Shown piece by piece: positions 1 through 64,000 of a stretch of DNA of 64,000 bases. Below the pieces are notes generated by a model. The model searched no databases and was not told where the DNA came from. It saw only the letters and a program-made list of their open reading frames with translations. Source of the DNA: Candidatus Latescibacterota bacterium (lineage in GTDB: Bacteria > Latescibacterota > UBA2968 > UBA8231); contig OZ252098.1 in the NCBI GenBank assembly GCA_965248355.1, forward strand, positions 1,792,001 to 1,856,000, written 5' to 3'. Positions within the stretch are counted from its first letter, which is position 1, and each line of letters opens with the position of its first letter. A program made the position numbers and the translations under genes.

Positions 1-134
1 CGCGCGAGGACCTTCCAGGGGCCCTGGATGGCCATGCGGACCCGGGCGCCGCCGGTTGCCCGGCGCTCGCCCTGGTGCGAAGTTTCCCTGCGCGCCGGAC
101 TGGATTCCCCCCCTTATATATCGAAGGAGCGACC

Positions 135-1082
135 ATGTCCCTGCCAAGAGCCTTCCCGGGGGTCCTCGCCGCGATCCTGATCGCCCCCGACCTCGCCCCC
201 CGGGGGACCGTGGCCGCCGAGGAGCCACCCTCGGCCTTCAGCGAAGCCCCGCTCCCCCACTACATGCTCCGCCAGGCCCGCGGAGAGATCGGCGTCGACG
301 GCCGCCTGGATGAGTTCGACTGGGCCGTGGCGCCCCAGATCGACGCCTTCACCCGGATCCTCAACGACTACGGGCGCATCGCGAGCCCGACTCGGGCGCG
401 CATGCTCTGGGACGACGAAGCCTTGTACGTCTCCTTCGCCTGCCGAGACGGGAACATGTGGGCCCTGTTCACCGAGGAAGACGACCCCATGTGGTCGGAG
501 GAGGTCGTCGAGGTCTTCATCGACCCCGATGGAGACGGCCTCGACTACCTCGAGCTCGAGGTCAACCCGCTCAACGCCGCCGTCGACCTCCACATCGGCC
601 GGATCCTCCCCGATTGGGTCTCCGACAAGGACTGGGACATCCTCGGGCTGCAGACGGCCGTGCAGGCGAAGGGCACGGTGAACGACAGCACCGACGCCGA
701 TCAGGGGTGGACGGTGGAGATTTCCATCCCGTGGGCCGCCTTCGAGCCGACCATCATCGGGGGAGGCAGGCCCCGGGTCGGAGACCGCTGGCGGCTGAAC
801 CTCTACCGGATCGAGCGAGGCGCCGGCGCCGGGGTCCGGGCCCGGCTGCGAGATCTGGGCGAGGCCGGGCGGCGGCTGGCCGAAGGACTGGAGACCCTGG
901 GCGAGGATGCCGATCCCGCCGAGCGCGCCCGGCTCGAGGAGGCGCAGCAGATGCTGGAGGCGCAGGCCGGACCGCTCGCCGACCGCTACCGCCGGGAGAC
1001 GGAATTCACCGCCTGGAGCCCGACCTTCCAGAGCGGCTTCCACCATCCCGCCCGCTTCGGCGTGGTGGAATTCGCACCGTGA
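135..1082 (+). CDS. Secreted CBM9-like (DOMON-fold) carbohydrate-binding protein
   Basis: AAGGAG then ATG at 135; signal-like N-terminus; motifs VDGRLDEFDW, LWDDEALYV, VEVFIDPDG, WTVEISIPW, WRLNLYR, FHHPARFG. Confidence 0.75.
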   Translation: MSLPRAFPGVLAAILIAPDLAPRGTVAAEEPPSAFSEAPLPHYMLRQARGEIGVDGRLDEFDWAVAPQIDAFTRILNDYGRIASPTRARMLWDDEALYVSFACRDGNMWALFTEEDDPMWSEEVVEVFIDPDGDGLDYLELEVNPLNAAVDLHIGRILPDWVSDKDWDILGLQTAVQAKGTVNDSTDADQGWTVEISIPWAAFEPTIIGGGRPRVGDRWRLNLYRIERGAGAGVRARLRDLGEAGRRLAEGLETLGEDADPAERARLEEAQQMLEAQAGPLADRYRRETEFTAWSPTFQSGFHHPARFGVVEFAP

Positions 1083-1729
1083 GCCGGACCGCCGCGGGGG
1101 GCCGGGCGGCGGCGGCTTCCGCCCTCCGCGGGGCCCGGGCCGCCCCCTGCCTGATGCTCCTGGCTGCGCTTCCGGCGGCCCTCGGTCAAGCCGACGAGGA
1201 TGTCGGCACCGGCTCGGCCGGGATGGTCCGGGTCGGCGACTTCTGGATCGACCGCTACGAGTACCCCAACGTGGAGGGCGAGCAGCCCCGGGTTGAGGTC
1301 ACTTGGCGCGAGGCGTTGGATCTGTGCGCCGCCCGGGGGCTGCGCCTGTGCACGGAGCGCGAGTGGGAACGGGCCTGCCGCGGTCCCGGGCACTTCGTCT
1401 ACGGCTACGGGCCGACCTTCGAGCCGGAGCGCTGCAACACCCCCTTCCTCGGAGCCGACGGCACCTGGGTGCGCGACCGCGGCACCGCTCCGAGCGGGGC
1501 CTATGACAACTGCGGCAACGGCTTCGGGGTGCGCGACATGATCGGCAACGTCTGGGAGTGGACGGACGGATGGTACGACCCGGAGCGCGGATGGCGGGTG
1601 GTCCGTGGGGGGTCCTGGTTCCACAACGTGAACTTCGCCCGGGCCGACGCGCGCTACGGCCTTCACCTGGACGAGAGCTACAGCCTCGATCTCATCGGGT
1701 TCCGCTGCTGTCGATCGGCGGAACCGTGA
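1079..1729 (+). CDS. FGE-sulfatase (SUMF1/EgtB/PvdO) fold protein
   Basis: GTGA overlap with upstream stop (alternative ATG at 1154); FWIDRYEYPN, LCTEREWERAC, DMIGNVWEW, RGGSW, IGFRCC. Confidence 0.75.
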   Translation: MSRTAAGGRAAAASALRGARAAPCLMLLAALPAALGQADEDVGTGSAGMVRVGDFWIDRYEYPNVEGEQPRVEVTWREALDLCAARGLRLCTEREWERACRGPGHFVYGYGPTFEPERCNTPFLGADGTWVRDRGTAPSGAYDNCGNGFGVRDMIGNVWEWTDGWYDPERGWRVVRGGSWFHNVNFARADARYGLHLDESYSLDLIGFRCCRSAEP

Positions 1730-1775
1730 ACCGTCATCCGCGCCGCCGATGGCCCTGCCTGATCCGGGAGCCGGC

Positions 1776-2243
1776 ATGATCCGTCCTTTCCGGCCCGACG
1801 ACCTGGAGCGCCTGAAGGAGATCACGGCGGTCTGCTTCGAAGGCGTATCGATCGACCGCAACATCGAGGAGAGGTTCGGCCTCATCGACGGTCGAGACTG
1901 GCGGTTCCGCAAGCTTCGCCACATCGACGCCGACGTGGCCGGCGCCAACGGGCGCGGCGTGTTCGTCTTCGAGGAGGCCGGCGAGGTCGTGGGGTACATC
2001 AGCACCCGGCTCGATGCGGCCACCCGCATCGGCCACATCCCGAACATGGCGGTCCAGCCTGCGCGCCAGGGGCAGGGCATCGGCCGCCGGCTGATGGATC
2101 ACGCCCTGGCCTTCCTGCGCGCCGAGGGGATGGAGGCCGTGAGGATCGAGACCCTGGAGCAGAACCCCATCGGCAGCCGCTTCTACCCGGAGATGGGATT
2201 CCACGAGGTGGCCCGTCAGATCCACTACCTGATGCGTCTGTGA
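1776..2243 (+). CDS. GNAT family N-acetyltransferase
   Basis: Acetyl-CoA motif AVQPARQGQGIGRRLM; N..FY..GF motif. Confidence 0.85.
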   Translation: MIRPFRPDDLERLKEITAVCFEGVSIDRNIEERFGLIDGRDWRFRKLRHIDADVAGANGRGVFVFEEAGEVVGYISTRLDAATRIGHIPNMAVQPARQGQGIGRRLMDHALAFLRAEGMEAVRIETLEQNPIGSRFYPEMGFHEVARQIHYLMRL

Positions 2244-2254
2244 GGAAGGGACGG

Positions 2255-2941
2255 ATGTCCGAAGGCGACAAGGAGCTGGCCGCCCGGCGGGCGGTGGAGT
2301 ACGCGGCGGACGGCATGGTGGTCGGGCTCGGGACGGGCTCTACGGCCGACTTCGCCATTCGCGCTCTCGGAGAACGGGCCCGGGCGGAAGGGCTCCGGAT
2401 CGAGTGCGTGCCCACCTCGCAGGCCTCGGCCCGCCTCGGGACGCAGGTCGGTCTCGAGATCCGCAGCCTCGAGGACCACCCCGCCGTCGATCTGACCATC
2501 GACGGGGCCGACGAGGTCGACCCCCGTCTCGATCTGATCAAGGGACTCGGCGGGGCCCTGCTGCGGGAGAAGGTCGTCGCCAGCGCCAGCGCGCGGGAGG
2601 TGATCATCGTCGATGCCTCCAAGCGGGTCGAGCGCCTCGGCACTCGCTCGCCCCTGCCGGTGGAGGTGGTCCCCTTCGCCTGGACCTTGTGCCGCAGACG
2701 CCTCATGGACCTCGGGCCGCGGGCCGAGCTGCGCCGGGACGGAGGTCAGCCCTTCGTGACCGACAATGGCAACTACATCCTCCACTGCCATTTCCCGGAG
2801 GGCCTCCCCGACCCCGCCGACATGGAGCGCCGGATCGGCGAGATCCCGGGGGTCGTCGAGAACGGGTTGTTCATCGGCCTGGCCGACGCGGTCGTCGTCG
2901 GGGACAGCGGCCGGTGCCAGGTCCTGGAGCGGCAGGGCTAG
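2255..2941 (+). CDS. rpiA: Ribose-5-phosphate isomerase A
   Basis: GLGTGST, DGADEVD, KGLGGALLREK, TDNGN. Confidence 0.95.
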   Translation: MSEGDKELAARRAVEYAADGMVVGLGTGSTADFAIRALGERARAEGLRIECVPTSQASARLGTQVGLEIRSLEDHPAVDLTIDGADEVDPRLDLIKGLGGALLREKVVASASAREVIIVDASKRVERLGTRSPLPVEVVPFAWTLCRRRLMDLGPRAELRRDGGQPFVTDNGNYILHCHFPEGLPDPADMERRIGEIPGVVENGLFIGLADAVVVGDSGRCQVLERQG

Positions 2942-3357
2942 AGCCGGCGGACCCCGATCCCCCGCTCGTAGACCAGCGCTCCGCCCTGGAGGCCGGCGAT
3001 CCACAGCAGCCCCAGGGCCACGGCTCCCACCACCAGCCAAGCCGGCGCCAGGCCGGCCTCCCCGCCGCGCAGGAAACCCGGCAACCGGCCCAGGGCCGAG
3101 GCCAGATAGATCAGGAAGGCGAGGGTTGCGTAGTCCTCGTGCTGCTGAATCGCCGCGGCGTGCACGGACCCGCGGAGCTCCGAGGCGGCGAGATTTCCCG
3201 TGATCAGCGCGGTCATCGTTCCCGCGGTGCCGGCGAGCAGCAGCGTGTAGCCGAGCCGATGCCACGGCCTGCGGGCCACCAAGCCCGCCAGGTCCAGGCA
3301 GAAGCCGAAGGCGAGCAGGGCGATCGGGAAATGGACGACCACCGGATGCAGGGGCAT
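2938..3357 (-). CDS. DUF2231-like small membrane protein
   Basis: HPVVVHFPIALL motif, about four hydrophobic segments, C-terminal GGALVY..GIG. Confidence 0.7.
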   Translation of the reverse strand: MPLHPVVVHFPIALLAFGFCLDLAGLVARRPWHRLGYTLLLAGTAGTMTALITGNLAASELRGSVHAAAIQQHEDYATLAFLIYLASALGRLPGFLRGGEAGLAPAWLVVGAVALGLLWIAGLQGGALVYERGIGVRRL

Positions 3358-3409
3358 GGTGGGGATGGTAGAGGGCCCCCGACGGGCCTGCAAGCCACGC
3401 CGGCCGGAG

Positions 3410-3439
3410 TTGACCCGCTCATCGGGCCGCGGCTATCAT
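3410..3439 (+). promoter_or_regulatory. Putative sigma70-like promoter
   Basis: TTGACC-N18-TATCAT upstream of the ATG at 3472. Confidence 0.4.
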
Positions 3440-3471
3440 GCCTCTCCCCCGACTCAGGATTGACGCGACCC

Positions 3472-4788
3472 ATGGCCTCCGATCTGTCCGAGCACATCCA
3501 GTCGACCCCCCTGTGCGACACGCACGAGCACCTGCGCAAGGAACGGGACTGGGTGGAGGAGGGTCCGGCGGACGTCCTGTGCGATCTCTTCACCAACTAC
3601 GTCCCCGCCGATCTGATCAGCGCCGGCGCTCCCGACAGCGCCGTGCAGGGCCTGACCCGACCCTCCTCCGGTGATCTCGAGTCGCGCCTGAAGGCAGTGG
3701 AGCCCGCCTGGCGCGCGATCCGGCACACCGGGTACGGCGAGGCCGTTCGCATCCTCGCCGAGGAGATCTACGGGATGCCCCCCGACTGGGGGCCGGGAGA
3801 CCTGGAGGCGGCGCAGGAGAAACTGGCCGAATGGCGGCGACCCGGGGGCCGGCGGCGTCTCCTCGAAGAGCGCGGCGGCATCGATCACACCCAGACCGAT
3901 GACGGCTGCTGGCCCTGCCTGCCGGACGCCTCGGGACCCGCGTACTTCTTCTACGACATCACCTGGGCCGCGTTCTGCAACGGCGACGTCCGCCCGGCAG
4001 ATCTCGCCGAGGAGACCGGCGTCACCGTCCGCGACCTGTCGACGCTGCGGCAGGCCATGGCCGAGGTGTTCTCCAGGTACGCCGCCTGCGCCATCGCCGT
4101 GAAGGCCCAGCACGCCTACAGCCGGACATTGGACTGGCATGAGCGCACCGACGCGGAGGCCTCGGCCGCCCTCGAAGCGACTCTGAGGCACGGCCACGGC
4201 AAGGTGCCCGTGGAGACCCGGCTGGCCCTCGGAGACTGGTGCTGGGCTCGGGGGGTGGAGCTGGCCATCGACCACGATCTTCCCTTCAAGTTGCACACGG
4301 GATACTACGCCGGCACCGACCGCATGCCCGTGAGCCGCATTCGCAGCGGCAACTTGTGCGGCCTGTTGGCCAGGTACCTCGACTGCCGCTTCGTGCTGAT
4401 GCACATCGCCTACCCCTACTGCGCGGAACTGGTCGCCCTGGCCAAGCACTACCGCAACGTCTACGCCGATCTCTGCTGGGCGTGGTCGATCGACCCCTTA
4501 TCCAGCGTCGACTTCGTGCGCCGTTTCCTCCACGCGGCGCCGGCGAACAAGCTCTTCGCCTTCGGCGGCGACACCCACTGGCCCACGAGCGCTTCCGCCT
4601 ACGCCATCCAGGCCCGGCGCTGGCTCACGCGGGCTCTCGAGGCGGAGGTCGAGTGCGGGCTCATGAGCGAGGCCGAGGCCATGGCCGTGGCTTCGAGGTT
4701 GATGCGCGGCAACCAGTACGACTGCTTCCGCGTGCAGGCCAAGCGCGAGACCGTGGCCGCCGCAGCCGGCCCGTCGGCGGCCCCGTGA
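3472..4788 (+). CDS. Amidohydrolase superfamily protein (uronate isomerase-like/amidohydro_2)
   Basis: DTHEH metal motif, KLHTG, LMH, FGGD. Confidence 0.75.
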
Positions 4789-6446
4789 ACCGACCGAGCC
4801 GCACCATCGTCGAAGGGCCCGCCCGCGCCGGGGCCCGGGCCATGTACAAGGCCGTCGGCTACGACGACGAGGCCCTCGCCAGGCCCCTGATCGGCATCGC
4901 CAACACGTGGACCGAGATCGGCCCCTGCAACTACCACCTGCGCGGGCTGGCGGAGCACGTGAAGCAGGGCGTGCGCGAGGCGGGAGGCACGGCGCTGGAG
5001 TTCAACACCGTCGTCGTCTCCGACGGCATCACCATGGGTACCGAGGGCATGAAGACCTCCCTCGTGAGCCGCGAGGTGATCGCCGATTCGATCGAGCTGG
5101 TCGGGCGCGGCCACATGCTGGACGGCCTCGTGGCGATGACCGGGTGCGACAAGACCACCCCCGGGGCGATCCTCGCCCTCGGCCGGCTCGACGTGCCGGC
5201 CCTCGTGTTCTACGGCGGCTCCATCATGCCCGGGAAGCACCGGGGTGCCGACCTGACGATCCAGGATGTCTACGAGGCCATCGGCGCCCACGCCGGGGGC
5301 CGCATCAGCGCCGGGGAGCTGAAGGCGATCGAGGACGCCGCCTGTCCCGGCCCCGGCTCCTGCGGCGGGCAGTTCACGGCCAACACCATGGCCACGGCTG
5401 CGGAGATCCTCGGCTTGGCGCCCATGGGTTCCGGGTCGATCCCGGCGGCGGACCCCGCCAAGGAGGGGGCGGCGGCAGAGATGGGCCGAATGGCCGTCGA
5501 CCTGGTACGGCGGGGCCTGCGCCCCCGCCAGATCGTGACCCGCCGGTCCATCGAGAACGCCATCGCCTCGATCGCCACGACCGGCGGCTCCACCAACGGG
5601 GTCCTGCACTTCCTGGCCATCGCCCACGAGTACGGCATCGAGCTGGAGCTGGAGGACTTCCAGCGCCTCTCCGAGCGCACGCCGCTGATGGTCAGCCTGA
5701 AGCCGGGAGGGCTGTTCGTCGCCTCCGACCTGCACGAGGCCGGGGGCGTCGCCTTGGTGGCGAACCGGCTCAAGGCGCTCGGCTGCCTGCACGAGGACTG
5801 CCTCACGGTCACGGGGCGCACCGTAGGCGAGGAGGCGGACCGAGCCAGGGAGACGCCCGGCCAGGAGGTGGTTCGTCCCCCCCACCGGCCGATCAAGTCG
5901 AGCGGCGGACTGGTCGTGCTTCGAGGGAGCCTGGCGCCGGAGGGATGCGTGGTGAAGCTGGCCGGCCACGAGCGTTCCAGGCACGTCGGACCGGCGCGCG
6001 TCTTCGACCGCGAGGAGGACGTGCTGCCCGAGATCGAAAGGGGCGGCATCCAGGACGGCGATGTGGTCGTGATCCGCTACGAGGGGCCCGTGGGCGGGCC
6101 GGGCATGAGGGAGATGCTGCAGATCACCGGCGCCATTGTCGGCGCCGGCCTCGGGGAGACCGTGGCCCTGCTCACCGACGGCCGGTTCTCCGGCGCCACC
6201 CGCGGCCTGATGATCGGCCACGTCACCCCGGAGGCGGCCTCCGGGGGGCCGATCGCCCTGGTCCGCGAAGGCGACGAGATCACCATCGACACGGAGGGGC
6301 GCCGCGTCGACCTGGCCGTCGACGCGGAGGAGCTGGAGCGCCGCCGCGCCCGCTGGTCGGCCCCGGAACCGCGTTACCGGCGCGGGGTGATGGCCAAGTA
6401 CGCGAGGCTCGTCTCGAGCGCCTCCACGGGGGCCGTCACCATCTGA
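4785..6446 (+). CDS. ilvD: Dihydroxy-acid dehydratase
   Basis: [52 protein letters not shown] overlaps upstream stop. Confidence 0.93.
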
Positions 6447-6458
6447 TCGAGAGCTGCC

Positions 6459-7376
6459 TCACAGCTTGAGCGCGTGCTCCCGCACGTAGGTCTCGACGTG
6501 CCGCTGGGTGTCGCGCCAGGGGAAGGTGCCGCCCGGCGGGAAGTAGTAGTGGTACTCGGCGTACTCGAGGCCGTAGGGCTCGGCCATCCGCTTGTTCTCC
6601 TCGAGTCCGAAGAGACGGATGTACTCGCGGTCCGCGGTCTCGTCGTCGTCGCCCAGCTCCGCCAGCTTCCTTCCCTCCGCCTCCAGCCGCGCCTTCAGCC
6701 CGCGCCCGTGGGAGCCGGCCGGCCCCTGTGACTTGTTCGCCGCCATGGACTCGATCTTCCGCTCGAGGAACGGACCGATGTCGGTGACCAGGTTGTAGGG
6801 CGACCCGGGGCGCATGGCCCAGTAGTACTTGTCCTGCACGCCGCAGGGCTTCATCCCCGCCTGCACCTGCTCGGGGTAGTCCTTCCCCGATGCGGCCATC
6901 CAGCAGGCCGACTCCACCAGCTGCCCGGTGATGTAGTGGTCCGGGTTCTCCTCCCAGCGGGCCCAGGGGTGGAAGCTCATGGCCGTGTCCACCTGCAGGT
7001 GGCGGAAGAGGAAGATCAGCCGGCAGCGCTGCTCGAGCATCGAGTTCTCCTCCTGGCGGTGATTGCGGTAGCCGAGGTTGAACACGTCCTCGATGTCGAG
7101 GCTGTCCGCCAGGACGCTCACGTCCACCTCGTTGCTCTTGATGGCGTCGGCGATCGTGCCGGGACCGCACTTCTCGTCGTTGGTCGTCTGGATGAGGAAG
7201 GCCTTGTAGCCCTCGGCGATCAGCTTGGCCACCAGCCCGCCCGAGTACAGGGGCATGTCGTCGGCGTGGGCCTGGACGATGCCGAGGACCTTGCCTTCGT
7301 GGGGCCGTGACCCGTCGAAGGTGTCCACCCTGACCGGCCCATGGGTCGTGTCTTCCGCGTACCAGCCGTCGTGCAT
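6459..7376 (-). CDS. PIG-L/LmbE family deacetylase
   Basis: AHADD and ENPDH metal motifs. Confidence 0.75.
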   Translation of the reverse strand: MHDGWYAEDTTHGPVRVDTFDGSRPHEGKVLGIVQAHADDMPLYSGGLVAKLIAEGYKAFLIQTTNDEKCGPGTIADAIKSNEVDVSVLADSLDIEDVFNLGYRNHRQEENSMLEQRCRLIFLFRHLQVDTAMSFHPWARWEENPDHYITGQLVESACWMAASGKDYPEQVQAGMKPCGVQDKYYWAMRPGSPYNLVTDIGPFLERKIESMAANKSQGPAGSHGRGLKARLEAEGRKLAELGDDDETADREYIRLFGLEENKRMAEPYGLEYAEYHYYFPPGGTFPWRDTQRHVETYVREHALKL

Positions 7377-7390
7377 GGGAATTCTCCACC

Positions 7391-8878
7391 CTAGTCCGCG
7401 CCCACCGAGGCCTTGATCCGTTTCAACCGCGCTGCCTCGGGAAGCGTCTTGTAGTTGGGATCGAGAGGAAAGCACCCGGAGATCATGCCGTTGCGCGGCG
7501 CCGTGGTGCAGTCGGAGAAAGTGCGGCAGATGCGCTTGCGCGCCAGGGGCCGTCCCTCGAGCACGTGGGCCGGCAGGTCCGGGTAGGCCAGCACCATGCG
7601 GCCGAGTCCGGCCAGGTCGACCTCGCCGGCGCGCACCAGGGCCTGGGCCACCTGGGGGAGGTACTCCTGGAGATAGGAGTATCCCGAGCCGACGATGACC
7701 AGATCCGGGTGACGCGCCTTCACCTCGCGGACCATGGCCAGCTGCCGGGCCACCCCCACGAGGGGATCCTCGGGCGGCTGGTACCCGTCCGAAGGCGGAA
7801 ACAAGGCCGGACGCTGGATGTGGGGATTGTAGTACGGGCTGCCGCAGGAGAGGTTGACCAGACGGATGCCGAGTTCCCGGAGCAGGTCGAGGAACATGAA
7901 GGTCTCGCGCAGGTCCCAGGCGAGGGGATTCCCGTGGTCGGTTCCGAAGCCGTAGCGGTAGGGCAGGTGGTCGTCGAAGGGCTCGGGGATTCCCGATCCC
8001 GGCCGGCCTCCCTCGGCTCCCGCCGGATCCGGCCGGAACGGCACCCAGTCGAAAGCGGAGAGCCGGACGCCGATGGCGATCGGGCCGGCCCCCTGGTCGG
8101 CGCGGATGCCCTCGACGATGCCGCGCAGGAAGCGGGTGCGGTTCTCGAAGGAGCCGCCGTATTTCCCCGGCCGCGTGAAACCCGACAGCAGCTCGTGGCC
8201 CAGGTAACCGTGGCAATGCTTGACGTCGACGAAGTCGAACCCCGCCTCGCGGGCGACGCGGGCGCCGGCGACGTAGCGCTCGATCAGACCTTCCAGCCGC
8301 TCGTCGGTGATCGGCGGGTGATCGGCGCCGATGCCGAACCTGGAGTCCAGGATCGGGTGGCGGTAGGCGATGACGGGCTCGGGGCGGTCCTTGCGGAAGG
8401 GCCGGCAGAACCGTCCCGAGTGGGTCAGCTGCAGTCCCACGACCAGGCCCTCGTCGGAGCCGAACCGGTCCCGGTGCGCCCTCCGGAGAAGGTGATGAAG
8501 CTCGGCGATGCCGGCGGCGGTCTCCGGCGAGCAGATCAACTGGTTCGGGTTGGCCCGGCCCTCGGGGTGGACGGCGCAGGCCTCGCCTCCCCAGATCAGC
8601 TTGGCCCCCGAGATCCCGAAGTTGCGCCAGCGCTGGCGCACGAGATCGGTGGGTCTGCCTTCCCCGGTCCCGTCCCAGCCCTCCATCGGATGGATGGCAA
8701 AGCGGTTCCCGATGCGCAGGCCGGAGCCGGCGTCGATGGGCTGCGCCAGAGGCGATCCGGGCGCGGCGAGGAGGTCGCCGTCGCAGGGGACGCGCACGCC
8801 GAGGGCCGAGCAGTGGGCGCGCAGCTCCGCCGCGCTCCTGAACGTGGAGACGCGCTTGTGCCGGACCCGATCGGCCAA
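7391..8878 (-). CDS. NADH:flavin oxidoreductase (old yellow enzyme family)
   Basis: NRFAIHPMEG, LQLTHSGR, GFDFVDVKHCHGYL, YGGSFENRTRF. Confidence 0.85.
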   Translation of the reverse strand: MADRVRHKRVSTFRSAAELRAHCSALGVRVPCDGDLLAAPGSPLAQPIDAGSGLRIGNRFAIHPMEGWDGTGEGRPTDLVRQRWRNFGISGAKLIWGGEACAVHPEGRANPNQLICSPETAAGIAELHHLLRRAHRDRFGSDEGLVVGLQLTHSGRFCRPFRKDRPEPVIAYRHPILDSRFGIGADHPPITDERLEGLIERYVAGARVAREAGFDFVDVKHCHGYLGHELLSGFTRPGKYGGSFENRTRFLRGIVEGIRADQGAGPIAIGVRLSAFDWVPFRPDPAGAEGGRPGSGIPEPFDDHLPYRYGFGTDHGNPLAWDLRETFMFLDLLRELGIRLVNLSCGSPYYNPHIQRPALFPPSDGYQPPEDPLVGVARQLAMVREVKARHPDLVIVGSGYSYLQEYLPQVAQALVRAGEVDLAGLGRMVLAYPDLPAHVLEGRPLARKRICRTFSDCTTAPRNGMISGCFPLDPNYKTLPEAARLKRIKASVGAD

Positions 8879-8884
8879 GGCGTT

Positions 8885-9661
8885 CTAGGAGCTCTCCGGG
8901 TTCGGAGCCGCCGACCGGCTCAGGACGCGGGCCCCGGCGCCGATCCCCACGGCCACGAGGGCGAGACTGAACAGCTGCGCGCCGGTCAGACCCAGCAGAA
9001 CCGGCGGATTGAGACGGATCGTCTCCACCCCGAACCGGGCGCCCCCGGCGAGCAGGAGATAGGCGCAGAACAGCAGGCCGGGCCGGCCTTCCACGGCCCT
9101 GCGCATGCGCCAGAGAAGGCCGAAGGTGGCCAGCCCCAGCAGGGTCTCGTAGACCGGCGCCGGATGGACGATCTCCTCCGTGGGCACCACCCCCTTCGGA
9201 TAGGCCATGCCCCACGGCAGGTCGGTGGGCACGCCGTAGTCGCCGTCGCCCGCCAACTGGCAGCCGATGCGGCCGATGGCGTACCCCAGGGCCAGTCCCA
9301 TGCCGATGGCGTCCGCCGTGGCCGGAAGCGGCGCCGCGTGGCGGCGGATCGTCCAGATCACCGCGGCCGTGGCCACGAGAAAGCCCCCGTGCCAGGTGAG
9401 TCCGCTGCCCGAGAACACGGCCCGCAAAGTCTCGCCCCAGGTGGCCCCATCGGGTATCTCGAAGAGGACGAAGTAGAGCTTCGCCCCGGCCAGGCCGCCG
9501 AGGATGGCGGCGGTGATCAGGCTCGTGGACAGCTCGGCATCGATGCCGCGACGGCGCAGCTCGCTCTTGATGACCACGTGCGCCGACAGGAACCCGAGCA
9601 CGACCATGGGGCCGAAGGTGGGCAGGCGGAAACCGCCGATCTCGAGCCAGTACGGATACAC
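8885..9661 (-). CDS. lgt: Prolipoprotein diacylglyceryl transferase
   Basis: GLTWHGG, GRIGC..GDGDYG, HPAPVYE, RFGVETIR; multiple TM helices. Confidence 0.85.
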   Translation of the reverse strand: MYPYWLEIGGFRLPTFGPMVVLGFLSAHVVIKSELRRRGIDAELSTSLITAAILGGLAGAKLYFVLFEIPDGATWGETLRAVFSGSGLTWHGGFLVATAAVIWTIRRHAAPLPATADAIGMGLALGYAIGRIGCQLAGDGDYGVPTDLPWGMAYPKGVVPTEEIVHPAPVYETLLGLATFGLLWRMRRAVEGRPGLLFCAYLLLAGGARFGVETIRLNPPVLLGLTGAQLFSLALVAVGIGAGARVLSRSAAPNPESS

Positions 9662-9663
9662 GT

Positions 9664-12600
9664 TCAGTCCACGGCGGACGGCGCCGGCCCTCGGTCCGGG
9701 GTGGCGCCGGAGTCAGCGGATCCCGGACCGAGCTCGACGATGCTCCGGCGCACGGACTCGGCGATCTCGCGGTAGACTTCGTAGGGGGTCAGGCGTTCCA
9801 GCAGGGACCGGAAAGAGCCGGGCTCGACGGCGCCGCCGAGGCGCACGCGGGCGTGGCGGGGACTGCTGGAGAGATCGCCTTCGCTGGCGGACAGATCGAC
9901 GCGGACGGGAATCACCGGCAGGTCCAGCTCCAGGGCCAGCAGTCCGATCCCCGGCTTGCAGGCACCCACGGAGGAGGGCCGGGGCGCTCCCTCCGGAAAC
10001 AGCAGCAGGGGCCGCCGCCGGCCGATGCGGCTCACCGCCTCCTCCAGGGCTCGCGGCAGGCTCTCCTGCCCGGACAGGGTCACCAGCTCGGCGAACCAGC
10101 GGCACAGCCTCGACTCCCAGCGGCCGCCGATGGTGTCCTGCCGCTCCACGAACAGGCAGAGCCCGTCCAGGTCCGGCCGCAACGCCGCGTAGATGGCGGC
10201 CGCCGCCGCCGGACCCGGGCGGCTGGCGGCCAGCAGGAAGGGTCCGCCGGGCAGATCCTCGGTGCCTTCGACCTCTACCCGGAGCGAGGCCCGCAACACC
10301 CTGGCGGCGGCGGTACCCAGGGCCGATCGCCCCCTCGGCGCCTCGGGTCCAGCGCCGCCGAGGAGCGAGGACCAGTAGCTCTTCGCCTCGGGTTCCTCCA
10401 GGGTCAACCCGGGATCCACCTCGTCGAGGAGCCGGCGCAGGGTGGTCCGCCGGCGGTCGATGGTGGGCGGCTTTGCGCCGGCCTCCTCGAGACAGGCGGC
10501 CAGCTCGACCGCCATGAGCGAGTCGATCAGCGTGTCCAGGGGAGCGTCGGCATGGGCGACGATCTCACCGACGGCCAGTCCCGACAGCCGGCTGAGCCGG
10601 TGGTAGACCTGCCGCTCCCAGGGGGCCAGGCTGTCGGCGGCGTCCACCTCCTCCGGGGCTCCCCGCTCGAGATCCTCGCGCAAAGCGCTACGATCGACGC
10701 GGCCGTCGTCGAGCCGCGGCAGGGGCCGGCGCTGGATGTGCAGCCGGGCGATCCGCTGCCAGCTGGGCAGGTCGCGCGACAAGGTGTAGGCCCGTTGCCG
10801 GATGCGCTCCTCCGTCTCTTGCAGGTCGAGCTCCCGGGCCCGGTGGTCGAGAACGGCGACCCCGTGCACCTCCTCTCCGAGAGTGCGGGCCGAGGGCAGG
10901 CCGACGACGGCCAGCTCGGCCGTGTGCGGCAGGCCGCTGTAGAGCTCTTCCACCTCGTCGGGATAGACGTTCTTGCCGCCGCCGGTGACGATCAGGTCGC
11001 GCCGCCGCCCGGTGATGAACAAGTAGCCGTCCTCGTCGACGTGCCCCACGTCGCCGGTGTGCAGCCAGCCGTCCCTCAGGACCTCGGCGGTCAGGTCCGG
11101 CCGGTTCAGGTATCCCGCGGTCACCGAAAGGCCGGAGACCAGGATCTCGCCGTCGTGGCCGAGGGGCGCGTCGATGCGCAGCTCGACGCAGGGCAGGGCG
11201 ACGCCCACGGATCCACGGCGGGCTCCACCCGGGGGATTGACGGTGACGATGGGCGAGGTCTCGGTCAGTCCGTATCCCTCGTAGACCGTGAGGCCCAGAT
11301 CGCGGTAGGTGTCGAACAGCGCTTCGCCGAGGGGCGCGCCACCGGAGACGATCAGGCGCAGTTGCCGCAGCACCTCGATGGGAGCCTGCGCTCCGTCCGT
11401 TCTCGTATCCAGACGCTGCACCCGGTCCGCCAGGATCTTGAGGATCCGCGGCACGGCGAGAATGGCCGTGATGCCGCGGTCCCGGATGGTCTCGAGGATG
11501 TTGCGGCTGTTGAGGGGGCCGTCGAGGTAGATGGTCGAGGCTCCGCCCCACAGGGACATGAGCAGGGCACCGGTGAACTCGAGTCCATGGTGCAACGGCA
11601 GGAGCGACAGGATGCGGTCGCTGTCGTGCACGCGCTGCACCTCCCCCAGCGCCAGCAGGTCGGAGATCAGGTTGCGGTGGGTGAGGATCACCCCCCTTGG
11701 GTCGACGCGGGTGCCGGAGGTGAAGATGATGGACGCCTCCCGGTCCTGGGAGATCTCCGGCTCCTGGAAGGTGGACCCGGCCATCTCCGCCGCCGCATCC
11801 ACCGGGGCGCCCGAGGCCAGGTCGATCCTGGTCCGCCCCGCGGCCGGGGCGATGCGGTCCAGGACGTCGGCGCCGGCCACGATCGCCCGGGCTCCGGCAA
11901 AGGCGGCCAGCCGCTCCACCTCCTCCCCCGGCGTCTGCGGGTCCAGGGGCACCACGGCGGCGCCGAGGAAGGAGCAGGCCATGTAGGAGATGACCCATTC
12001 GGGGCCGTTCTCGCCGGCCAGCAGGGCCCGATGGCCCGCGCCGAGGCCGAGCCCCTGCCAGCGGGCGGCTCGTTCCTCCACCCGCTGCAGCAGCTCGGCG
12101 TAGGTGATCCGGTGCCAGCGGCCTTCGGGGCGGGCCTCGAAGGCGACGCGCCCGGCGTGGCGGGCGCAGGCCCAGCGCAGCAGATCGGGCAGCGTGGAGA
12201 TCTCCCGCTCCGCCCGCAGCCGCTCCTCCTCGACACCCGGCTCCTCGGGCGCCTCCGGCAGCACCGCCTCCGGAGCCGCCTCCTCGCGCAGCACGTGGCG
12301 CCGCAGACCGGGCAGGTGGATATCGGCCACGTACTCGCGCCAGTCGATCCCGGTCACGTCCATTTCGAAGCAGGCGCGCTCCTGGGGGGGCAGCGACTCG
12401 TACAGCTTGCGCGTGCGGCCCGTCTCGAAGCGGCAATCGAGATGGGTGTACGGGTGATAGATGTCCACGTAGTAGAGCACGCGCTGCAGCCGGACCTTGG
12501 CCGTCCCGAGGAGCCGCCGCTTCCGCGGCGGCGGCGAACGGCCGGGCAGGTCGAGGAGCCTCTCCCGGAGCTGGATGGGCCCGAGATGCCGCAGTCGAAA

Positions 12601-13875
12601 GAGGATCCGGAACAGGCGCAGGCTCGGGTAGCGCCAATCGGGCAGCGGCGGCCTTCGACCGTCGCGGTCCGGCATGGGTGTGCGCATGTAGTGAGCGCGC
12701 ACGCTGTCGAACAGCCGGCCCAGGCGCACCGGGTTCTCGGTGCCCGTGGCCACCTGGAAGACCTCCACCGAATCCGGCCGCGCCCGCACCGCGGCGGCGA
12801 GGGTGGCGTTCACCACCCGGTCCACCGGGATCAGGTCGAGGATGATGTCCGGCCGCGCGGGAAAGTCCGGCACCAGGCCCCGTCCGTAGGCGACGATCAG
12901 AGGGTCCATCACCTTCAGCCCCGTGATCCAGCCCGGTTCCGGATCGGCGAGGCTGCTCTCGATGATGCTGGGACGAACGACCACCAGGGGTACGTCGCCG
13001 CGCCGCAGGGTGAGCATCTGCTCGCCCATGGCCTTCGTATAGGTGTAGACGTCGTTCCACCCATGCTCGCGGGCCCGTCGCATGCCCTCCGCCACCAGGC
13101 GCCTCCGGACCCAGCGCGCCCGGCGATCCTCGACGAGCTGCTCGAGACGGGTGCTCGTCAGCTTGCGGCTCCCGGGGCGCCCGTACTCGCGTACCACCTC
13201 CCGTTTCAGGCGCCGGGTGAAGTCCTCCTCGGCGGCCTCTTCCCGGATGCGCCGGCAGGCCGCCCGGCAGTCGGCCACCTCGCTCACGGGATCGAAGCCG
13301 GGGCCGTCGCCGTCGATGACCTGGCGCATGTCCCGGTCGACGGGCAAGGGCTCGTCGGGAATCGTTCCCTGGCGCTGACCGTTCACGTAGGCGGTGGAGA
13401 CGTGCACGAAGTCGACGCGCCGCTTCGTGGCCCCGGCCAGCTCCATCAGGGCCAGCGGCCCCCCGACGTTGGCCTGGACCGACACGTCCAGGGGCTCGTC
13501 GAAGACGACGGTTGCGGCGCTGTTGAAGATCGTGTCGACCTCGGCCGACAGTCGCTGCCGATCCTCGGAGGACAGTCCCAGATCGGCCTGACGCTCGTCG
13601 ATGGCCACCGGGAGCACCTTCTCTCGAAGGCGCTCCCACCGGCCGGGGTCGGCCTCCGCCAGGCGCTGAAAGAGAGCCGTCTGGTACAAATCCTGCAGAC
13701 GCTCGTCGGGGGAGACTTCCCGGCCATCGGCTCGCCGGCGGGGACGGATCATCAGGTAGACGCGGCGGACCTCCTCCCCGAGGTCGCGCAGGATCTTGGC
13801 CAGCAGCGCCTGGCCGACGAAACCCGTACTCCCGGTGATCAGCAGACTTCGGTCTGTGTAGTACTCACGGATCAT
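9664..13875 (-). CDS. Multidomain fatty acyl-CoA reductase / acyl-CoA synthetase / ACP / acyltransferase-like protein (ElbD-like architecture)
   Basis: Reductase: TGSTGFVG, HVSTAYV, YTYTK, RPSII. Adenylation: FTSGT, YGLTET, LHTGD, GKNVYPDEVE. ACP: LIDSLMAVEL. PlsC-like: FPEG, LPVIPV. Confidence 0.85.
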   Translation of the reverse strand: MIREYYTDRSLLITGSTGFVGQALLAKILRDLGEEVRRVYLMIRPRRRADGREVSPDERLQDLYQTALFQRLAEADPGRWERLREKVLPVAIDERQADLGLSSEDRQRLSAEVDTIFNSAATVVFDEPLDVSVQANVGGPLALMELAGATKRRVDFVHVSTAYVNGQRQGTIPDEPLPVDRDMRQVIDGDGPGFDPVSEVADCRAACRRIREEAAEEDFTRRLKREVVREYGRPGSRKLTSTRLEQLVEDRRARWVRRRLVAEGMRRAREHGWNDVYTYTKAMGEQMLTLRRGDVPLVVVRPSIIESSLADPEPGWITGLKVMDPLIVAYGRGLVPDFPARPDIILDLIPVDRVVNATLAAAVRARPDSVEVFQVATGTENPVRLGRLFDSVRAHYMRTPMPDRDGRRPPLPDWRYPSLRLFRILFRLRHLGPIQLRERLLDLPGRSPPPRKRRLLGTAKVRLQRVLYYVDIYHPYTHLDCRFETGRTRKLYESLPPQERACFEMDVTGIDWREYVADIHLPGLRRHVLREEAAPEAVLPEAPEEPGVEEERLRAEREISTLPDLLRWACARHAGRVAFEARPEGRWHRITYAELLQRVEERAARWQGLGLGAGHRALLAGENGPEWVISYMACSFLGAAVVPLDPQTPGEEVERLAAFAGARAIVAGADVLDRIAPAAGRTRIDLASGAPVDAAAEMAGSTFQEPEISQDREASIIFTSGTRVDPRGVILTHRNLISDLLALGEVQRVHDSDRILSLLPLHHGLEFTGALLMSLWGGASTIYLDGPLNSRNILETIRDRGITAILAVPRILKILADRVQRLDTRTDGAQAPIEVLRQLRLIVSGGAPLGEALFDTYRDLGLTVYEGYGLTETSPIVTVNPPGGARRGSVGVALPCVELRIDAPLGHDGEILVSGLSVTAGYLNRPDLTAEVLRDGWLHTGDVGHVDEDGYLFITGRRRDLIVTGGGKNVYPDEVEELYSGLPHTAELAVVGLPSARTLGEEVHGVAVLDHRARELDLQETEERIRQRAYTLSRDLPSWQRIARLHIQRRPLPRLDDGRVDRSALREDLERGAPEEVDAADSLAPWERQVYHRLSRLSGLAVGEIVAHADAPLDTLIDSLMAVELAACLEEAGAKPPTIDRRRTTLRRLLDEVDPGLTLEEPEAKSYWSSLLGGAGPEAPRGRSALGTAAARVLRASLRVEVEGTEDLPGGPFLLAASRPGPAAAAAIYAALRPDLDGLCLFVERQDTIGGRWESRLCRWFAELVTLSGQESLPRALEEAVSRIGRRRPLLLFPEGAPRPSSVGACKPGIGLLALELDLPVIPVRVDLSASEGDLSSSPRHARVRLGGAVEPGSFRSLLERLTPYEVYREIAESVRRSIVELGPGSADSGATPDRGPAPSAVD

Positions 13876-14225
13876 CGACGTGGAGGGAACCGGAGGTGGG
13901 AGGGGAGGAAGGACGTAACTCTCCGCCGAATCCGTATGTTATCGACACGGATCAGGCCTGACAAGGAGGCGCGCGGCGTCAGGAGACCGGCGGCGGCGGG
14001 GCCTCGTCCTCCTTGCAGCCACCCTCGTCCTCCGGCCTGCGGCGCGGCTCCTGACGGGTGATGTAGGGATGCCGCACCTGCTGACGCAGGGCCTCGCGAT
14101 CCGGCCCGCAGCGATCCCCCGCCCGGGAGCGTCCTTTCGGTTCATCCTTCATGTACTCAAGTGTACGTCGTTGCCCTTGGAGATGAAATCACCCCGGCGG
14201 ACGACCCCCGCCCGATGAGATCCCG

Positions 14226-15125
14226 ATGATCGACGGACCCTGGACCCTGATCGCCAATCCCGCGGCGGGAGGCGGGCGCGGCCGCAGGGTGGCCGAGCAC
14301 GGCCGGCGCCGCCTGCGGCAGGCCGGGCTGGACGTCACCCTGGCCTGGACCCAAGGGCGCGGACAGGCGCGGGAGCTGGCCGCCGCCGCCATCGCCCGGG
14401 GCTGCCCGGTGGTCGTCGTCTGCGGCGGGGACGGCACCGTGGCGGAGGTGCTGCCGGAGCTGGCCGGCCAGGGCACGAGCCTCGGCCTCCTGCCCGCCGG
14501 GACCTGCAACGACCTGGCCCGCGCCCTCGGCGTCCCCAGGTCCGCGGAGCCGGCGGTGCGGGTTCTCGTCGAGGGCCGGCCCCGGCCGATCGATCTGGGC
14601 CGCTGCGGGCAGGCCTGGTTCGCCACCATCGCCTCCTTCGGCTTCGACGCGGAGGTGGGCGGGGCGATGGCGGCGGGGCTCGCGCCGTTCTCCGGAACGG
14701 CCGGTTACCTCTACACCGCTCTCCGCCATCTGCGCAGGTACCGCCCGCCCAGGGTGCGGGTCCGGGGTGACTTCGGCGTACTGGAGCGGGAGGTCTTCCT
14801 CGCGGCCACGGCCAACACCAGCTCCTACGGTGGAGGCATGCGCATCTGCCCGGAGGCCGACCCGACGGACGGAAGGCTCGACCTCTGCCTGGTCGACGGC
14901 AGCGTCTCTCCGCGCGTGGTGCTCGCCATGCTTCCCAGGATCTTCCGGGGCGGCCACGTGCGCTCCCCGGCGGTGCGCATGCTGCGCTCCTCCTGGGTGG
15001 AGATCGAGCCCCTCGACGGCGGGCCCATGTCCCTGCGCGCCGACGGCGAGCGCCTGGCCGACGCGCCGGCGGTGCTGCATGTCGAACCCCAGGCACTGAG
15101 GGTCATTCAGCCGGCCTCTCCATAG
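14226..15125 (+). CDS. Diacylglycerol kinase family (YegS/DAGK-like) lipid kinase
   Basis: NPAAG, GGDGT, PAGTCNDLA, YGGG, DGE. Confidence 0.9.
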   Translation: MIDGPWTLIANPAAGGGRGRRVAEHGRRRLRQAGLDVTLAWTQGRGQARELAAAAIARGCPVVVVCGGDGTVAEVLPELAGQGTSLGLLPAGTCNDLARALGVPRSAEPAVRVLVEGRPRPIDLGRCGQAWFATIASFGFDAEVGGAMAAGLAPFSGTAGYLYTALRHLRRYRPPRVRVRGDFGVLEREVFLAATANTSSYGGGMRICPEADPTDGRLDLCLVDGSVSPRVVLAMLPRIFRGGHVRSPAVRMLRSSWVEIEPLDGGPMSLRADGERLADAPAVLHVEPQALRVIQPASP

Positions 15126-15257
15126 GGGCCGCGGGTCCCATCTTCAGGGCCGGACCGAGGCCGGCGGTGGCGGATCTGCGGCCGATGTTGCATATTGCGC
15201 ATGCCGCCCCCCCACTGGCGGACTCCTCCCTGACCCATCCCCGCGACCCCCCGACCC

Positions 15258-16229
15258 ATGGCCACCAGGGCACAAAGAGTCCGTCTCGCCGTCTTTCTCA
15301 TGTTCTCCATCAGCGTTCTCGGCGGCTTCCTCGTCGTCGTGGCGGGATCCCAGTTGCTGCGCCAGCGGCTGACCTACTACATCGAGTTCGCGGAGTCCGT
15401 GGGCGGCCTGTCCGCCGGCGATCCCGTCAAGTACCAGGGCATCACCGTGGGCCGCGTGGATGACACGCGCGTGTCCGGCGACGAGATCGGCGTCGTTCTC
15501 GTGGAGATCTCCCTGGAGGCCCGCAAGGTGCCCAACCTGATCCGCACCGACACCCAGGCGCGGCTCTACAGCCAGGGCGTGACCGGGCTGAAGTACATCG
15601 AGCTGAGCTCCGGATCCCCCGACGCGCCGCTCCTCGAGCCGGGTCAGGTCCTGCCGGCGCGGGCGACCTTCCTGTCGAACATGGAGGAACGAGCGGAGGT
15701 GCTCATGGTGCGCATCGAGGCCCTGCTGACCAACCTGACGGCGATGACGGCGGAGCAGAACCAGCACCGCCTGGGCCGGATGATCGAGGCCGGCTCGGAG
15801 TTGATGGAGAACACCAACGCCCTGCTCACCGACCGGAGGGGCGACCTGGGCGAGACGATCACCAACCTGGCCCGGGTCACCGACAACCTGGCGGCCACCA
15901 CCGCCTCCATGCGCGCCGCCATGGACTCCATCCGGGTCCTGACCTCCGCCGAGGAGACGCGTGCGGCCCTGCGCGATCTCAGCCGGTCGATCCGCGTCCT
16001 GCGCGAGCACCTCGAAGGACCGGTGCCCGAGCTGCTGGCCAGCCTGCAGCAGATGACGGGGAAGATCGACGCCACCGTCACCCACGTGGACCGGACCGTG
16101 CTGCAGAGCCGCAAGAACATCCTCGACGCCATGCAGAGCCTGGAGGAGACGCTGCTCAACGTGCGCCAGGCCACGGAGCTGATCCGCGAGAATCCCGCCG
16201 TGCTGCTTCGCGGAAGGACGGACCCGTGA
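15258..16229 (+). CDS. MCE/MlaD family protein
   Basis: N-terminal TM, SVGGLSAGDPVKYQGITVGRV, GLKYIEL, long helical tail. Confidence 0.88.
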   Translation: MATRAQRVRLAVFLMFSISVLGGFLVVVAGSQLLRQRLTYYIEFAESVGGLSAGDPVKYQGITVGRVDDTRVSGDEIGVVLVEISLEARKVPNLIRTDTQARLYSQGVTGLKYIELSSGSPDAPLLEPGQVLPARATFLSNMEERAEVLMVRIEALLTNLTAMTAEQNQHRLGRMIEAGSELMENTNALLTDRRGDLGETITNLARVTDNLAATTASMRAAMDSIRVLTSAEETRAALRDLSRSIRVLREHLEGPVPELLASLQQMTGKIDATVTHVDRTVLQSRKNILDAMQSLEETLLNVRQATELIRENPAVLLRGRTDP

Positions 16230-17020
16230 CCCCCGGGAACCGGGGCCTGGCGGTGGCGGCCCTGCTGGTCCTGCTGGCGGCCTCCGGGTGCTCGAGTCTC
16301 ATCGCGGGCAAGGCCGAGGTCCGCGAGCGCCGCAAGTTCATCATCGAGGGCCAGTCCCAGCGCCTGAATCTGCCGTTGTCGGAACGTCCCTACGAGCTCA
16401 GGGTCCAGATCGAGCGCTTCGCCATCTCCAAGTTCTACGAGCGCGATCAGATCGTCTACCGCCTGTCCCCGGAGGAGATCCGGGACGACCGCTACAACCT
16501 CTGGGCCGTCCGTCCGAGCGAGATGATCACCAACGCCGTCGCCGATTACCTCCGGTCGGCGAACCTGTTCACCGACCTGCGTCCGGACTTCCTCGACGTA
16601 ACCCCGGAACTCACCCTCACCGGGACGATCGACGCCTTCGAGCGCTTCGACTCCGGGGACCGCTGGTGGGCCCGGCTCGACGGCACCCTGCAACTGGTGG
16701 ACGGCGAGGGCAGGATCTTCTGGCAGCACCGGTTCGCGCCGAGCGAGGTGGAGGTCTTCGAGGCGGACATGGCCTTCACCGTCCAGGGAATGAACGAGAT
16801 CCTGCGCCGGAACATGATCGATGCGATCCGCTCTCTCGACCGGGCCCTGTTGATCCGCAAGGCCAGCGCCGAGGGACGCGACCTGACGGGCCTTCTGGAG
16901 GAGGAGGGCAACGGCGCCGCGCCGGTGTCCACCGAGGCGGAGGCGACGCCGGAGACCCCGCGCGAGACCGAGGACTACATCGTGGTGCCAGGGAAGCTGG
17001 CCCCGCAGGGGGGCCGGTGA
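16226..17020 (+). CDS. ABC transport auxiliary lipoprotein (PqiC-like)
   Basis: Lipobox-like LAASGC; IVYR...WAVRPSEMI; position directly after the MCE gene. Confidence 0.75.
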   Translation: MTPGNRGLAVAALLVLLAASGCSSLIAGKAEVRERRKFIIEGQSQRLNLPLSERPYELRVQIERFAISKFYERDQIVYRLSPEEIRDDRYNLWAVRPSEMITNAVADYLRSANLFTDLRPDFLDVTPELTLTGTIDAFERFDSGDRWWARLDGTLQLVDGEGRIFWQHRFAPSEVEVFEADMAFTVQGMNEILRRNMIDAIRSLDRALLIRKASAEGRDLTGLLEEEGNGAAPVSTEAEATPETPRETEDYIVVPGKLAPQGGR

Positions 17021-18531
17021 TGCGCGCCTTCCGGTCCGCCGCCCTCTTCCTCGCCCTCGCCACGGCCGCGGCGGCGGACGAGAGCAGCTGGTCGGCCGCT
17101 TCCCCTTTCGCCCAGCTGTCGCGCGACCCGACCTTGCTGCCCAAGGGAAAGGGGATGCTGTTCATCCCCACCATGACCCTGCCCATCGGCAACGAGCCCA
17201 AGTTCCAGGTCTTTCGGGACGGCCGGGAGGTGCGGTCCGCCTCCCCCGGCCGCGGGCTCCCCCTCGATCCCGGGCTGTACCAGGTCCGGTTCGGCTCCGG
17301 GAACCTCTCTCAGCTGATCCGCAAGAACGTGCCGATCTTCGAGGGCGAGACGACGATGCTGAAGCCGACCTGGTCGGCCCTCGTCATCGATGTCATCGAT
17401 CAGACCCGGACCTCGGTGAACGAGAGCTACGAGCTGTTCGACGAGAGCGGCGAGAGCCACGGGCCCGGCTTCGGCATCGAGGAGGAACGAGGGGAACGGG
17501 TACGCACCTGGATCCTGCGGCCCGGGGTGTACAGCGTCGTGCGTCTGGGCGACTCCTTCGCCACCATCGACAAGTTCAGCGTGCAACTGCTGCCGGGGAT
17601 CCCCACCCAGCGCAACCTCGTCTACAACAGCGAGGCCGGGGAATTCACCTCCTTCTACCAGCGTCCGCAGCTCCATGCCCTGGTCCCGCGCGCCACCTCC
17701 GCCGTCCTCTCCCAGACCGAGCTTTCCGGCTCCGTCCGCGTGAACACCTCGCAGAAGACGGTCGGCGACAATCTGACGAGCGCGAACCTCGCCCTGCAGC
17801 TCTTCAACCACACGCGCTACAACACGGATCGGCACTACGCCAGCCTCCGCGTCCTCATCGAACAGGGCGCCAGCTGGCAGGAGAGCCAGGAGCTGCAGAA
17901 GGGGGTCGATCGCGCCGAGAGCCGCGCCACTTACATCTACCGGCTCTCTCCCCGGATCGGTCCGTACCTGCGCGGCGTGATCCACTCGAACGTCTTCCCC
18001 TCGGAGACGCGCTTCCGGATGCCGCGCGACCTGATCCGGACGGCCAGCAACGGCCGCGTGGACACCCTCGAAGGGATCGCGCGTTTCACGACGGCCCCCT
18101 CGCTCTCGCCGATCACCTTCCGCGAGGGCATCGGCATCAACTCCCGGGTGTTCCGCTACTTCGCCCTCAACACCGACCTGCGTCTGGGCATCGGAGCGCT
18201 CCAGGAGTTGTACAAGGGCTTCTTCGACGTCAGGACGGACTCGGCGGCCACGAGGGCCATCGAGTTCAAGAGTTCCTCCACCACCGGCTTCGAAGCCCTC
18301 GTCATCCTGGACGCCCGTCTTTCGAGGTTGGTCAGCCTCGACTCCGAGTTCGACATCCTCATGAGCTCGCGGGACTCGAAGGAGTGGTTCTTCACCTGGG
18401 AGAACCGCTTGCGCATCGCCCTGACGAGCTTCATCAACCTCGACATCAACGCCAATCTCGAACGGACCCAGGGCCTGCGGCGGCTGGCCGCCCGCGAGCA
18501 GGTTCTGCTGCGCTTCTCCCGGTTCTTCTGA
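17020..18531 (+). CDS. Hypothetical exported protein, probable outer-membrane beta-barrel C-terminus
   Basis: TGATG coupling; signal peptide; alternating hydrophobic beta-strand pattern; ends LLRFSRFF. Confidence 0.6.
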   Translation: MRAFRSAALFLALATAAAADESSWSAASPFAQLSRDPTLLPKGKGMLFIPTMTLPIGNEPKFQVFRDGREVRSASPGRGLPLDPGLYQVRFGSGNLSQLIRKNVPIFEGETTMLKPTWSALVIDVIDQTRTSVNESYELFDESGESHGPGFGIEEERGERVRTWILRPGVYSVVRLGDSFATIDKFSVQLLPGIPTQRNLVYNSEAGEFTSFYQRPQLHALVPRATSAVLSQTELSGSVRVNTSQKTVGDNLTSANLALQLFNHTRYNTDRHYASLRVLIEQGASWQESQELQKGVDRAESRATYIYRLSPRIGPYLRGVIHSNVFPSETRFRMPRDLIRTASNGRVDTLEGIARFTTAPSLSPITFREGIGINSRVFRYFALNTDLRLGIGALQELYKGFFDVRTDSAATRAIEFKSSSTTGFEALVILDARLSRLVSLDSEFDILMSSRDSKEWFFTWENRLRIALTSFINLDINANLERTQGLRRLAAREQVLLRFSRFF

Positions 18532-18535
18532 CGAG

Positions 18536-19633
18536 GTGGACATCCAGCCCGATGCCGGCGGTCGCCTCCGCATCACCGGGGCGTGCACCGTGGACTCGGT
18601 GGCGGCGGGATCCCACCGGTTCCGGCTGCTCATCCGCGAGAGCCCGCAGGCCGAGCTGACCGCCGATCTGTCCGGGCTCACCCGCCTCGACACGGTGGGC
18701 GCCGTGTGGCTCCGGCGCCTGCCGGCCCTGGCGGCCGAGGACGGCCGTCGGCTGCGCCTGGGCGAGACCCCGGCCTCGATGCGGCCCCTGATCGCCAGCG
18801 TCGACAGGGACCCGGCGACGGCCGAGGGTGATGACTCGCGGGAGCGGACGGGATTCCTCGAGCGGGTCGGCGAAGGGGCCTTCCGCCATCTGCGGGCCTG
18901 CCTCGACTTCCTCTACCTGGCCTCCGACCTGACCTGGGCCGCGGGCACCGCCCTCTTCCGGCGCCGGGGGGTGCGGCGGGGCGACTTCGTCAGGCAGTCG
19001 GCCGTGATCGGCGCCGACGGTCTGCCCATCGTCGCCGTCATCCTCTTCCTGATCGGCGGCGTGTCGACCCTGCAGGCGGCGGTCCAGCTGCGCCGCTTCG
19101 GGGCCAACGTTCTGGTCGCCGATCTGCTGTCGATCGGCATCACCCGGGAGCTCGGACCGCTGATGACGGCGATCGTGATCGCCGGCCGCTCCGGGTCGGC
19201 CTTCGCCGCCGAGATCGCCTCGATGAAGTTCAACGAGGAGATCGACGCCCTGCGGACCATGGCCCTCGACCCGCTGCGGCTCGTGGCCGTGCCCAAGATG
19301 TGGGCCATGCTCCTCACCCTTCCCCTGCTGACGATCACGGCCGACTTCGTGGGTCTCGCGGGGGGCACGGTGACGGGCGTCTTCTCCCTCGACATCTCGG
19401 CCTCGGCCTTTGTCGGCCGCGTGCAGAGCGCGCTGTTGCTGAAGGACGTGCTCACCGGGCTGGTGAAGTCCCTTTCCTTCGCCTGGATCATCACCGTCGT
19501 CTCCGTGTACCGGGGCCTGCAGGCCCGGGGCGGGGCCGCCGGAGTCGGCGCGGCGACCACCTCCTCGGTGGTCTCGTCGATCTTCGCCATCATCGTCCTC
19601 GACCTGACCTGGGGCCTCGTCTTCTACCTGTGA
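18536..19633 (+). CDS. mlaE: MlaE family permease with N-terminal STAS-like domain
   Basis: DLSGLTRLDTVG (STAS); RELGPLMTAIVIAGRSGSAFAAEI, EEIDAL, VGAATTSSVV. Confidence 0.88.
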   Translation: MDIQPDAGGRLRITGACTVDSVAAGSHRFRLLIRESPQAELTADLSGLTRLDTVGAVWLRRLPALAAEDGRRLRLGETPASMRPLIASVDRDPATAEGDDSRERTGFLERVGEGAFRHLRACLDFLYLASDLTWAAGTALFRRRGVRRGDFVRQSAVIGADGLPIVAVILFLIGGVSTLQAAVQLRRFGANVLVADLLSIGITRELGPLMTAIVIAGRSGSAFAAEIASMKFNEEIDALRTMALDPLRLVAVPKMWAMLLTLPLLTITADFVGLAGGTVTGVFSLDISASAFVGRVQSALLLKDVLTGLVKSLSFAWIITVVSVYRGLQARGGAAGVGAATTSSVVSSIFAIIVLDLTWGLVFYL

Positions 19634-20409
19634 CCGATCGTCCAACCACCCGGAACCACCCGGACGGCGAGGCCGTCGTCGAGGTCCGGGACCTGCAGGT
19701 GGCCTACGGTGAGGAGGCGGCACCGGTCCTCGACGGCGTCGACCTCGAGGTCCGCCGGGGCGACATGACCTGCATCGTCGGCGGCTCGGGGTGCGGGAAG
19801 AGCACGCTGCTGAAGACGGTGATCGGCCTCGTCTCCCCTCGTTCCGGCGACCTGAGCCTGCTGGGGGAGCCCCTTCACGAGCTGGCCGAGCCCGAACGCG
19901 ACGCCCTCCTGATGCGGGTGGGGGTGATGTTCCAGTACGGGGCCATGCTCGGCTCTCTGACGGTGGCGGACAACGTGGGCCTGCCCCTGCAGATGCACAC
20001 CGACCTGGAGCCGGATCTGATCGACGACATCATCGATACCCGTCTGCAGCTCGTCGGCCTGGCCGGGAGCGGGGACAAGCTGCCCAGCGAGCTGTCGGGC
20101 GGCATGCGCAAGCGCGCCGCCCTGGCCAGGGCCATGGCCCTGGAGCCGGAGGTCCTGTTCTGTGACGAGCCGGGCGCCGGCCTGGACCCGGTGACCGCCG
20201 CCGGCATCGACCACCTCCTTCTGTCCGTGAACCAGGGGCAGGGAACGACGGTCGTCGTCGTCACCCACGAGTTGCTGAGCATCGAGCGGCTCGACGGCAA
20301 TCTCGTCATGCTCGACTCGGGGCAGGTGGTCTTCGACGGCACGGTGCGCGCCGCCCGGGAGCAGGACCGCGAGGACCTGCGGCGGTTCTTCAACCCGTCG
20401 CAGGCATGA
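19630..20409 (+). CDS. mlaF: MlaF family ABC ATPase
   Basis: GGSGCGKS, LSGGMRKRAALARA, CDEP.AGLDP, VTH. Confidence 0.88.
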   Translation: MTDRPTTRNHPDGEAVVEVRDLQVAYGEEAAPVLDGVDLEVRRGDMTCIVGGSGCGKSTLLKTVIGLVSPRSGDLSLLGEPLHELAEPERDALLMRVGVMFQYGAMLGSLTVADNVGLPLQMHTDLEPDLIDDIIDTRLQLVGLAGSGDKLPSELSGGMRKRAALARAMALEPEVLFCDEPGAGLDPVTAAGIDHLLLSVNQGQGTTVVVVTHELLSIERLDGNLVMLDSGQVVFDGTVRAAREQDREDLRRFFNPSQA

Positions 20410-20882
20410 AGATCTGCCTCATCGCCGCGGTCTCGCCCGATCTGGTGATCGGCCGCGAGGGCGGTCTGCCCTGGCATTATCCGGCGGACATGCGGCACTT
20501 CATGCGCACCACCTTCGGCCATCCCTGTCTCATGGGGAGGCGAACCTACGAGTCCATGCCGCGGAGGCCGCTTCCCGGACGCCCCAACCTGGTGCTGACC
20601 CGCAACCCCGACTTCGCCGCCGCCGCGGGGATGCAGCCCTTCCACGATCTGGAGGCCGCCCTCGACCACTGCCGCCAGGCCGGCCGGTCCCGGGTCTACG
20701 TGTGCGGAGGGGCGAGCGTCTACGCCGAGGCCCTGCCGCTGGCCCGGGAGATGATCCTGACCCACGTGCCGGATCGAGTCGAGGGAGACACCCGCTTCCC
20801 GGAATGGCCGGACCGGGAGTGGACGGTCACAGGGGAGAGCCGCGAGGGGCCGCTGCGTTTCGTCACCTACCGGCGCAGGTGA
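20406..20882 (+). CDS. folA: Dihydrofolate reductase
   Basis: IG..GGLPW..PADM, MGRRTYES, LPGRPN, GG..VY, GDTRFP. Confidence 0.92.
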   Translation: MKICLIAAVSPDLVIGREGGLPWHYPADMRHFMRTTFGHPCLMGRRTYESMPRRPLPGRPNLVLTRNPDFAAAAGMQPFHDLEAALDHCRQAGRSRVYVCGGASVYAEALPLAREMILTHVPDRVEGDTRFPEWPDREWTVTGESREGPLRFVTYRRR

Positions 20883-20910
20883 GGGCCGGGGCCCGCGGCC
20901 CCCTCTCCGC

Positions 20911-22044
20911 TCAGAACACGGACAGCTCCCGCAACCGGGCCACGATTCCCGGCAGGAGCTCGAGCACGCGGTCGATCTCGGCCTCGTCGTTGCCCCATCC
21001 CAGGCTGAAGCGCAGCGCCCCGGCGGCCAGTCGCGGCTCCACGCCCATGGCGAGCAGGACGTGGGACGGATCCGCCGCCCCCTCGGCGCACGCCGACCCG
21101 CTCGAGGCGCAGATCCCCTCCAGGTCGAGGCCGACCAGAACCGCCTCGGCCTCGACGCCGCGGAAGGAGAGGTTGAGGGTGTTGCTCAACCGGTGCGCAG
21201 GGTCTCCGTGGACGGCGACCTCCTCGACGCGCTCCCGCAGACCCGCCTCCAGTCGGTCCCGCAAGCACGCCTCGCGCCGCCCCTGATCGACCATCTCCGC
21301 CCGCCGGATCCCGGCGGCGGCGCCGAACCCGACGATGGCCGCCACGTTCTCGGTGCCGGCGCGCAGCCCGTGCTCGTGGCCTCCTCCGACCTGCCAGGGC
21401 TCCAGGGCCGTGCCCCGGCGCACGTACAGGGCGCCCGCCCCCTTGGGACCGTTGATCTTGTGTGCTGAGAGAGAGACCAGGTCGGCGTTCAGGTCATCGA
21501 CCCGGGTGGGGATCTTGCCGAAGGCCTGCACGGCGTCCACGTGGAAGGGCACGCCGCGGTCGCGCAGGACGGCGCCGATCTCGGAGACCGGCTGGATCGT
21601 CCCGGTCTCGTTGTTGGCCAGGATGAGGGAGACGATCGCCGCGCCCTCGGCCGCGGCGAGAACCCGTTCCGGATCGACCCGGCCCGCTTCGTCCACCGGG
21701 AGGAGGACGACCTCGCGGCCGGCCCGGGCCAGCTCCCCGGCTGCGTGGAGGACGGCGTGGTGCTCGACGGCGGAGACGACGACACGGCCGCTGGAGAGCG
21801 CCGCCGTGCCTCGGAGGGCCCAGTTGTCGGCCTCCGTTCCGCCGCTGGTGAAGTGGACCTCCTCCGGATCGCAGCCGAGCAGTCCGGCGATCTGACAGCG
21901 TCCGCCCTCGACGGCCTCCCGCGCCCTCCGTCCGGGCCCGTGCCGGCTTGAGGGATTGCCGAACTCCCCCGTGAGGTACGGCCACATGGCCTCCCGGACC
22001 TCTGGCCGCACCGGGGTCGTGGCATTGTGGTCGAGGTAGATCAC
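20911..22044 (-). CDS. iscS: Cysteine desulfurase (IscS/NifS group I)
   Basis: YLDHNATT, NNETG, HVDAVQ, SAHKINGPKG, SSGSAC. Confidence 0.88.
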   Translation of the reverse strand: MIYLDHNATTPVRPEVREAMWPYLTGEFGNPSSRHGPGRRAREAVEGGRCQIAGLLGCDPEEVHFTSGGTEADNWALRGTAALSSGRVVVSAVEHHAVLHAAGELARAGREVVLLPVDEAGRVDPERVLAAAEGAAIVSLILANNETGTIQPVSEIGAVLRDRGVPFHVDAVQAFGKIPTRVDDLNADLVSLSAHKINGPKGAGALYVRRGTALEPWQVGGGHEHGLRAGTENVAAIVGFGAAAGIRRAEMVDQGRREACLRDRLEAGLRERVEEVAVHGDPAHRLSNTLNLSFRGVEAEAVLVGLDLEGICASSGSACAEGAADPSHVLLAMGVEPRLAAGALRFSLGWGNDEAEIDRVLELLPGIVARLRELSVF

Positions 22045-23186
22045 CGGTAACGGACCAGGGCGCTGTAGGCGCGGGCGATGAAGGTGCCCCGCAGGCGCTC
22101 GCCGCGGCTGTCGAAGGTGGTGCCGTCCTCGTACACGAAGCGCTCCTCCTCGCCGGGTTCCACGCCGTCGGCGCCGCGGCTGACCACGACGGAGTCGGCG
22201 GCGCTCACGGTGTGCTGCAGCAGGCGGGCGACGGCGGCGTCCACCAGGTCGAGGCCGCGGAACCGCTCCAGCCGCCCCTCGGACTGCAGCTGGTCAAGCT
22301 CCTCCCAGAGGGAGCTCCGGTCCTCCTCGATGCGCGGCGCCGCCAGGAAATAGAGGGTGTAGACCCGGTCGTCCTCGGAGAGGGCCTGCCAGCTGTTCTC
22401 GCCTGGGGCGTAGTACCATCTTCCCCCGTAGGTCGTCTCGTCCACCAGGGTCTGCCTCGAGCCGTCGGAGTTCAGCAGGAAGGCGAAGACCTCGCAGTCC
22501 CTCCGGGCCCGGTAGCGCAGCTGGATCCGGTCCGCCACGGCCAGTCTCCCCCCCTCCTCGAAGTCGATCCTCTCCGGGAACCCCCCCTCGTCCCGCCGCA
22601 CCAGGAGGTGCAGGTCGATCTCCAGCGGTCTCGTCACCTCGGCGGCGACGCCGGTCTGTCGGCGCTGGCGATCGCGGATCAGGCGCGCCAGCTCGACCTC
22701 GGAGATTCGCGTCCCGTGGTCCTGGCGCACTCGGCCGGTAAGTGGATCTGCGAGGACCAGGCGCAGATAGGCCCAGGACCCCTCGATGCGCAGCTGGCCG
22801 CCGGCCACCAGGTCTCCGGGCAGCTCTCTCCAGTCGTCGGGCAGGGACGACTCGCCGGCCCAGTCGAGGTCCTCCGCCAGAGCCGAGCCGGCGATGCCGG
22901 CGTCGGGCTGGGCCACCACTCCGGCGCGCATCGCAGCCGACAGCAGCACCTCGTCGAGAGCCTCGGTCTCGGCGGAGGTGGTCCCGTCGGCGTGCCGGAA
23001 ACCGGCGATGGTGACCGTGCGGCCCTGGTGGGGCCACTCGGAGAGGAGCCTCTCGAGGGAGGCCTCCGCACCCTCTCCCCGGGACCCGTTCCATCCCGGG
23101 AGCCCGCAGCCGAGGGACAGGACCGACGCCGAGAGCACCAGCCGCCCGGCGCGCCGCCAGATCTCCCCGGCCCTTGCCGATCTCAC
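22041..23186 (-). CDS. Hypothetical lipoprotein (possible DUF4384-like C-terminal domain)
   Basis: Lipobox-like LSLGC; DRIQLRYRARRDCEVFAFLLNSDG segment. Confidence 0.5.
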   Translation of the reverse strand: MRSARAGEIWRRAGRLVLSASVLSLGCGLPGWNGSRGEGAEASLERLLSEWPHQGRTVTIAGFRHADGTTSAETEALDEVLLSAAMRAGVVAQPDAGIAGSALAEDLDWAGESSLPDDWRELPGDLVAGGQLRIEGSWAYLRLVLADPLTGRVRQDHGTRISEVELARLIRDRQRRQTGVAAEVTRPLEIDLHLLVRRDEGGFPERIDFEEGGRLAVADRIQLRYRARRDCEVFAFLLNSDGSRQTLVDETTYGGRWYYAPGENSWQALSEDDRVYTLYFLAAPRIEEDRSSLWEELDQLQSEGRLERFRGLDLVDAAVARLLQHTVSAADSVVVSRGADGVEPGEEERFVYEDGTTFDSRGERLRGTFIARAYSALVRYR

Positions 23187-23191
23187 CGGCG

Positions 23192-24949
23192 CTACCCTGC
23201 CCCTTCAAGGCGCCGCAAGACGGGCAGGAACCGCCCTGCGGCGACCCCTTCCCAGCTCATCTCGGAGGCCGCCTCGTGCCCGGTCTCGAGCAGCCTCGCC
23301 CGTTCGTCCTCGGAGGCGGGCAGCGCCTCGGACAGGGCCGCCGCCACCGCGGCGCTGCAGGCGCGCTCCCCGGCCTCCAGAACGCCGGCGTCCAGGGAGC
23401 GGAAGGCCGACGCCTCTTCGTCTCCGAGGCCGTCCCCGGCCCAGCGGGTGTAGTCGCCGCACACGTGGGTGACCGGCCTCCCGGGGACGGCCACCTGGCG
23501 CAGGAAGCCGACACAGCCGCAGGCATCGCTGACCACGCTCAATCCGCCGAAGGCGAGAGCCTCGACCTGGGCGATACCGAAGGGCTCGTAGGTCGACAGC
23601 CCGAACTCGGCGTCGCTGCCCCGCCGCAGGTCCTCGAGGCCCGTTCCCCGGGGCACGGCGCCCCCCGTGCTGCCGGCGTCAAAACCGAACTGGTTGAAGA
23701 ACACCACCTTCGTCCGGCGGCTGCGGGCGTTGTGGGCGCGCATCTGCAGGTCGAGGTGCAACTCCTCAGGAGTCAGGTCGGGATACCCCTCGCGATGCGC
23801 GAGGGGCCATCCGTACTCGGCGCGCATGGCCGCCACGCTCGCCGGCGGACGGGGCTCCGCCCCGCTGGCCAGCACGATCAGCACCCAGGAGCCCGCCGAC
23901 GGCGCAGCGAGCGCCTCGAGTCCTTCCAGAACCTGCAGGTCCCGCCAGAACCCCTTGCTCGGCACGAGCCGGCCCACGTGGGTGAAGACCCCTTGCGGGC
24001 GCCAGCCCAGCAGGCCCTCGGCGAGCCCCGCGAGCCCTTCCCGGGCCCGCCGCCGGTCCGCGGCGCTCAGGGCCGGTGCGGGAGGCAGGCCGTTGTAGAC
24101 CCTGTCGATCTCGATCCTCGAGAACTCCCTGCCGAGGAAGCGCAGCTCCTCGACGACGAGATCGCCCACGGCGAGCACGGCGTGGCACCGCCACGCCCGG
24201 GAGACCAGGGCGTGCTTGAAGAAGTCGTCCTGAGGACCGAAGACGTCCTCCACGAAGCGCCCGGACCGGACCGCCGCGCGCAGGGCGCGGTAGAAGCGAA
24301 CGTCGCCGCCACGGTCCTGCTCGACGAGGCGCCGGGCGGTGGCCACCTCGTGGGCGTAGAACAGGGTGAACACGCCGGGATCGCCGGCCAGGCGCGCCTT
24401 GAGGGCCGTGGGCAGTCCCATGAACTCGTGGGCGAGCACGTGCACCGGCCGGCCGCGTCGGTCGCCGAGCAGGGCGAGGACGGCCTCGTACGCGGGTTCG
24501 GCGAGGCGCACGTACCGCTCGTACTCCCAGTCGCCCTCGTAGCGGTCGGAGGAGAGTCCGTAGACCTTGTAGAGCTGATGCTTGAAGTGGTCCAGCCCCT
24601 TCGGAACGCCGCTCTCCAGGTCGACGAGGAGGACCTCCGGTTCCACCTCGGCCCCGTCGGGGCACCGGAGTCGCCTCCGGCCGTAGAGGAGGCGGACGCC
24701 GCAGCGAGCCTCCACCTCCGCGAGCGCCTCCCCCGCCGTACCGGACCGCAGGCCCTTCCGGTTGTCGTGCAGGAGAGTGCCCTGCGGTCCCAGGGCCTCG
24801 CTGCCGGGGCGTTTCAGGAGCGGGCCGACAAGGATCGTCCGCCGAACCGCCCGCCGGTAGGATGGGGCCGTGATCAATCCGTTGAGGACGGCGCCGATGC
24901 CGCCGACCTTGTGGACCGCCTCGTGGGTGACGTGGACGATGGTGGTCAC
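23192..24949 (-). CDS. GT-B glycosyltransferase, GT3 glycogen-synthase-like
   Basis: THEAVHKVGGI, AHEFMG, STYEPFG; GTG start overlaps upstream TGA. Confidence 0.7.
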   Translation of the reverse strand: MTTIVHVTHEAVHKVGGIGAVLNGLITAPSYRRAVRRTILVGPLLKRPGSEALGPQGTLLHDNRKGLRSGTAGEALAEVEARCGVRLLYGRRRLRCPDGAEVEPEVLLVDLESGVPKGLDHFKHQLYKVYGLSSDRYEGDWEYERYVRLAEPAYEAVLALLGDRRGRPVHVLAHEFMGLPTALKARLAGDPGVFTLFYAHEVATARRLVEQDRGGDVRFYRALRAAVRSGRFVEDVFGPQDDFFKHALVSRAWRCHAVLAVGDLVVEELRFLGREFSRIEIDRVYNGLPPAPALSAADRRRAREGLAGLAEGLLGWRPQGVFTHVGRLVPSKGFWRDLQVLEGLEALAAPSAGSWVLIVLASGAEPRPPASVAAMRAEYGWPLAHREGYPDLTPEELHLDLQMRAHNARSRRTKVVFFNQFGFDAGSTGGAVPRGTGLEDLRRGSDAEFGLSTYEPFGIAQVEALAFGGLSVVSDACGCVGFLRQVAVPGRPVTHVCGDYTRWAGDGLGDEEASAFRSLDAGVLEAGERACSAAVAAALSEALPASEDERARLLETGHEAASEMSWEGVAAGRFLPVLRRLEGAG

Positions 24950-27111
24950 GATCCCACGTAGAAGGGACTCGACCAGGCTCGGGACCCGTCGATCTGGGTC
25001 ACCCGGACATAGTACGGATGAGGGCCGCCGGTGGCGGGCACGGCCTCCGCATATTCGAAGCGGCAACTCCGGCCGCGGCCCACAGGCGCCCGCTCTACCC
25101 GGACCTGGAGACCCTCCCCCCCGGCGTCGTGCACCCAGGGCGCGTGAACGACCTCCTCCAGACCAACCTCGAAGGCGGCGATCTCCGACTCGAAGCGGAG
25201 CCTGGCCCCGGGTCCGGCGTCGAGGTCGAGGAGGACGCCGTCGTCGTCGCCGGAGGTGACCGAGCGCCAGGCCACGCGATTGCAGGTCCGCTCGACGATG
25301 CCCTCGGACGCGCTGTCGAAGGCGTGGCCCGCGGCCGAGAGGATCCTGCCTCCGGAAAGGGTCAGGGATCCGTCCCAGCGCGCCATGCGGTCACGGCCCC
25401 GGATCCTGGCGCCGCTCCAGACGACGCGGAGCCGATCCGGATCCCGCTCGACACTCTCGGGATGGCGGTAGACGCATTCCTTGCCGCACATCACGCGCAC
25501 CTCCTCGATGGCCGCGGTGCCGGTGACCGAGACGGACAGCCGGATGCGGTCGGCGTCGAAGGCCTCTCCCATCCAGCGGGCCCCGTCCTGGGCCCGCACG
25601 TCCAGGTCGATGCGCTGGCCGGTGGTGGCGTAGCAGCGCCGGGCCTTGAGCGCCTCCCAGACGCCCTTCCTAGTCAGCTCGGAGGCCAGCACGCAGGTGA
25701 GCCCGCCGTAGACGCCGAAGGAGGCGGCGCCCGGATAACTGGCCCCCGGACGGCCCTTGTGGTCGTCGCTGCCGGCGACGAACCCCACCTGGCAGCCGCG
25801 CTCCAGGGCCTCCTCCAGGAGCCACTCGAACTGGCCCCAGGCCGAGTAGATCTCGATCACGGGCTCCAGCTCGGGATCGTGGTATCTCAGGTTGGCGGGC
25901 CGGCCGCCGATGTGGGGCACGATCAGGGCCGGCCCCCCCCTGCGCAGTTCTGAGAACAGCTCCTCCACCGGATAGCGATCGCTGTCGAGGTCGTCGCGCT
26001 CGTCCACCTGCCAGTGGCTGGTGCGGTGGATGGGGCGGCCGTCGTCGAGGTAGTAGACGTTGCGGTCGCCCCCCGCGGGCGTCGTGGCCGACCATTCGTA
26101 CCCGGGAAAGACGACGAACCGGCCCGGGTCGTCGAATTCGCGGGCGCCACGGCCGATGCGGTCCCAGAAGGCCGGGGTGATCTGGAAGTCGTTCCCCTGG
26201 TGGCCGGCGAAGTCGAGGAGGGCCACGTCCCGGGCGAAGGCGAGGTAGTCCTCGAGGCTGTTGGTGCCCACGGTCTCCTCGCTCTGTCCGTGCAGGTCCC
26301 CCCAGTACGGCGCGAATGGTTCCCGGCCGTCGACGCAGACCACGGGGTTGCTCTCCGCCTGCAGGGAACCGCTGCGAGCGACCACCCGGCAGGTGCCCGC
26401 GGCTTCCGCAGTGACCCCCGGGATCCGCCGGACACCTCCTTCCCGCCCGGTAAACACCACCTCTTCAGGGACTCCCTCCAGGCCGTCCGGACCTTCGAGG
26501 GCCACCCGCGCCTGGTGGCCGCGGGCGGGATTCCCCCACTCGTCCTCGACCTTTGCGCCGAGGGCGAAGGACTCGCCGCGGACCACGCGGGTCGGCGCGA
26601 TCACGACCAGCCTCGCCGCCGAAGCCGGCACGATCTCGACCACGGGCTGGTCCTCGATCTCGATGAATCGCCCGGTGCCGAAGGGGTCGACACAGACCTT
26701 GAACTCGAAGGTCCTCTCGAGGAAGGTCTGGGCCACCGTCCCCGGCGAGCCCCCGGAGCGGTCCCCGTACACGACCGTGATCCTGTCCCCCTTGGACAGG
26801 GCCCACTCGGAGACGTCGATGACCAGGCACTTCTGCCAGGGACGGATGTAGCCCTTCGGATCCCAGCGGTGGGAGATCCGTCCGGGCCCCTCCGTGGTGA
26901 CCGTGCAGTAGTCGAGGGCCGCGGGATCCTCGGACTGGGGCCGGCCCCAGTCCGAGGCGAATCGCCAGGCGATCTTGAGGGTTCCGCCGTCGTCGATCCC
27001 GTACTCGCCGACGTGGTAGGTGAGGGTGTAGGTCCCCACGCTGCCCGCCACCACGGGTCCCGGCGGCTCCAGCTCCGCCCAGCCCATGTACCGGCCTGTC
27101 CTTCTCGTCAT
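24946..27111 (-). CDS. DUF3604 / PHP-like metallohydrolase
   Basis: YWGDLHGQS, GYEWS, PHIGG, GSDDH, RCYATTG, AWSSP. Confidence 0.75.
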   Translation of the reverse strand: MTRRTGRYMGWAELEPPGPVVAGSVGTYTLTYHVGEYGIDDGGTLKIAWRFASDWGRPQSEDPAALDYCTVTTEGPGRISHRWDPKGYIRPWQKCLVIDVSEWALSKGDRITVVYGDRSGGSPGTVAQTFLERTFEFKVCVDPFGTGRFIEIEDQPVVEIVPASAARLVVIAPTRVVRGESFALGAKVEDEWGNPARGHQARVALEGPDGLEGVPEEVVFTGREGGVRRIPGVTAEAAGTCRVVARSGSLQAESNPVVCVDGREPFAPYWGDLHGQSEETVGTNSLEDYLAFARDVALLDFAGHQGNDFQITPAFWDRIGRGAREFDDPGRFVVFPGYEWSATTPAGGDRNVYYLDDGRPIHRTSHWQVDERDDLDSDRYPVEELFSELRRGGPALIVPHIGGRPANLRYHDPELEPVIEIYSAWGQFEWLLEEALERGCQVGFVAGSDDHKGRPGASYPGAASFGVYGGLTCVLASELTRKGVWEALKARRCYATTGQRIDLDVRAQDGARWMGEAFDADRIRLSVSVTGTAAIEEVRVMCGKECVYRHPESVERDPDRLRVVWSGARIRGRDRMARWDGSLTLSGGRILSAAGHAFDSASEGIVERTCNRVAWRSVTSGDDDGVLLDLDAGPGARLRFESEIAAFEVGLEEVVHAPWVHDAGGEGLQVRVERAPVGRGRSCRFEYAEAVPATGGPHPYYVRVTQIDGSRAWSSPFYVGS

Positions 27112-27204
27112 GTCCATCCCGGAGGGTGTGCCGACTAATGTAAGAAGCCGCTCCGTTTCCGTGTCGCGCCGACCTCTTTGCCGGTCATGTCCGTTCTTGG
27201 TATC

Positions 27205-29619
27205 ATGGCCCCGGTCTTCAAAGTGCCGACCTTCCCAGCTCACATCCTCGAACCCGCGGGCGTCCCAAGGAGCCGCTGGCCGGTCACCGCCGGTCTGCCC
27301 TTCGCCCCCGGGGAGCTGAGGGAGGCCGGGGGCCTGGGCGTCGTCGACGAGGACGGCCGCCCCCTGCCGGCGTGGTCCGACGTACGGGCCCGCTGGCCCG
27401 ACGGCTCTGTGCGCTGGTCGTTGCTGGACCTGCAGGTGGAGATGCGGGCCCAGCAGCGCCTTCGGTTGAATGTCGAGCCCCGCAGCGGCCCCGGCGAATG
27501 CCAGTCCCCTCTGCGCGCCGAGGTTCGGGGCGACGCCATCGACGTGCTCACGGGCGAGATGGCCCTGCGCATCGGCCGGCAGGGCCACCGGCTGATCCGG
27601 TCCGTCTCCAAGGGGCGGCGGGAATTCCTCTCCCCGGGGGGCGACGGGGACCTGACGGCCTGGGACGGAGAGGGAACCGCCTGTTCCGCCCGCATCGAGG
27701 ACGCCGAGATCGAGGAAGCCAACCCCCTCCGCCTGGTGGTCCGTTGCGGGGGCCGCTTCATGGGGCCGGTGGACCCCTTTCTGGGCTTCGAGGCGCGCAT
27801 CACCTGCTTCGCCCACCAGTCTTTCCTGCGCATCGACTTCACCTTCGTCCACGATCTGGACCAACCTCCGGAGTTGCTCCTTCGCAGGCTCGCCCTGCAG
27901 CTTCCCCTGGCTCTGGACCGGACATCGCGCCGGGCTCTGGTGGGCTCCCAGGCCTCGGGGTGGACCTTCCACGATCCCATCGATCTGGCAGCCACGGACA
28001 GCGTCGATCTCACCCAGTGGAACCTGGAGCGTCACTGCCTCCGCTGGGGCGCCGGCCGGCGCGTCGACCGGCGGACGAACTGTCTCGGCTGGCTGCACGT
28101 CGCCGACGGCGAGTCCGGGGTCACGTGCAAGCTGCGCCGCCCCTTCCAGAGCTATCCGAAGAGGTGGGCCTTCGAAGGCGAACGGCTGTGTCTCGAGTTG
28201 TTTCCCGACCTGTCCGGGTTCCTCGGTCCGGAGGGCGGTTCCGGACGGCGGTATACGGAGATCGACTATGCCGGCGGCGTCCGCCACGATCGCCCGTTGC
28301 GGCTGCCCCAGGGCATGGCCCGGACCCACGAGATCTACCTGCACTTCGGTCCCCGGGCCGACGACCCGGCAGAGGTCGACCGCTTCTGTCTGGCCTCCGA
28401 GATGCCCCTGCTCCTGCAGCTGCCCTCCTCCCGCTATGCCGAGACCGGTGTCTTCGGGCCCTTCGCCCCTTTCTCGGAGGACCGCTGGCCCCTGGAGCTC
28501 AAGCTGCGTCGATTCTGCCGCACGCCCAACGGACGGGGCATTCTCAACGACGGCGACCAGGTGCGCCTGGAGAGCCTGCCCGACGGCCGTGTGGTGACGC
28601 GCACCACGGAGAACCTGGCCTACGAGCTGCCGCGCTCGATCCTCTGGCAGTACCTGCGTTCGGGGGATCAGCGTTTGTTCTGGGAGGCCGAGGCGGCGGT
28701 CCGCCACCTGATGGACGTGGACACCGTGCACCACCAGTCGGAGCACCCGGAGTGGATCGGTGGACCCTGCTTCCAGTGGTCGCAGAACCACCACTACACC
28801 AACACCGACGAGACCGCCCTGACCGGACCCCGGACGAGCCACACCTGGCTCGGATCCCTGCTCGACTACTACTTCCTCACCGGCTACCGCCGAGCCCGGC
28901 AGGTCGCCGAGATGTGCGCCGACTACTGCCGCCGCTCCGCCCCCTATCAATGGAGAGAGGAACTCACCCCCGAACGCGCGTCGGCGGCCGCCGACGGCCA
29001 GCCCGTCCACTGGCCTTTCTCCACGCGCAGCGTGGGCTGGGCCCTGACCGGGATGGGCACCTACTACGACGCCTTCCCCGAGGACCGTTTCCTGCCTGCC
29101 ATGGAGGCCCTCGTGGATCTGCTCGAAGTCTGGCAGGACGAACACGGGCGCTGGCGCGACCGGATCGGCACCCACAACCTCGGCGAGACCCCATTCATGG
29201 TCGCCGGCGTTCTCCAGGGCCTGCTGCTCTACCATGGCGCCACCGGAGAGGAGAGAGCCCGCCGGATGATGCTGGCCGGAGCCCGCTTCCTGGCCCGGCA
29301 CGGCCGCACGCCGGAGGGATTGTTCTACTACAAGGAAGCGCCCATCTCCGCCGATCCCCACACCTCCACCGCCATGCTTCTCGGCCCCCTGGCCTGGGCC
29401 CATGAGCAGACCGGCGAGGCCGACCTGCTCGATGCCGGATATCGGATGTTCCGCTGGCTCGTCGACGAGGGAGCGGTCTCCACGTACATGCTGAAGGACC
29501 TCTTCGCCTTCATGCCCCTGCTCGAGGGGCTCGGTCTGCTCGACGACTACGAGCCCTCCCACTTCCGGGCCCCGGCCCCGGGAGAGGGCCCTTCCGGCTC
29601 GAAGGAGATCCCGGGATGA
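27205..29619 (+). CDS. Hypothetical protein, possibly exo-rhamnogalacturonan lyase/YetA-like
   Basis: PVTAGLPFAPG, WPDGSVRW, DVDTVH, SHTW..L.DYY.LTG. Start uncertain: TTGCCG-N17-TATCAT overlaps the ATG, so GTG 27223 is possible. Confidence 0.55.
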   Translation: MAPVFKVPTFPAHILEPAGVPRSRWPVTAGLPFAPGELREAGGLGVVDEDGRPLPAWSDVRARWPDGSVRWSLLDLQVEMRAQQRLRLNVEPRSGPGECQSPLRAEVRGDAIDVLTGEMALRIGRQGHRLIRSVSKGRREFLSPGGDGDLTAWDGEGTACSARIEDAEIEEANPLRLVVRCGGRFMGPVDPFLGFEARITCFAHQSFLRIDFTFVHDLDQPPELLLRRLALQLPLALDRTSRRALVGSQASGWTFHDPIDLAATDSVDLTQWNLERHCLRWGAGRRVDRRTNCLGWLHVADGESGVTCKLRRPFQSYPKRWAFEGERLCLELFPDLSGFLGPEGGSGRRYTEIDYAGGVRHDRPLRLPQGMARTHEIYLHFGPRADDPAEVDRFCLASEMPLLLQLPSSRYAETGVFGPFAPFSEDRWPLELKLRRFCRTPNGRGILNDGDQVRLESLPDGRVVTRTTENLAYELPRSILWQYLRSGDQRLFWEAEAAVRHLMDVDTVHHQSEHPEWIGGPCFQWSQNHHYTNTDETALTGPRTSHTWLGSLLDYYFLTGYRRARQVAEMCADYCRRSAPYQWREELTPERASAAADGQPVHWPFSTRSVGWALTGMGTYYDAFPEDRFLPAMEALVDLLEVWQDEHGRWRDRIGTHNLGETPFMVAGVLQGLLLYHGATGEERARRMMLAGARFLARHGRTPEGLFYYKEAPISADPHTSTAMLLGPLAWAHEQTGEADLLDAGYRMFRWLVDEGAVSTYMLKDLFAFMPLLEGLGLLDDYEPSHFRAPAPGEGPSGSKEIPG

Positions 29620-30542
29620 CGGAGGACCCCGGGCTACAGGAGATCGTGGAGCGCGCCCTGCGCGAGGACCTCGGCGGCGAGCTCCACCCCGATGCGGACA
29701 TCACCACCCGGTGGACGGTGGCCGGGGGAGGGGAGGCTTGCGCCCGCATCCTTTCCCGGGGCCTAGGAGTCGCGGCCGGGGTGCAGGCCGCCCGTCTGGT
29801 ATTCCAGCGCCTCGATCCGGACCTGGCCGTCGAGGCCGCCGTGGCCGATGGGGACGACCTGGCCGCCGGGGACACGGTGCTCCACCTGCGAGGCGCCGCC
29901 GCCCCCATCCTCGTGGGTGAGCGCACGGCACTCAACCTGCTGCAGCAGCTTTCGGGCGTCGCCTCCCTGACGAGGGCCTACGTCGATGCCGTGGCGGGGA
30001 CCTCGGCCCGCATCACGGATACCCGCAAGACCACCCCCGGGCTCCGCCGCCTGCAGAAGGAGGCCGTGCGCAGCGGCGGCGGCTTCAATCATCGATTCGG
30101 GCTGCACGACGCCGTGCTGATCAAGGAGAATCACGCCCGCGCTACCGGGGGGGTGGTCGAGGCGGTGCGCCGGGCGCGCCGGGGGTCCGTGGCCCAGGGA
30201 GGGGCCCGGATCCCGGTCATGTGCGAAGCTGAAACCCTGGAAGAGGTGCGGGCCCTTCTCGGGGCCGGACCGGGGACCCGCCCGGACCGCATCCTTCTCG
30301 ACAACATGCCCCCCGCTGCCATGGCGGAGTGCGTCCGGCTCGTGCAGTCCACAGCGGCGGAGGTCGAGACCGAAGCCACCGGCGGCATCACCTTGGAGAA
30401 GGCCCGCGCCGTGGCCGAGACCGGCGTCGACTGGATCTCCGTCGGGGCCCTGACCCACTCGGCGCCGGCCCTCGACCTCAGCCTGCTGTTCGAGGAGAGA
30501 AGCCGGCTTCGGGGGCGGGGTGGCCCGCGAAGTCAGAGCTGA
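29616..30542 (+). CDS. nadC: Nicotinate-nucleotide pyrophosphorylase
   Basis: GERTALN, DTRKTTPG, HRFGL.DAVLIKENH, LLDNM, GALTHSA. Confidence 0.95.
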   Translation: MTEDPGLQEIVERALREDLGGELHPDADITTRWTVAGGGEACARILSRGLGVAAGVQAARLVFQRLDPDLAVEAAVADGDDLAAGDTVLHLRGAAAPILVGERTALNLLQQLSGVASLTRAYVDAVAGTSARITDTRKTTPGLRRLQKEAVRSGGGFNHRFGLHDAVLIKENHARATGGVVEAVRRARRGSVAQGGARIPVMCEAETLEEVRALLGAGPGTRPDRILLDNMPPAAMAECVRLVQSTAAEVETEATGGITLEKARAVAETGVDWISVGALTHSAPALDLSLLFEERSRLRGRGGPRSQS

Positions 30543-30623
30543 ACCCGGAGAAGACCTTGGCCTCTGCACTCCTGGAAGCCCCCGACTTTGCGGCCCGAAG
30601 AGGGCCTTGGCGCCCAACATTCC

Positions 30624-30669
30624 TTGATTTGTACGGGTCCTTGCTGTATTTTGGGCTGATCGCTATATT
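30624..30669 (+). promoter_or_regulatory. Overlapping putative sigma70-like promoters
   Basis: TTGATT-N17-TATTTT (30624-30652) and TTGCTG-N17-TATATT (30641-30669). Confidence 0.4.
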
Positions 30670-30750
30670 CCCGGACCTAGCCTCGTCTTCACGCTGCCAT
30701 GGTGTAGAGGTGGTTGCGTCGCGTCTGGTGCAGATGTCCTTTCCAATCCG

Positions 30751-30937
30751 GGCAAATGCACCGCTCCGGCAAATGCACCGCTCCGGCAAATGCACCGCTC
30801 CGGCAAATGCACCGCTCCGGCAAATGCACCGCTCCGGCAAATGCACCGCTCCGGCAAATGCACCGCTCCGGCAAATGCACCGCTCCGGCAAATGCACCGC
30901 TCCGGCAAATGCACCGCTCCGGCAAATGCACCGCTCC
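30751..30937. repeat. Perfect tandem repeat, 11 x 17 bp (GGCAAATGCACCGCTCC)
   Basis: Counted directly; head-to-tail with no spacers. Confidence 0.97.
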
Positions 30938-30979
30938 GATTGAACTTGGACTCGTAGATTGAGAATCTGCCGTCCTCCC

Positions 30980-31290
30980 TCGCGCGTTCGGCGCACGCTG
31001 TCGCTCGGGCGGATGTCCGCGCGGGGGCCTCGGCTCCCCGAACGGCTTGGTGACGCCGTCCCAACTCCACAGCAGAGTCTCCCCCTCCGCCGATGGAGCC
31101 GCCTTCTGCAAGGCCGCTCCAAGCGGTTCGATATCCCCCTCGGCCCACCGCCCGGCGATCATCGAACCATGCTGAATCACGGTGGTGGGCGGATCGAGCA
31201 GCAGTTCACACAACCTGTCACGATTCGACAAAGACCCGACACGCATTCGGAGACATTGTCCAGGGCTCCACTCCTGATCAACCGATTTTG
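30980..31290 (-). pseudogene. Degenerate ISKra4-like transposase remnant (boundaries approximate)
   Basis: LGAALQKAAPSAEGETLLWSWDGVTKPFGEP aligns by eye with LELALQDVAPLKAEGDTLVVSWDGVTVPLREP of the 62328-63755 transposase; 18 identical bp at 31049-31066 and 63150-63167. Confidence 0.75.
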
Positions 31291-31615
31291 CCGATGGATC
31301 CGCCGGGCAAAGACTGGTCACAAGCAACTCATGAATCCTGTGGGACGTGACTCCCCTGGCGGATGCCTGCCGCTGGATACCCCTTCATGAGTCTGGTCCG
31401 GCCAGACCGGGGTCCTCGAGCAGGGCCGGCTGGTCGATCCACGGCCTCGGCCGAGAGAGCAGGACCACCGGCAGAACCGCTCCTGCACCAGGACCGTGGC
31501 CCTTGGCCTGATTTTGGAATGCCATCGCATGGGACCACATTCTACAGCCCGATCTCACGCGTGGCTCCGTTCCACAACAAGACACTTCCGAATCGACTCA
31601 GAAAGGACCCAAGAG

Positions 31616-34600
31616 ATGTCGAATAGCAGCGGATTCATCAGAAGGATGATCCCATTGGGATTGTGCACGTTCCTGTGGGCAGGTTCGCCGGCTACGGCCC
31701 AGACAGAGAGTTCCGGGGCGGTAGCGGGCCGGGCCGAGCGTACGCCTGTGTCCGTCACCGGAGTAGGCGCCGAGATCAATTCCGAAGGAACGAGCGTCAC
31801 CGTCTCCTGGGAGCTCTCGGAGTCCGACAGGGTGACCAGCGTGCCGGTCGGCGGTGACCTTACTGCAGGTGGCGCCTTTGTGGGGGTCAATGGTGTCGAT
31901 GACTACAACATCTGGCGCCAGGGAGCCGAGGACACCGAGCCGACTTTGGTAGGCACCGTCAATGCTGGCGAGACCTCCTTTGTCGATGAATCGTTCGCTC
32001 TGGGGACGACCTACACCTATTCGGTCACCGCCACGGCGCCCGCCGGCGACAATGAGAGTGCCCCAACCGCGGCCGACACACCGATCGATGTCGGCCCGCC
32101 ACCTGCGGTTACGCTGACAGTCGACCAAGCCAGCCTGGGTGAGGGGGACGGTGTTGCGACGGTCACGGTGACGGCAACGCTGAGCAGGACATGGTCCCTC
32201 AACACCCCGGTGGAATTGTCGATCTCGGATGCGGGTACGGCCGAACAGGCGGAAGGCCGCGACTACACGGCGGAATGGACGGGCCAGCTCACCATCGCTG
32301 CCGGCGAATCGGAGGGCAGCGCGACCCTGTTGGTGTCCGTCAACGACGACAATCTGGCCGAGGGAGACATTGCCGAAACCATTCTACTCGAAGGGACCTC
32401 CGCCGTATCAGGTGGCGCCAACGAGACGGCGGACCTGGACGTGGCGGGGACCGAGATCACCCTGACGGACAACGATGTGGCCCCCACGTCGATCACCCTG
32501 ACGGTGGACACGGCCAACCTGGACGAGGGGGCCGGCGAGACGGCGGTAGAGGTGACGGCCACCCTGGGCGACGGCAGCACGGCCCTGCTCACCGATACCG
32601 CCGTGGCCCTGTCCCTCTCAGGCACCCATGTGGACTTGGGGCCTGACTACGAGGCTTCCGAGGTCACCATCACCATTCCGGCCGAGCAAACCGGTGCCAG
32701 CTCGACTCTGACACTCACGCCGAACGACGACAACTTGGCCGAAGGCGACGAAACCATCGAAGTGTCGGGTGCGGCCGACGGGTTCACCGTGGAGTCCGCC
32801 TCGATCGGTCTGACCGACAACGACGTGGCGCCCACCTCCATCACCCTGGAGGTCGACGCCAGCACCTTCGGTGAAGGCGACGGCGACGCGACTATCACCG
32901 TAACCGCTACCCTGGGCGACGGCAGCACCGCCCTGTTGAACGACACCGAGGTCGCCCTCGCAGTGGCCGAAAGCGACGAGAATGCCGCCGCTGCCGGCGC
33001 CGTGACCATCGCCGCACGAGAAACCTCCGCCAGCGGATCGATCACCCTGACGATCCTCGAGGAAAACCTCGTCGACGGCGACAAGACCATCGCCCTGGTG
33101 GGAACCGCCGCCGGCTACGACATCGGGGACATCGAACTGACCGTCACCGACAACGACGTGGCGCCCACCTCCATCACCCTGGAGGTCGACGCCAGCACCT
33201 TCGGTGAAGGCGACGGCGACGCGACTATCACCGTAACCGCTACCCTGGGCGACGGCAGCACCGCCCTGTTGAACGACACCGAGGTCGCCCTCGCAGTGGC
33301 CGAAAGCGACGAGAATGCCGCCGCTGCCGGCGCCGTGACCATCGCCGCACGAGAAACCTCCGCCAGCGGATCGATCACCCTGACGATCCTCGAGGAAAAC
33401 CTCGTCGACGGCGACAAGACCATCGCCCTCACCGGTACCGCCGCCGGCTATGACATCGGTGTCGTCGAGCTGACCGTCACCGACAACGACGTGCCGCCCA
33501 TCATCACGCTGGCGGTGGACAACAGCACCTTTGGTGAAGGCGACGGCGAAGCGACCCTGACCGTGACCGCCACCCTCAGCGACGGCAGCACCGCCCTGTT
33601 GAACGACACCGAGGTCGCTCTGGCCGTGGCCGAAAGCGACGAGAACGCCGCCGCGGCCGCCGCCGTGACCATCGCCGCCGGCGAGACCTCCGCCAGCGGA
33701 GCCCTGACGCTCACGCTCCTCGACGAGAACCTCGTCGACGGCGACAAGACCATCGCTCTCACCGGTACCGCCGCCGGCTATGACATCGGTGTCGTCGAGC
33801 TGACCGTCACCGACAACGACGTGGCCCCCACCACGATCACCCTGGAGGTCGACGCCAGCACCTTCGGCGAAGGCGACGGCGAGGCGACTATCACCGTAAC
33901 CGCTACACTGGGCGACGGCAGCACCGCCCTGTTGAACGACACCGAGGTCGCCCTGGCCGTGGCCGAAAGCGACGAGAACGCCGCCGCGGCCGCCGCCGTG
34001 ACCATCGCCGCCGGCGAGACCTCCGCCAGCGGAGCCCTGGCGCTCACGCTCCTCGACGAGAACCTCGTCGACGGCGACAAGACCATCGCCCTCACCGGTA
34101 CCGCCGCCGGCTATGACATCGGTGTCGTCGAGCTGACCGTCACCGACAACGACGTGCCGCCCATCATCACGCTGGCGGTGGACAACAGCACCTTTGGTGA
34201 AGGCGACGGCGAAGCGACCCTGACCGTGACCGCCACCCTCGGCGACGGCAGCACCGCCCTGTTGAACGACACCGAGGTCGCTCTGGCCGTGGCCGAAAGC
34301 GACGAGAACGCCGCCGCGGCCGCCGCCGTGACCATCGCCGCCGGCGAGACCTCCGCCAGCGGAGCCCTGACGCTCACGCTCCTCGACGAGAACCTCGTCG
34401 ACGGCGACAAGATCATCCTGCTCACCGGTACCGCCGGCGGGTTTGACATAGGTGTCGTCGAGCTGACCGTCACCGACAACGACGTGGCCCCCACCACGAT
34501 CACCCTGGAGGTCGTCGCCAGCACCTTCGGCGAAGGCGACGGCGAGGCGACTATCACCGTAACCGCTACACTGGGCGACGGCAGCACCGCCCTGTTGAAC

Positions 34601-37519
34601 GATACCGAAGTCGCTCTGGCCGTGGCCGAAAGCGACGAGAACGCCGCCGCGGCCGCCGCCGTGACCATCGCCGCCGGCGAGACCTCCGCCAGCGGAGCCC
34701 TGGTGCTCACGCTCAAGGAGGAGAACCTCGTCGACGGCGACAAGACCATCGCCCTCACCGGTACCGCCGCCGGCTACGACATCGGCGACGTCGAGTTGAC
34801 CGTCACCGACAACGACGTGGCTCCTACCTCCATCACCCTGGAGGTCGTCGCCAGCACCTTCGGCGAAGGCGATGGCGACGCGACTATCACCGTAACCGCC
34901 ACCCTGGGCGACGGCAGCACCGTCCTGTTGAACGATACCGAAGTCGCCCTGGCCGTGGCCGAAAGCGACGAGAACGCCGCCGCGGCCGCCGCCGTGACCA
35001 TCGCCGCCGGCGAGACCTCCGGCTCCGGGTCGATCACGCTGACGCTCCTGGACGAAGACCTCGTCGACGGCGACAAGACCATCGCCCTCACCGGTACCGC
35101 CGCCGGCTACGACATCGGCGACGTCGAGTTGACCGTCACCGACAACGACGTGGCTCCTACCTCCATCACCCTGGAGGTCGACACCAGCACCTTCGGTGAA
35201 GGCGACGGCGAAGCGACCCTGACCGTAACCGCCACCCTCGGCGACGGCAGCACCGCCCTGTTGAACGATACCGAAGTCGCCCTGGCCGTGGCCGAAAGCG
35301 ACGAGAACGCCGCCGCGGCCGCTGCCGTGACCATCGCCGCCGGCGAGACCTCCGCCAGCGGAGCCCTGGTGCTCACGCTCAAGGAGGAGAACCTCGTCGA
35401 CGGCGACAAGACCATCGCCCTCACCGGTACCGCCGCCGGCTACGACATCGGCGACGTCGAGTTGACCGTCACCGACAACGACGTGGCCCCAACGACGATC
35501 ACCCTCAGCGTCGACACGGACAGCTTTGACGAGGGTGACGGGGAAACGGCGGTGACTGTAATCGCCGTCCTGGGTGACGGCAGCACCGCCCTCTTGAACG
35601 ACACCCAGATCACTCTGTCCCTGTCGGGTACGGCCGAGGACGGCAGTGACTATACCGCTTCCATACCAACGATCACGGTCGAAGCCGAGCAGACCTCCGG
35701 CAGCGGCCTTCTGACACTGACGCCGCCCGACGAGCTCATTCCCGAGTACGAGGAAACCATCGTGGTGGAGGGGGCCGCGGACGGTTTTACCGTCGCGTCG
35801 GCGACGATTGCCATCACCGACAACGACGATGAGCCGACGGTGGTGAACCCCATCCCTGCCATGATTCTGTACGTGGGTGGAGCCGAAGGCGTCATGGAGC
35901 TCTCGGACAAGTACCGGGGTCTCGACATGACATACAGCGCGACCTCGTCGGCCCCGGGGGTTGCCACGGTCTCCGTGGAAGGTTCACAGGTAACCGTTTC
36001 GGCGGTGATAGAGGGTGAATCTTCAATTGAAGTCACCGCCATGAACACCATCGGTCCGGACGCCTCCCAGGCCTTTGCGGTTACCGTGATGACGGAGCCG
36101 AATGAGACGCAGATCGTCGGCGACGCCCTTGCGGCTATCGGCCGGACTACGCTCTCGAGTGTATCCTCCGCTATCGGCACCCGCTTCGCGACCAGGCCGA
36201 GTTCGACGATGATGACCCTGGCCGGCTACTCCCTGCTGAGCAAGGGGGGTGCGTCGCACCTGGGCGCCCGTGGCTTTGGGTTGCAGCCGGAGTTGCGCTA
36301 TGCTCAGGCCTCCCGGAACGAGATGTCCTGGAAACAGGCCTTGCGCAACACCTCCTTCGCGGTTCCCATGGGTGAGGGCGGCGGCTCCGATCCGGTCCTG
36401 CCGAACTGGACTCTGTGGGGGCTCGGTGATTACAACACTTTCGAGGGGACGCCGGACTACGGAAGCCACAGCGGCACCGTGACGTCGGTGTACCTGGGTG
36501 TCGACAAGAGCGTGGCCCAGCGCGCCCAGTTGGGTGTTACGGTCTCCTATAGCATGGGAGAGACCGACTACGACTTCGAGGGCGATGGCGCCAGTGGCTC
36601 CGGTGCCTTGACCACGGTCCTGACGAGCGTGTATCCCTACCTGCGCTTCGCACCGAGTGCCGGAATGGATATCTGGGCCCTCGGCGGCGTGGGCGCAGGT
36701 ACCGCAGAAAACGAACGAGGCGTCACTTCCACAACGGAAGAGAGCGACCTGTCCATGACCCTGGGGTTGTTGGGAGCACGACAGTCATTGGGTACCATGG
36801 GCGGACTGGACATGGCGCTGCGCGGCGACGCCGGCATGGTGAATCTCTCCACGGCCGAAGGGGAAGGCGTGATCGCCGACCAGGCCGTGGCCGCCCAGCG
36901 CTTCCGCCTGGGCGTCGAGGGAGGGCACACCTTCCAGATGGCCAGTTGCGCGAAGGTGACGCCCTACGGCGAGTTGAGCGGCCGCTTTGACGGCGGCGAC
37001 GGTCAGACCGGCGGCGGACTCGAGGCTGCGGGCGGTTTCCGCTACGAGTGCCCGAGGTCGCGTTTCCGCTTTGAGGCCCGGGGCCGCATCCTGTCGCTGA
37101 ATTCGGCCTACTCGGAGAGTGGTGGAAGCGTGATGGCCAGCTATTCGCCGGGAGCGGACGGCCTTGGCTTGTCCATGGCGCTGGCTCCGCACTGGGGCGC
37201 CGCCGGCGGTGGAGCCCAGGCGCTGTGGCGCGACGATTCGTTCCGGACGATCGGTCGTCTCGGGTCCAGGGATGACTGGTCCATGGACGCCCAGGTCGGC
37301 TACGGCATGCGGGTCCAGCCCTTGCCGGGCGTACTGACGCCCTTTGCCCAGTTCATGCCCGCCGGGACTGGAGAGCAGATGCGCCTTGGGGTCCGCTTCG
37401 AAGGCCTGGGAGGTACCGCCTTCGAAATGCTTGACCTCAACGTCTCCGCAGGCCGGGTCGATCGTCGTCAGCGCTACGCCGAGCACCGCGTGGACGTAAG
37501 GGGCGCCATGTACTTCTAG
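31616..37519 (+). CDS. Large surface adhesin: FN3-like domain, Calx-beta-like repeats, autotransporter-like C-terminal barrel
   Basis: Signal peptide ...SPATA-Q; acidic Thr/Ala-rich repeats with TDND; Gly/aromatic-rich barrel region ending VRGAMYF. Confidence 0.8.
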   Translation: MSNSSGFIRRMIPLGLCTFLWAGSPATAQTESSGAVAGRAERTPVSVTGVGAEINSEGTSVTVSWELSESDRVTSVPVGGDLTAGGAFVGVNGVDDYNIWRQGAEDTEPTLVGTVNAGETSFVDESFALGTTYTYSVTATAPAGDNESAPTAADTPIDVGPPPAVTLTVDQASLGEGDGVATVTVTATLSRTWSLNTPVELSISDAGTAEQAEGRDYTAEWTGQLTIAAGESEGSATLLVSVNDDNLAEGDIAETILLEGTSAVSGGANETADLDVAGTEITLTDNDVAPTSITLTVDTANLDEGAGETAVEVTATLGDGSTALLTDTAVALSLSGTHVDLGPDYEASEVTITIPAEQTGASSTLTLTPNDDNLAEGDETIEVSGAADGFTVESASIGLTDNDVAPTSITLEVDASTFGEGDGDATITVTATLGDGSTALLNDTEVALAVAESDENAAAAGAVTIAARETSASGSITLTILEENLVDGDKTIALVGTAAGYDIGDIELTVTDNDVAPTSITLEVDASTFGEGDGDATITVTATLGDGSTALLNDTEVALAVAESDENAAAAGAVTIAARETSASGSITLTILEENLVDGDKTIALTGTAAGYDIGVVELTVTDNDVPPIITLAVDNSTFGEGDGEATLTVTATLSDGSTALLNDTEVALAVAESDENAAAAAAVTIAAGETSASGALTLTLLDENLVDGDKTIALTGTAAGYDIGVVELTVTDNDVAPTTITLEVDASTFGEGDGEATITVTATLGDGSTALLNDTEVALAVAESDENAAAAAAVTIAAGETSASGALALTLLDENLVDGDKTIALTGTAAGYDIGVVELTVTDNDVPPIITLAVDNSTFGEGDGEATLTVTATLGDGSTALLNDTEVALAVAESDENAAAAAAVTIAAGETSASGALTLTLLDENLVDGDKIILLTGTAGGFDIGVVELTVTDNDVAPTTITLEVVASTFGEGDGEATITVTATLGDGSTALLNDTEVALAVAESDENAAAAAAVTIAAGETSASGALVLTLKEENLVDGDKTIALTGTAAGYDIGDVELTVTDNDVAPTSITLEVVASTFGEGDGDATITVTATLGDGSTVLLNDTEVALAVAESDENAAAAAAVTIAAGETSGSGSITLTLLDEDLVDGDKTIALTGTAAGYDIGDVELTVTDNDVAPTSITLEVDTSTFGEGDGEATLTVTATLGDGSTALLNDTEVALAVAESDENAAAAAAVTIAAGETSASGALVLTLKEENLVDGDKTIALTGTAAGYDIGDVELTVTDNDVAPTTITLSVDTDSFDEGDGETAVTVIAVLGDGSTALLNDTQITLSLSGTAEDGSDYTASIPTITVEAEQTSGSGLLTLTPPDELIPEYEETIVVEGAADGFTVASATIAITDNDDEPTVVNPIPAMILYVGGAEGVMELSDKYRGLDMTYSATSSAPGVATVSVEGSQVTVSAVIEGESSIEVTAMNTIGPDASQAFAVTVMTEPNETQIVGDALAAIGRTTLSSVSSAIGTRFATRPSSTMMTLAGYSLLSKGGASHLGARGFGLQPELRYAQASRNEMSWKQALRNTSFAVPMGEGGGSDPVLPNWTLWGLGDYNTFEGTPDYGSHSGTVTSVYLGVDKSVAQRAQLGVTVSYSMGETDYDFEGDGASGSGALTTVLTSVYPYLRFAPSAGMDIWALGGVGAGTAENERGVTSTTEESDLSMTLGLLGARQSLGTMGGLDMALRGDAGMVNLSTAEGEGVIADQAVAAQRFRLGVEGGHTFQMASCAKVTPYGELSGRFDGGDGQTGGGLEAAGGFRYECPRSRFRFEARGRILSLNSAYSESGGSVMASYSPGADGLGLSMALAPHWGAAGGGAQALWRDDSFRTIGRLGSRDDWSMDAQVGYGMRVQPLPGVLTPFAQFMPAGTGEQMRLGVRFEGLGGTAFEMLDLNVSAGRVDRRQRYAEHRVDVRGAMYF
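32813..35470 (+). repeat. Eight intragenic tandem units of 330-333 bp
   Basis: Units start at 32813, 33146, 33479, 33809, 34142, 34472, 34805 and 35138; near-identical DNA. Confidence 0.95.
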
Positions 37520-37537
37520 CCCGCGCGCGAAATCCGT

Positions 37538-37595
37538 CAGAACTGAGGATACCCCTGAGGGAAGAGCAGCTCCCTCAGGGGTATCCTCAGTTCTG
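37538..37595. terminator. Perfect 25-bp inverted repeat, probable bidirectional terminator
   Basis: CAGAACTGAGGATACCCCTGAGGGA, 8-nt loop, exact reverse complement; lies between convergent genes. Confidence 0.75.
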
Positions 37596-37605
37596 GGCGG
37601 TACTG

Positions 37606-37944
37606 TCAGCCCTCGCCCGCCGTCTCCGTCGTCAGGCGGGCGAGGATCCCCACGGCCATGGGTCCCGCCCTTACCGCGAGGACGGAAGCGTCCTGACGCC
37701 CCATGGCCGCCGTCAGGGGCGCCAGCGAGGGACAGCGGAATACCCTCGCCCCGCCCTGCTCCAGCCGCGCGAGTTCCTTCTGGGTGTTGGCGGAGACCGT
37801 GGCCTCCACGAATACCAGGGCCAGACCCCGGGTCCTTCGCACCGCCGACAGACCCACGACGACGGCCCCGGAGCGGGCCCCCAGCCCGATCAGGGACGAG
37901 GCCCGGGCGACGACCTGAGGGCTCACCTCCTCCAAGCCCGGCAC
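37606..37944 (-). CDS. L7Ae/L30e-family (YlxQ-like) small protein
   Basis: LIGLGARSGAVVVG..AV, LVFVEATVSANTQKEL, L..AMGR. Confidence 0.6.
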   Translation of the reverse strand: MPGLEEVSPQVVARASSLIGLGARSGAVVVGLSAVRRTRGLALVFVEATVSANTQKELARLEQGGARVFRCPSLAPLTAAMGRQDASVLAVRAGPMAVGILARLTTETAGEG

Positions 37945-37948
37945 CCGC

Positions 37949-38968
37949 CTACTCGAAAGCCGGCTTCACCGGCATGCCGCCCTTGCGCAGGGCCGAGATG
38001 TTGGCGGCCTCCAGCACGCCGATGACCCGCGCCGCCGACTCCGGGGTGACGGCCAGGGGGGCCCGGCCCCGCAGGTGGCGCCCCACGTTTTCGTAGTAGG
38101 CGTCCCAGCTGAACTCCGTCGGCGTTCGGCATTCCTGTGTCTGGCGGCCCTCTACAATCGCCTTGACCAGATAGGCGCCGTTGTCCACCGCTTCGATCGA
38201 GCCCTGCTCTCCGAGGATCCTCCACTTCGGCCGTGACGACATGGCCAGGTTCGAGATCATCAGGCTTGCCCTGCATCCCCCCTTGAACTTCAGCGTGTAC
38301 TCGGAGTGGTCCTCGTTCGTGTAGTCACCCTCCCACTCCCTGCTCTTCACCTGGTAGCCGCTCACCCAGTCGATGTCGTCCTGCACCAGGTTCAGGATCC
38401 AGTCCGTGAAGTGGGCGCCCCAGTCATAGATGGCTCCGCCGGAGATCCTTCTGTCCGCCCGCCACCAGTCCTGTTGCTTGCCGTACCCCCCGAACCCGGC
38501 CTCGATGCGGAAGACCCGGCCGATGATCCCCTCCTCCTGGATCAGGTCGCGCAGGAGCAGGAAATCCCCGTCCCAGCGCCGGTTGTGGAAGGTGGAGAGC
38601 ATCACACGGTGACGGCGAGACGCGGCCAGCATGGCCTTCACCTCTCGCGAGGTGACCGCCATCGGCTTCTCGCACACGGCCCCGACCCCGGCCTCGAGGA
38701 CCTGCAGGGCAAGCCTGGCGTGGGTGTTGTGGGGGGTGATGATGGCCACCAGGTCCAGACCGGCACGGCGCAGCATGTCGCCCGGACGGGCGTAAGTGGC
38801 AATCCCCCGGAAGTCCTGCTCCGCCGCCAGGCGGCGCCCGCGGTCCAGATCGCAGACGGCGGCGGCGACCATGCCCGCCTTCCGCATCGACGCCAGATGA
38901 GCGCGGCCCATGTTGAAAGCACCGCCATATCCGATGACGCCGCAGCGAAAGCCTCCTTCCGATGGCAT
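37949..38968 (-). CDS. Gfo/Idh/MocA oxidoreductase
   Basis: GVIGYG, CEKPM, HNRRWD, DWGAH. Confidence 0.88.
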   Translation of the reverse strand: MPSEGGFRCGVIGYGGAFNMGRAHLASMRKAGMVAAAVCDLDRGRRLAAEQDFRGIATYARPGDMLRRAGLDLVAIITPHNTHARLALQVLEAGVGAVCEKPMAVTSREVKAMLAASRRHRVMLSTFHNRRWDGDFLLLRDLIQEEGIIGRVFRIEAGFGGYGKQQDWWRADRRISGGAIYDWGAHFTDWILNLVQDDIDWVSGYQVKSREWEGDYTNEDHSEYTLKFKGGCRASLMISNLAMSSRPKWRILGEQGSIEAVDNGAYLVKAIVEGRQTQECRTPTEFSWDAYYENVGRHLRGRAPLAVTPESAARVIGVLEAANISALRKGGMPVKPAFE

Positions 38969-39085
38969 GTCCACTCCGTGATTCTGAGGAACGGTCGAAC
39001 CGAGGCTTGCTAGAAAGGGGAATCCTGCGAGGGCCGTCAAACGCCGGACCATCGGCCGCGCCCCGGGCGGCCCCGGCCCTTACAT

Positions 39086-40123
39086 TTGCCCCCAGTGGTT
39101 CCAGTGACCCACGCAGAGGATCGCTGCTTGAAGCCCTTCCTCCCCGGCGCCGACCGGCTCGACACCGATCTGGCCGAGGCTCTGCGAGCAGACCGCCTCC
39201 ACTCCCTCCTTCTCCTCGAGATCCGTCAGGAGTCCCCGGAAACGGCGGAGGGAGACCGGAGGCTGGACCTCCTGCGGAGCCTGGCCCAGGGTTCCGCCTA
39301 TCGACTCGGAGCGGATCGCTTCGCCCTGCTCAATCTCCCCGTGGACCGGGCCGCCTCAACCTCCGCCATCCGCCGTCTCTCCGAACCGACGCTGCCGGAC
39401 CGGGCGACCCTCTGCGGGGGCGGTGTCGCCGTCGATCCAGCGTGGCTGACCCCCGGCGACGAGACCGTGCGCGTCCTCCTCGACGCCGCTGCGCGGCTGT
39501 TGGCTCTCTCCAGGCAACGGGGCGGAAACCGGATCTTGTGGATCGGCCGGGAGCACGCCGCATCTTCGGACCAGGACAGAGTGGCCGAGAGGCTGTTCCG
39601 GGATCTGGCCAGGGTGAACGCCTCCAGGGCCCGGCAGCTGGAGATCGATTCACGGGTCGATCCGCTCACCGGCCTCTACAACCGGAGGGGATTCGACGAG
39701 ATCTTCTCTCGAATGGTGGAGACCGCCCGGCGCGCCAACCGTCCCCTGGGGTTGTTGTTCCTCGACTGCGACACCCTCAAGGAGATCAACGACGAGGGCG
39801 GTCACGAGGCCGGGGACCGATTCATCCTCGACCTGGGCAGGGTCCTGCGCAGCGTGGTCAGGGGCTCGGACTTCATCGTGCGCTGGGGCGCCGATGAGTT
39901 CGCCGTCGCCCTGGAGAGCGGCGAGACCAGCTCGGCCATGGCCCTGGCCGAGCGCCTGCGCACCGAGGTGGAGGCCCGCACGGAAGGCACCGTCTCCATC
40001 GGGATCTACAGCGGGGTACCCGTCGACACCGCCGAGGCCGTGGGGGCCGCGGACGCCGCCATGTACGAAGCCAAGGAGCTGGGAAGGAACGTCGTCGTCA
40101 CCCACAGCCAGGACCCGCCGTAG
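39086..40123 (+). CDS. Diguanylate cyclase-like protein (degenerate N-terminal GGDEF plus C-terminal GADEF domain)
   Basis: DPLTGLYNRR, DCDTLKEIND..GH..GD, RGSD, RWGADEF, ADAAMYEAK..GRN; start may be 39104. Confidence 0.8.
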   Translation: MPPVVPVTHAEDRCLKPFLPGADRLDTDLAEALRADRLHSLLLLEIRQESPETAEGDRRLDLLRSLAQGSAYRLGADRFALLNLPVDRAASTSAIRRLSEPTLPDRATLCGGGVAVDPAWLTPGDETVRVLLDAAARLLALSRQRGGNRILWIGREHAASSDQDRVAERLFRDLARVNASRARQLEIDSRVDPLTGLYNRRGFDEIFSRMVETARRANRPLGLLFLDCDTLKEINDEGGHEAGDRFILDLGRVLRSVVRGSDFIVRWGADEFAVALESGETSSAMALAERLRTEVEARTEGTVSIGIYSGVPVDTAEAVGAADAAMYEAKELGRNVVVTHSQDPP

Positions 40124-40159
40124 CCGACTTCAGACCATCGATGCGGACCCCCGCCGGTC

Positions 40160-41245
40160 CTACCTGGAGAGCATGGCCACGCAGACCGGTTTCGGGACCG
40201 CCACCTGCACGCCCGTGGAGGTCAGGGCGCCCGAGTCCCCGTCGATGCGGAACAGGCTCACACAGTCGCTCTGGTAGTTCGCCGCCAGGAGGAACTGCGC
40301 CGTCGGATCGATGCCCAGATTCCACGGCCAGCTTCCCTGGGCCGGTTCGTGGCCGGCGATCTCCACGGAGCCGCTGGCCTCGTCCACGGCGAACACGGCG
40401 ATGCTGTCATGGCCGCGGTTGGAAGTGTAGAGATAGCGCCCCGACGGCAGGATCTTGACGTCGGCGGCGTGGTTGTGACCGGTGAATGCGGGGGGCAGGG
40501 CCGGTACCGTCTGGCGCTCGGTCAGGCGGCCCGTGTCCGGGTCGAAGTCGAAGACGGACAGGGTGCTGTCGAGCTCGTTGAGCACGTAGGCCACGGACCG
40601 CCGGGGGTGAAAGGCGATATGTCTCGGGCCGGCACCGGGCCGGCTGGAGACCGCGGGCGGATCGGCCGGACTCAGACCGCCCTCTTCCGAGAGTCCGTAT
40701 ACCCGCACCTCGTCCGTCCCCAGGTCGGCGGCCAGGGCCCACCTGCCGGTGGGATCGAGGACCATGCAGTGAACGTGGGGACCCTCCTGTCGTTCCTCGT
40801 CGAGGCTCGATCCCTCGTGCTGAGCGGTCGCCGTGAGAGGGCGGAGTCCCCCGGCCCGGATCGGCAGGACGGCGACGCCGCCGGAGTTGTAGTTCCCGGT
40901 CAGCAGGAATCGCCCGCCGAGGTCGAGGTCGATGTAGCACGGCAGGGTGCCCCCGGAGGGCTGCCGTCCGAGGAAGGTCAGGCGGCCCGTCGAAGGGTCG
41001 AGATCGAAGGCGCTCACCGCCCCCTGGGGGACGCCGTCGCACTCGTCGAGGGCGTTGGCGGCGTAGAGCCGCCGTCCGGCGGCGTCGATGCGCAGGTAGA
41101 ACGGGGTCGGCACACCCGGCGTCTTTCCCGCCGGTTCCAGCGAGCCCGAGGAAGGATCGAGCAGGAAATGGTGGATCCCTTCGCCGGGATCCTCGTTGTA
41201 GGTCCCCACGTAGACGAGGACCTCCGCCTTCGAATCAGCTGACAT
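40160..41245 (-). CDS. pgl: 6-phosphogluconolactonase-family lactonase
   Basis: YVGTY, ERQEGPHVH, GPRH, SNRGHDSI, ANYQSD. Confidence 0.8.
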   Translation of the reverse strand: MSADSKAEVLVYVGTYNEDPGEGIHHFLLDPSSGSLEPAGKTPGVPTPFYLRIDAAGRRLYAANALDECDGVPQGAVSAFDLDPSTGRLTFLGRQPSGGTLPCYIDLDLGGRFLLTGNYNSGGVAVLPIRAGGLRPLTATAQHEGSSLDEERQEGPHVHCMVLDPTGRWALAADLGTDEVRVYGLSEEGGLSPADPPAVSSRPGAGPRHIAFHPRRSVAYVLNELDSTLSVFDFDPDTGRLTERQTVPALPPAFTGHNHAADVKILPSGRYLYTSNRGHDSIAVFAVDEASGSVEIAGHEPAQGSWPWNLGIDPTAQFLLAANYQSDCVSLFRIDGDSGALTSTGVQVAVPKPVCVAMLSR

Positions 41246-41410
41246 CGTCTCTCCCCCTGGAGAATGCCGCAGGTGCTCCGGTATCCTCTCCTTGCGTTCC
41301 CCCTGGCCGGGGACGCACCTTACGCCCCGGACCGGTCGACCCATCCTCCCGCATGGGGGTCTCGAATCAACACCGCCCGCCCTGCCGGGGTCAACAGAAG
41401 GAGAGATGCC

Positions 41411-42247
41411 ATGCCGAAAGTCCTGAGTGACGCGGCCGTCGAGCAGTACCACCGCGACGGGTACTTCTACCCCGTCCAAGTCCTGGAGCCGGCGCAGGCC
41501 GCCGAGAACCGGGCCCGCCTCGAGACCTTCGAGGCCGGCCAGGGAGAGCCGATCTCCGGCCCCCAGCGCAGCAAGTCCCACCTCCTGTTCCGCTGGGTCG
41601 ACGACCTCATGCGGCAACCAGCCATCCTCGATGCCGTGGAGGACCTGATCGGACCGGACCTGCTGTGCTGGAACACCCTGTTCTGGGTCAAGGAGTCCGG
41701 CAGCGAGAGCTTCGTCTCCTGGCACCAGGACCTGCGCTACTGGGGCCTGGACAGCGACGACCTGGTCACCGTCTGGCTGGCCCTGTCGCCGGCGACCCTG
41801 GAGAGCGGCTGCATGCGCGTGCTGCCGGGCAGCCACCGCGGCGAGATGATGCAGCACGAGGACGGATACAAGCCCGACAACCTGCTGACCCGGGGACAGG
41901 AGATCGCCGTCGAGGTGGACGAGGCCCGGACCGTGGCCATGCCCCTGGAGGCCGGACAGGTGTCGCTGCACAACGTGCGGCTGGCCCACGCCTCCGGTCC
42001 CAACCGCTCGCCGGACCGGCGCATCGGCCTGTCCCTGCACTACATGCCCACCAGCACGCGCCAGATGGTCGGCGAATGGGACAGCGCCGCCCTCGTGCGC
42101 GGCGAGGACCGGTACGGCCACTTCACCCACGCGCCGAGACCCGACAGGGACTTCGACCCGGTGGCCGTCGAGTTCCACGAGCGCGCCACCGCGGCGGTAC
42201 GCAAGGTCCTGTTCCAGGGGGCCGAGAGGGTTCGCCCGACGATCTGA
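41411..42247 (+). CDS. Phytanoyl-CoA dioxygenase (PhyH) family, canonical HxD
   Basis: WHQD, GCMRVLPGSH, LAHAS, RR. Confidence 0.88.
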   Translation: MPKVLSDAAVEQYHRDGYFYPVQVLEPAQAAENRARLETFEAGQGEPISGPQRSKSHLLFRWVDDLMRQPAILDAVEDLIGPDLLCWNTLFWVKESGSESFVSWHQDLRYWGLDSDDLVTVWLALSPATLESGCMRVLPGSHRGEMMQHEDGYKPDNLLTRGQEIAVEVDEARTVAMPLEAGQVSLHNVRLAHASGPNRSPDRRIGLSLHYMPTSTRQMVGEWDSAALVRGEDRYGHFTHAPRPDRDFDPVAVEFHERATAAVRKVLFQGAERVRPTI

Positions 42248-42268
42248 GAGCGCCCTTCCGCCAGAGCT

Positions 42269-43144
42269 TCAGCCCACGCGCACGGTCCCGTCCGCCTCCA
42301 CGGCCAGGAACACCTGGTCCGTGCCCGGCGCCGAGGCCGGACCGTACATCACCGCCCGTTCCACGTCCGACATCCCCTCCACCAGCTCCTCGCCCCAGTG
42401 GATCTGCGGCGGCGCCAGCCGGGCCGATCGGCCCGTGCGCGTGGCCGTGCGGCCGGCGTATTTGAACAGCACGGACCGGCGGTCGTGGCCGGCCCGCCAC
42501 GGCAGGGTGCCGTGGGTCTGGGCGCCGTCCATGAAGAACAGGACGTCGCCGGCCCTCAACTCGGGCTGCGTCACCAGGCCCATGTCGTCGTCCGCGGTGC
42601 GCACCCCCCGGGGCATGGGGAACCCCGCCTTGTGGCTGCCGGGCACGCAGGCGAAGCCGCCGTCGCCGGGGCCGGCGCCGGCCAGGCTCCAGGACACGGT
42701 CACGCCGGCGCAGTAGCCCCGTCCGGCCTGATGGTGGTAGGCGACGTATGGCCGGTGGGGCTCCCCGGCGCCGTGCATGACCAGGCCCTCCGTGCCCTCG
42801 ACGCCGCCGATGTAGTGGGGCCCGTGGTCGAAGCGGAAACCGGGTCCGCACATCTCGTTGAGGCGGCTCACCACGGCGGGATGGGCGAGCATGCGGCGGA
42901 AGGGCTCGCAGTGCGGCTTCGGCAGGGTGAGCAGCTCCTCGGAGGCCGTTATTCTCACGTGCCCGCTGCCCTGCAGGCGCCGCGACTCCCGCGGCCCCGG
43001 GCTCTCCCCCGCGTGGTGCACGACGCCCCGCTCGTGACAGTCGTCGAGGGCGGCGTTGGCCGCCGCCAGCTCGCCGGCGGTGAGCACCTGCGGCACCACG
43101 AGGTAGCCCGTCAGATCCCAGTGGTAGCGCTCTCTCTCGTCCAT
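42269..43144 (-). CDS. PhyH-family Fe/2OG enzyme, HxA variant
   Basis: DLTGYL, MHGAG, GGFACVPGSHK, THGTLPW, RRSVLFKY. Confidence 0.82.
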   Translation of the reverse strand: MDERERYHWDLTGYLVVPQVLTAGELAAANAALDDCHERGVVHHAGESPGPRESRRLQGSGHVRITASEELLTLPKPHCEPFRRMLAHPAVVSRLNEMCGPGFRFDHGPHYIGGVEGTEGLVMHGAGEPHRPYVAYHHQAGRGYCAGVTVSWSLAGAGPGDGGFACVPGSHKAGFPMPRGVRTADDDMGLVTQPELRAGDVLFFMDGAQTHGTLPWRAGHDRRSVLFKYAGRTATRTGRSARLAPPQIHWGEELVEGMSDVERAVMYGPASAPGTDQVFLAVEADGTVRVG

Positions 43145-43156
43145 GTCGATCCTCCC

Positions 43157-44041
43157 TCAGCCTCTGTGGACGACGCGCACGCCGACCCCGTCCGACTCCA
43201 GCAGCGGCATCCCGCCGCCGTGCACCCCGGGGCCGTACATGACCGCCCGCTCGGCCTCGGTCAGTTCCTCCGTCCACTCGCCGTAACGGTCGCGCGGCTT
43301 GAAGTGCCGGCCCACGGACCTCGCCGCGCCGCGCTCCGCGTACTTGTAGAGCACGGAACGGCGTTCCCCTTCGCCCCTCCACGGGAGCGTGCCGTGGGTG
43401 GCGGTCTCGGCGAAGAACAACACGTCTCCGGCGGCCATGGCCGGCTGCACGACCAGACCCATGTCGTCCTCGGCGGTGCGCACCCCCCGCGGGGTCGGCT
43501 CCCGGGACTTGTGGCTGCCCGGGACCACGGCGAACCCGCCATCGCCCTCGCCCACGTCGGTCAGCTGCCAGGCCACGGTGACGCCGCGGCAGGAGATCAC
43601 CGAGTTCTGTTGGTGGTACCAGGTGGCGGGGCTGAAGGGCTCGCCGGCGCCGTGCAGGAGGTGGCCCTCGGTGCCGGCCGTGGCGCCGATCAGCAGGGGC
43701 CCGTGGTCGAGGCGGAAACCGCGGCCGCTCATCTCGTTCAGCCGCGACACGACCACGGGGTGCACCAGGAGGTCGCGGAAGGGCTGGCGGTGGGGCTGCG
43801 GCCAGCCGAGCATCCCGGTCAGCTCGCGCCGGCCCGAGCCGCCGGTCAGGGCCGTGGAGCCCCGCGCCAGGCCGCCCCCGTCCACGGGGCGCGTGCGGAT
43901 GCGGCCGGCGTGGTGGTCGATGGGGTCGTTGCAGGCGCGCACTTCTTCGGCGGACAGGGCGCCGCGCACGACCAGGTACCCCCGCAGGTCGAAGTAGTAC
44001 TTCTCCTCGTCGGTCATGACGAAGGGTCCGGCCTGACTCAT
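43157..44041 (-). CDS. PhyH-family Fe/2OG enzyme, HxA variant
   Basis: DLRGYL, LHGAG, GGFAVVPGSHK, THGTLPW, RRSVLYKY. Confidence 0.82.
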   Translation of the reverse strand: MSQAGPFVMTDEEKYYFDLRGYLVVRGALSAEEVRACNDPIDHHAGRIRTRPVDGGGLARGSTALTGGSGRRELTGMLGWPQPHRQPFRDLLVHPVVVSRLNEMSGRGFRLDHGPLLIGATAGTEGHLLHGAGEPFSPATWYHQQNSVISCRGVTVAWQLTDVGEGDGGFAVVPGSHKSREPTPRGVRTAEDDMGLVVQPAMAAGDVLFFAETATHGTLPWRGEGERRSVLYKYAERGAARSVGRHFKPRDRYGEWTEELTEAERAVMYGPGVHGGGMPLLESDGVGVRVVHRG

Positions 44042-44127
44042 CTCCTCACTCCTCTTCGTTTGCTCGTCTCTGCGTGCGCCAATATGGTACGCAGCCGCCC
44101 GCCCTCCAACCTCCACGGTCCGCTTCG

Positions 44128-45423
44128 ATGACGCCCAACGTCCTGCTCGTCATCACCGATCAGCAGTCGCGCTTCGCCCAGTCCGCCGCCGGCAACGAAT
44201 GGGTGGGCACCCCTCACCTCGACGCCCTGTCGGCAGCGGGCGTGCGCTTCACGCGCGCCTACTGCGCGGCGCCCGTCTGCAGTCCCTCGCGCGCCAGCTT
44301 GGCCACCGGCCGGCCCCCTCACCAGACCGGACTGGTGGCCAACGGCATGCCCTGGCCCGAAACCACACCCGAAGTCTGCGGCCACTTCCTGCGCCACGGG
44401 TACGACGTGGGCTGGGTGGGGAAGCGAACGGGGAACCCACCCGAGCCGAGCGCGGAGGGCGGGCGGTTCGAACTCCTTCTGCCCGAGGGCGTCGGCACCC
44501 GCCTGGGCAGCGAGAGCGACACGGCCATCGCCGATGCGGCGATCCGCTACCTGCGCCGTCCGGGTCGTGAACGGCCGTTCTTCCTCGGCGTGACCCTGAT
44601 CAACCCTCACGACATCTGCTACTGGGTGATGGGGATGGCGGCGGACACCGCCGCCGGCGGCCCCCTGCCGCCGCTGCCCGCCGGCTTCGAACCAGCCGCA
44701 GACGAGCCCGACTTCATCCGCCGCTGCCGGCAGCGCGCCCACTACGGTCCCGAGAACACCTTCACGCGGGACTGGGACCGCCGCGACTGGCGCCGCTACC
44801 TGCGCGAGTACCACGCTCTGACCGGGCGCGCCGACGCCGAGACGGGGCGCATCCTGGCGGCCCTGGGCGACGCTGGTCTCGAACAGGACACCCTGGTGGC
44901 CTGCACCAGCGACCACGGCGAGGGCATGGCCCGGCACCGCTGGGTGGTGAAGCTGATGCTGTGGGAGAGCGTCGTCTCCGTGCCCCTGACTCTGTCGTGG
45001 CCGGGCGTGATCCCCCAGGGGCAGGTGCGCGGCCATCTGGCCTCGGGCCTGGACCTGCTGCCCACCTTGTGCGACTACGCCGGGCTGCCGGTCCCGGCCG
45101 GCGTGGTCGGCCGGAGTCTGCGCGGCGCCGTCGAGGAGGGTGACGGCCCCGGACGGGAGTACGTCGTCACCGAGCTGCACCCGGACGACGAGGACCTGTC
45201 CTTCTCCGCGCGCATCGTCGTGTCCGCCCGCCACAAGTACGTGGCGTTCTCCGAGGGCCGGCCCCGCGAGGTCCTCTTCGATCTCGAGGCGGACCCCGGC
45301 GAGACCCGGGACCTGGCCGGCGACCCCACGCAGTCGCCCATCCTCGCCGCGCACCGGCGCTACCTGGAGCGGTGGATCGAGGGGACCGAGGACCGCGACT
45401 TCCCTCTACCCCCCACAGGCTGA
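44128..45423 (+). CDS. Cys-type sulfatase
   Basis: PNVLLVITDQ, CSPSRASLATG, SDHG, LFDLEADPGE. Confidence 0.9.
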   Translation: MTPNVLLVITDQQSRFAQSAAGNEWVGTPHLDALSAAGVRFTRAYCAAPVCSPSRASLATGRPPHQTGLVANGMPWPETTPEVCGHFLRHGYDVGWVGKRTGNPPEPSAEGGRFELLLPEGVGTRLGSESDTAIADAAIRYLRRPGRERPFFLGVTLINPHDICYWVMGMAADTAAGGPLPPLPAGFEPAADEPDFIRRCRQRAHYGPENTFTRDWDRRDWRRYLREYHALTGRADAETGRILAALGDAGLEQDTLVACTSDHGEGMARHRWVVKLMLWESVVSVPLTLSWPGVIPQGQVRGHLASGLDLLPTLCDYAGLPVPAGVVGRSLRGAVEEGDGPGREYVVTELHPDDEDLSFSARIVVSARHKYVAFSEGRPREVLFDLEADPGETRDLAGDPTQSPILAAHRRYLERWIEGTEDRDFPLPPTG

Positions 45424-45428
45424 AACCG

Positions 45429-46052
45429 ATGAACGACCGCGAGAAGTTCCTCTTCGACCTGAACGGCTATCTCGTCCTCGAGGATGCGCTGACCGCGGAT
45501 GAAGTCCTCGCCGCCAACGCCGCCGTCGACCACCACGCCGACCGGATCTCCGACCGCGAGCCCGGCCTGATCCGCATGGTGCGCGGCACCGAGGGCCACC
45601 AGCTGCACGGCGGCATGACCTTCGATCCGAGCCAGTTCCACCGCTTCGACCACGGCCGCATGCAATGCGGCCTGTGCGTGGCCGCCTGGCAGCTGACCGG
45701 CGTGGAGGCCGGCGACGGCGGCTTCGCCTGTATCCCCGGCAGTCACAAGTCCCACTACCGGCCCGCCTCGGAGGTGCTCCGCCTCGAGCAGGACTGGGGT
45801 TGCGTGCGCCAGGTCGAGGCCCCTGCCGGCTCGGTGGTGTTCTTCAACGAGGCCCTCGTGCACGGCACGCTGCCGTGGCAGCCGGCCCATCGCGAACGCC
45901 GCTCCGTGCTGTTCAAGTATTCCCCGGGATCCCTGTCGTGGGGTTCCCCCCACGGCGAGTGCCCCATGGCGGACCCCACCGAGGCCGAGCGCGCCCTCTA
46001 CGAGCCGCCCCGCCGCACGGGGCGCACCGAGCTGCGAGGCGCCGCTCAGTAG
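45429..46052 (+). CDS. PhyH-family protein, HxG variant, with apparent internal deletion
   Basis: DLNGYL, LHGG, GGFACIPGSHK, HGTLPW; about 60 aa shorter internally than the 43157 paralog. Confidence 0.7.
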   Translation: MNDREKFLFDLNGYLVLEDALTADEVLAANAAVDHHADRISDREPGLIRMVRGTEGHQLHGGMTFDPSQFHRFDHGRMQCGLCVAAWQLTGVEAGDGGFACIPGSHKSHYRPASEVLRLEQDWGCVRQVEAPAGSVVFFNEALVHGTLPWQPAHRERRSVLFKYSPGSLSWGSPHGECPMADPTEAERALYEPPRRTGRTELRGAAQ

Positions 46053-46939
46053 CGCGCCCCCGCCAGCTCCTCGCGCATCAGCTCCATCAGCGCCGCCGCG
46101 GCCGACGACGGCGGCCGGCCCCGGTGCCGCACGAGACCGACTGAGCGCCGTGGCACGCCCCTGGCGCCGACCGCGGCCAGTCGGCCCGCCGCCACTTCGT
46201 CGGCCAGCGACACCTGCGGCACCAGGGCAACGCCGAAGCCGATCTCCACGAAGCGCTTGATGATCTCGATGCTGCCCAGCTCCATGACGATCGCCGGAGT
46301 CGTTCCGGCGCCGCGCAGCACGGCGTCGAGCAGGGAGCGGCTCTGGCTGCCGCGCTCGAGGGCCAGCAGCGGATAACGCCCCGCCGTGGCCGGCCGCACC
46401 GCCTTGCGCCGGGACAGGGGGTGCCCCGCGGGGCAGATCCATACGTCGCTGCGCTCGAAGACGGGCTCCGTCGACAGCCCGCGGTCGCGGATCGGCAGGG
46501 TCGCCAGCCCGAAGTCGATCTCGTCCGCCAGCACCAACTGGCCGATCTCGGAGGACATCTTGTTGCGGATGTCCACCTCCACCTCGGGGAAGCGTTCGCG
46601 GAAACGGCCCAGCACCGGGGGCAGCACGTAGGTGCAGTTGGTGTCGCTCGTGGCCAGCAGCACCCGGCCCCGCACGTGGGTCCCCATCTCCTCCAGCTCG
46701 GCCTGCGCCGCCGCCAGCTCACCCAGGACCGAGCGCACCCGCCGGAAGAGGGCCTCGCCGGCTTGGGTGAGGCGCACGCCCTTGCGGCCGCGTTCCAGCA
46801 GGCTCTGCCCGAGCTCCTCCTCCAGCGCCTTGATCTGCTGGCTGACGGCCGGCTGGGTCAGGAACAGCTTGTCCGCGGCCCGGGTGAAGCTGCCCTGGCG
46901 GGCGACCTCGAAGAATCCGCGCAGCTGCTGCAGCTCCAC
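46046..46939 (-). CDS. LysR family regulator
   Basis: SFTRAADKLFLTQPAVSQQIKALEEELG HTH; GAGGAG before the GTG start. Confidence 0.92.
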   Translation of the reverse strand: MELQQLRGFFEVARQGSFTRAADKLFLTQPAVSQQIKALEEELGQSLLERGRKGVRLTQAGEALFRRVRSVLGELAAAQAELEEMGTHVRGRVLLATSDTNCTYVLPPVLGRFRERFPEVEVDIRNKMSSEIGQLVLADEIDFGLATLPIRDRGLSTEPVFERSDVWICPAGHPLSRRKAVRPATAGRYPLLALERGSQSRSLLDAVLRGAGTTPAIVMELGSIEIIKRFVEIGFGVALVPQVSLADEVAAGRLAAVGARGVPRRSVGLVRHRGRPPSSAAAALMELMREELAGARY

Positions 46940-46970
46940 GCTGTTCCTCCTCTCTGAACATCGAACTGAT

Positions 46971-46985
46971 TTATCCCGAGTATAA
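46971..46985. promoter_or_regulatory. Putative LysR binding site
   Basis: TTAT-N7-ATAA dyad (contains T-N11-A) in the AT-rich lysR/purA divergent gap. Confidence 0.4.
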
Positions 46986-47063
46986 GAAGAATCACCTTGG
47001 CTTATGTATTCGCCCGCCGCACATTCCTCGCGGACACGCTTCACCTTCACCGGAGGAACTCCC

Positions 47064-48365
47064 ATGTCCGTCACCGCCGTGGTCGGCGCCGCCTGGGGCG
47101 ACGAGGGCAAGGGCAAGATCACCGACGCCCTGGCCGCCGGCGCCGGCGTGGTGGCTCGCTTCCAGGGCGGCCGCAACGCCGGTCACACCATCGTCAACGA
47201 CTTCGGGCGGTTCGCCCTGCACCAGCTGCCCTCGGGTGTGTTCCGCCCCGGCGTGGCCAACCTCCTGGGCCCCGGGGTCGCCGTCGATCCCACGGCGCTG
47301 CTCGAGGAGCTTGACGGGCTGACGGCCGGCGGCGTGCCGGCTCCGCATCTCGGGATCTCGGATCGGGCCCAGGTGGTCCTGCCCACGCACGTCCTCGCCG
47401 ATGGCTGCGAGGAGGACCGCCTCGGAGACAGGGCCTTCGGATCGACCCGGGCCGGCATGGCCCCGTTCTACGCGGACAAGTGCCTCAAGGTGGGCGTGCA
47501 GGTGGGAGACCTATTCGACCCGGGCTGGCTGCGGGAGCGCCTCGGCCGCTCGCTGGAGGCGCGCAACGTGCTGTTCCGCCACCTCTACGGCCGCGAGGAG
47601 GTGACCGTCGACGGCCTGTGCGACCAGCTGTCTCCCATGATCGAGCGGCTGCGGCCCATGGTCTGCGACACCAGCGCTCTCCTTCGGAGTCTCCTGGCCG
47701 CGGAACAGCACATATTGGTGGAAGGCCAGCTCGGGGCCCTGCGCGATCCCGACCACGGCATCTACCCGTACTCGACCTCGTCCTCCACCCTGGCCGGATT
47801 CGCCAGCGTCGGCCTCGGAATCCCGCCCCTGTCGATGCGGGAAATCGTCGCCGTGGCCAAGGCCTATTCGAGCTGTGTCGGCGCCGGACCCCTCGTCGCC
47901 GAGTGGACGGGAGCCGCCGCCCGGGAACTGCGCCGCCGCGGCGGCGACCGCGGAGAGTACGGCGCCACCACCGGCCGGCCCCGGCGGGTCGGCCCCTTCG
48001 ACGCCGTGGCCACCCGGTACGGCTGCCGGCTCCAGGGCGCCACCTGCGTGGCCCTCACCAACCTCGACGTCCTCGGGTACCTCCACGAGATTCCCCTGTG
48101 CACGGCGTACCGGATCGACGGCCTGGAGACCACCGACTTTCCGCGCACCCGGGACCTGGAGCGCGCGGAGCCGGTGTACGAGACCGCGCCGGGCTGGCGC
48201 ACCGACATCTCCGAGGCCCGCCGCTGGCAGGAACTGCCCGACCCCGCCCGGCGCTACGTCGATCGCCTGGAGGCCCTGATCGAGATGCCCGTCTCCCTGC
48301 TCTCGGTGGGCCCCCATCGCCGCGCCTTGATCCGGCGCGACCACCACGGAGCACCGAATGTCTGA
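47064..48365 (+). CDS. purA: Adenylosuccinate synthetase
   Basis: WGDEGKGK, RFQGG.NAGHT, DHG.YPY.TSS, EYGATTGRPRR, SVGP. Confidence 0.92.
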   Translation: MSVTAVVGAAWGDEGKGKITDALAAGAGVVARFQGGRNAGHTIVNDFGRFALHQLPSGVFRPGVANLLGPGVAVDPTALLEELDGLTAGGVPAPHLGISDRAQVVLPTHVLADGCEEDRLGDRAFGSTRAGMAPFYADKCLKVGVQVGDLFDPGWLRERLGRSLEARNVLFRHLYGREEVTVDGLCDQLSPMIERLRPMVCDTSALLRSLLAAEQHILVEGQLGALRDPDHGIYPYSTSSSTLAGFASVGLGIPPLSMREIVAVAKAYSSCVGAGPLVAEWTGAAARELRRRGGDRGEYGATTGRPRRVGPFDAVATRYGCRLQGATCVALTNLDVLGYLHEIPLCTAYRIDGLETTDFPRTRDLERAEPVYETAPGWRTDISEARRWQELPDPARRYVDRLEALIEMPVSLLSVGPHRRALIRRDHHGAPNV

Positions 48366-49083
48366 CCCGCCCGGCGCCATCCTCTTCGATCTCGACGACA
48401 CGATCCTGGAATTCGAGGCCGTGGCCGGTCCCGCCTGGAGGGAGGTGACGGGGAGGTTCGCCAGCGAGTTCGGCGGGGTGACGCCGGAGAGGGTGCGCCG
48501 GTCGATCGCCGAGGTCTCCCGGGCCTGGTGGTCGGACCCCGAGCGCCACCGCCGGGGGCGGCTGGACCTGGCCAACACGAGGCGCGCCAATGTCGCCGAG
48601 GCGTTGCGGGCCCTGGCCATCGGCGACGAGGGCGCGGAAGACGCCCTCTCGGCGCGGATGGCCGCCGCCTTCGCCGAGGCCCGCACGGCGGCGATCCGGC
48701 CTTTTGCCGGCGCCGTGGAGACCCTGCGGCACTTCGCCGCGGCCGGGGTGCCCATGGCCCTGGTCACCAACGGCGACACCGCCGGCCAGCGCGCCAAGAT
48801 CGAGCGCTTCCACCTGGCCGGGTTCTTCCGCCGCATCGTCATCGAGGAGGAGTTCGGCGTGGGCAAGCCGGACGAGCGCGTCTTCCGGCATGCCCTCGAG
48901 GCCCTGGGCGCCAGTCCGCAAGGCGCCTGGATGGTAGGCGACAACCTCCGGTGGGAGATCGAGCCCTGCCGCCGGCTGGGACTGCGCACGGTCTGGGTCG
49001 ACATCGGCGGCCGGGGACTGCCGGAGGACGCCCCCGCGGCGCCCCACCTCACGGTGCGCGCCATCGCCGAGCTTCCCGGGTAA
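48358..49083 (+). CDS. HAD-superfamily hydrolase
   Basis: FDLDDT, VTNG, GKPD, VGDN. Confidence 0.87.
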   Translation: MSDPPGAILFDLDDTILEFEAVAGPAWREVTGRFASEFGGVTPERVRRSIAEVSRAWWSDPERHRRGRLDLANTRRANVAEALRALAIGDEGAEDALSARMAAAFAEARTAAIRPFAGAVETLRHFAAAGVPMALVTNGDTAGQRAKIERFHLAGFFRRIVIEEEFGVGKPDERVFRHALEALGASPQGAWMVGDNLRWEIEPCRRLGLRTVWVDIGGRGLPEDAPAAPHLTVRAIAELPG

Positions 49084-49210
49084 GGACGCCCCGCTCGAGG
49101 CTTGTCACGCCGGGCGCTGCGTGCCCCGCGGGCCGGGACTCTCCCGAGGCGCGCGCGGGCCCCCCTCCCGCTTGCGCCGCCGCCAGCGCCGGCCGACCTT
49201 CGAATCGGTG

Positions 49211-51118
49211 ATGGCCATCGATCTCGACGCCGGACTGCAGCGCTTCGGATTCACCGCCTTCCGGCCCGGCCAGCGGGAGGCCGTGGAGGCCCTGCTCGAC
49301 GTGGGGCGCGTGCTGCTCGTGGCGCCCACCGGCGGCGGCAAGAGCCTCACCTACCAGCTCCCCGCCGCCCTCCTTCCGGGCACGACCCTGGTCATCTCCC
49401 CCCTCATCGCCCTGATGCACGACCAGGTGTCCGCCCTCGAGGCCCGGGGCGTGCCCGCCACCTACCTGGCCGGCACTCTCGACGGCGACGAGATCCGCCG
49501 GCGCATGGGAGCCCTGGCCCGGGGCCGCTACAAGCTCGCCTACGTGGCCCCTGAGCGGCTCACCTTCGACGGCTTCCGTCAACTCGTGGGAGGTCTCGAG
49601 TGCCCTCTCGTGGCCGTCGACGAGGCCCACTGCATCAGCGAGTGGGGCCACGACTTCCGCCCCGAGTACATGCAGATCGGCGAGCTCCTGGCCCTGCTGC
49701 CCGAGGCTCGCCTCCTGGCCTGCACCGCCACGGCCACGCCCGTGGTGCGCGACGAGATCCTCGAGCGGCTCGGCCTGCCCGCCGACACGCCCCAGCACGT
49801 GCGCGGCTTCGCGCGGCCCAACCTCGCCTTTCGAGTGCACCCGACGCGGGGCAAGGGCGAGCGGGAGGGCCGCGTCGACGCGGCCCTGGCCGAGACCTTG
49901 AACGCCCCGGGGGCCGGACGGGGCACCGCCATCCTCTACGCCGCCACCCGCCGCCAGACCGAGGAGGAGGCCGGCCGGCTCGCCGGCGCCGGTTGGAACG
50001 CCGCCGCCTACCACGCCGGCATGGACGGTCACGCCCGCGAGTCGGTGCAGCGCGCCTTCGCCGGTGGCGGCCAGGAGATCGTCGTCGCCACCAACGCCTT
50101 CGGCATGGGCATCGACCGCCCCGACGTGCGCTGCCTCGTCCACCTGGCCCCGCCCGGCTCGGTGGAGGCCTACTACCAGGAGGCCGGCCGCGCCGGCCGC
50201 GACGGCGCCGACGCCCTCTGCCTGCTGCTGATCTCGCCGGGCGACATGGGGTTGCGCCGCCGGCTGATCGAGAGCGACGTGGAGGGCCGGGTCCCCGACC
50301 CGGAGACGGTCGCTCACCGCTGGAACCTGTTCCTCGAGCTGATGCGCTGGTCCGAGGGCGGGGGCTGCCGCCACGACGCCATCCTGCGCTATTTCGGCGA
50401 CGAGGAGGAGACCCTGGCCGGCTGCGGCCGCTGCGACGTCTGTCTGCAGCTGGACGACGGCGGCGGCCCCGACGCCAACGAGGTGAGCACCATCGTCCGC
50501 CAGGCCCTGTGCGGCGTGGCCCGGGTCCACGGCCGCTTCGGCATCGGCGCCGCGGCGCGGCTGCTGGGCGGGGCCGACGATCTGCGCCTGCAGCGGGCCG
50601 GCCTGCACAACACCTCCACCTTCGGGGTCCTCTCGGAACGGGCGGAGGAGTGGATCCTCACCCTGCTGCGCCGCTGCGTCACCGCCGGCTGGGTCGACTT
50701 CCAGGGCGGGGACCGTCCCGTGGTGGTGGTCACCGACGAGGGCTACGACGTGATCCACGAGCGCCGGCCGGCGCGCCTGCTGCTGCCCCCGGCCGCGTCG
50801 GAGCGCGGCCCCCGCGCCACTGCGCGGTCCGGCGCCCGGCGGCAGGCGCCCCCGCTCGAGCTGGAGGAGTCCGCGGGCGAGCTGTTCGAGGCCTTGCGGG
50901 CCTGGCGCCTGGAGACGGCCCGGGAGGCCGGGGTGCCGCCCTATGTCGTGGCCAGCGACCGGTCCCTGCGCGACATCGCCGCCCTGAGGCCGGCCGACCC
51001 CGAGGCCCTGCAGACGGCCCACGGCATCGGCCCGGCCAAGGTGGAAAAGTACGGCGCGGCGATCCTGGCCATCGTCCGGGCCGCCGAGGCCGCTCCCGCC
51101 CCGGCGGCGGGAGACTAG
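49211..51118 (+). CDS. recQ: RecQ family DNA helicase with HRDC domain
   Basis: PTGGGKS, DEAHCISEWGHDFRP, YYQEAGRAGRDG, Cys cluster, PPYVV. Confidence 0.92.
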   Translation: MAIDLDAGLQRFGFTAFRPGQREAVEALLDVGRVLLVAPTGGGKSLTYQLPAALLPGTTLVISPLIALMHDQVSALEARGVPATYLAGTLDGDEIRRRMGALARGRYKLAYVAPERLTFDGFRQLVGGLECPLVAVDEAHCISEWGHDFRPEYMQIGELLALLPEARLLACTATATPVVRDEILERLGLPADTPQHVRGFARPNLAFRVHPTRGKGEREGRVDAALAETLNAPGAGRGTAILYAATRRQTEEEAGRLAGAGWNAAAYHAGMDGHARESVQRAFAGGGQEIVVATNAFGMGIDRPDVRCLVHLAPPGSVEAYYQEAGRAGRDGADALCLLLISPGDMGLRRRLIESDVEGRVPDPETVAHRWNLFLELMRWSEGGGCRHDAILRYFGDEEETLAGCGRCDVCLQLDDGGGPDANEVSTIVRQALCGVARVHGRFGIGAAARLLGGADDLRLQRAGLHNTSTFGVLSERAEEWILTLLRRCVTAGWVDFQGGDRPVVVVTDEGYDVIHERRPARLLLPPAASERGPRATARSGARRQAPPLELEESAGELFEALRAWRLETAREAGVPPYVVASDRSLRDIAALRPADPEALQTAHGIGPAKVEKYGAAILAIVRAAEAAPAPAAGD

Positions 51119-51121
51119 CGC

Positions 51122-52198
51122 CTACCCCCGGGGGGCCTGTTCGGGGAAGGGGGCGCGCAGGTCGTAGCGCCCCTCCACGAGCACCGGCAGGGTGCCGTCG
51201 TCGATCATCAGGTCCAGGGGGCACTCCCGGGTGGTCATGGGCAGCTCGACCACCCCCTTGACCCGCAGGGACTCGTAGAACGCCATCATGATCTCGAGGG
51301 TGTAGCGGGCCTGCACGCCGCTGCTGCGGTGCTCCTCGATCTCCCCGTCGAGCCAGGCGACGAACTCGTCGAACTGGGTGACCGGCACCCCGGGCGGCTC
51401 GATGCGCCGCCACCCCGCCTGCTCGGAGCTCTGCAGCAGCAGATTCCCGTCGGGTCTCACGCCGCCCTTCTCGGCGCGGATCTGCCCCTCCGTGCCGTAG
51501 ACCGTGGCCATGTCCACGGCCGGCTCCGGCAGGTCGCCCTCGTAGACCCCGCGGACCCCGCCCTCGAAGCAGACCAGCCCCATGCACAGGTCCTCGCACG
51601 GGCTGCGGCGCTCCCAGCGGTCCGTGGTCCGCGAGGTGTTGCCGATCACCCACAGGGGCTTCGGGTCACAGAGCATGTAGCGCCAGCTGTCGATGGCGTG
51701 GGTGCCGGTGTTCAGCAGGCCGGCGTTCGCCTTGGCGCGGTGGTGGACCATGGTGGGCTCGCCGATGGCCCCGGCGGCCACGAGTCGCCGCACCTCGTTC
51801 GGCGCCGGAGCGAACCGCCCCTGGTGGCCGATGGCCAGCTTGGTGCCGGCCCGGTCGCAGGCGGCGATCATGTCCTCCGCCTCTCCCAGGGCGGCGGCGA
51901 TCGGCTTCTCGCCCAGGACCCCCTTCACGCCGGCTTCGGCGGCGGCGATGGTCACCTCGGCGCGGACCCCCTGCCAGGTGGGCACGCTGAGGATGTCGAT
52001 CTGCTCCCTGGCGAGCATCTCGCGGTAGTCGCCGAACACGGCGGGCACGCCGTGCTCCCCGGCCAGGGCCTGCGCCCTCTCGAGGTCGACATCGGCCAGG
52101 GCCACCACCTCGGCCCGCGGGTGCCCGCTCCAGGAACGGGTGTGCGAGCGGCCCATGCCGCCGCATCCGACCACGCCGACCCGGTATATCTCCGCCAT
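51122..52198 (-). CDS. Gfo/Idh/MocA oxidoreductase
   Basis: GVVGCGGMG, GEKPI, GTHAID. Confidence 0.88.
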   Translation of the reverse strand: MAEIYRVGVVGCGGMGRSHTRSWSGHPRAEVVALADVDLERAQALAGEHGVPAVFGDYREMLAREQIDILSVPTWQGVRAEVTIAAAEAGVKGVLGEKPIAAALGEAEDMIAACDRAGTKLAIGHQGRFAPAPNEVRRLVAAGAIGEPTMVHHRAKANAGLLNTGTHAIDSWRYMLCDPKPLWVIGNTSRTTDRWERRSPCEDLCMGLVCFEGGVRGVYEGDLPEPAVDMATVYGTEGQIRAEKGGVRPDGNLLLQSSEQAGWRRIEPPGVPVTQFDEFVAWLDGEIEEHRSSGVQARYTLEIMMAFYESLRVKGVVELPMTTRECPLDLMIDDGTLPVLVEGRYDLRAPFPEQAPRG

Positions 52199-52220
52199 CT
52201 TCTCCTCCTTCTGCTCTTCG

Positions 52221-53027
52221 TCAGGGTTGGTGATCCAGCCGCACCGTGGGCTCGTCGTTGGCCAGGAAGCGCTCCGCCGTGTTGTGCGTCGCCGGGCTCG
52301 TGCGGAAGTCGGCGATCCAGGGCTCGCGGAACCAGGCCTGCTTCTCCCGGGGCAGGGCCGCCATCACCTCGGGGGGGATCCTCAGGCGGTGCCAGTGGGT
52401 GGCCAGGTGCGAGTAGGCGTTGAGCACCGCCACCCTCGGGGTTTCCCGTTTCCACTCCGGTCCCGCGTGGCACAGGTTCTCCGTGAAGAACACGGCGCTT
52501 CCCGCGGGACAGTCGTAGCTGGTGAGGAACTCGCTGCGCCGGCCCTCCTCCAGCGACAGGTGATCGGGATGCATGGGGAAGTTGGCCTTGTGGCTGCCGG
52601 GGATGAAGTGGGTGCCCCCGTCCTCCCGGGTCACTTCGGTGAGCTCGAAGACCACCCGCACCATGCCGGCGTGGATGCGGCCGTGTGCGCACCGGTAGCC
52701 GAAGATCGGATCGATCTGGCCGGGACCGCCGCCGTGCAGCTCACCGTGCCGCTCCCCCTTCTTCCGCCACACGCAGTAGGTCCCCTCCACGCGGATCTCC
52801 GGACCGATGATCTCGTGGAGCACCTCGATCACCTTCGGATGGTCGATGAGCAGGCTGGCCGCCCCTCCCGGCATGGCCCGCTCCTCGGGCGCCAGCGACT
52901 CGGGATCGTGGTGGATGCGGTCGATCTGGTCGACGATGGCCTCGATCTCCTGCGGCTCCAGGATGGCGGGCCTCACCAGGTACCCCGTCAGATCGAACCG
53001 GAACCTCTCTTCCTCCGTCATGCCCAT
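52221..53027 (-). CDS. PhyH-family Fe/2OG enzyme, HxG variant
   Basis: DLTGYL, LHGGG, GGTHFIPGSHK, ENLCHAG. Confidence 0.8.
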   Translation of the reverse strand: MGMTEEERFRFDLTGYLVRPAILEPQEIEAIVDQIDRIHHDPESLAPEERAMPGGAASLLIDHPKVIEVLHEIIGPEIRVEGTYCVWRKKGERHGELHGGGPGQIDPIFGYRCAHGRIHAGMVRVVFELTEVTREDGGTHFIPGSHKANFPMHPDHLSLEEGRRSEFLTSYDCPAGSAVFFTENLCHAGPEWKRETPRVAVLNAYSHLATHWHRLRIPPEVMAALPREKQAWFREPWIADFRTSPATHNTAERFLANDEPTVRLDHQP

Positions 53028-53211
53028 TGGATTGCTCCTTCTGTCGTTTCGGGCCCGGGGGATCGCACGGGGGCCACAAGATAGCGGGGCCCACCGGCCG
53101 GCCGCCACGGGGAAGGGGCCCTTTCTCACCCCAGGTCTGGGGGCGGCCCCGCCGTTGAGCCTCCGCCCCGGTGGTCGTAGTCTACTGGCACACACGGGAA
53201 AGGAGGAGGCC

Positions 53212-53607
53212 ATGTCACCACCGAAAGCGGCGATCGCCCCGGAACGGGTGCAACAGTTCGTGAACGACGCCCACGGCGACCTGGACAGCGTCGCGAAGAT
53301 GCTGGAGGAGGAGCCGGCCCTCCTCAACGCCTGCTGGGACTGGGGAGGGGGAGACTGGGAGACCGGCCTCGGGGCGGCGGCGCACATGGGCCGCCGCGAC
53401 ATCGCCGAGCTCCTGCTCGGCCGTGGCGCCCGCATCGACCTGTTCGCCGCGGCCATGCTGGGCAAGCTCGAGATCGTGAAAGCCGTGGTCGAGGACGACC
53501 CGGAGGTGGTCGATCGGAAGGGGCCTCACGGGATCTCCCTGACGACGCACGCGAGGAAGGGAGGCAAGGCGGCGGCGGCGGTCGTGAAATACCTGAAGAG
53601 CCGGTAG
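53212..53607 (+). CDS. Small ankyrin-repeat protein
   Basis: Strong AGGAGG RBS; ETGLGAAAHMGRRDIAELLLGRGA. Confidence 0.8.
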   Translation: MSPPKAAIAPERVQQFVNDAHGDLDSVAKMLEEEPALLNACWDWGGGDWETGLGAAAHMGRRDIAELLLGRGARIDLFAAAMLGKLEIVKAVVEDDPEVVDRKGPHGISLTTHARKGGKAAAAVVKYLKSR

Positions 53608-53636
53608 AGCCATCCTCACCAGACGAAAGGCAAGCC

Positions 53637-54554
53637 ATGGCCAAGGCGAAGAGCAGGAAGACGAGAACGAGACAGAAGGCAGAGCCTCCCGTCCTCCGCC
53701 ACATGTGCTCCGTGGGCACCCTGATGGGCTGCGGAGACAAGCGCGGAGAGTGGACGATACCGCAGAAGCTGCGGCGCATCCGCAACGCCGGCTTCGACGG
53801 GTTCCTCGGGCGGGTCACCATGTTTCCGCCCGAGGTGGTCGAGGAATCGGGCCTGATCTTCGCCTGCACCACCGACATGGGCGGACCCCACGAGGCGGAG
53901 CGCAAGCTCAAGCGCATCCGCAAGTACGGGGCCCGCGTGGTCAACGTGCAGATGCTCGACCACGACACCGGCACCGACGAGGCGGTGACCTGCGCCCGAG
54001 AGGTCATGCGCGTCGCCGGCGAGCTGGAGATGGATGTCTCCATCGAGGTCCACCGCGACACCTGCACGGAGACCCCGGAGAAGGCCTATGCCTTGGCCGA
54101 GGGTTTCGAGAAGGCCGAGAAGCGCCCCCTCAAGATGACCTGGGACTTCTCCCACCCCGCGGTGGTGAAGCACCTGTCGCCGCCGTACTTCAAGCGCCTC
54201 GTGGAGCGCCCCGACCTGGTGCAGCTGGCCAACCAGATCCACTTCCGCCCCTTCAACGGCCATCACGCCATGGTCCCCGCCCTCGGACGGGGCGGCAAGC
54301 TGACGCCGGAGTTCAAGGACTGCATGGAGTTCGGCGACCAGTTGCTGGCCCTGTGGCTGAAGGCGGCGCCCCCGGGCCGCGAGTTGTTCGTCTGCCCGGA
54401 GCAGATCGCCGGCGGCTACCACCTCTCGGTCTTCGGCGACCGCTTCAAGGACGTGAAGGCGATCAAGGCGGAGCTGGAGAAGAGCTGGAGGCGCAACCTG
54501 CGCGGGTGGAAGCCGCCGCGGAAGAAACGGGCGAAGAAGGCGCGGCAGCGGTAA
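53637..54554 (+). CDS. Xylose isomerase-like TIM-barrel protein
   Basis: EVHR, WDFSH, IHFR, CPE metal-site pattern. Confidence 0.65.
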   Translation: MAKAKSRKTRTRQKAEPPVLRHMCSVGTLMGCGDKRGEWTIPQKLRRIRNAGFDGFLGRVTMFPPEVVEESGLIFACTTDMGGPHEAERKLKRIRKYGARVVNVQMLDHDTGTDEAVTCAREVMRVAGELEMDVSIEVHRDTCTETPEKAYALAEGFEKAEKRPLKMTWDFSHPAVVKHLSPPYFKRLVERPDLVQLANQIHFRPFNGHHAMVPALGRGGKLTPEFKDCMEFGDQLLALWLKAAPPGRELFVCPEQIAGGYHLSVFGDRFKDVKAIKAELEKSWRRNLRGWKPPRKKRAKKARQR

Positions 54555-54618
54555 ACTGCCCATCCACTGCATTGGCCGGAGACTTGAGCGGCACCTGCCG
54601 TAACACCGCCGCGACTGG

Positions 54619-55539
54619 CTAATCGAAGGCGGCCTTGATGCGGGCCCAGGAAATCGACCCGACGGCTGTGGAGACACAGTCGTTCCAGTCGGTCGAAGTG
54701 GAGCTTGTACCCCCGTCCCACCCGACCAACAGACCGTCGGTAAAGCGATCGGCGTCGCGCCAGGAATAGGCCGCACCGGTCAGGGTGTGGAAGGCTCGGT
54801 GGTGGCCCGGCACGTCGAAGTCGGGAATCGCGATCTGGAAACCGATGATCTTGCCCGGCGACAGCTCCGATGCCCTGGAGGCGGCCTCGTCGTCGTAGAT
54901 GAGGTCGTCAAAGGGTGTCACCTTGATTTCGGTGACGGTCGTTACCGGCCCGTCGCCTAAAACCGCTCCGCCACCGGCTGCGTACGGCTCCCCCTTGACC
55001 CAATCCGGTCCACCGACGTGGTCGACGTATTGGCCATCCGGGGTCTCGGCGATGGCGTTCCAGTGCTGGGCCTGACGATAGTTCGACGCTCTCTCTTCCT
55101 CCGTACAATCGGCGCAATTGAAGACAAACTCGCCACCCGAGTGATCGCCGTCGACCATGAACTCCAGGTGGGAGTCCCAATTCCACATGCGGCCATCCCC
55201 GGCATATTCGTTGACGTACACGTCATCGGTGCGCTCCATGGCGAGCCAGATGGTGTTGCTGGCGTCGTGCCAGGCCATCCAGAGTTCGTAGTCCATATCG
55301 GCCGGATCGTACTGAGCACCGTCACCCACCGTGGGATCGGCCAGGAGATCATCCGCCACCAGCGACGGCTGGCCGGCGAGGTCACGCCACTCGTCGACGC
55401 TGCCGTCGCTCACGTCGATGCATGGGAGATAGGTGTCGGGGATCTCGAAGAAGGGGTATGGACCCGCACCCACGTGGGCCGTGGCCTCGCTGGCGAGGAC
55501 GAGGACCAGGAGCCCCGGTAAGGAAGGAGATGTGCGCAT
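54619..55539 (-). CDS. Secreted DOMON/CBM9-like protein with C-terminal SWARIK motif
   Basis: Signal peptide; DGSVDEW, LEFMVDGD, IIGFQIAIPDFD; ends TAVGSISWARIKAAFD. Confidence 0.6.
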   Translation of the reverse strand: MRTSPSLPGLLVLVLASEATAHVGAGPYPFFEIPDTYLPCIDVSDGSVDEWRDLAGQPSLVADDLLADPTVGDGAQYDPADMDYELWMAWHDASNTIWLAMERTDDVYVNEYAGDGRMWNWDSHLEFMVDGDHSGGEFVFNCADCTEEERASNYRQAQHWNAIAETPDGQYVDHVGGPDWVKGEPYAAGGGAVLGDGPVTTVTEIKVTPFDDLIYDDEAASRASELSPGKIIGFQIAIPDFDVPGHHRAFHTLTGAAYSWRDADRFTDGLLVGWDGGTSSTSTDWNDCVSTAVGSISWARIKAAFD

Positions 55540-55561
55540 CGTGGCTCCTATCGGTGGATGG

Positions 55562-56227
55562 TCAGAACAGCCGCTCGGCGCCCTCCAGCCGCATCAGGCT
55601 CCAGATCACTCCGGAAGCCAGTGGCCGCGTCTGGAGGACGGCGCTGCCCCCGGTGCGCAGGGGGAAGCGGTCGTGCTCCCAGGGCACGGCCTCCAGCCCG
55701 AGCAGGTGGGAGACCACGACGCCGCTGGTGCCGCCGTGACAGACCAGCAGCAGGGAGAGATCCGCGTCGGGGGTCCGCCAGAGGCGGTAGCCGTCGTCAT
55801 CGAAGGGGCCGGTCCCGAACCCGGAGAGCAACTCCTCGAGGCCGCCGATCACGCGCCGCCGGAAGTCCCGGAAGGACTCGCCGCCGGGCATGCCGTCCCA
55901 CCACTCGGCCGGAGGCCGGCCCCGCACCGCCTCGAAAGCCGCGTCCACCTCCGCCCCGGGGCGGCCCTCGAAGGCGGGAGGCGACTGCTCGGCCAGCCAG
56001 GGGCACACCCGCGTTTCCATGCCGAGACGGCGGGCCAGCGGCTCCGCCGTCTGCAGGGCCCGGCGCAGGGGGCTGACGAAGAGCGCGTCGAAGCGCTCGC
56101 CGGCCAGTTCCTCGCACAAGGTCTCGACCTCCTCCACGCCTGACGCGGTCAGCTCGGGATCGTCGACGGCGAGGCCGTCCACGATCCACGCCGGCTCGCC
56201 GTGGCGCACCAGGCGCAGGCGCATCAC
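55562..56227 (-). CDS. Histidine phosphatase family protein
   Basis: LVRHGE, SPLRRALQT, GES, CHGG. Confidence 0.88.
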   Translation of the reverse strand: MMRLRLVRHGEPAWIVDGLAVDDPELTASGVEEVETLCEELAGERFDALFVSPLRRALQTAEPLARRLGMETRVCPWLAEQSPPAFEGRPGAEVDAAFEAVRGRPPAEWWDGMPGGESFRDFRRRVIGGLEELLSGFGTGPFDDDGYRLWRTPDADLSLLLVCHGGTSGVVVSHLLGLEAVPWEHDRFPLRTGGSAVLQTRPLASGVIWSLMRLEGAERLF

Positions 56228-56261
56228 GCCGGGCCCCGGGCGCCGGGTGGCAGAGGCGCTC

Positions 56262-57896
56262 TCACCAGTGCCTGGCCACCCTCTCCTCCGCCCTCGTCAT
56301 CACCTCGACGACGGCGGGCCGGCCCTCGCGGTTCGCCCTCACGGCGCGCCCGATGGCGGCGCGCACCTCGCCGGGCCGGTCGACGCGCTCGGCGTGGGCC
56401 CCCAACTCCCGCGCCACCCCGGAGTAGCAGCCGCCGAGGCGATGGACCTCGTGCACCCGGCTGGCCTCGGGCAGGTTCTTGTCGTAGTGGGTCATGACGC
56501 CGTTGTTGAGGACCACCGTCAGGATGGGGATCTCGGCGCGCACCGCGGTCTCCACGTCCATGCCGGCCATGCCGAAGGCGGCGTCCCCCATGACGTTGAT
56601 CACCGTCTTCTCCGGCGCCGCCAGCTTGGCGCCCAGGGCCAGCCCGAGGCCGTATCCCAGCTGCGTCGACTTGCCCCAGCCCAGGTACCCCCTCGGAGTC
56701 ACCGCCCGCCACATGGGCAGCAACTGGTCGCGCGGATACCCGGAATCGTGGGTGACGATCGCCTCTTCCGGCGGCACCGCGGCGGCCATCTCCGCAAAGA
56801 CCCGGTACGGGTTGACGGGGACCTCGTCCGAAAGCCGCAGCGGGCGCCACTGCTCCTCGAACTCCCGGCGGATCTCGGCCACCGCCGCGCTCACCGGACG
56901 GCGGTCCCGGCCGCTCTCCCCGGCCTGGCGGCGGACCTCCTCCGTCATCTGCCCGAGCACCAGGCGGGCATCTCCGAGGGCGCCGTGGTCGACGACGTGG
57001 TCCCGGTTCAGGTCGACCGGATCGTTGGTGACCTGGGCGACGACCGCGTTCTCCGGCAGGGGAAAGGCGAAGGTCGACTTCGTCAGGCTTGAGCCGATGG
57101 CGAGGACGAAATCCGCCCTTTCCAGGAACCGCGCCGCCATGAGCGCGCCCGAGTGACCTCCCGTGCCGAGGGACAGCTCGTGGTCCTCGGGGAAGACGCT
57201 CTTGGCCGCCATGGTCGTCATCACCGGGACCGCCGCCAGCTCGGCGAAGGCGGTCAGCTCGTCCCAGGCCCGGGCCCACAGGGTCCCGTGGCCGGCGAGG
57301 ATCACCGGACGCTCGGCCCGCAGCAGGGCCGTGACGAGATCGCGCACGTCGTCCTCGTCCCCCTTCGACCGCAGCTCCCGCGGAGGCTCGTACTCGAAGT
57401 CCGGGGCCTCCTCGCCGGCCACGTCGGCGGGGATCTCCACCAGTACCGGCCCCGGCCGGCCGTGGCGCATCTGCGAGAAGGCGACGCGCATCAGCTCCGA
57501 GACGCGCCCGGGCTGGTTGATGTTGGCCGCCCACTTGGTGACCCTCCGGTAGCCGGCGGCCGCCTCGTAGCTCGGGTGCACCTGGGTGCGGTCGCCGGGG
57601 GGCCCCCCGGGCAGCAGCAGCAGCGGGATCGAGTCGGCGAAGGCCTGGGCCGCTCCCGGGTAGGCGTTCTCCGCCCCCGGTCCCTGCTGCATGGTGAAGA
57701 CCCCGAAGGCCTCGCGGTTGCGGACCCGGCTGAAGCCGTCGGCCATGTTGACGCCGGTGCGCTCGGTGCGGGTGATGATGGGGCGGATCCCGGCGAGGGT
57801 GGCCGAGTCGATCAGGGTCTGCTGGGGGAAGGCGGCGATCCACTCCACCCCCTCGGCCTTCAGGATCCGCGCGATGCCGTCGTTGACTGTCGCCAT
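56262..57896 (-). CDS. Thiamine pyrophosphate-dependent enzyme (acetolactate synthase-like)
   Basis: MADGFSR, GPG..N, RPGPV, GDAAFG...LNN. Confidence 0.88.
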   Translation of the reverse strand: MATVNDGIARILKAEGVEWIAAFPQQTLIDSATLAGIRPIITRTERTGVNMADGFSRVRNREAFGVFTMQQGPGAENAYPGAAQAFADSIPLLLLPGGPPGDRTQVHPSYEAAAGYRRVTKWAANINQPGRVSELMRVAFSQMRHGRPGPVLVEIPADVAGEEAPDFEYEPPRELRSKGDEDDVRDLVTALLRAERPVILAGHGTLWARAWDELTAFAELAAVPVMTTMAAKSVFPEDHELSLGTGGHSGALMAARFLERADFVLAIGSSLTKSTFAFPLPENAVVAQVTNDPVDLNRDHVVDHGALGDARLVLGQMTEEVRRQAGESGRDRRPVSAAVAEIRREFEEQWRPLRLSDEVPVNPYRVFAEMAAAVPPEEAIVTHDSGYPRDQLLPMWRAVTPRGYLGWGKSTQLGYGLGLALGAKLAAPEKTVINVMGDAAFGMAGMDVETAVRAEIPILTVVLNNGVMTHYDKNLPEASRVHEVHRLGGCYSGVARELGAHAERVDRPGEVRAAIGRAVRANREGRPAVVEVMTRAEERVARHW

Positions 57897-57964
57897 GGGA
57901 GGGACTCCGATCGGTTCGTTTTCGTATGATTCCGGCCCTTCAACCAATCACCTTTGAGGAACGG

Positions 57965-58984
57965 ATGCCAGCCTTGAAGGCCATTCTCTGCGGACTGGGC
58001 GGACGCGGGCGCCACTGGCTCCAGGCCTGCCGCGACCACGGCGGCGTCGACCTGGCGGCCGTGGTCGAGCCCGCCCCGGCCAACCGCCAGCGCGCCCTCA
58101 CCGAGCTGGCCGTGCCCGGGGACCTGCTCTTCGAGGACCTGACCAGCGCGGCCGGCGCCGTGGAGGCCGACTTCGTGGTCGACGTGACCCCTCCCGCCGT
58201 GCACGAGAGCATCGCCCTCAGCGCTTTCGAGGCCGGCCTGCACCTGCTGGGAGAGAAGCCGCTGAGCGACGACTTCGCCGCCGCCCGCCGCATCGTCGAT
58301 GCCGGGCGGCGCTCCGGCCGGCGCCACATGATCACCCAGAACTACCGCTTCAACCCCCAGCCGCGGACGACGCGCCGACTCCTCGACGAGGGCCTCATCG
58401 GCGGCTGCGCCCAGCTCGACGTCTCCCTCTACGTGAGCTGGGCCGACAACCCCGGCAGCCACTACGTCACCGAGCCCTACATGTTCCTCACCGACATGGG
58501 CATCCACCACTTCGACATGATGCGCTACACCCTCGGCCTGGAGCCGCTGAGCGTGCGCGCCGTCACCTGGAACCTGCCCTGGGGCTGGCACCGGGGCGAC
58601 GCCTGCCAGCTGGTACTGTTCCGCTTCGAGGGCGGCGTCGTGGCCACCCACCGCGGCATCGGCTGCACCGTGGGCCACGTCCCCGCCGGCCACAACGGCG
58701 AGTGGCGCTACGAGGGTCCGGCCGGGACCCTGACCTGGGAGGGCTCCCGGCTCTATCACACCCACTCCCACAGGGCCGACCCGCGGGTTCGAGAGGAGGT
58801 GAGCCTGGACCCGGCGGGGCCGGAAGGGCGCCATCCCGTGCTGCACGAGTTCGTCAGCGCCCTGAAGGAGGACCGCGAGCCCGAGTGCAGCGCCGCCGAC
58901 AACCTCAAGTCCATGGCCATGGTCTTCGGCGCCGTGGCCAGCGCCCGGCAGGGCGGCGTCGAGATCGACCTGGAGGAGTTGTGA
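57965..58984 (+). CDS. Gfo/Idh/MocA oxidoreductase
   Basis: CGLGGRG, EKP, QNYR, DMGIHHFD. Confidence 0.87.
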   Translation: MPALKAILCGLGGRGRHWLQACRDHGGVDLAAVVEPAPANRQRALTELAVPGDLLFEDLTSAAGAVEADFVVDVTPPAVHESIALSAFEAGLHLLGEKPLSDDFAAARRIVDAGRRSGRRHMITQNYRFNPQPRTTRRLLDEGLIGGCAQLDVSLYVSWADNPGSHYVTEPYMFLTDMGIHHFDMMRYTLGLEPLSVRAVTWNLPWGWHRGDACQLVLFRFEGGVVATHRGIGCTVGHVPAGHNGEWRYEGPAGTLTWEGSRLYHTHSHRADPRVREEVSLDPAGPEGRHPVLHEFVSALKEDREPECSAADNLKSMAMVFGAVASARQGGVEIDLEEL

Positions 58985-59781
58985 ACGAGCTCGAGGGACA
59001 GGTCGCCGTGGTCACCGGCGCCGCCCAGGGCCTCGGGCTGGCCACGGCCGAGGAGCTGGCCCGCCGGGGGGCCCGCGTGGTGCTCGCCGACCTGCAAGAC
59101 GGGGCCGTCGCCGATCACGCCCGCCGCCTCGCGGCCGAGGGCCTGGGGGCCGAGGCCTGCGCCCTCGACGTGACCGACAGCGCCGCCGTCGGAGAGGCCC
59201 TGGGGTCCCTGGAGCGCCTCGACATCCTGGTCAACGCCGCCGGCGTGGGCCAGCGTGTCCTGCCGGTCTCCGAGCTGCCCGACGAGGAGTGGGACCGGGT
59301 CCTGGCCGCGACCCTCACCGGCACCTTCTACAGCTGCCGCGCCGCGGCGGCGGTCATGGAGCGCCAGGAGGCCGGCGCCATCGTCAACTTCGCCTCCATC
59401 AACGGCCAGAACCCGGCGGCCCTCGTGGCCGCCTACAACGTGGCCAAGGCGGGGGTCATCTCCCTGACGCGGACCCTGGCGCAGGAGCTGGCCGCCTACG
59501 GGGTGCGCGTCAACGCCGTGGCCCCGGGGCCGGTCTACACCCCCTTCAACCAGCGCAACATGGCGCAGCGGTCGGCGTCGCTGGGGATCACGGAGGAGGA
59601 GATGATCGAGCGCGTGCGCAAGGCGATCCCCCTCGGCCGCTGGGGCGAACCGGAGGAGATCGCCCGCACCGTCGCCTTCCTGTGCGGACCGGAGAGCACG
59701 TGGATGACCGGCGAGGTGGTGCGCGTCAGCGGCGGGATGGAAGGGGTGTCCGCGGCTCCGCCGAAGCGGTCCCGCGGCTAG
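58981..59781 (+). CDS. SDR family oxidoreductase
   Basis: TGAAQGLG, NAAG, YNVAK, VNAVAPG. Confidence 0.9.
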   Translation: MNELEGQVAVVTGAAQGLGLATAEELARRGARVVLADLQDGAVADHARRLAAEGLGAEACALDVTDSAAVGEALGSLERLDILVNAAGVGQRVLPVSELPDEEWDRVLAATLTGTFYSCRAAAAVMERQEAGAIVNFASINGQNPAALVAAYNVAKAGVISLTRTLAQELAAYGVRVNAVAPGPVYTPFNQRNMAQRSASLGITEEEMIERVRKAIPLGRWGEPEEIARTVAFLCGPESTWMTGEVVRVSGGMEGVSAAPPKRSRG

Positions 59782-61333
59782 CTAGGAGATGCCTCGGCTC
59801 GGAGGCGGGCGATGGCTCCACGGGGGCCCTGAGAAAGGGGTCGGAAACCTGATCCTGCCATTGATACACCGGGGCGTCGTCACCGCTCTGCAAGTTGGGC
59901 TGGCTTCTCCCAGGGGTCAGGGAAGCGTCAATCATCTGGCGATCTATGGGATCGCCACTGCTGTCCCGTCTCCTGGAGTCCCGCATCCAGCGACCGTCCG
60001 CCGGAATGAGGCGCGGCGGATCCCAGGACACAGCTCCCCCGAATCCCCTGGTTCTGAGTTCCTTCCACATGAGTATCCCTACCAGTTCATCGAAGCGGTG
60101 CCAGGATACGAATTCCCCGAAGCCCTCGGCCGCTCGCAGGTCCAGGATGATCTCCGACGCATCACTCGGATGATCCTTGGTTACGATGCGGTAATACTCG
60201 GCGGGACCCGGATCTATGATCTTGTCCTCTACCGTTGCGGTTATGACCTCTCCCCCCATGTTCCAACCAAGTCGTTTTCGATACACAACGCTCGGGGCCA
60301 TCGGACTGGAACCATAGGGAATCACCGTCCTGGATATGGTCCCCGTCGCACCATCTGGATCGGCCCACACACCGGGGCCGTGAGCCGCAGACTGCATCAG
60401 GTTCCAGTCCGCTCCCGACCTCTCGCCACCTACCGTCTGTTCTGTATAGGGATTGGCCACCGTGAACTCCTGGAACGCCGGAGCATCCCAATCGGGCAGG
60501 CCAAGGAAATGTCCGATCTCGTGGGCATGTACGTTGATCCCTGAAGAGCGGTCCAAGGTCTGGTTGTCTGGTCTGCCGCTCCCCTTGCGTTCCGCCGCTA
60601 CGTACTGATAACCGTAACTCTCTACTCTCCCAGAGGTAGATGACGATGTTGTCGTCCGGTCGGCTCGGGGATGCAAACGACTGTTGTCCGCGATCTCCGG
60701 ACCGCCGTATACATATGCGACCTTATGACTCTTTCGTGAGGCAATGGTACTGCCATCGGGTAAGTCTGTGTAGCCTGCCGCGACGGCCGCCACGTAAGCG
60801 TGATCCCAGAAATTGTACATCCCCCGTGCATAGTCCCAACGTGTATGGGGCAGCCGGATCCAGTCCGGGTAATCCCGATTCTCGCCCGTCATGGCTCGGT
60901 TGACGATTCGAACTTCCAGACGGTAGTCCCCACCTGACACTTCGTTGTAGTAGTCGGCCACGCTACCAAATACGTGCGGCAGGTCTTCACCGCCATTGGC
61001 CACGGTCAGGTCGGTGCCGCTGAAACTCGTGCCTGAAACCCCGAAGAGACGCTTGAAATCGTCCAGGGTATAGGACGTTGTCCCAGGTACCCACTCGTCG
61101 GTCTGTGGCGAGCTAGCCGTGGCCGGAATGATGCGCAATGTACCACCATGGGGAATGTCATGATCGTTATGCCGGTAGGTGGTGTCACCCGCCGTGGGTG
61201 TTCCGTCAGCGAACCTGACCAGTACGACATCCAGCTTGCAGGGGCTTGTCCAGGTATGGCTGAGATCTTCTGCCTGGGGCCACAGAGGACAGGCAAGAGA
61301 CAAGAGCATCAGAGCAAGTCCATGGCATTTCAT
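59726..61333 (-). CDS. Secreted M6 (immune inhibitor A)-like metalloprotease, probably C-terminally truncated
   Basis: Signal peptide; VVLVRFAD, GSVADYYNEVSG, HEIGHFLGLPD, WNLM; stop overlaps the convergent SDR gene by 56 bp. Confidence 0.7.
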   Translation of the reverse strand: MKCHGLALMLLSLACPLWPQAEDLSHTWTSPCKLDVVLVRFADGTPTAGDTTYRHNDHDIPHGGTLRIIPATASSPQTDEWVPGTTSYTLDDFKRLFGVSGTSFSGTDLTVANGGEDLPHVFGSVADYYNEVSGGDYRLEVRIVNRAMTGENRDYPDWIRLPHTRWDYARGMYNFWDHAYVAAVAAGYTDLPDGSTIASRKSHKVAYVYGGPEIADNSRLHPRADRTTTSSSTSGRVESYGYQYVAAERKGSGRPDNQTLDRSSGINVHAHEIGHFLGLPDWDAPAFQEFTVANPYTEQTVGGERSGADWNLMQSAAHGPGVWADPDGATGTISRTVIPYGSSPMAPSVVYRKRLGWNMGGEVITATVEDKIIDPGPAEYYRIVTKDHPSDASEIILDLRAAEGFGEFVSWHRFDELVGILMWKELRTRGFGGAVSWDPPRLIPADGRWMRDSRRRDSSGDPIDRQMIDASLTPGRSQPNLQSGDDAPVYQWQDQVSDPFLRAPVEPSPASEPRHLLASRGTASAEPRTPLPSRR

Positions 61334-61351
61334 AGGAATTGGCCATCATCC

Positions 61352-62155
61352 TCAATTGGTTGATTTCTTGATGTTGCCCCAAGTGGAACTGCTCACATCC
61401 GAGGACTTCTGGTGCCGATTCTCGGCATCCCAATGATCGACGGTCCTAAAAACTGCTGTCGAATCCGATACGGCACCTCTTGCTCCTCCTCCATCGGACT
61501 CAACCCGAAGAGTTGCCCGCATGCCATACAACTGATGGAGGGCGGCTGTCGTATCTCCGTGGTACACTTCGTCCATGCACCAGTCCATCCCGTAGCCGGC
61601 CAGGAAGCGGATCTGCCTGAGATGGGACCTCCGTGGCGATGCCGCCAGGTAGTCGTCCAGTCCACTGTATCCTGTATACCTGAAGATCCTTATGGGGGGA
61701 AAACCGAACTTGTCCTCAATGTCGAGAAATTCCACTTGCGTATCCCCCTCGGTCTCCGGAATCGTGTACGTGCCGCCCCCAGGCGTGTCGAATCTGTACA
61801 GGGAAATCTCGCCCGTGCCCGTGTGCTCCATGAGATGATCCCCGTTCCACCGCACTTTCTTGCCAGTAATGCAATGAGGCGGGTTTGGGGTCGGACCCGG
61901 CATCGAACTGAACACATAGTAAGTGAGGCCGTCGATCACCTCTGTGCGTTCGATCGAGATCGTGATCTCCCGTGGGCTACCATCCCCATCGTTGAGGCCC
62001 AGCAGCCCATATTCGTCGTGCGAGGAGTTCTTGTAGACCCAGGAATTGCCGACAGCCAAGGGCAGAAACTCAAACGTCTCGTACGTGACCTGCGCCCTGG
62101 CCGATGCCAGGCACAGGGAGGAGATTCCAACGAACAGCAGGATGCGTGGCAGCAT
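61352..62155 (-). CDS. Secreted hypothetical protein with C-terminal TWGNIK motif
   Basis: Signal peptide ...SARA-Q; FLPLAVGNSWVY; ends SSSTWGNIKKSTN; GAGGAG RBS. Confidence 0.7.
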   Translation of the reverse strand: MLPRILLFVGISSLCLASARAQVTYETFEFLPLAVGNSWVYKNSSHDEYGLLGLNDGDGSPREITISIERTEVIDGLTYYVFSSMPGPTPNPPHCITGKKVRWNGDHLMEHTGTGEISLYRFDTPGGGTYTIPETEGDTQVEFLDIEDKFGFPPIRIFRYTGYSGLDDYLAASPRRSHLRQIRFLAGYGMDWCMDEVYHGDTTAALHQLYGMRATLRVESDGGGARGAVSDSTAVFRTVDHWDAENRHQKSSDVSSSTWGNIKKSTN

Positions 62156-62311
62156 GAGGGTACTCCTCGGTTATGCCCATCTGGCGTTTGCGGATGGGCC
62201 TGCACGGCATGGATGCGCGGGAGGCTCTTGGACGGCCGAGGCCCCGCTAGGCATCGAACTGAAGACGTAGTAGGTCTTGCCACCGATCACCTCGGTGGTG
62301 TCGATGGAAAT

Positions 62312-63867
62312 GGGTGTAGCCTCGGTTTTACGCAGCCCTCTTGTGGGTTTGGTGGGTCGTCTGGTTCAGGTACCAGTTCCAGAAGGCCTCCCATCGGTTG
62401 GATTGCACTTGGGCTCGTAGATTGAGGATCTGCTGGCCTCCTTGGCGGGTCCAGCGCATGCCGCTGCGTTTGAGTCGATGGCCGACCAGGGTTTTGGCGG
62501 CGGCCTCCACGGGGCCGCTGGAGAGGATCAGCCCCGCCGCGTGATAGCGCGCATAGTCCATTTTGTCGCGGTTGTTCCGGAAGTAGCCCATCTCGGTGGT
62601 CACCTGACGATGGCGTTCGGAGCCTTTTCGAAGTTTGCGGCGGTGACAGGCCAGAGAGCGGATCAGGCCCTGCACGGCCCCGGGCTCGTGGCGCAGTTTG
62701 TGGCGCCAGGACCGGTACCAGCGAGTGGCTTTGGCCGACAGCTTGCCGAAGAGATGCTCGGCCGCCTTCGACAGGTGTTGGGCGGCGTGATAGAAGTCGA
62801 GGATCCGGGTGAAGCCATCGAACACCGGCTGCCGGTCCACGGTGCGCCAGATCTCGCGCTTGCCGTCGGCCAACACCACCCGGTGATCATAGGTCCCTTG
62901 CTGCAAGGCCCGACCCGTCTGGTCCACCAAGCCATCGACGAGGGTTTCCATCTTCGCCTCCGGCATGCGCGCGGCATAGCGCACATCGACGCGTTGGGGG
63001 TCTTCCGTCTCCGGATCCAGTGGCGTCCGATACGTGGCGACCATGCCCACGCCCGCCTCTTTCCAGGCGGTAGGCGCCCGGTCGAGGTCGGCGTCCCTCG
63101 GTCGTTCGGCGGGCCGGCCGCGTTTCGGCGCCGGCTCCCGCAGGGGCACGGTGACGCCGTCCCAACTGACCACCAGGGTGTCGCCTTCGGCCTTCAGCGG
63201 GGCCACATCCTGCAAGGCCAGCTCGAGCTGCTCGGCGTGGTCTTCGGCGTACGGCCCGACGGTGGTCAACAGATGCTGTATGGCGGTGCGCGACGGGGGA
63301 TCGGGCAGCACCTCGGTCAGGCTGTCTTCGACTTCGGCCGGGACCAGGCGGGCCCCCAAGAAGGCGGTGAACCGCTCCAGGGCCGGCACCATGAATCGGC
63401 CGACCATGCCGCAGCGCTCATCCAAGAGCACCCGGCTGGGGCCGCCCCGATCTTGCTGAAACAGCCGCCGCGGCACCCGGACCTTGCCCCACAGGGTCAT
63501 CCACTCCTTGTCAACCACCTGCTTGAACCGGTAGACCCGACCCTGGTGGACCACGGTGTCGTCGGTGATCTCACACGCCTGCGCCAGCCGTTGGAAACCG
63601 ACTCGACCGAGGTCGTCCAACGCCTCTCGCAGCTCGCTCACCCTCTCGCGAAAGTCCTCCGGTCCGGCGTCCGGAGATTGCAGCCGATGCTCCCACTGGA
63701 GGACATTTTCCTCCAACTTCGTCATGCGAGCGCGAAAATCCTTCGTATCTTCCATCTGGGACCCCTCTCCGGGTTTGGGCGTAAGTGCTTACACCCAAAG
63801 ATACATTCGTGCCCGGACGTGGGGTCCCACCTTTCTTGAAAATCTGCGTAAAGTGGAAGCTACACCC
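62312..63867 (-). mobile_element. Insertion sequence, ISKra4-like, 1556 bp
   Basis: 24-bp IRs GGGTGTAGCCTCGGTTTTACGCAG / GGGTGTAGCTTCCACTTTACGCAG (20/24 match); 8-bp TSD ATGGAAAT at 62304-62311 and 63868-63875. Confidence 0.92.
62328..63755 (-). CDS. DDE transposase (ISKra4/UPF0236-like)
   Basis: SWDG, LADG, LDFYHA, SGPVEAAAK..RLKRSGMRW. Confidence 0.9.
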   Translation of the reverse strand: MEDTKDFRARMTKLEENVLQWEHRLQSPDAGPEDFRERVSELREALDDLGRVGFQRLAQACEITDDTVVHQGRVYRFKQVVDKEWMTLWGKVRVPRRLFQQDRGGPSRVLLDERCGMVGRFMVPALERFTAFLGARLVPAEVEDSLTEVLPDPPSRTAIQHLLTTVGPYAEDHAEQLELALQDVAPLKAEGDTLVVSWDGVTVPLREPAPKRGRPAERPRDADLDRAPTAWKEAGVGMVATYRTPLDPETEDPQRVDVRYAARMPEAKMETLVDGLVDQTGRALQQGTYDHRVVLADGKREIWRTVDRQPVFDGFTRILDFYHAAQHLSKAAEHLFGKLSAKATRWYRSWRHKLRHEPGAVQGLIRSLACHRRKLRKGSERHRQVTTEMGYFRNNRDKMDYARYHAAGLILSSGPVEAAAKTLVGHRLKRSGMRWTRQGGQQILNLRAQVQSNRWEAFWNWYLNQTTHQTHKRAA

Positions 63868-64000
63868 ATGGAAATGGCCACCTCTCGATACGCCCCACCC
63901 GAGAGTCCCATCAGGCCATCGGGATCGCTGGCCTCCTGTTGGTATACCCAAGTGTTACCTACCACCAGAGGTAAGTAATCCGAGGGCTGGTACGTCGTCT

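Follow-up and report, generated by a model that had tools for sequence, protein, structure and literature searches.

The ElbD-like gene of this Latescibacterota locus probably serves as a fatty acyl reductase only, which would feed fatty alcohol to an AGPS ether-lipid route whose genes are dispersed elsewhere in the genome. The window (the whole 64,000 bp stretch analyzed, G000:C1:1792001-1856000) lies in a genome that is one contig and 95.7% complete, and the gene encodes a fusion protein that, by sequence, retains the catalytic motifs of its fatty acyl reductase part only. The locus is real and is conserved in the family to which this genome belongs (below, the home family), and its value appears to lie in the comparative result: the class can be read as a natural dissection of ElbD, in which the reductase persists, the other parts have been disarmed or lost, and the ether step goes with either AGPS or ElbC.

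All of the genes named in the preliminary description are present where it placed them, and their motifs, copy numbers and neighborhoods were observed directly from open reading frames, profile matches and genome comparison, as follows: On the minus strand are lgt (prolipoprotein diacylglyceryl transferase, 8885..9661, PF01790 above cut-off) and the 1403-aa ElbD-like fusion (9664..13875, identified by Pfam domains, motifs and full-length homology), of which the reductase (FAR) part, residues 1-535, is encoded by 12271..13875, the adenylation-like domain by 10651..12195, and the carrier domain plus a decayed PlsC-like domain by 9667..10635. The coordinates confirm the 2 bp spacing between the stop of the fusion (9664) and the start of lgt (9661). 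Divergent from these, on the plus strand, profile matches identify a YegS/DAGK-family kinase (14226..15125, a candidate alkylglycerol or diacylglycerol kinase), an mce protein with one MlaD domain and a long C-terminal extension (15258..16229), a PqiC-like lipoprotein (16226..17020, ABC_trans_aux with a lipobox-like LAASGC), a MlaE permease with an N-terminal STAS domain (18536..19633) and a MlaF-type ABC ATPase (19630..20409); between pqiC and mlaE is a 503-aa protein (17020..18531) which a structure model predicts to be an outer-membrane beta-barrel, bearing out its earlier label of "barrel-like". The co-directional run continues past mlaF into a non-lipid gene, the single-copy folA (dihydrofolate reductase, 20406..20882, plus strand), whose start overlaps the mlaF stop; neither this extension nor the loss of key residues from two of the fusion's four catalytic domains was part of the preliminary description. 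Metatranscriptome contigs from four runs of one study, most of them 95-99% alike, reach 28-30 of the 30 locus bins at low depth and span the intergenic stretch too; they show neither transcription nor operon structure of the locus.

The fusion's Pfam matches are NAD_binding_4 (residues 13-358, E 2e-60), Sterile (464-531), AMP-binding (567-923, E 9e-72) and a weak, below-cut-off Acyltransferase match (1238-1326, E 8e-5). The reductase keeps both TGxTGFxG and YxxxK (TGSTGFVG; Tyr277-x3-Lys281), motifs that are complete in all 18 of the proteins aligned. The adenylation-like domain retains motifs A5, A7 and A8, while its P-loop, the A3 motif with consensus TSGTTGxPK, reads TSGTRVDPRG, with Arg727 where lysine is expected, and its A10 reads PRLDDGRVDR, with Arg1059 where lysine is expected. 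HX4D, the catalytic motif of PlsC-type acyltransferases, is gone from the last domain (Arg1219 and Ala1224 occupy the His and Asp positions), and FPEG is retained. Among the closest homologs the A3 lysine is arginine in 107 of 107 (query included) and the A10 lysine is found in one of the 105 that cover that position; HX4D is absent from 21 of 98 full-length homologs, the 15 closest among them, and retained in the other 77. A frameshift or assembly artefact was considered as the cause of these changes and rejected, as the gene is one open frame and nine genomes of the genus carry the same changes.

Is this protein an ElbD? Myxobacterial and Pyrinomonadaceae proteins were used as stand-ins for the M. 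xanthus ElbD sequence in this comparison. The fusion matches a myxobacterial protein encoded in an elbB-C-D-E cluster over its full length (29%, 1486 columns, E 3e-147), and it has the FAR-ACS-ACP-acyltransferase order, the Rossmann and YxxxK motifs and a carrier serine (Ser1119, in DSL), so the ElbD-type architecture proposed earlier holds. A PP-binding Pfam domain was not found in it, unlike in canonical ElbD proteins. The elbB-C-D-E-cluster proteins (myxobacteria and Pyrinomonadaceae) have PKG in 12 of 12 cases, the A10 lysine in 11 of 11 and HX4D in 11 of 11; all three motifs are retained by the proteins of Myxococcales, Polyangiaceae, Bradymonadaceae, Pyrinomonadaceae and similar loci, mostly in the gene order HAD-LarN-ElbD-epimerase. 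The window's genome has no match to an elbB (HAD) ortholog, and elbC (LarA-like) and elbE (epimerase-like) orthologs were not found in it, the best matches having 23-30% identity and E values of 1e-9 or weaker. Because the A3/A10 lysines, HX4D and the elb operon content are all lacking, we regard the fusion as an ElbD variant and not as a member of ElbD proper. The profile and phylogenetic comparison with ElbD thus upholds the domains and the homology, but two catalytic domains are disarmed and the reductase falls in a separate clade in a quick tree. An outgroup fusion (L065) also lacks both adenylation lysines and yet adjoins elbB-type genes, so their loss does not go hand in hand with the AGPS route, a point that counts against the reductase-only reading.

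The reductase was found in 128 of the 132 genomes returned for the host class (the home family and three other families), at one locus each. It lacks the tail in 74 of these 128: stand-alone reductases occur in 18 genomes of the home family and, in the other three families, in all 56 of 56, a few of them being cut by contig ends, and the fused form (open frame longer than 1000 aa) occurs in 54 genomes, all of the home family, five of them with 1077-1237 aa. In a quick tree of 48 reductases, which gave long-branch warnings and so weighs less in favor of the reductase-only reading, the class forms one clade (SH-aLRT 90) among fused outgroups, and the stand-alone reductases lie at about six separate places within the home family. 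The simplest reading of these sequences is that the adenylation-carrier-acyltransferase tail was lost repeatedly; it would be a leftover inherited from ElbD, discarded in several lineages.

The tail could instead work in an altered way, the adenylation-like domain having given up the activation of free fatty acid and instead binding acyl-CoA, or loading acyl groups onto the carrier serine for the reductase, or having a regulatory role, with the AGPS route downstream unchanged. Between genera the adenylation-like domain is conserved at about 54-55%, as well as the reductase (53-54%), and so is not simply decaying; this fits a working tail and argues against a reductase-only protein, as do, in the accessible part of PMC8388817, the mere 4-fold cost of losing the P-loop lysine alone in one ligase, and for a working tail also the retained A5, A7 and A8 motifs and carrier serine, the HX4D of the more distant full-length homologs, and the two phosphopantetheinyl transferases of the window's genome. 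Against it stand the many tailless reductases, the replacement of the carrier DSL by NSL or NSM in four members of the fusion's genus, and the missing PP-binding match. The same part of PMC8388817 names the A10 lysine as the key catalytic lysine of adenylation enzymes. The acyltransferase domain has drifted in the host genus (33% to other genera versus 42% among those genera). We consider a working tail unlikely, and a protein reduced to its reductase function the better account.

Where, then, would the fatty alcohol go? In the AGPS route, dihydroxyacetone phosphate (DHAP) is acylated, AGPS swaps the acyl group for an alcohol, and a reductase gives 1-O-alkylglycerol-3-phosphate. The window's genome carries AGPS at C1:816769-818616 with an adjacent SDR (together C1:816769-819475), and a 649-aa PlsC-fold protein at C1:3144567-3146513; these ether-forming genes are dispersed, lying about 1.0 and 1.3 Mb from the locus. 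The AGPS matches guinea-pig AGPS (4bby) over its full length at E 3e-151 and retains the His-rich SHHHGVGK. AGPS is present in 123 of the 132 class genomes, the AGPS-adjacent SDR in 118 and the 649-aa acyltransferase family in 130. In the other three families these genes are physically linked: in 55 of 56 genomes the ~650-aa acyltransferase gene comes after the reductase, and AGPS is within 8 kb of the reductase in 48 of the 52 that have both (three of the rest have it on another contig and one far away), giving the order reductase, acyltransferase, AGPS, SDR and often kinase. The ether-lipid context proposed earlier is supported by this linkage and by the presence of the three genes in the window's own genome.

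The acyltransferase family has no Pfam match and, in a profile search, no PDB sequence match at E 1, and its best Foldseek hit has E 4.9e-3. The model of the 649-aa protein (pTM 0.85) nevertheless has a C-terminal PlsC/GPAT fold that superimposes on PlsC 5kym (Z 13.7, rmsd 3.1 over 214 residues) and on GPAT1 (Z 10.2), and across 21 sequences His449 of HX4D is invariant and Asp454 is present in 90% or more. The best 120 of 155 acyltransferase clusters include none with a recorded Pfam domain, and those with a taxon name come from Latescibacterota, Gemmatimonadota or unclassified bacterium MAGs; the Atlas places the family near PF01553 at 0.91 on only about 100 shared features, which we take as a lead only. 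This unannotated family is a likely candidate for the missing DHAP acyltransferase, but two further PF01553 acyltransferases exist in the window's genome and the six AGPS-less genomes discussed below have the family too, and both facts weigh against the assignment.

We propose the following scheme, in which every activity, substrate and product is predicted: the reductase part of the ElbD-like protein would make fatty alcohol, the 649-aa protein would acylate DHAP, AGPS would exchange that acyl group for the fatty alcohol to form the ether, the SDR beside it would yield 1-O-alkylglycerol-3-phosphate, and the kinase adjoining the fusion may salvage alkylglycerol or diacylglycerol. FAR-family enzymes serve wax synthesis elsewhere, and the reductase product, aldehyde or alcohol, might on that precedent go into wax esters or into storage or surface lipids that have nothing to do with AGPS. 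In the accessible text of PMC9131029, M. xanthus ElbD gave no detectable fatty alcohol and an aldehyde product is proposed, which favors such a use and speaks against the scheme above. That the other families join the reductase to acyltransferase, AGPS and SDR in operons speaks against such a use, and we think it very improbable. Neither the wax synthase PF03007 nor the plasmalogen desaturase CarF/PEDS1 (PF10520) matched in any of five genomes, in searches where no control genome matched either.

AGPS had no match in nine of the 132 genomes. Three of these are incomplete or cut: G104 (75% complete), G067 (82%) and G038 (91%, its contig ending at the acyltransferase). Six remain (G131-G134, G030 and G026), 84-96% complete and none of them in the best quality class, and exactly these six carry an ElbC-like LarA_N protein and a zinc dehydrogenase; none of them has the AGPS-partner SDR, and none of the 123 AGPS genomes has an ElbC-like gene. 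A close elbB-type HAD is present in all six and in G028 (16 further weak HAD matches, E 1e-20 to 1e-24, were counted as paralogs). The acyltransferase is followed by divergent AGPS and SDR in G028, and by HAD, dehydrogenase and ElbC in G026 and G030. The outgroup elbD genomes have ElbC-like genes in five of five cases and a full AGPS in none of five, one of these genomes being only 2.4 Mb. Since the six genomes amount to two or three independent lineages, we claim no statistic for this exchange. LarC (nickel insertion) is present in five of five ElbC genomes and in five of five others, and so permits a role for ElbC without favoring it. These sequence comparisons point to ElbC as an alternative ether-forming enzyme where AGPS is missing. 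According to the accessible text of PMC9131029, the ether-bond step of the elb pathway has no settled enzyme, but M. xanthus has both the elb and AGPS routes, which tells against a strict substitution; a literature search whose reach did not extend to Lorenzen 2014 found no proposal of ElbC for this step.

The preliminary description had joined the genes of the locus into one module that would make fatty alcohols or alkylglycerols, phosphorylate them and transport them by means of its own Mce system. Its kinase link is supported: of the genomes that have both genes, 49 of 61 in the home family and 26 of 39 in other families have the kinase near the reductase, and it is near elbD in five outgroup loci (L065, L066, L067, L070 and L075), so that it recurs across phyla, although it was not found in 30 of the 132 genomes at E 1e-30. 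Linkage of the other genes holds in the home family only: lgt directly follows the reductase in 21 of 23 genomes examined there and at none of 16 loci outside, and the barrel gene, found in 72 of 132 genomes, is confined to the home family (71 of its 75 other members, none of 56 genomes outside), where 58 of the 69 genomes with both genes have it no more than 8 kb from the reductase. In four genomes of genus g13 an elbB-dehydrogenase-elbC head precedes kinase-mce-pqiC-barrel-mlaE-mlaF, continuously in three and split over two contigs in one. LpxC, the only lipid A gene searched for, was found in none of the 132 genomes, in searches whose positive controls worked, and the outer membrane would therefore need other lipids, which also suits such a module. 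An MlaD-domain gene, however, which 126 of 132 genomes have, lies near the reductase in none of 47 genomes of other families among the matches listed (13 further matches lie beyond these), although those families keep the ether genes; the unrelated genes ilvD, rpiA, OYE, folA and iscS share the conserved locus order; and the locus itself holds no ether-forming gene. The claim that it makes alkylglycerols by itself is not supported, in view of the lost adenylation and HX4D motifs, the lack of elbB/C/E orthologs and the distance to the ether genes, and we judge the coupled module improbable, more so than a working tail. Of the trafficking proposal, the adjoining Mce-type operon stands, but its dedication to the locus is weak: the operon's MlaD gene, like lgt (only PF01790 being above cut-off; NCBIfam TIGR00544 scores 95 bits against 118.9), is the sole copy in the genome. 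A second, lipid-specific lgt or Mce system was looked for there and rejected on these copy numbers. Lgt would thus be a housekeeping copy, and Mce-PqiC-barrel-MlaE-MlaF, the cell's only Mce transporter, likely moves envelope lipids generally, ether lipids included.

The 503-aa barrel protein has no Pfam match at E 0.1. Its model (pLDDT 78.7, pTM 0.51) has two N-terminal beta-sandwich regions and a C-terminal barrel of ~16 strands that matches outer-membrane barrels (FapF, E 6e-7). Of the members of its Atlas look-alikes, 11-12% carry DUF481 or DUF3078; in one Atlas cluster, at 0.87, a PqiC-like domain is combined with DUF481, again a lead only.

Taken jointly, these observations allow a broader reading that we put forward tentatively, at rather less than an even chance: this whole Latescibacterota class, in which LpxC was not detected, would base its membranes on alkyl ether lipids and make them with one common front end (the ElbD-derived reductase and the new acyltransferase family) and interchangeable back ends, either AGPS and SDR or ElbC (a nickel-pincer LarA relative) and zinc dehydrogenase; ElbC would be a synthase that forms the ether bond without a flavin, and the catalyst missing from the bacterial elb pathway; ElbD would never form the ether; and Mce-PqiC-barrel would deliver the lipids to a lipid A-free outer membrane. 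The comparative pattern names specific proteins for reconstitution, ElbC among them as a testable candidate for an ether step to which no enzyme is assigned.

The host is not a myxobacterium, as was suspected from gene content, since the named fusion homologs (42-53% identity) are from Ca. Latescibacterota, Ca. Handelsmanbacteria or Gemmatimonadota MAGs; one Ca. Latescibacterota locus has a fusion at 46% identity with the same kinase and barrel adjoining, and a genome-wide pattern scan gave at least one Latescibacterota locus among the 80 matches listed. That elbD and agps homologs occur in Latescibacterota is already published: of 92 Latescibacterota MAGs, the accessible part of PMC11868695 lists 50 with elbD and 67 with agps, and that of bioRxiv 10.64898/2026.06.23.733905 describes stand-alone elbD plus agps in sponge Latescibacterota and mentions lipid kinases beside elbD; the accessible main text of PMC13012113 does not mention Latescibacterota. 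PMC11868695 also notes that elbD homologs need not mean ether lipids (the Pontiella case), which counts against our scheme as well. The elbD matches on which predictions of ether-lipid producers in sponges and the sea rely may be partly dead enzymes of another route.

Several known systems resemble parts of this one. The M. xanthus ElbD/elbA-E system (Lorenzen 2014, as given in the accessible part of PMC9131029) has the same domain order and often a kinase nearby, but the fusion here lacks the adenylation lysines and HX4D, and its genome lacks elbB, elbC and elbE orthologs. The elb-like clusters of sponge and marine MAGs have DAG kinases, transporters and split elbD beside elbD (bioRxiv 10.64898/2026.06.23.733905, PMC9426513 and PMC11868695), and the accessible parts of these three sources report no motif losses, novel acyltransferase or AGPS/ElbC exclusion. 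The best solved relatives of the ElbC-like protein are LarA_Sp and LarA_Bw (PDB 9q2u and 9q3j, E 2e-46), and its alignment matches the His115, Lys195 and His211 positions of one-histidine LarA homologs; it comes from the AGPS-less relatives rather than the window's genome, and LarA_Sp and LarA_Bw have been linked to carbohydrate metabolism in the accessible part of PMC12611868. The Mce operon, with MlaE, MlaF, a single-domain MCE protein and a PqiC-like lipoprotein together, is a Mla-Pqi chimera. According to the accessible parts of PMC13631591 and PMC12436622, P. aeruginosa PA3211-PA3214 and Brucella Mpc share its permease, ATPase, single-MCE-domain protein with long extension and PqiC-like lipoprotein; unlike them, the window's operon adds the outer-membrane barrel gene between pqiC and mlaE. 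Finally, nearly all genomes of the class share with the eukaryotic FAR1-GNPAT-AGPS route and the M. xanthus MXAN_1676-1674 operon (PMC9131029 and PMC13012113, accessible parts) the combination of AGPS with a reductase, an SDR and an HX4D acyltransferase, but the reductase of this class is ElbD-derived with no FAR-GNPAT fusion, the genes are dispersed in the home family, and the 650-aa acyltransferase family, with its 400-residue helical N-terminal part, sets the class apart from the known routes.

The ether-forming enzyme AGPS and, behind it, its short-chain reductase partner (SDR) are encoded on the plus strand of the host chromosome at G000:C1:816769-819478 (6770-9479 of locus L145), and this pair is nearly class-wide. 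A candidate for the DHAP acyltransferase of the host is a 649-aa protein (plus strand, G000:C1:3144567-3146516; 6568-8517 of locus L146) that matches no Pfam domain, has a helical N-terminal part followed by a PlsC/GPAT fold with HX4D, and is present in 130 of 132 class genomes. The YegS/DAGK-family lipid kinase is dispensable for the AGPS route, since a search at E 1e-30 did not find it in any of the 15 genus g20 genomes that retain the reductase, acyltransferase, AGPS and SDR.

Genomes G030, G026 and G131-G134 are without AGPS, yet have an elbB-type HAD, a zinc dehydrogenase and an ElbC-like gene (L048:2534-12717 in G030; L047 in G026; L161-L164 in G131-G134). A separate adenylation gene with intact motifs lies upstream of the reductase in G026, G028 and G030. 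Divergent AGPS copies (G021:C4:36362-38056, G028:C96:7968-9671 and G012:C428:10195-11892; 42-48% identity versus at least 59% for the class type) were possibly re-acquired; the hosts of two of the three are closely related to ElbC-bearing genomes.

Within the window, GC falls from ~71% to 58-64% at 60001-64000, a segment that may have been acquired; the stretch holding a 2007-aa ORF (31496-37519, plus strand) is also lower, at 65-67%. A class-wide search found LpxC in none of the 132 genomes, which contrasts with the predicted outer-membrane barrel and Mce system encoded in the host. A 381-aa protein with a lipobox-like N-terminus (22041-23186, minus strand; no Pfam match at E 0.1) is encoded next to the Mce run, an arrangement conserved in many family genomes. 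Because lgt is tightly coupled to the reductase gene in the family, we speculate that the lone Lgt (8885-9661, minus strand) could place alkyl-acyl-glyceryl anchors on lipoproteins, if the cell has ether phosphatidylglycerol.
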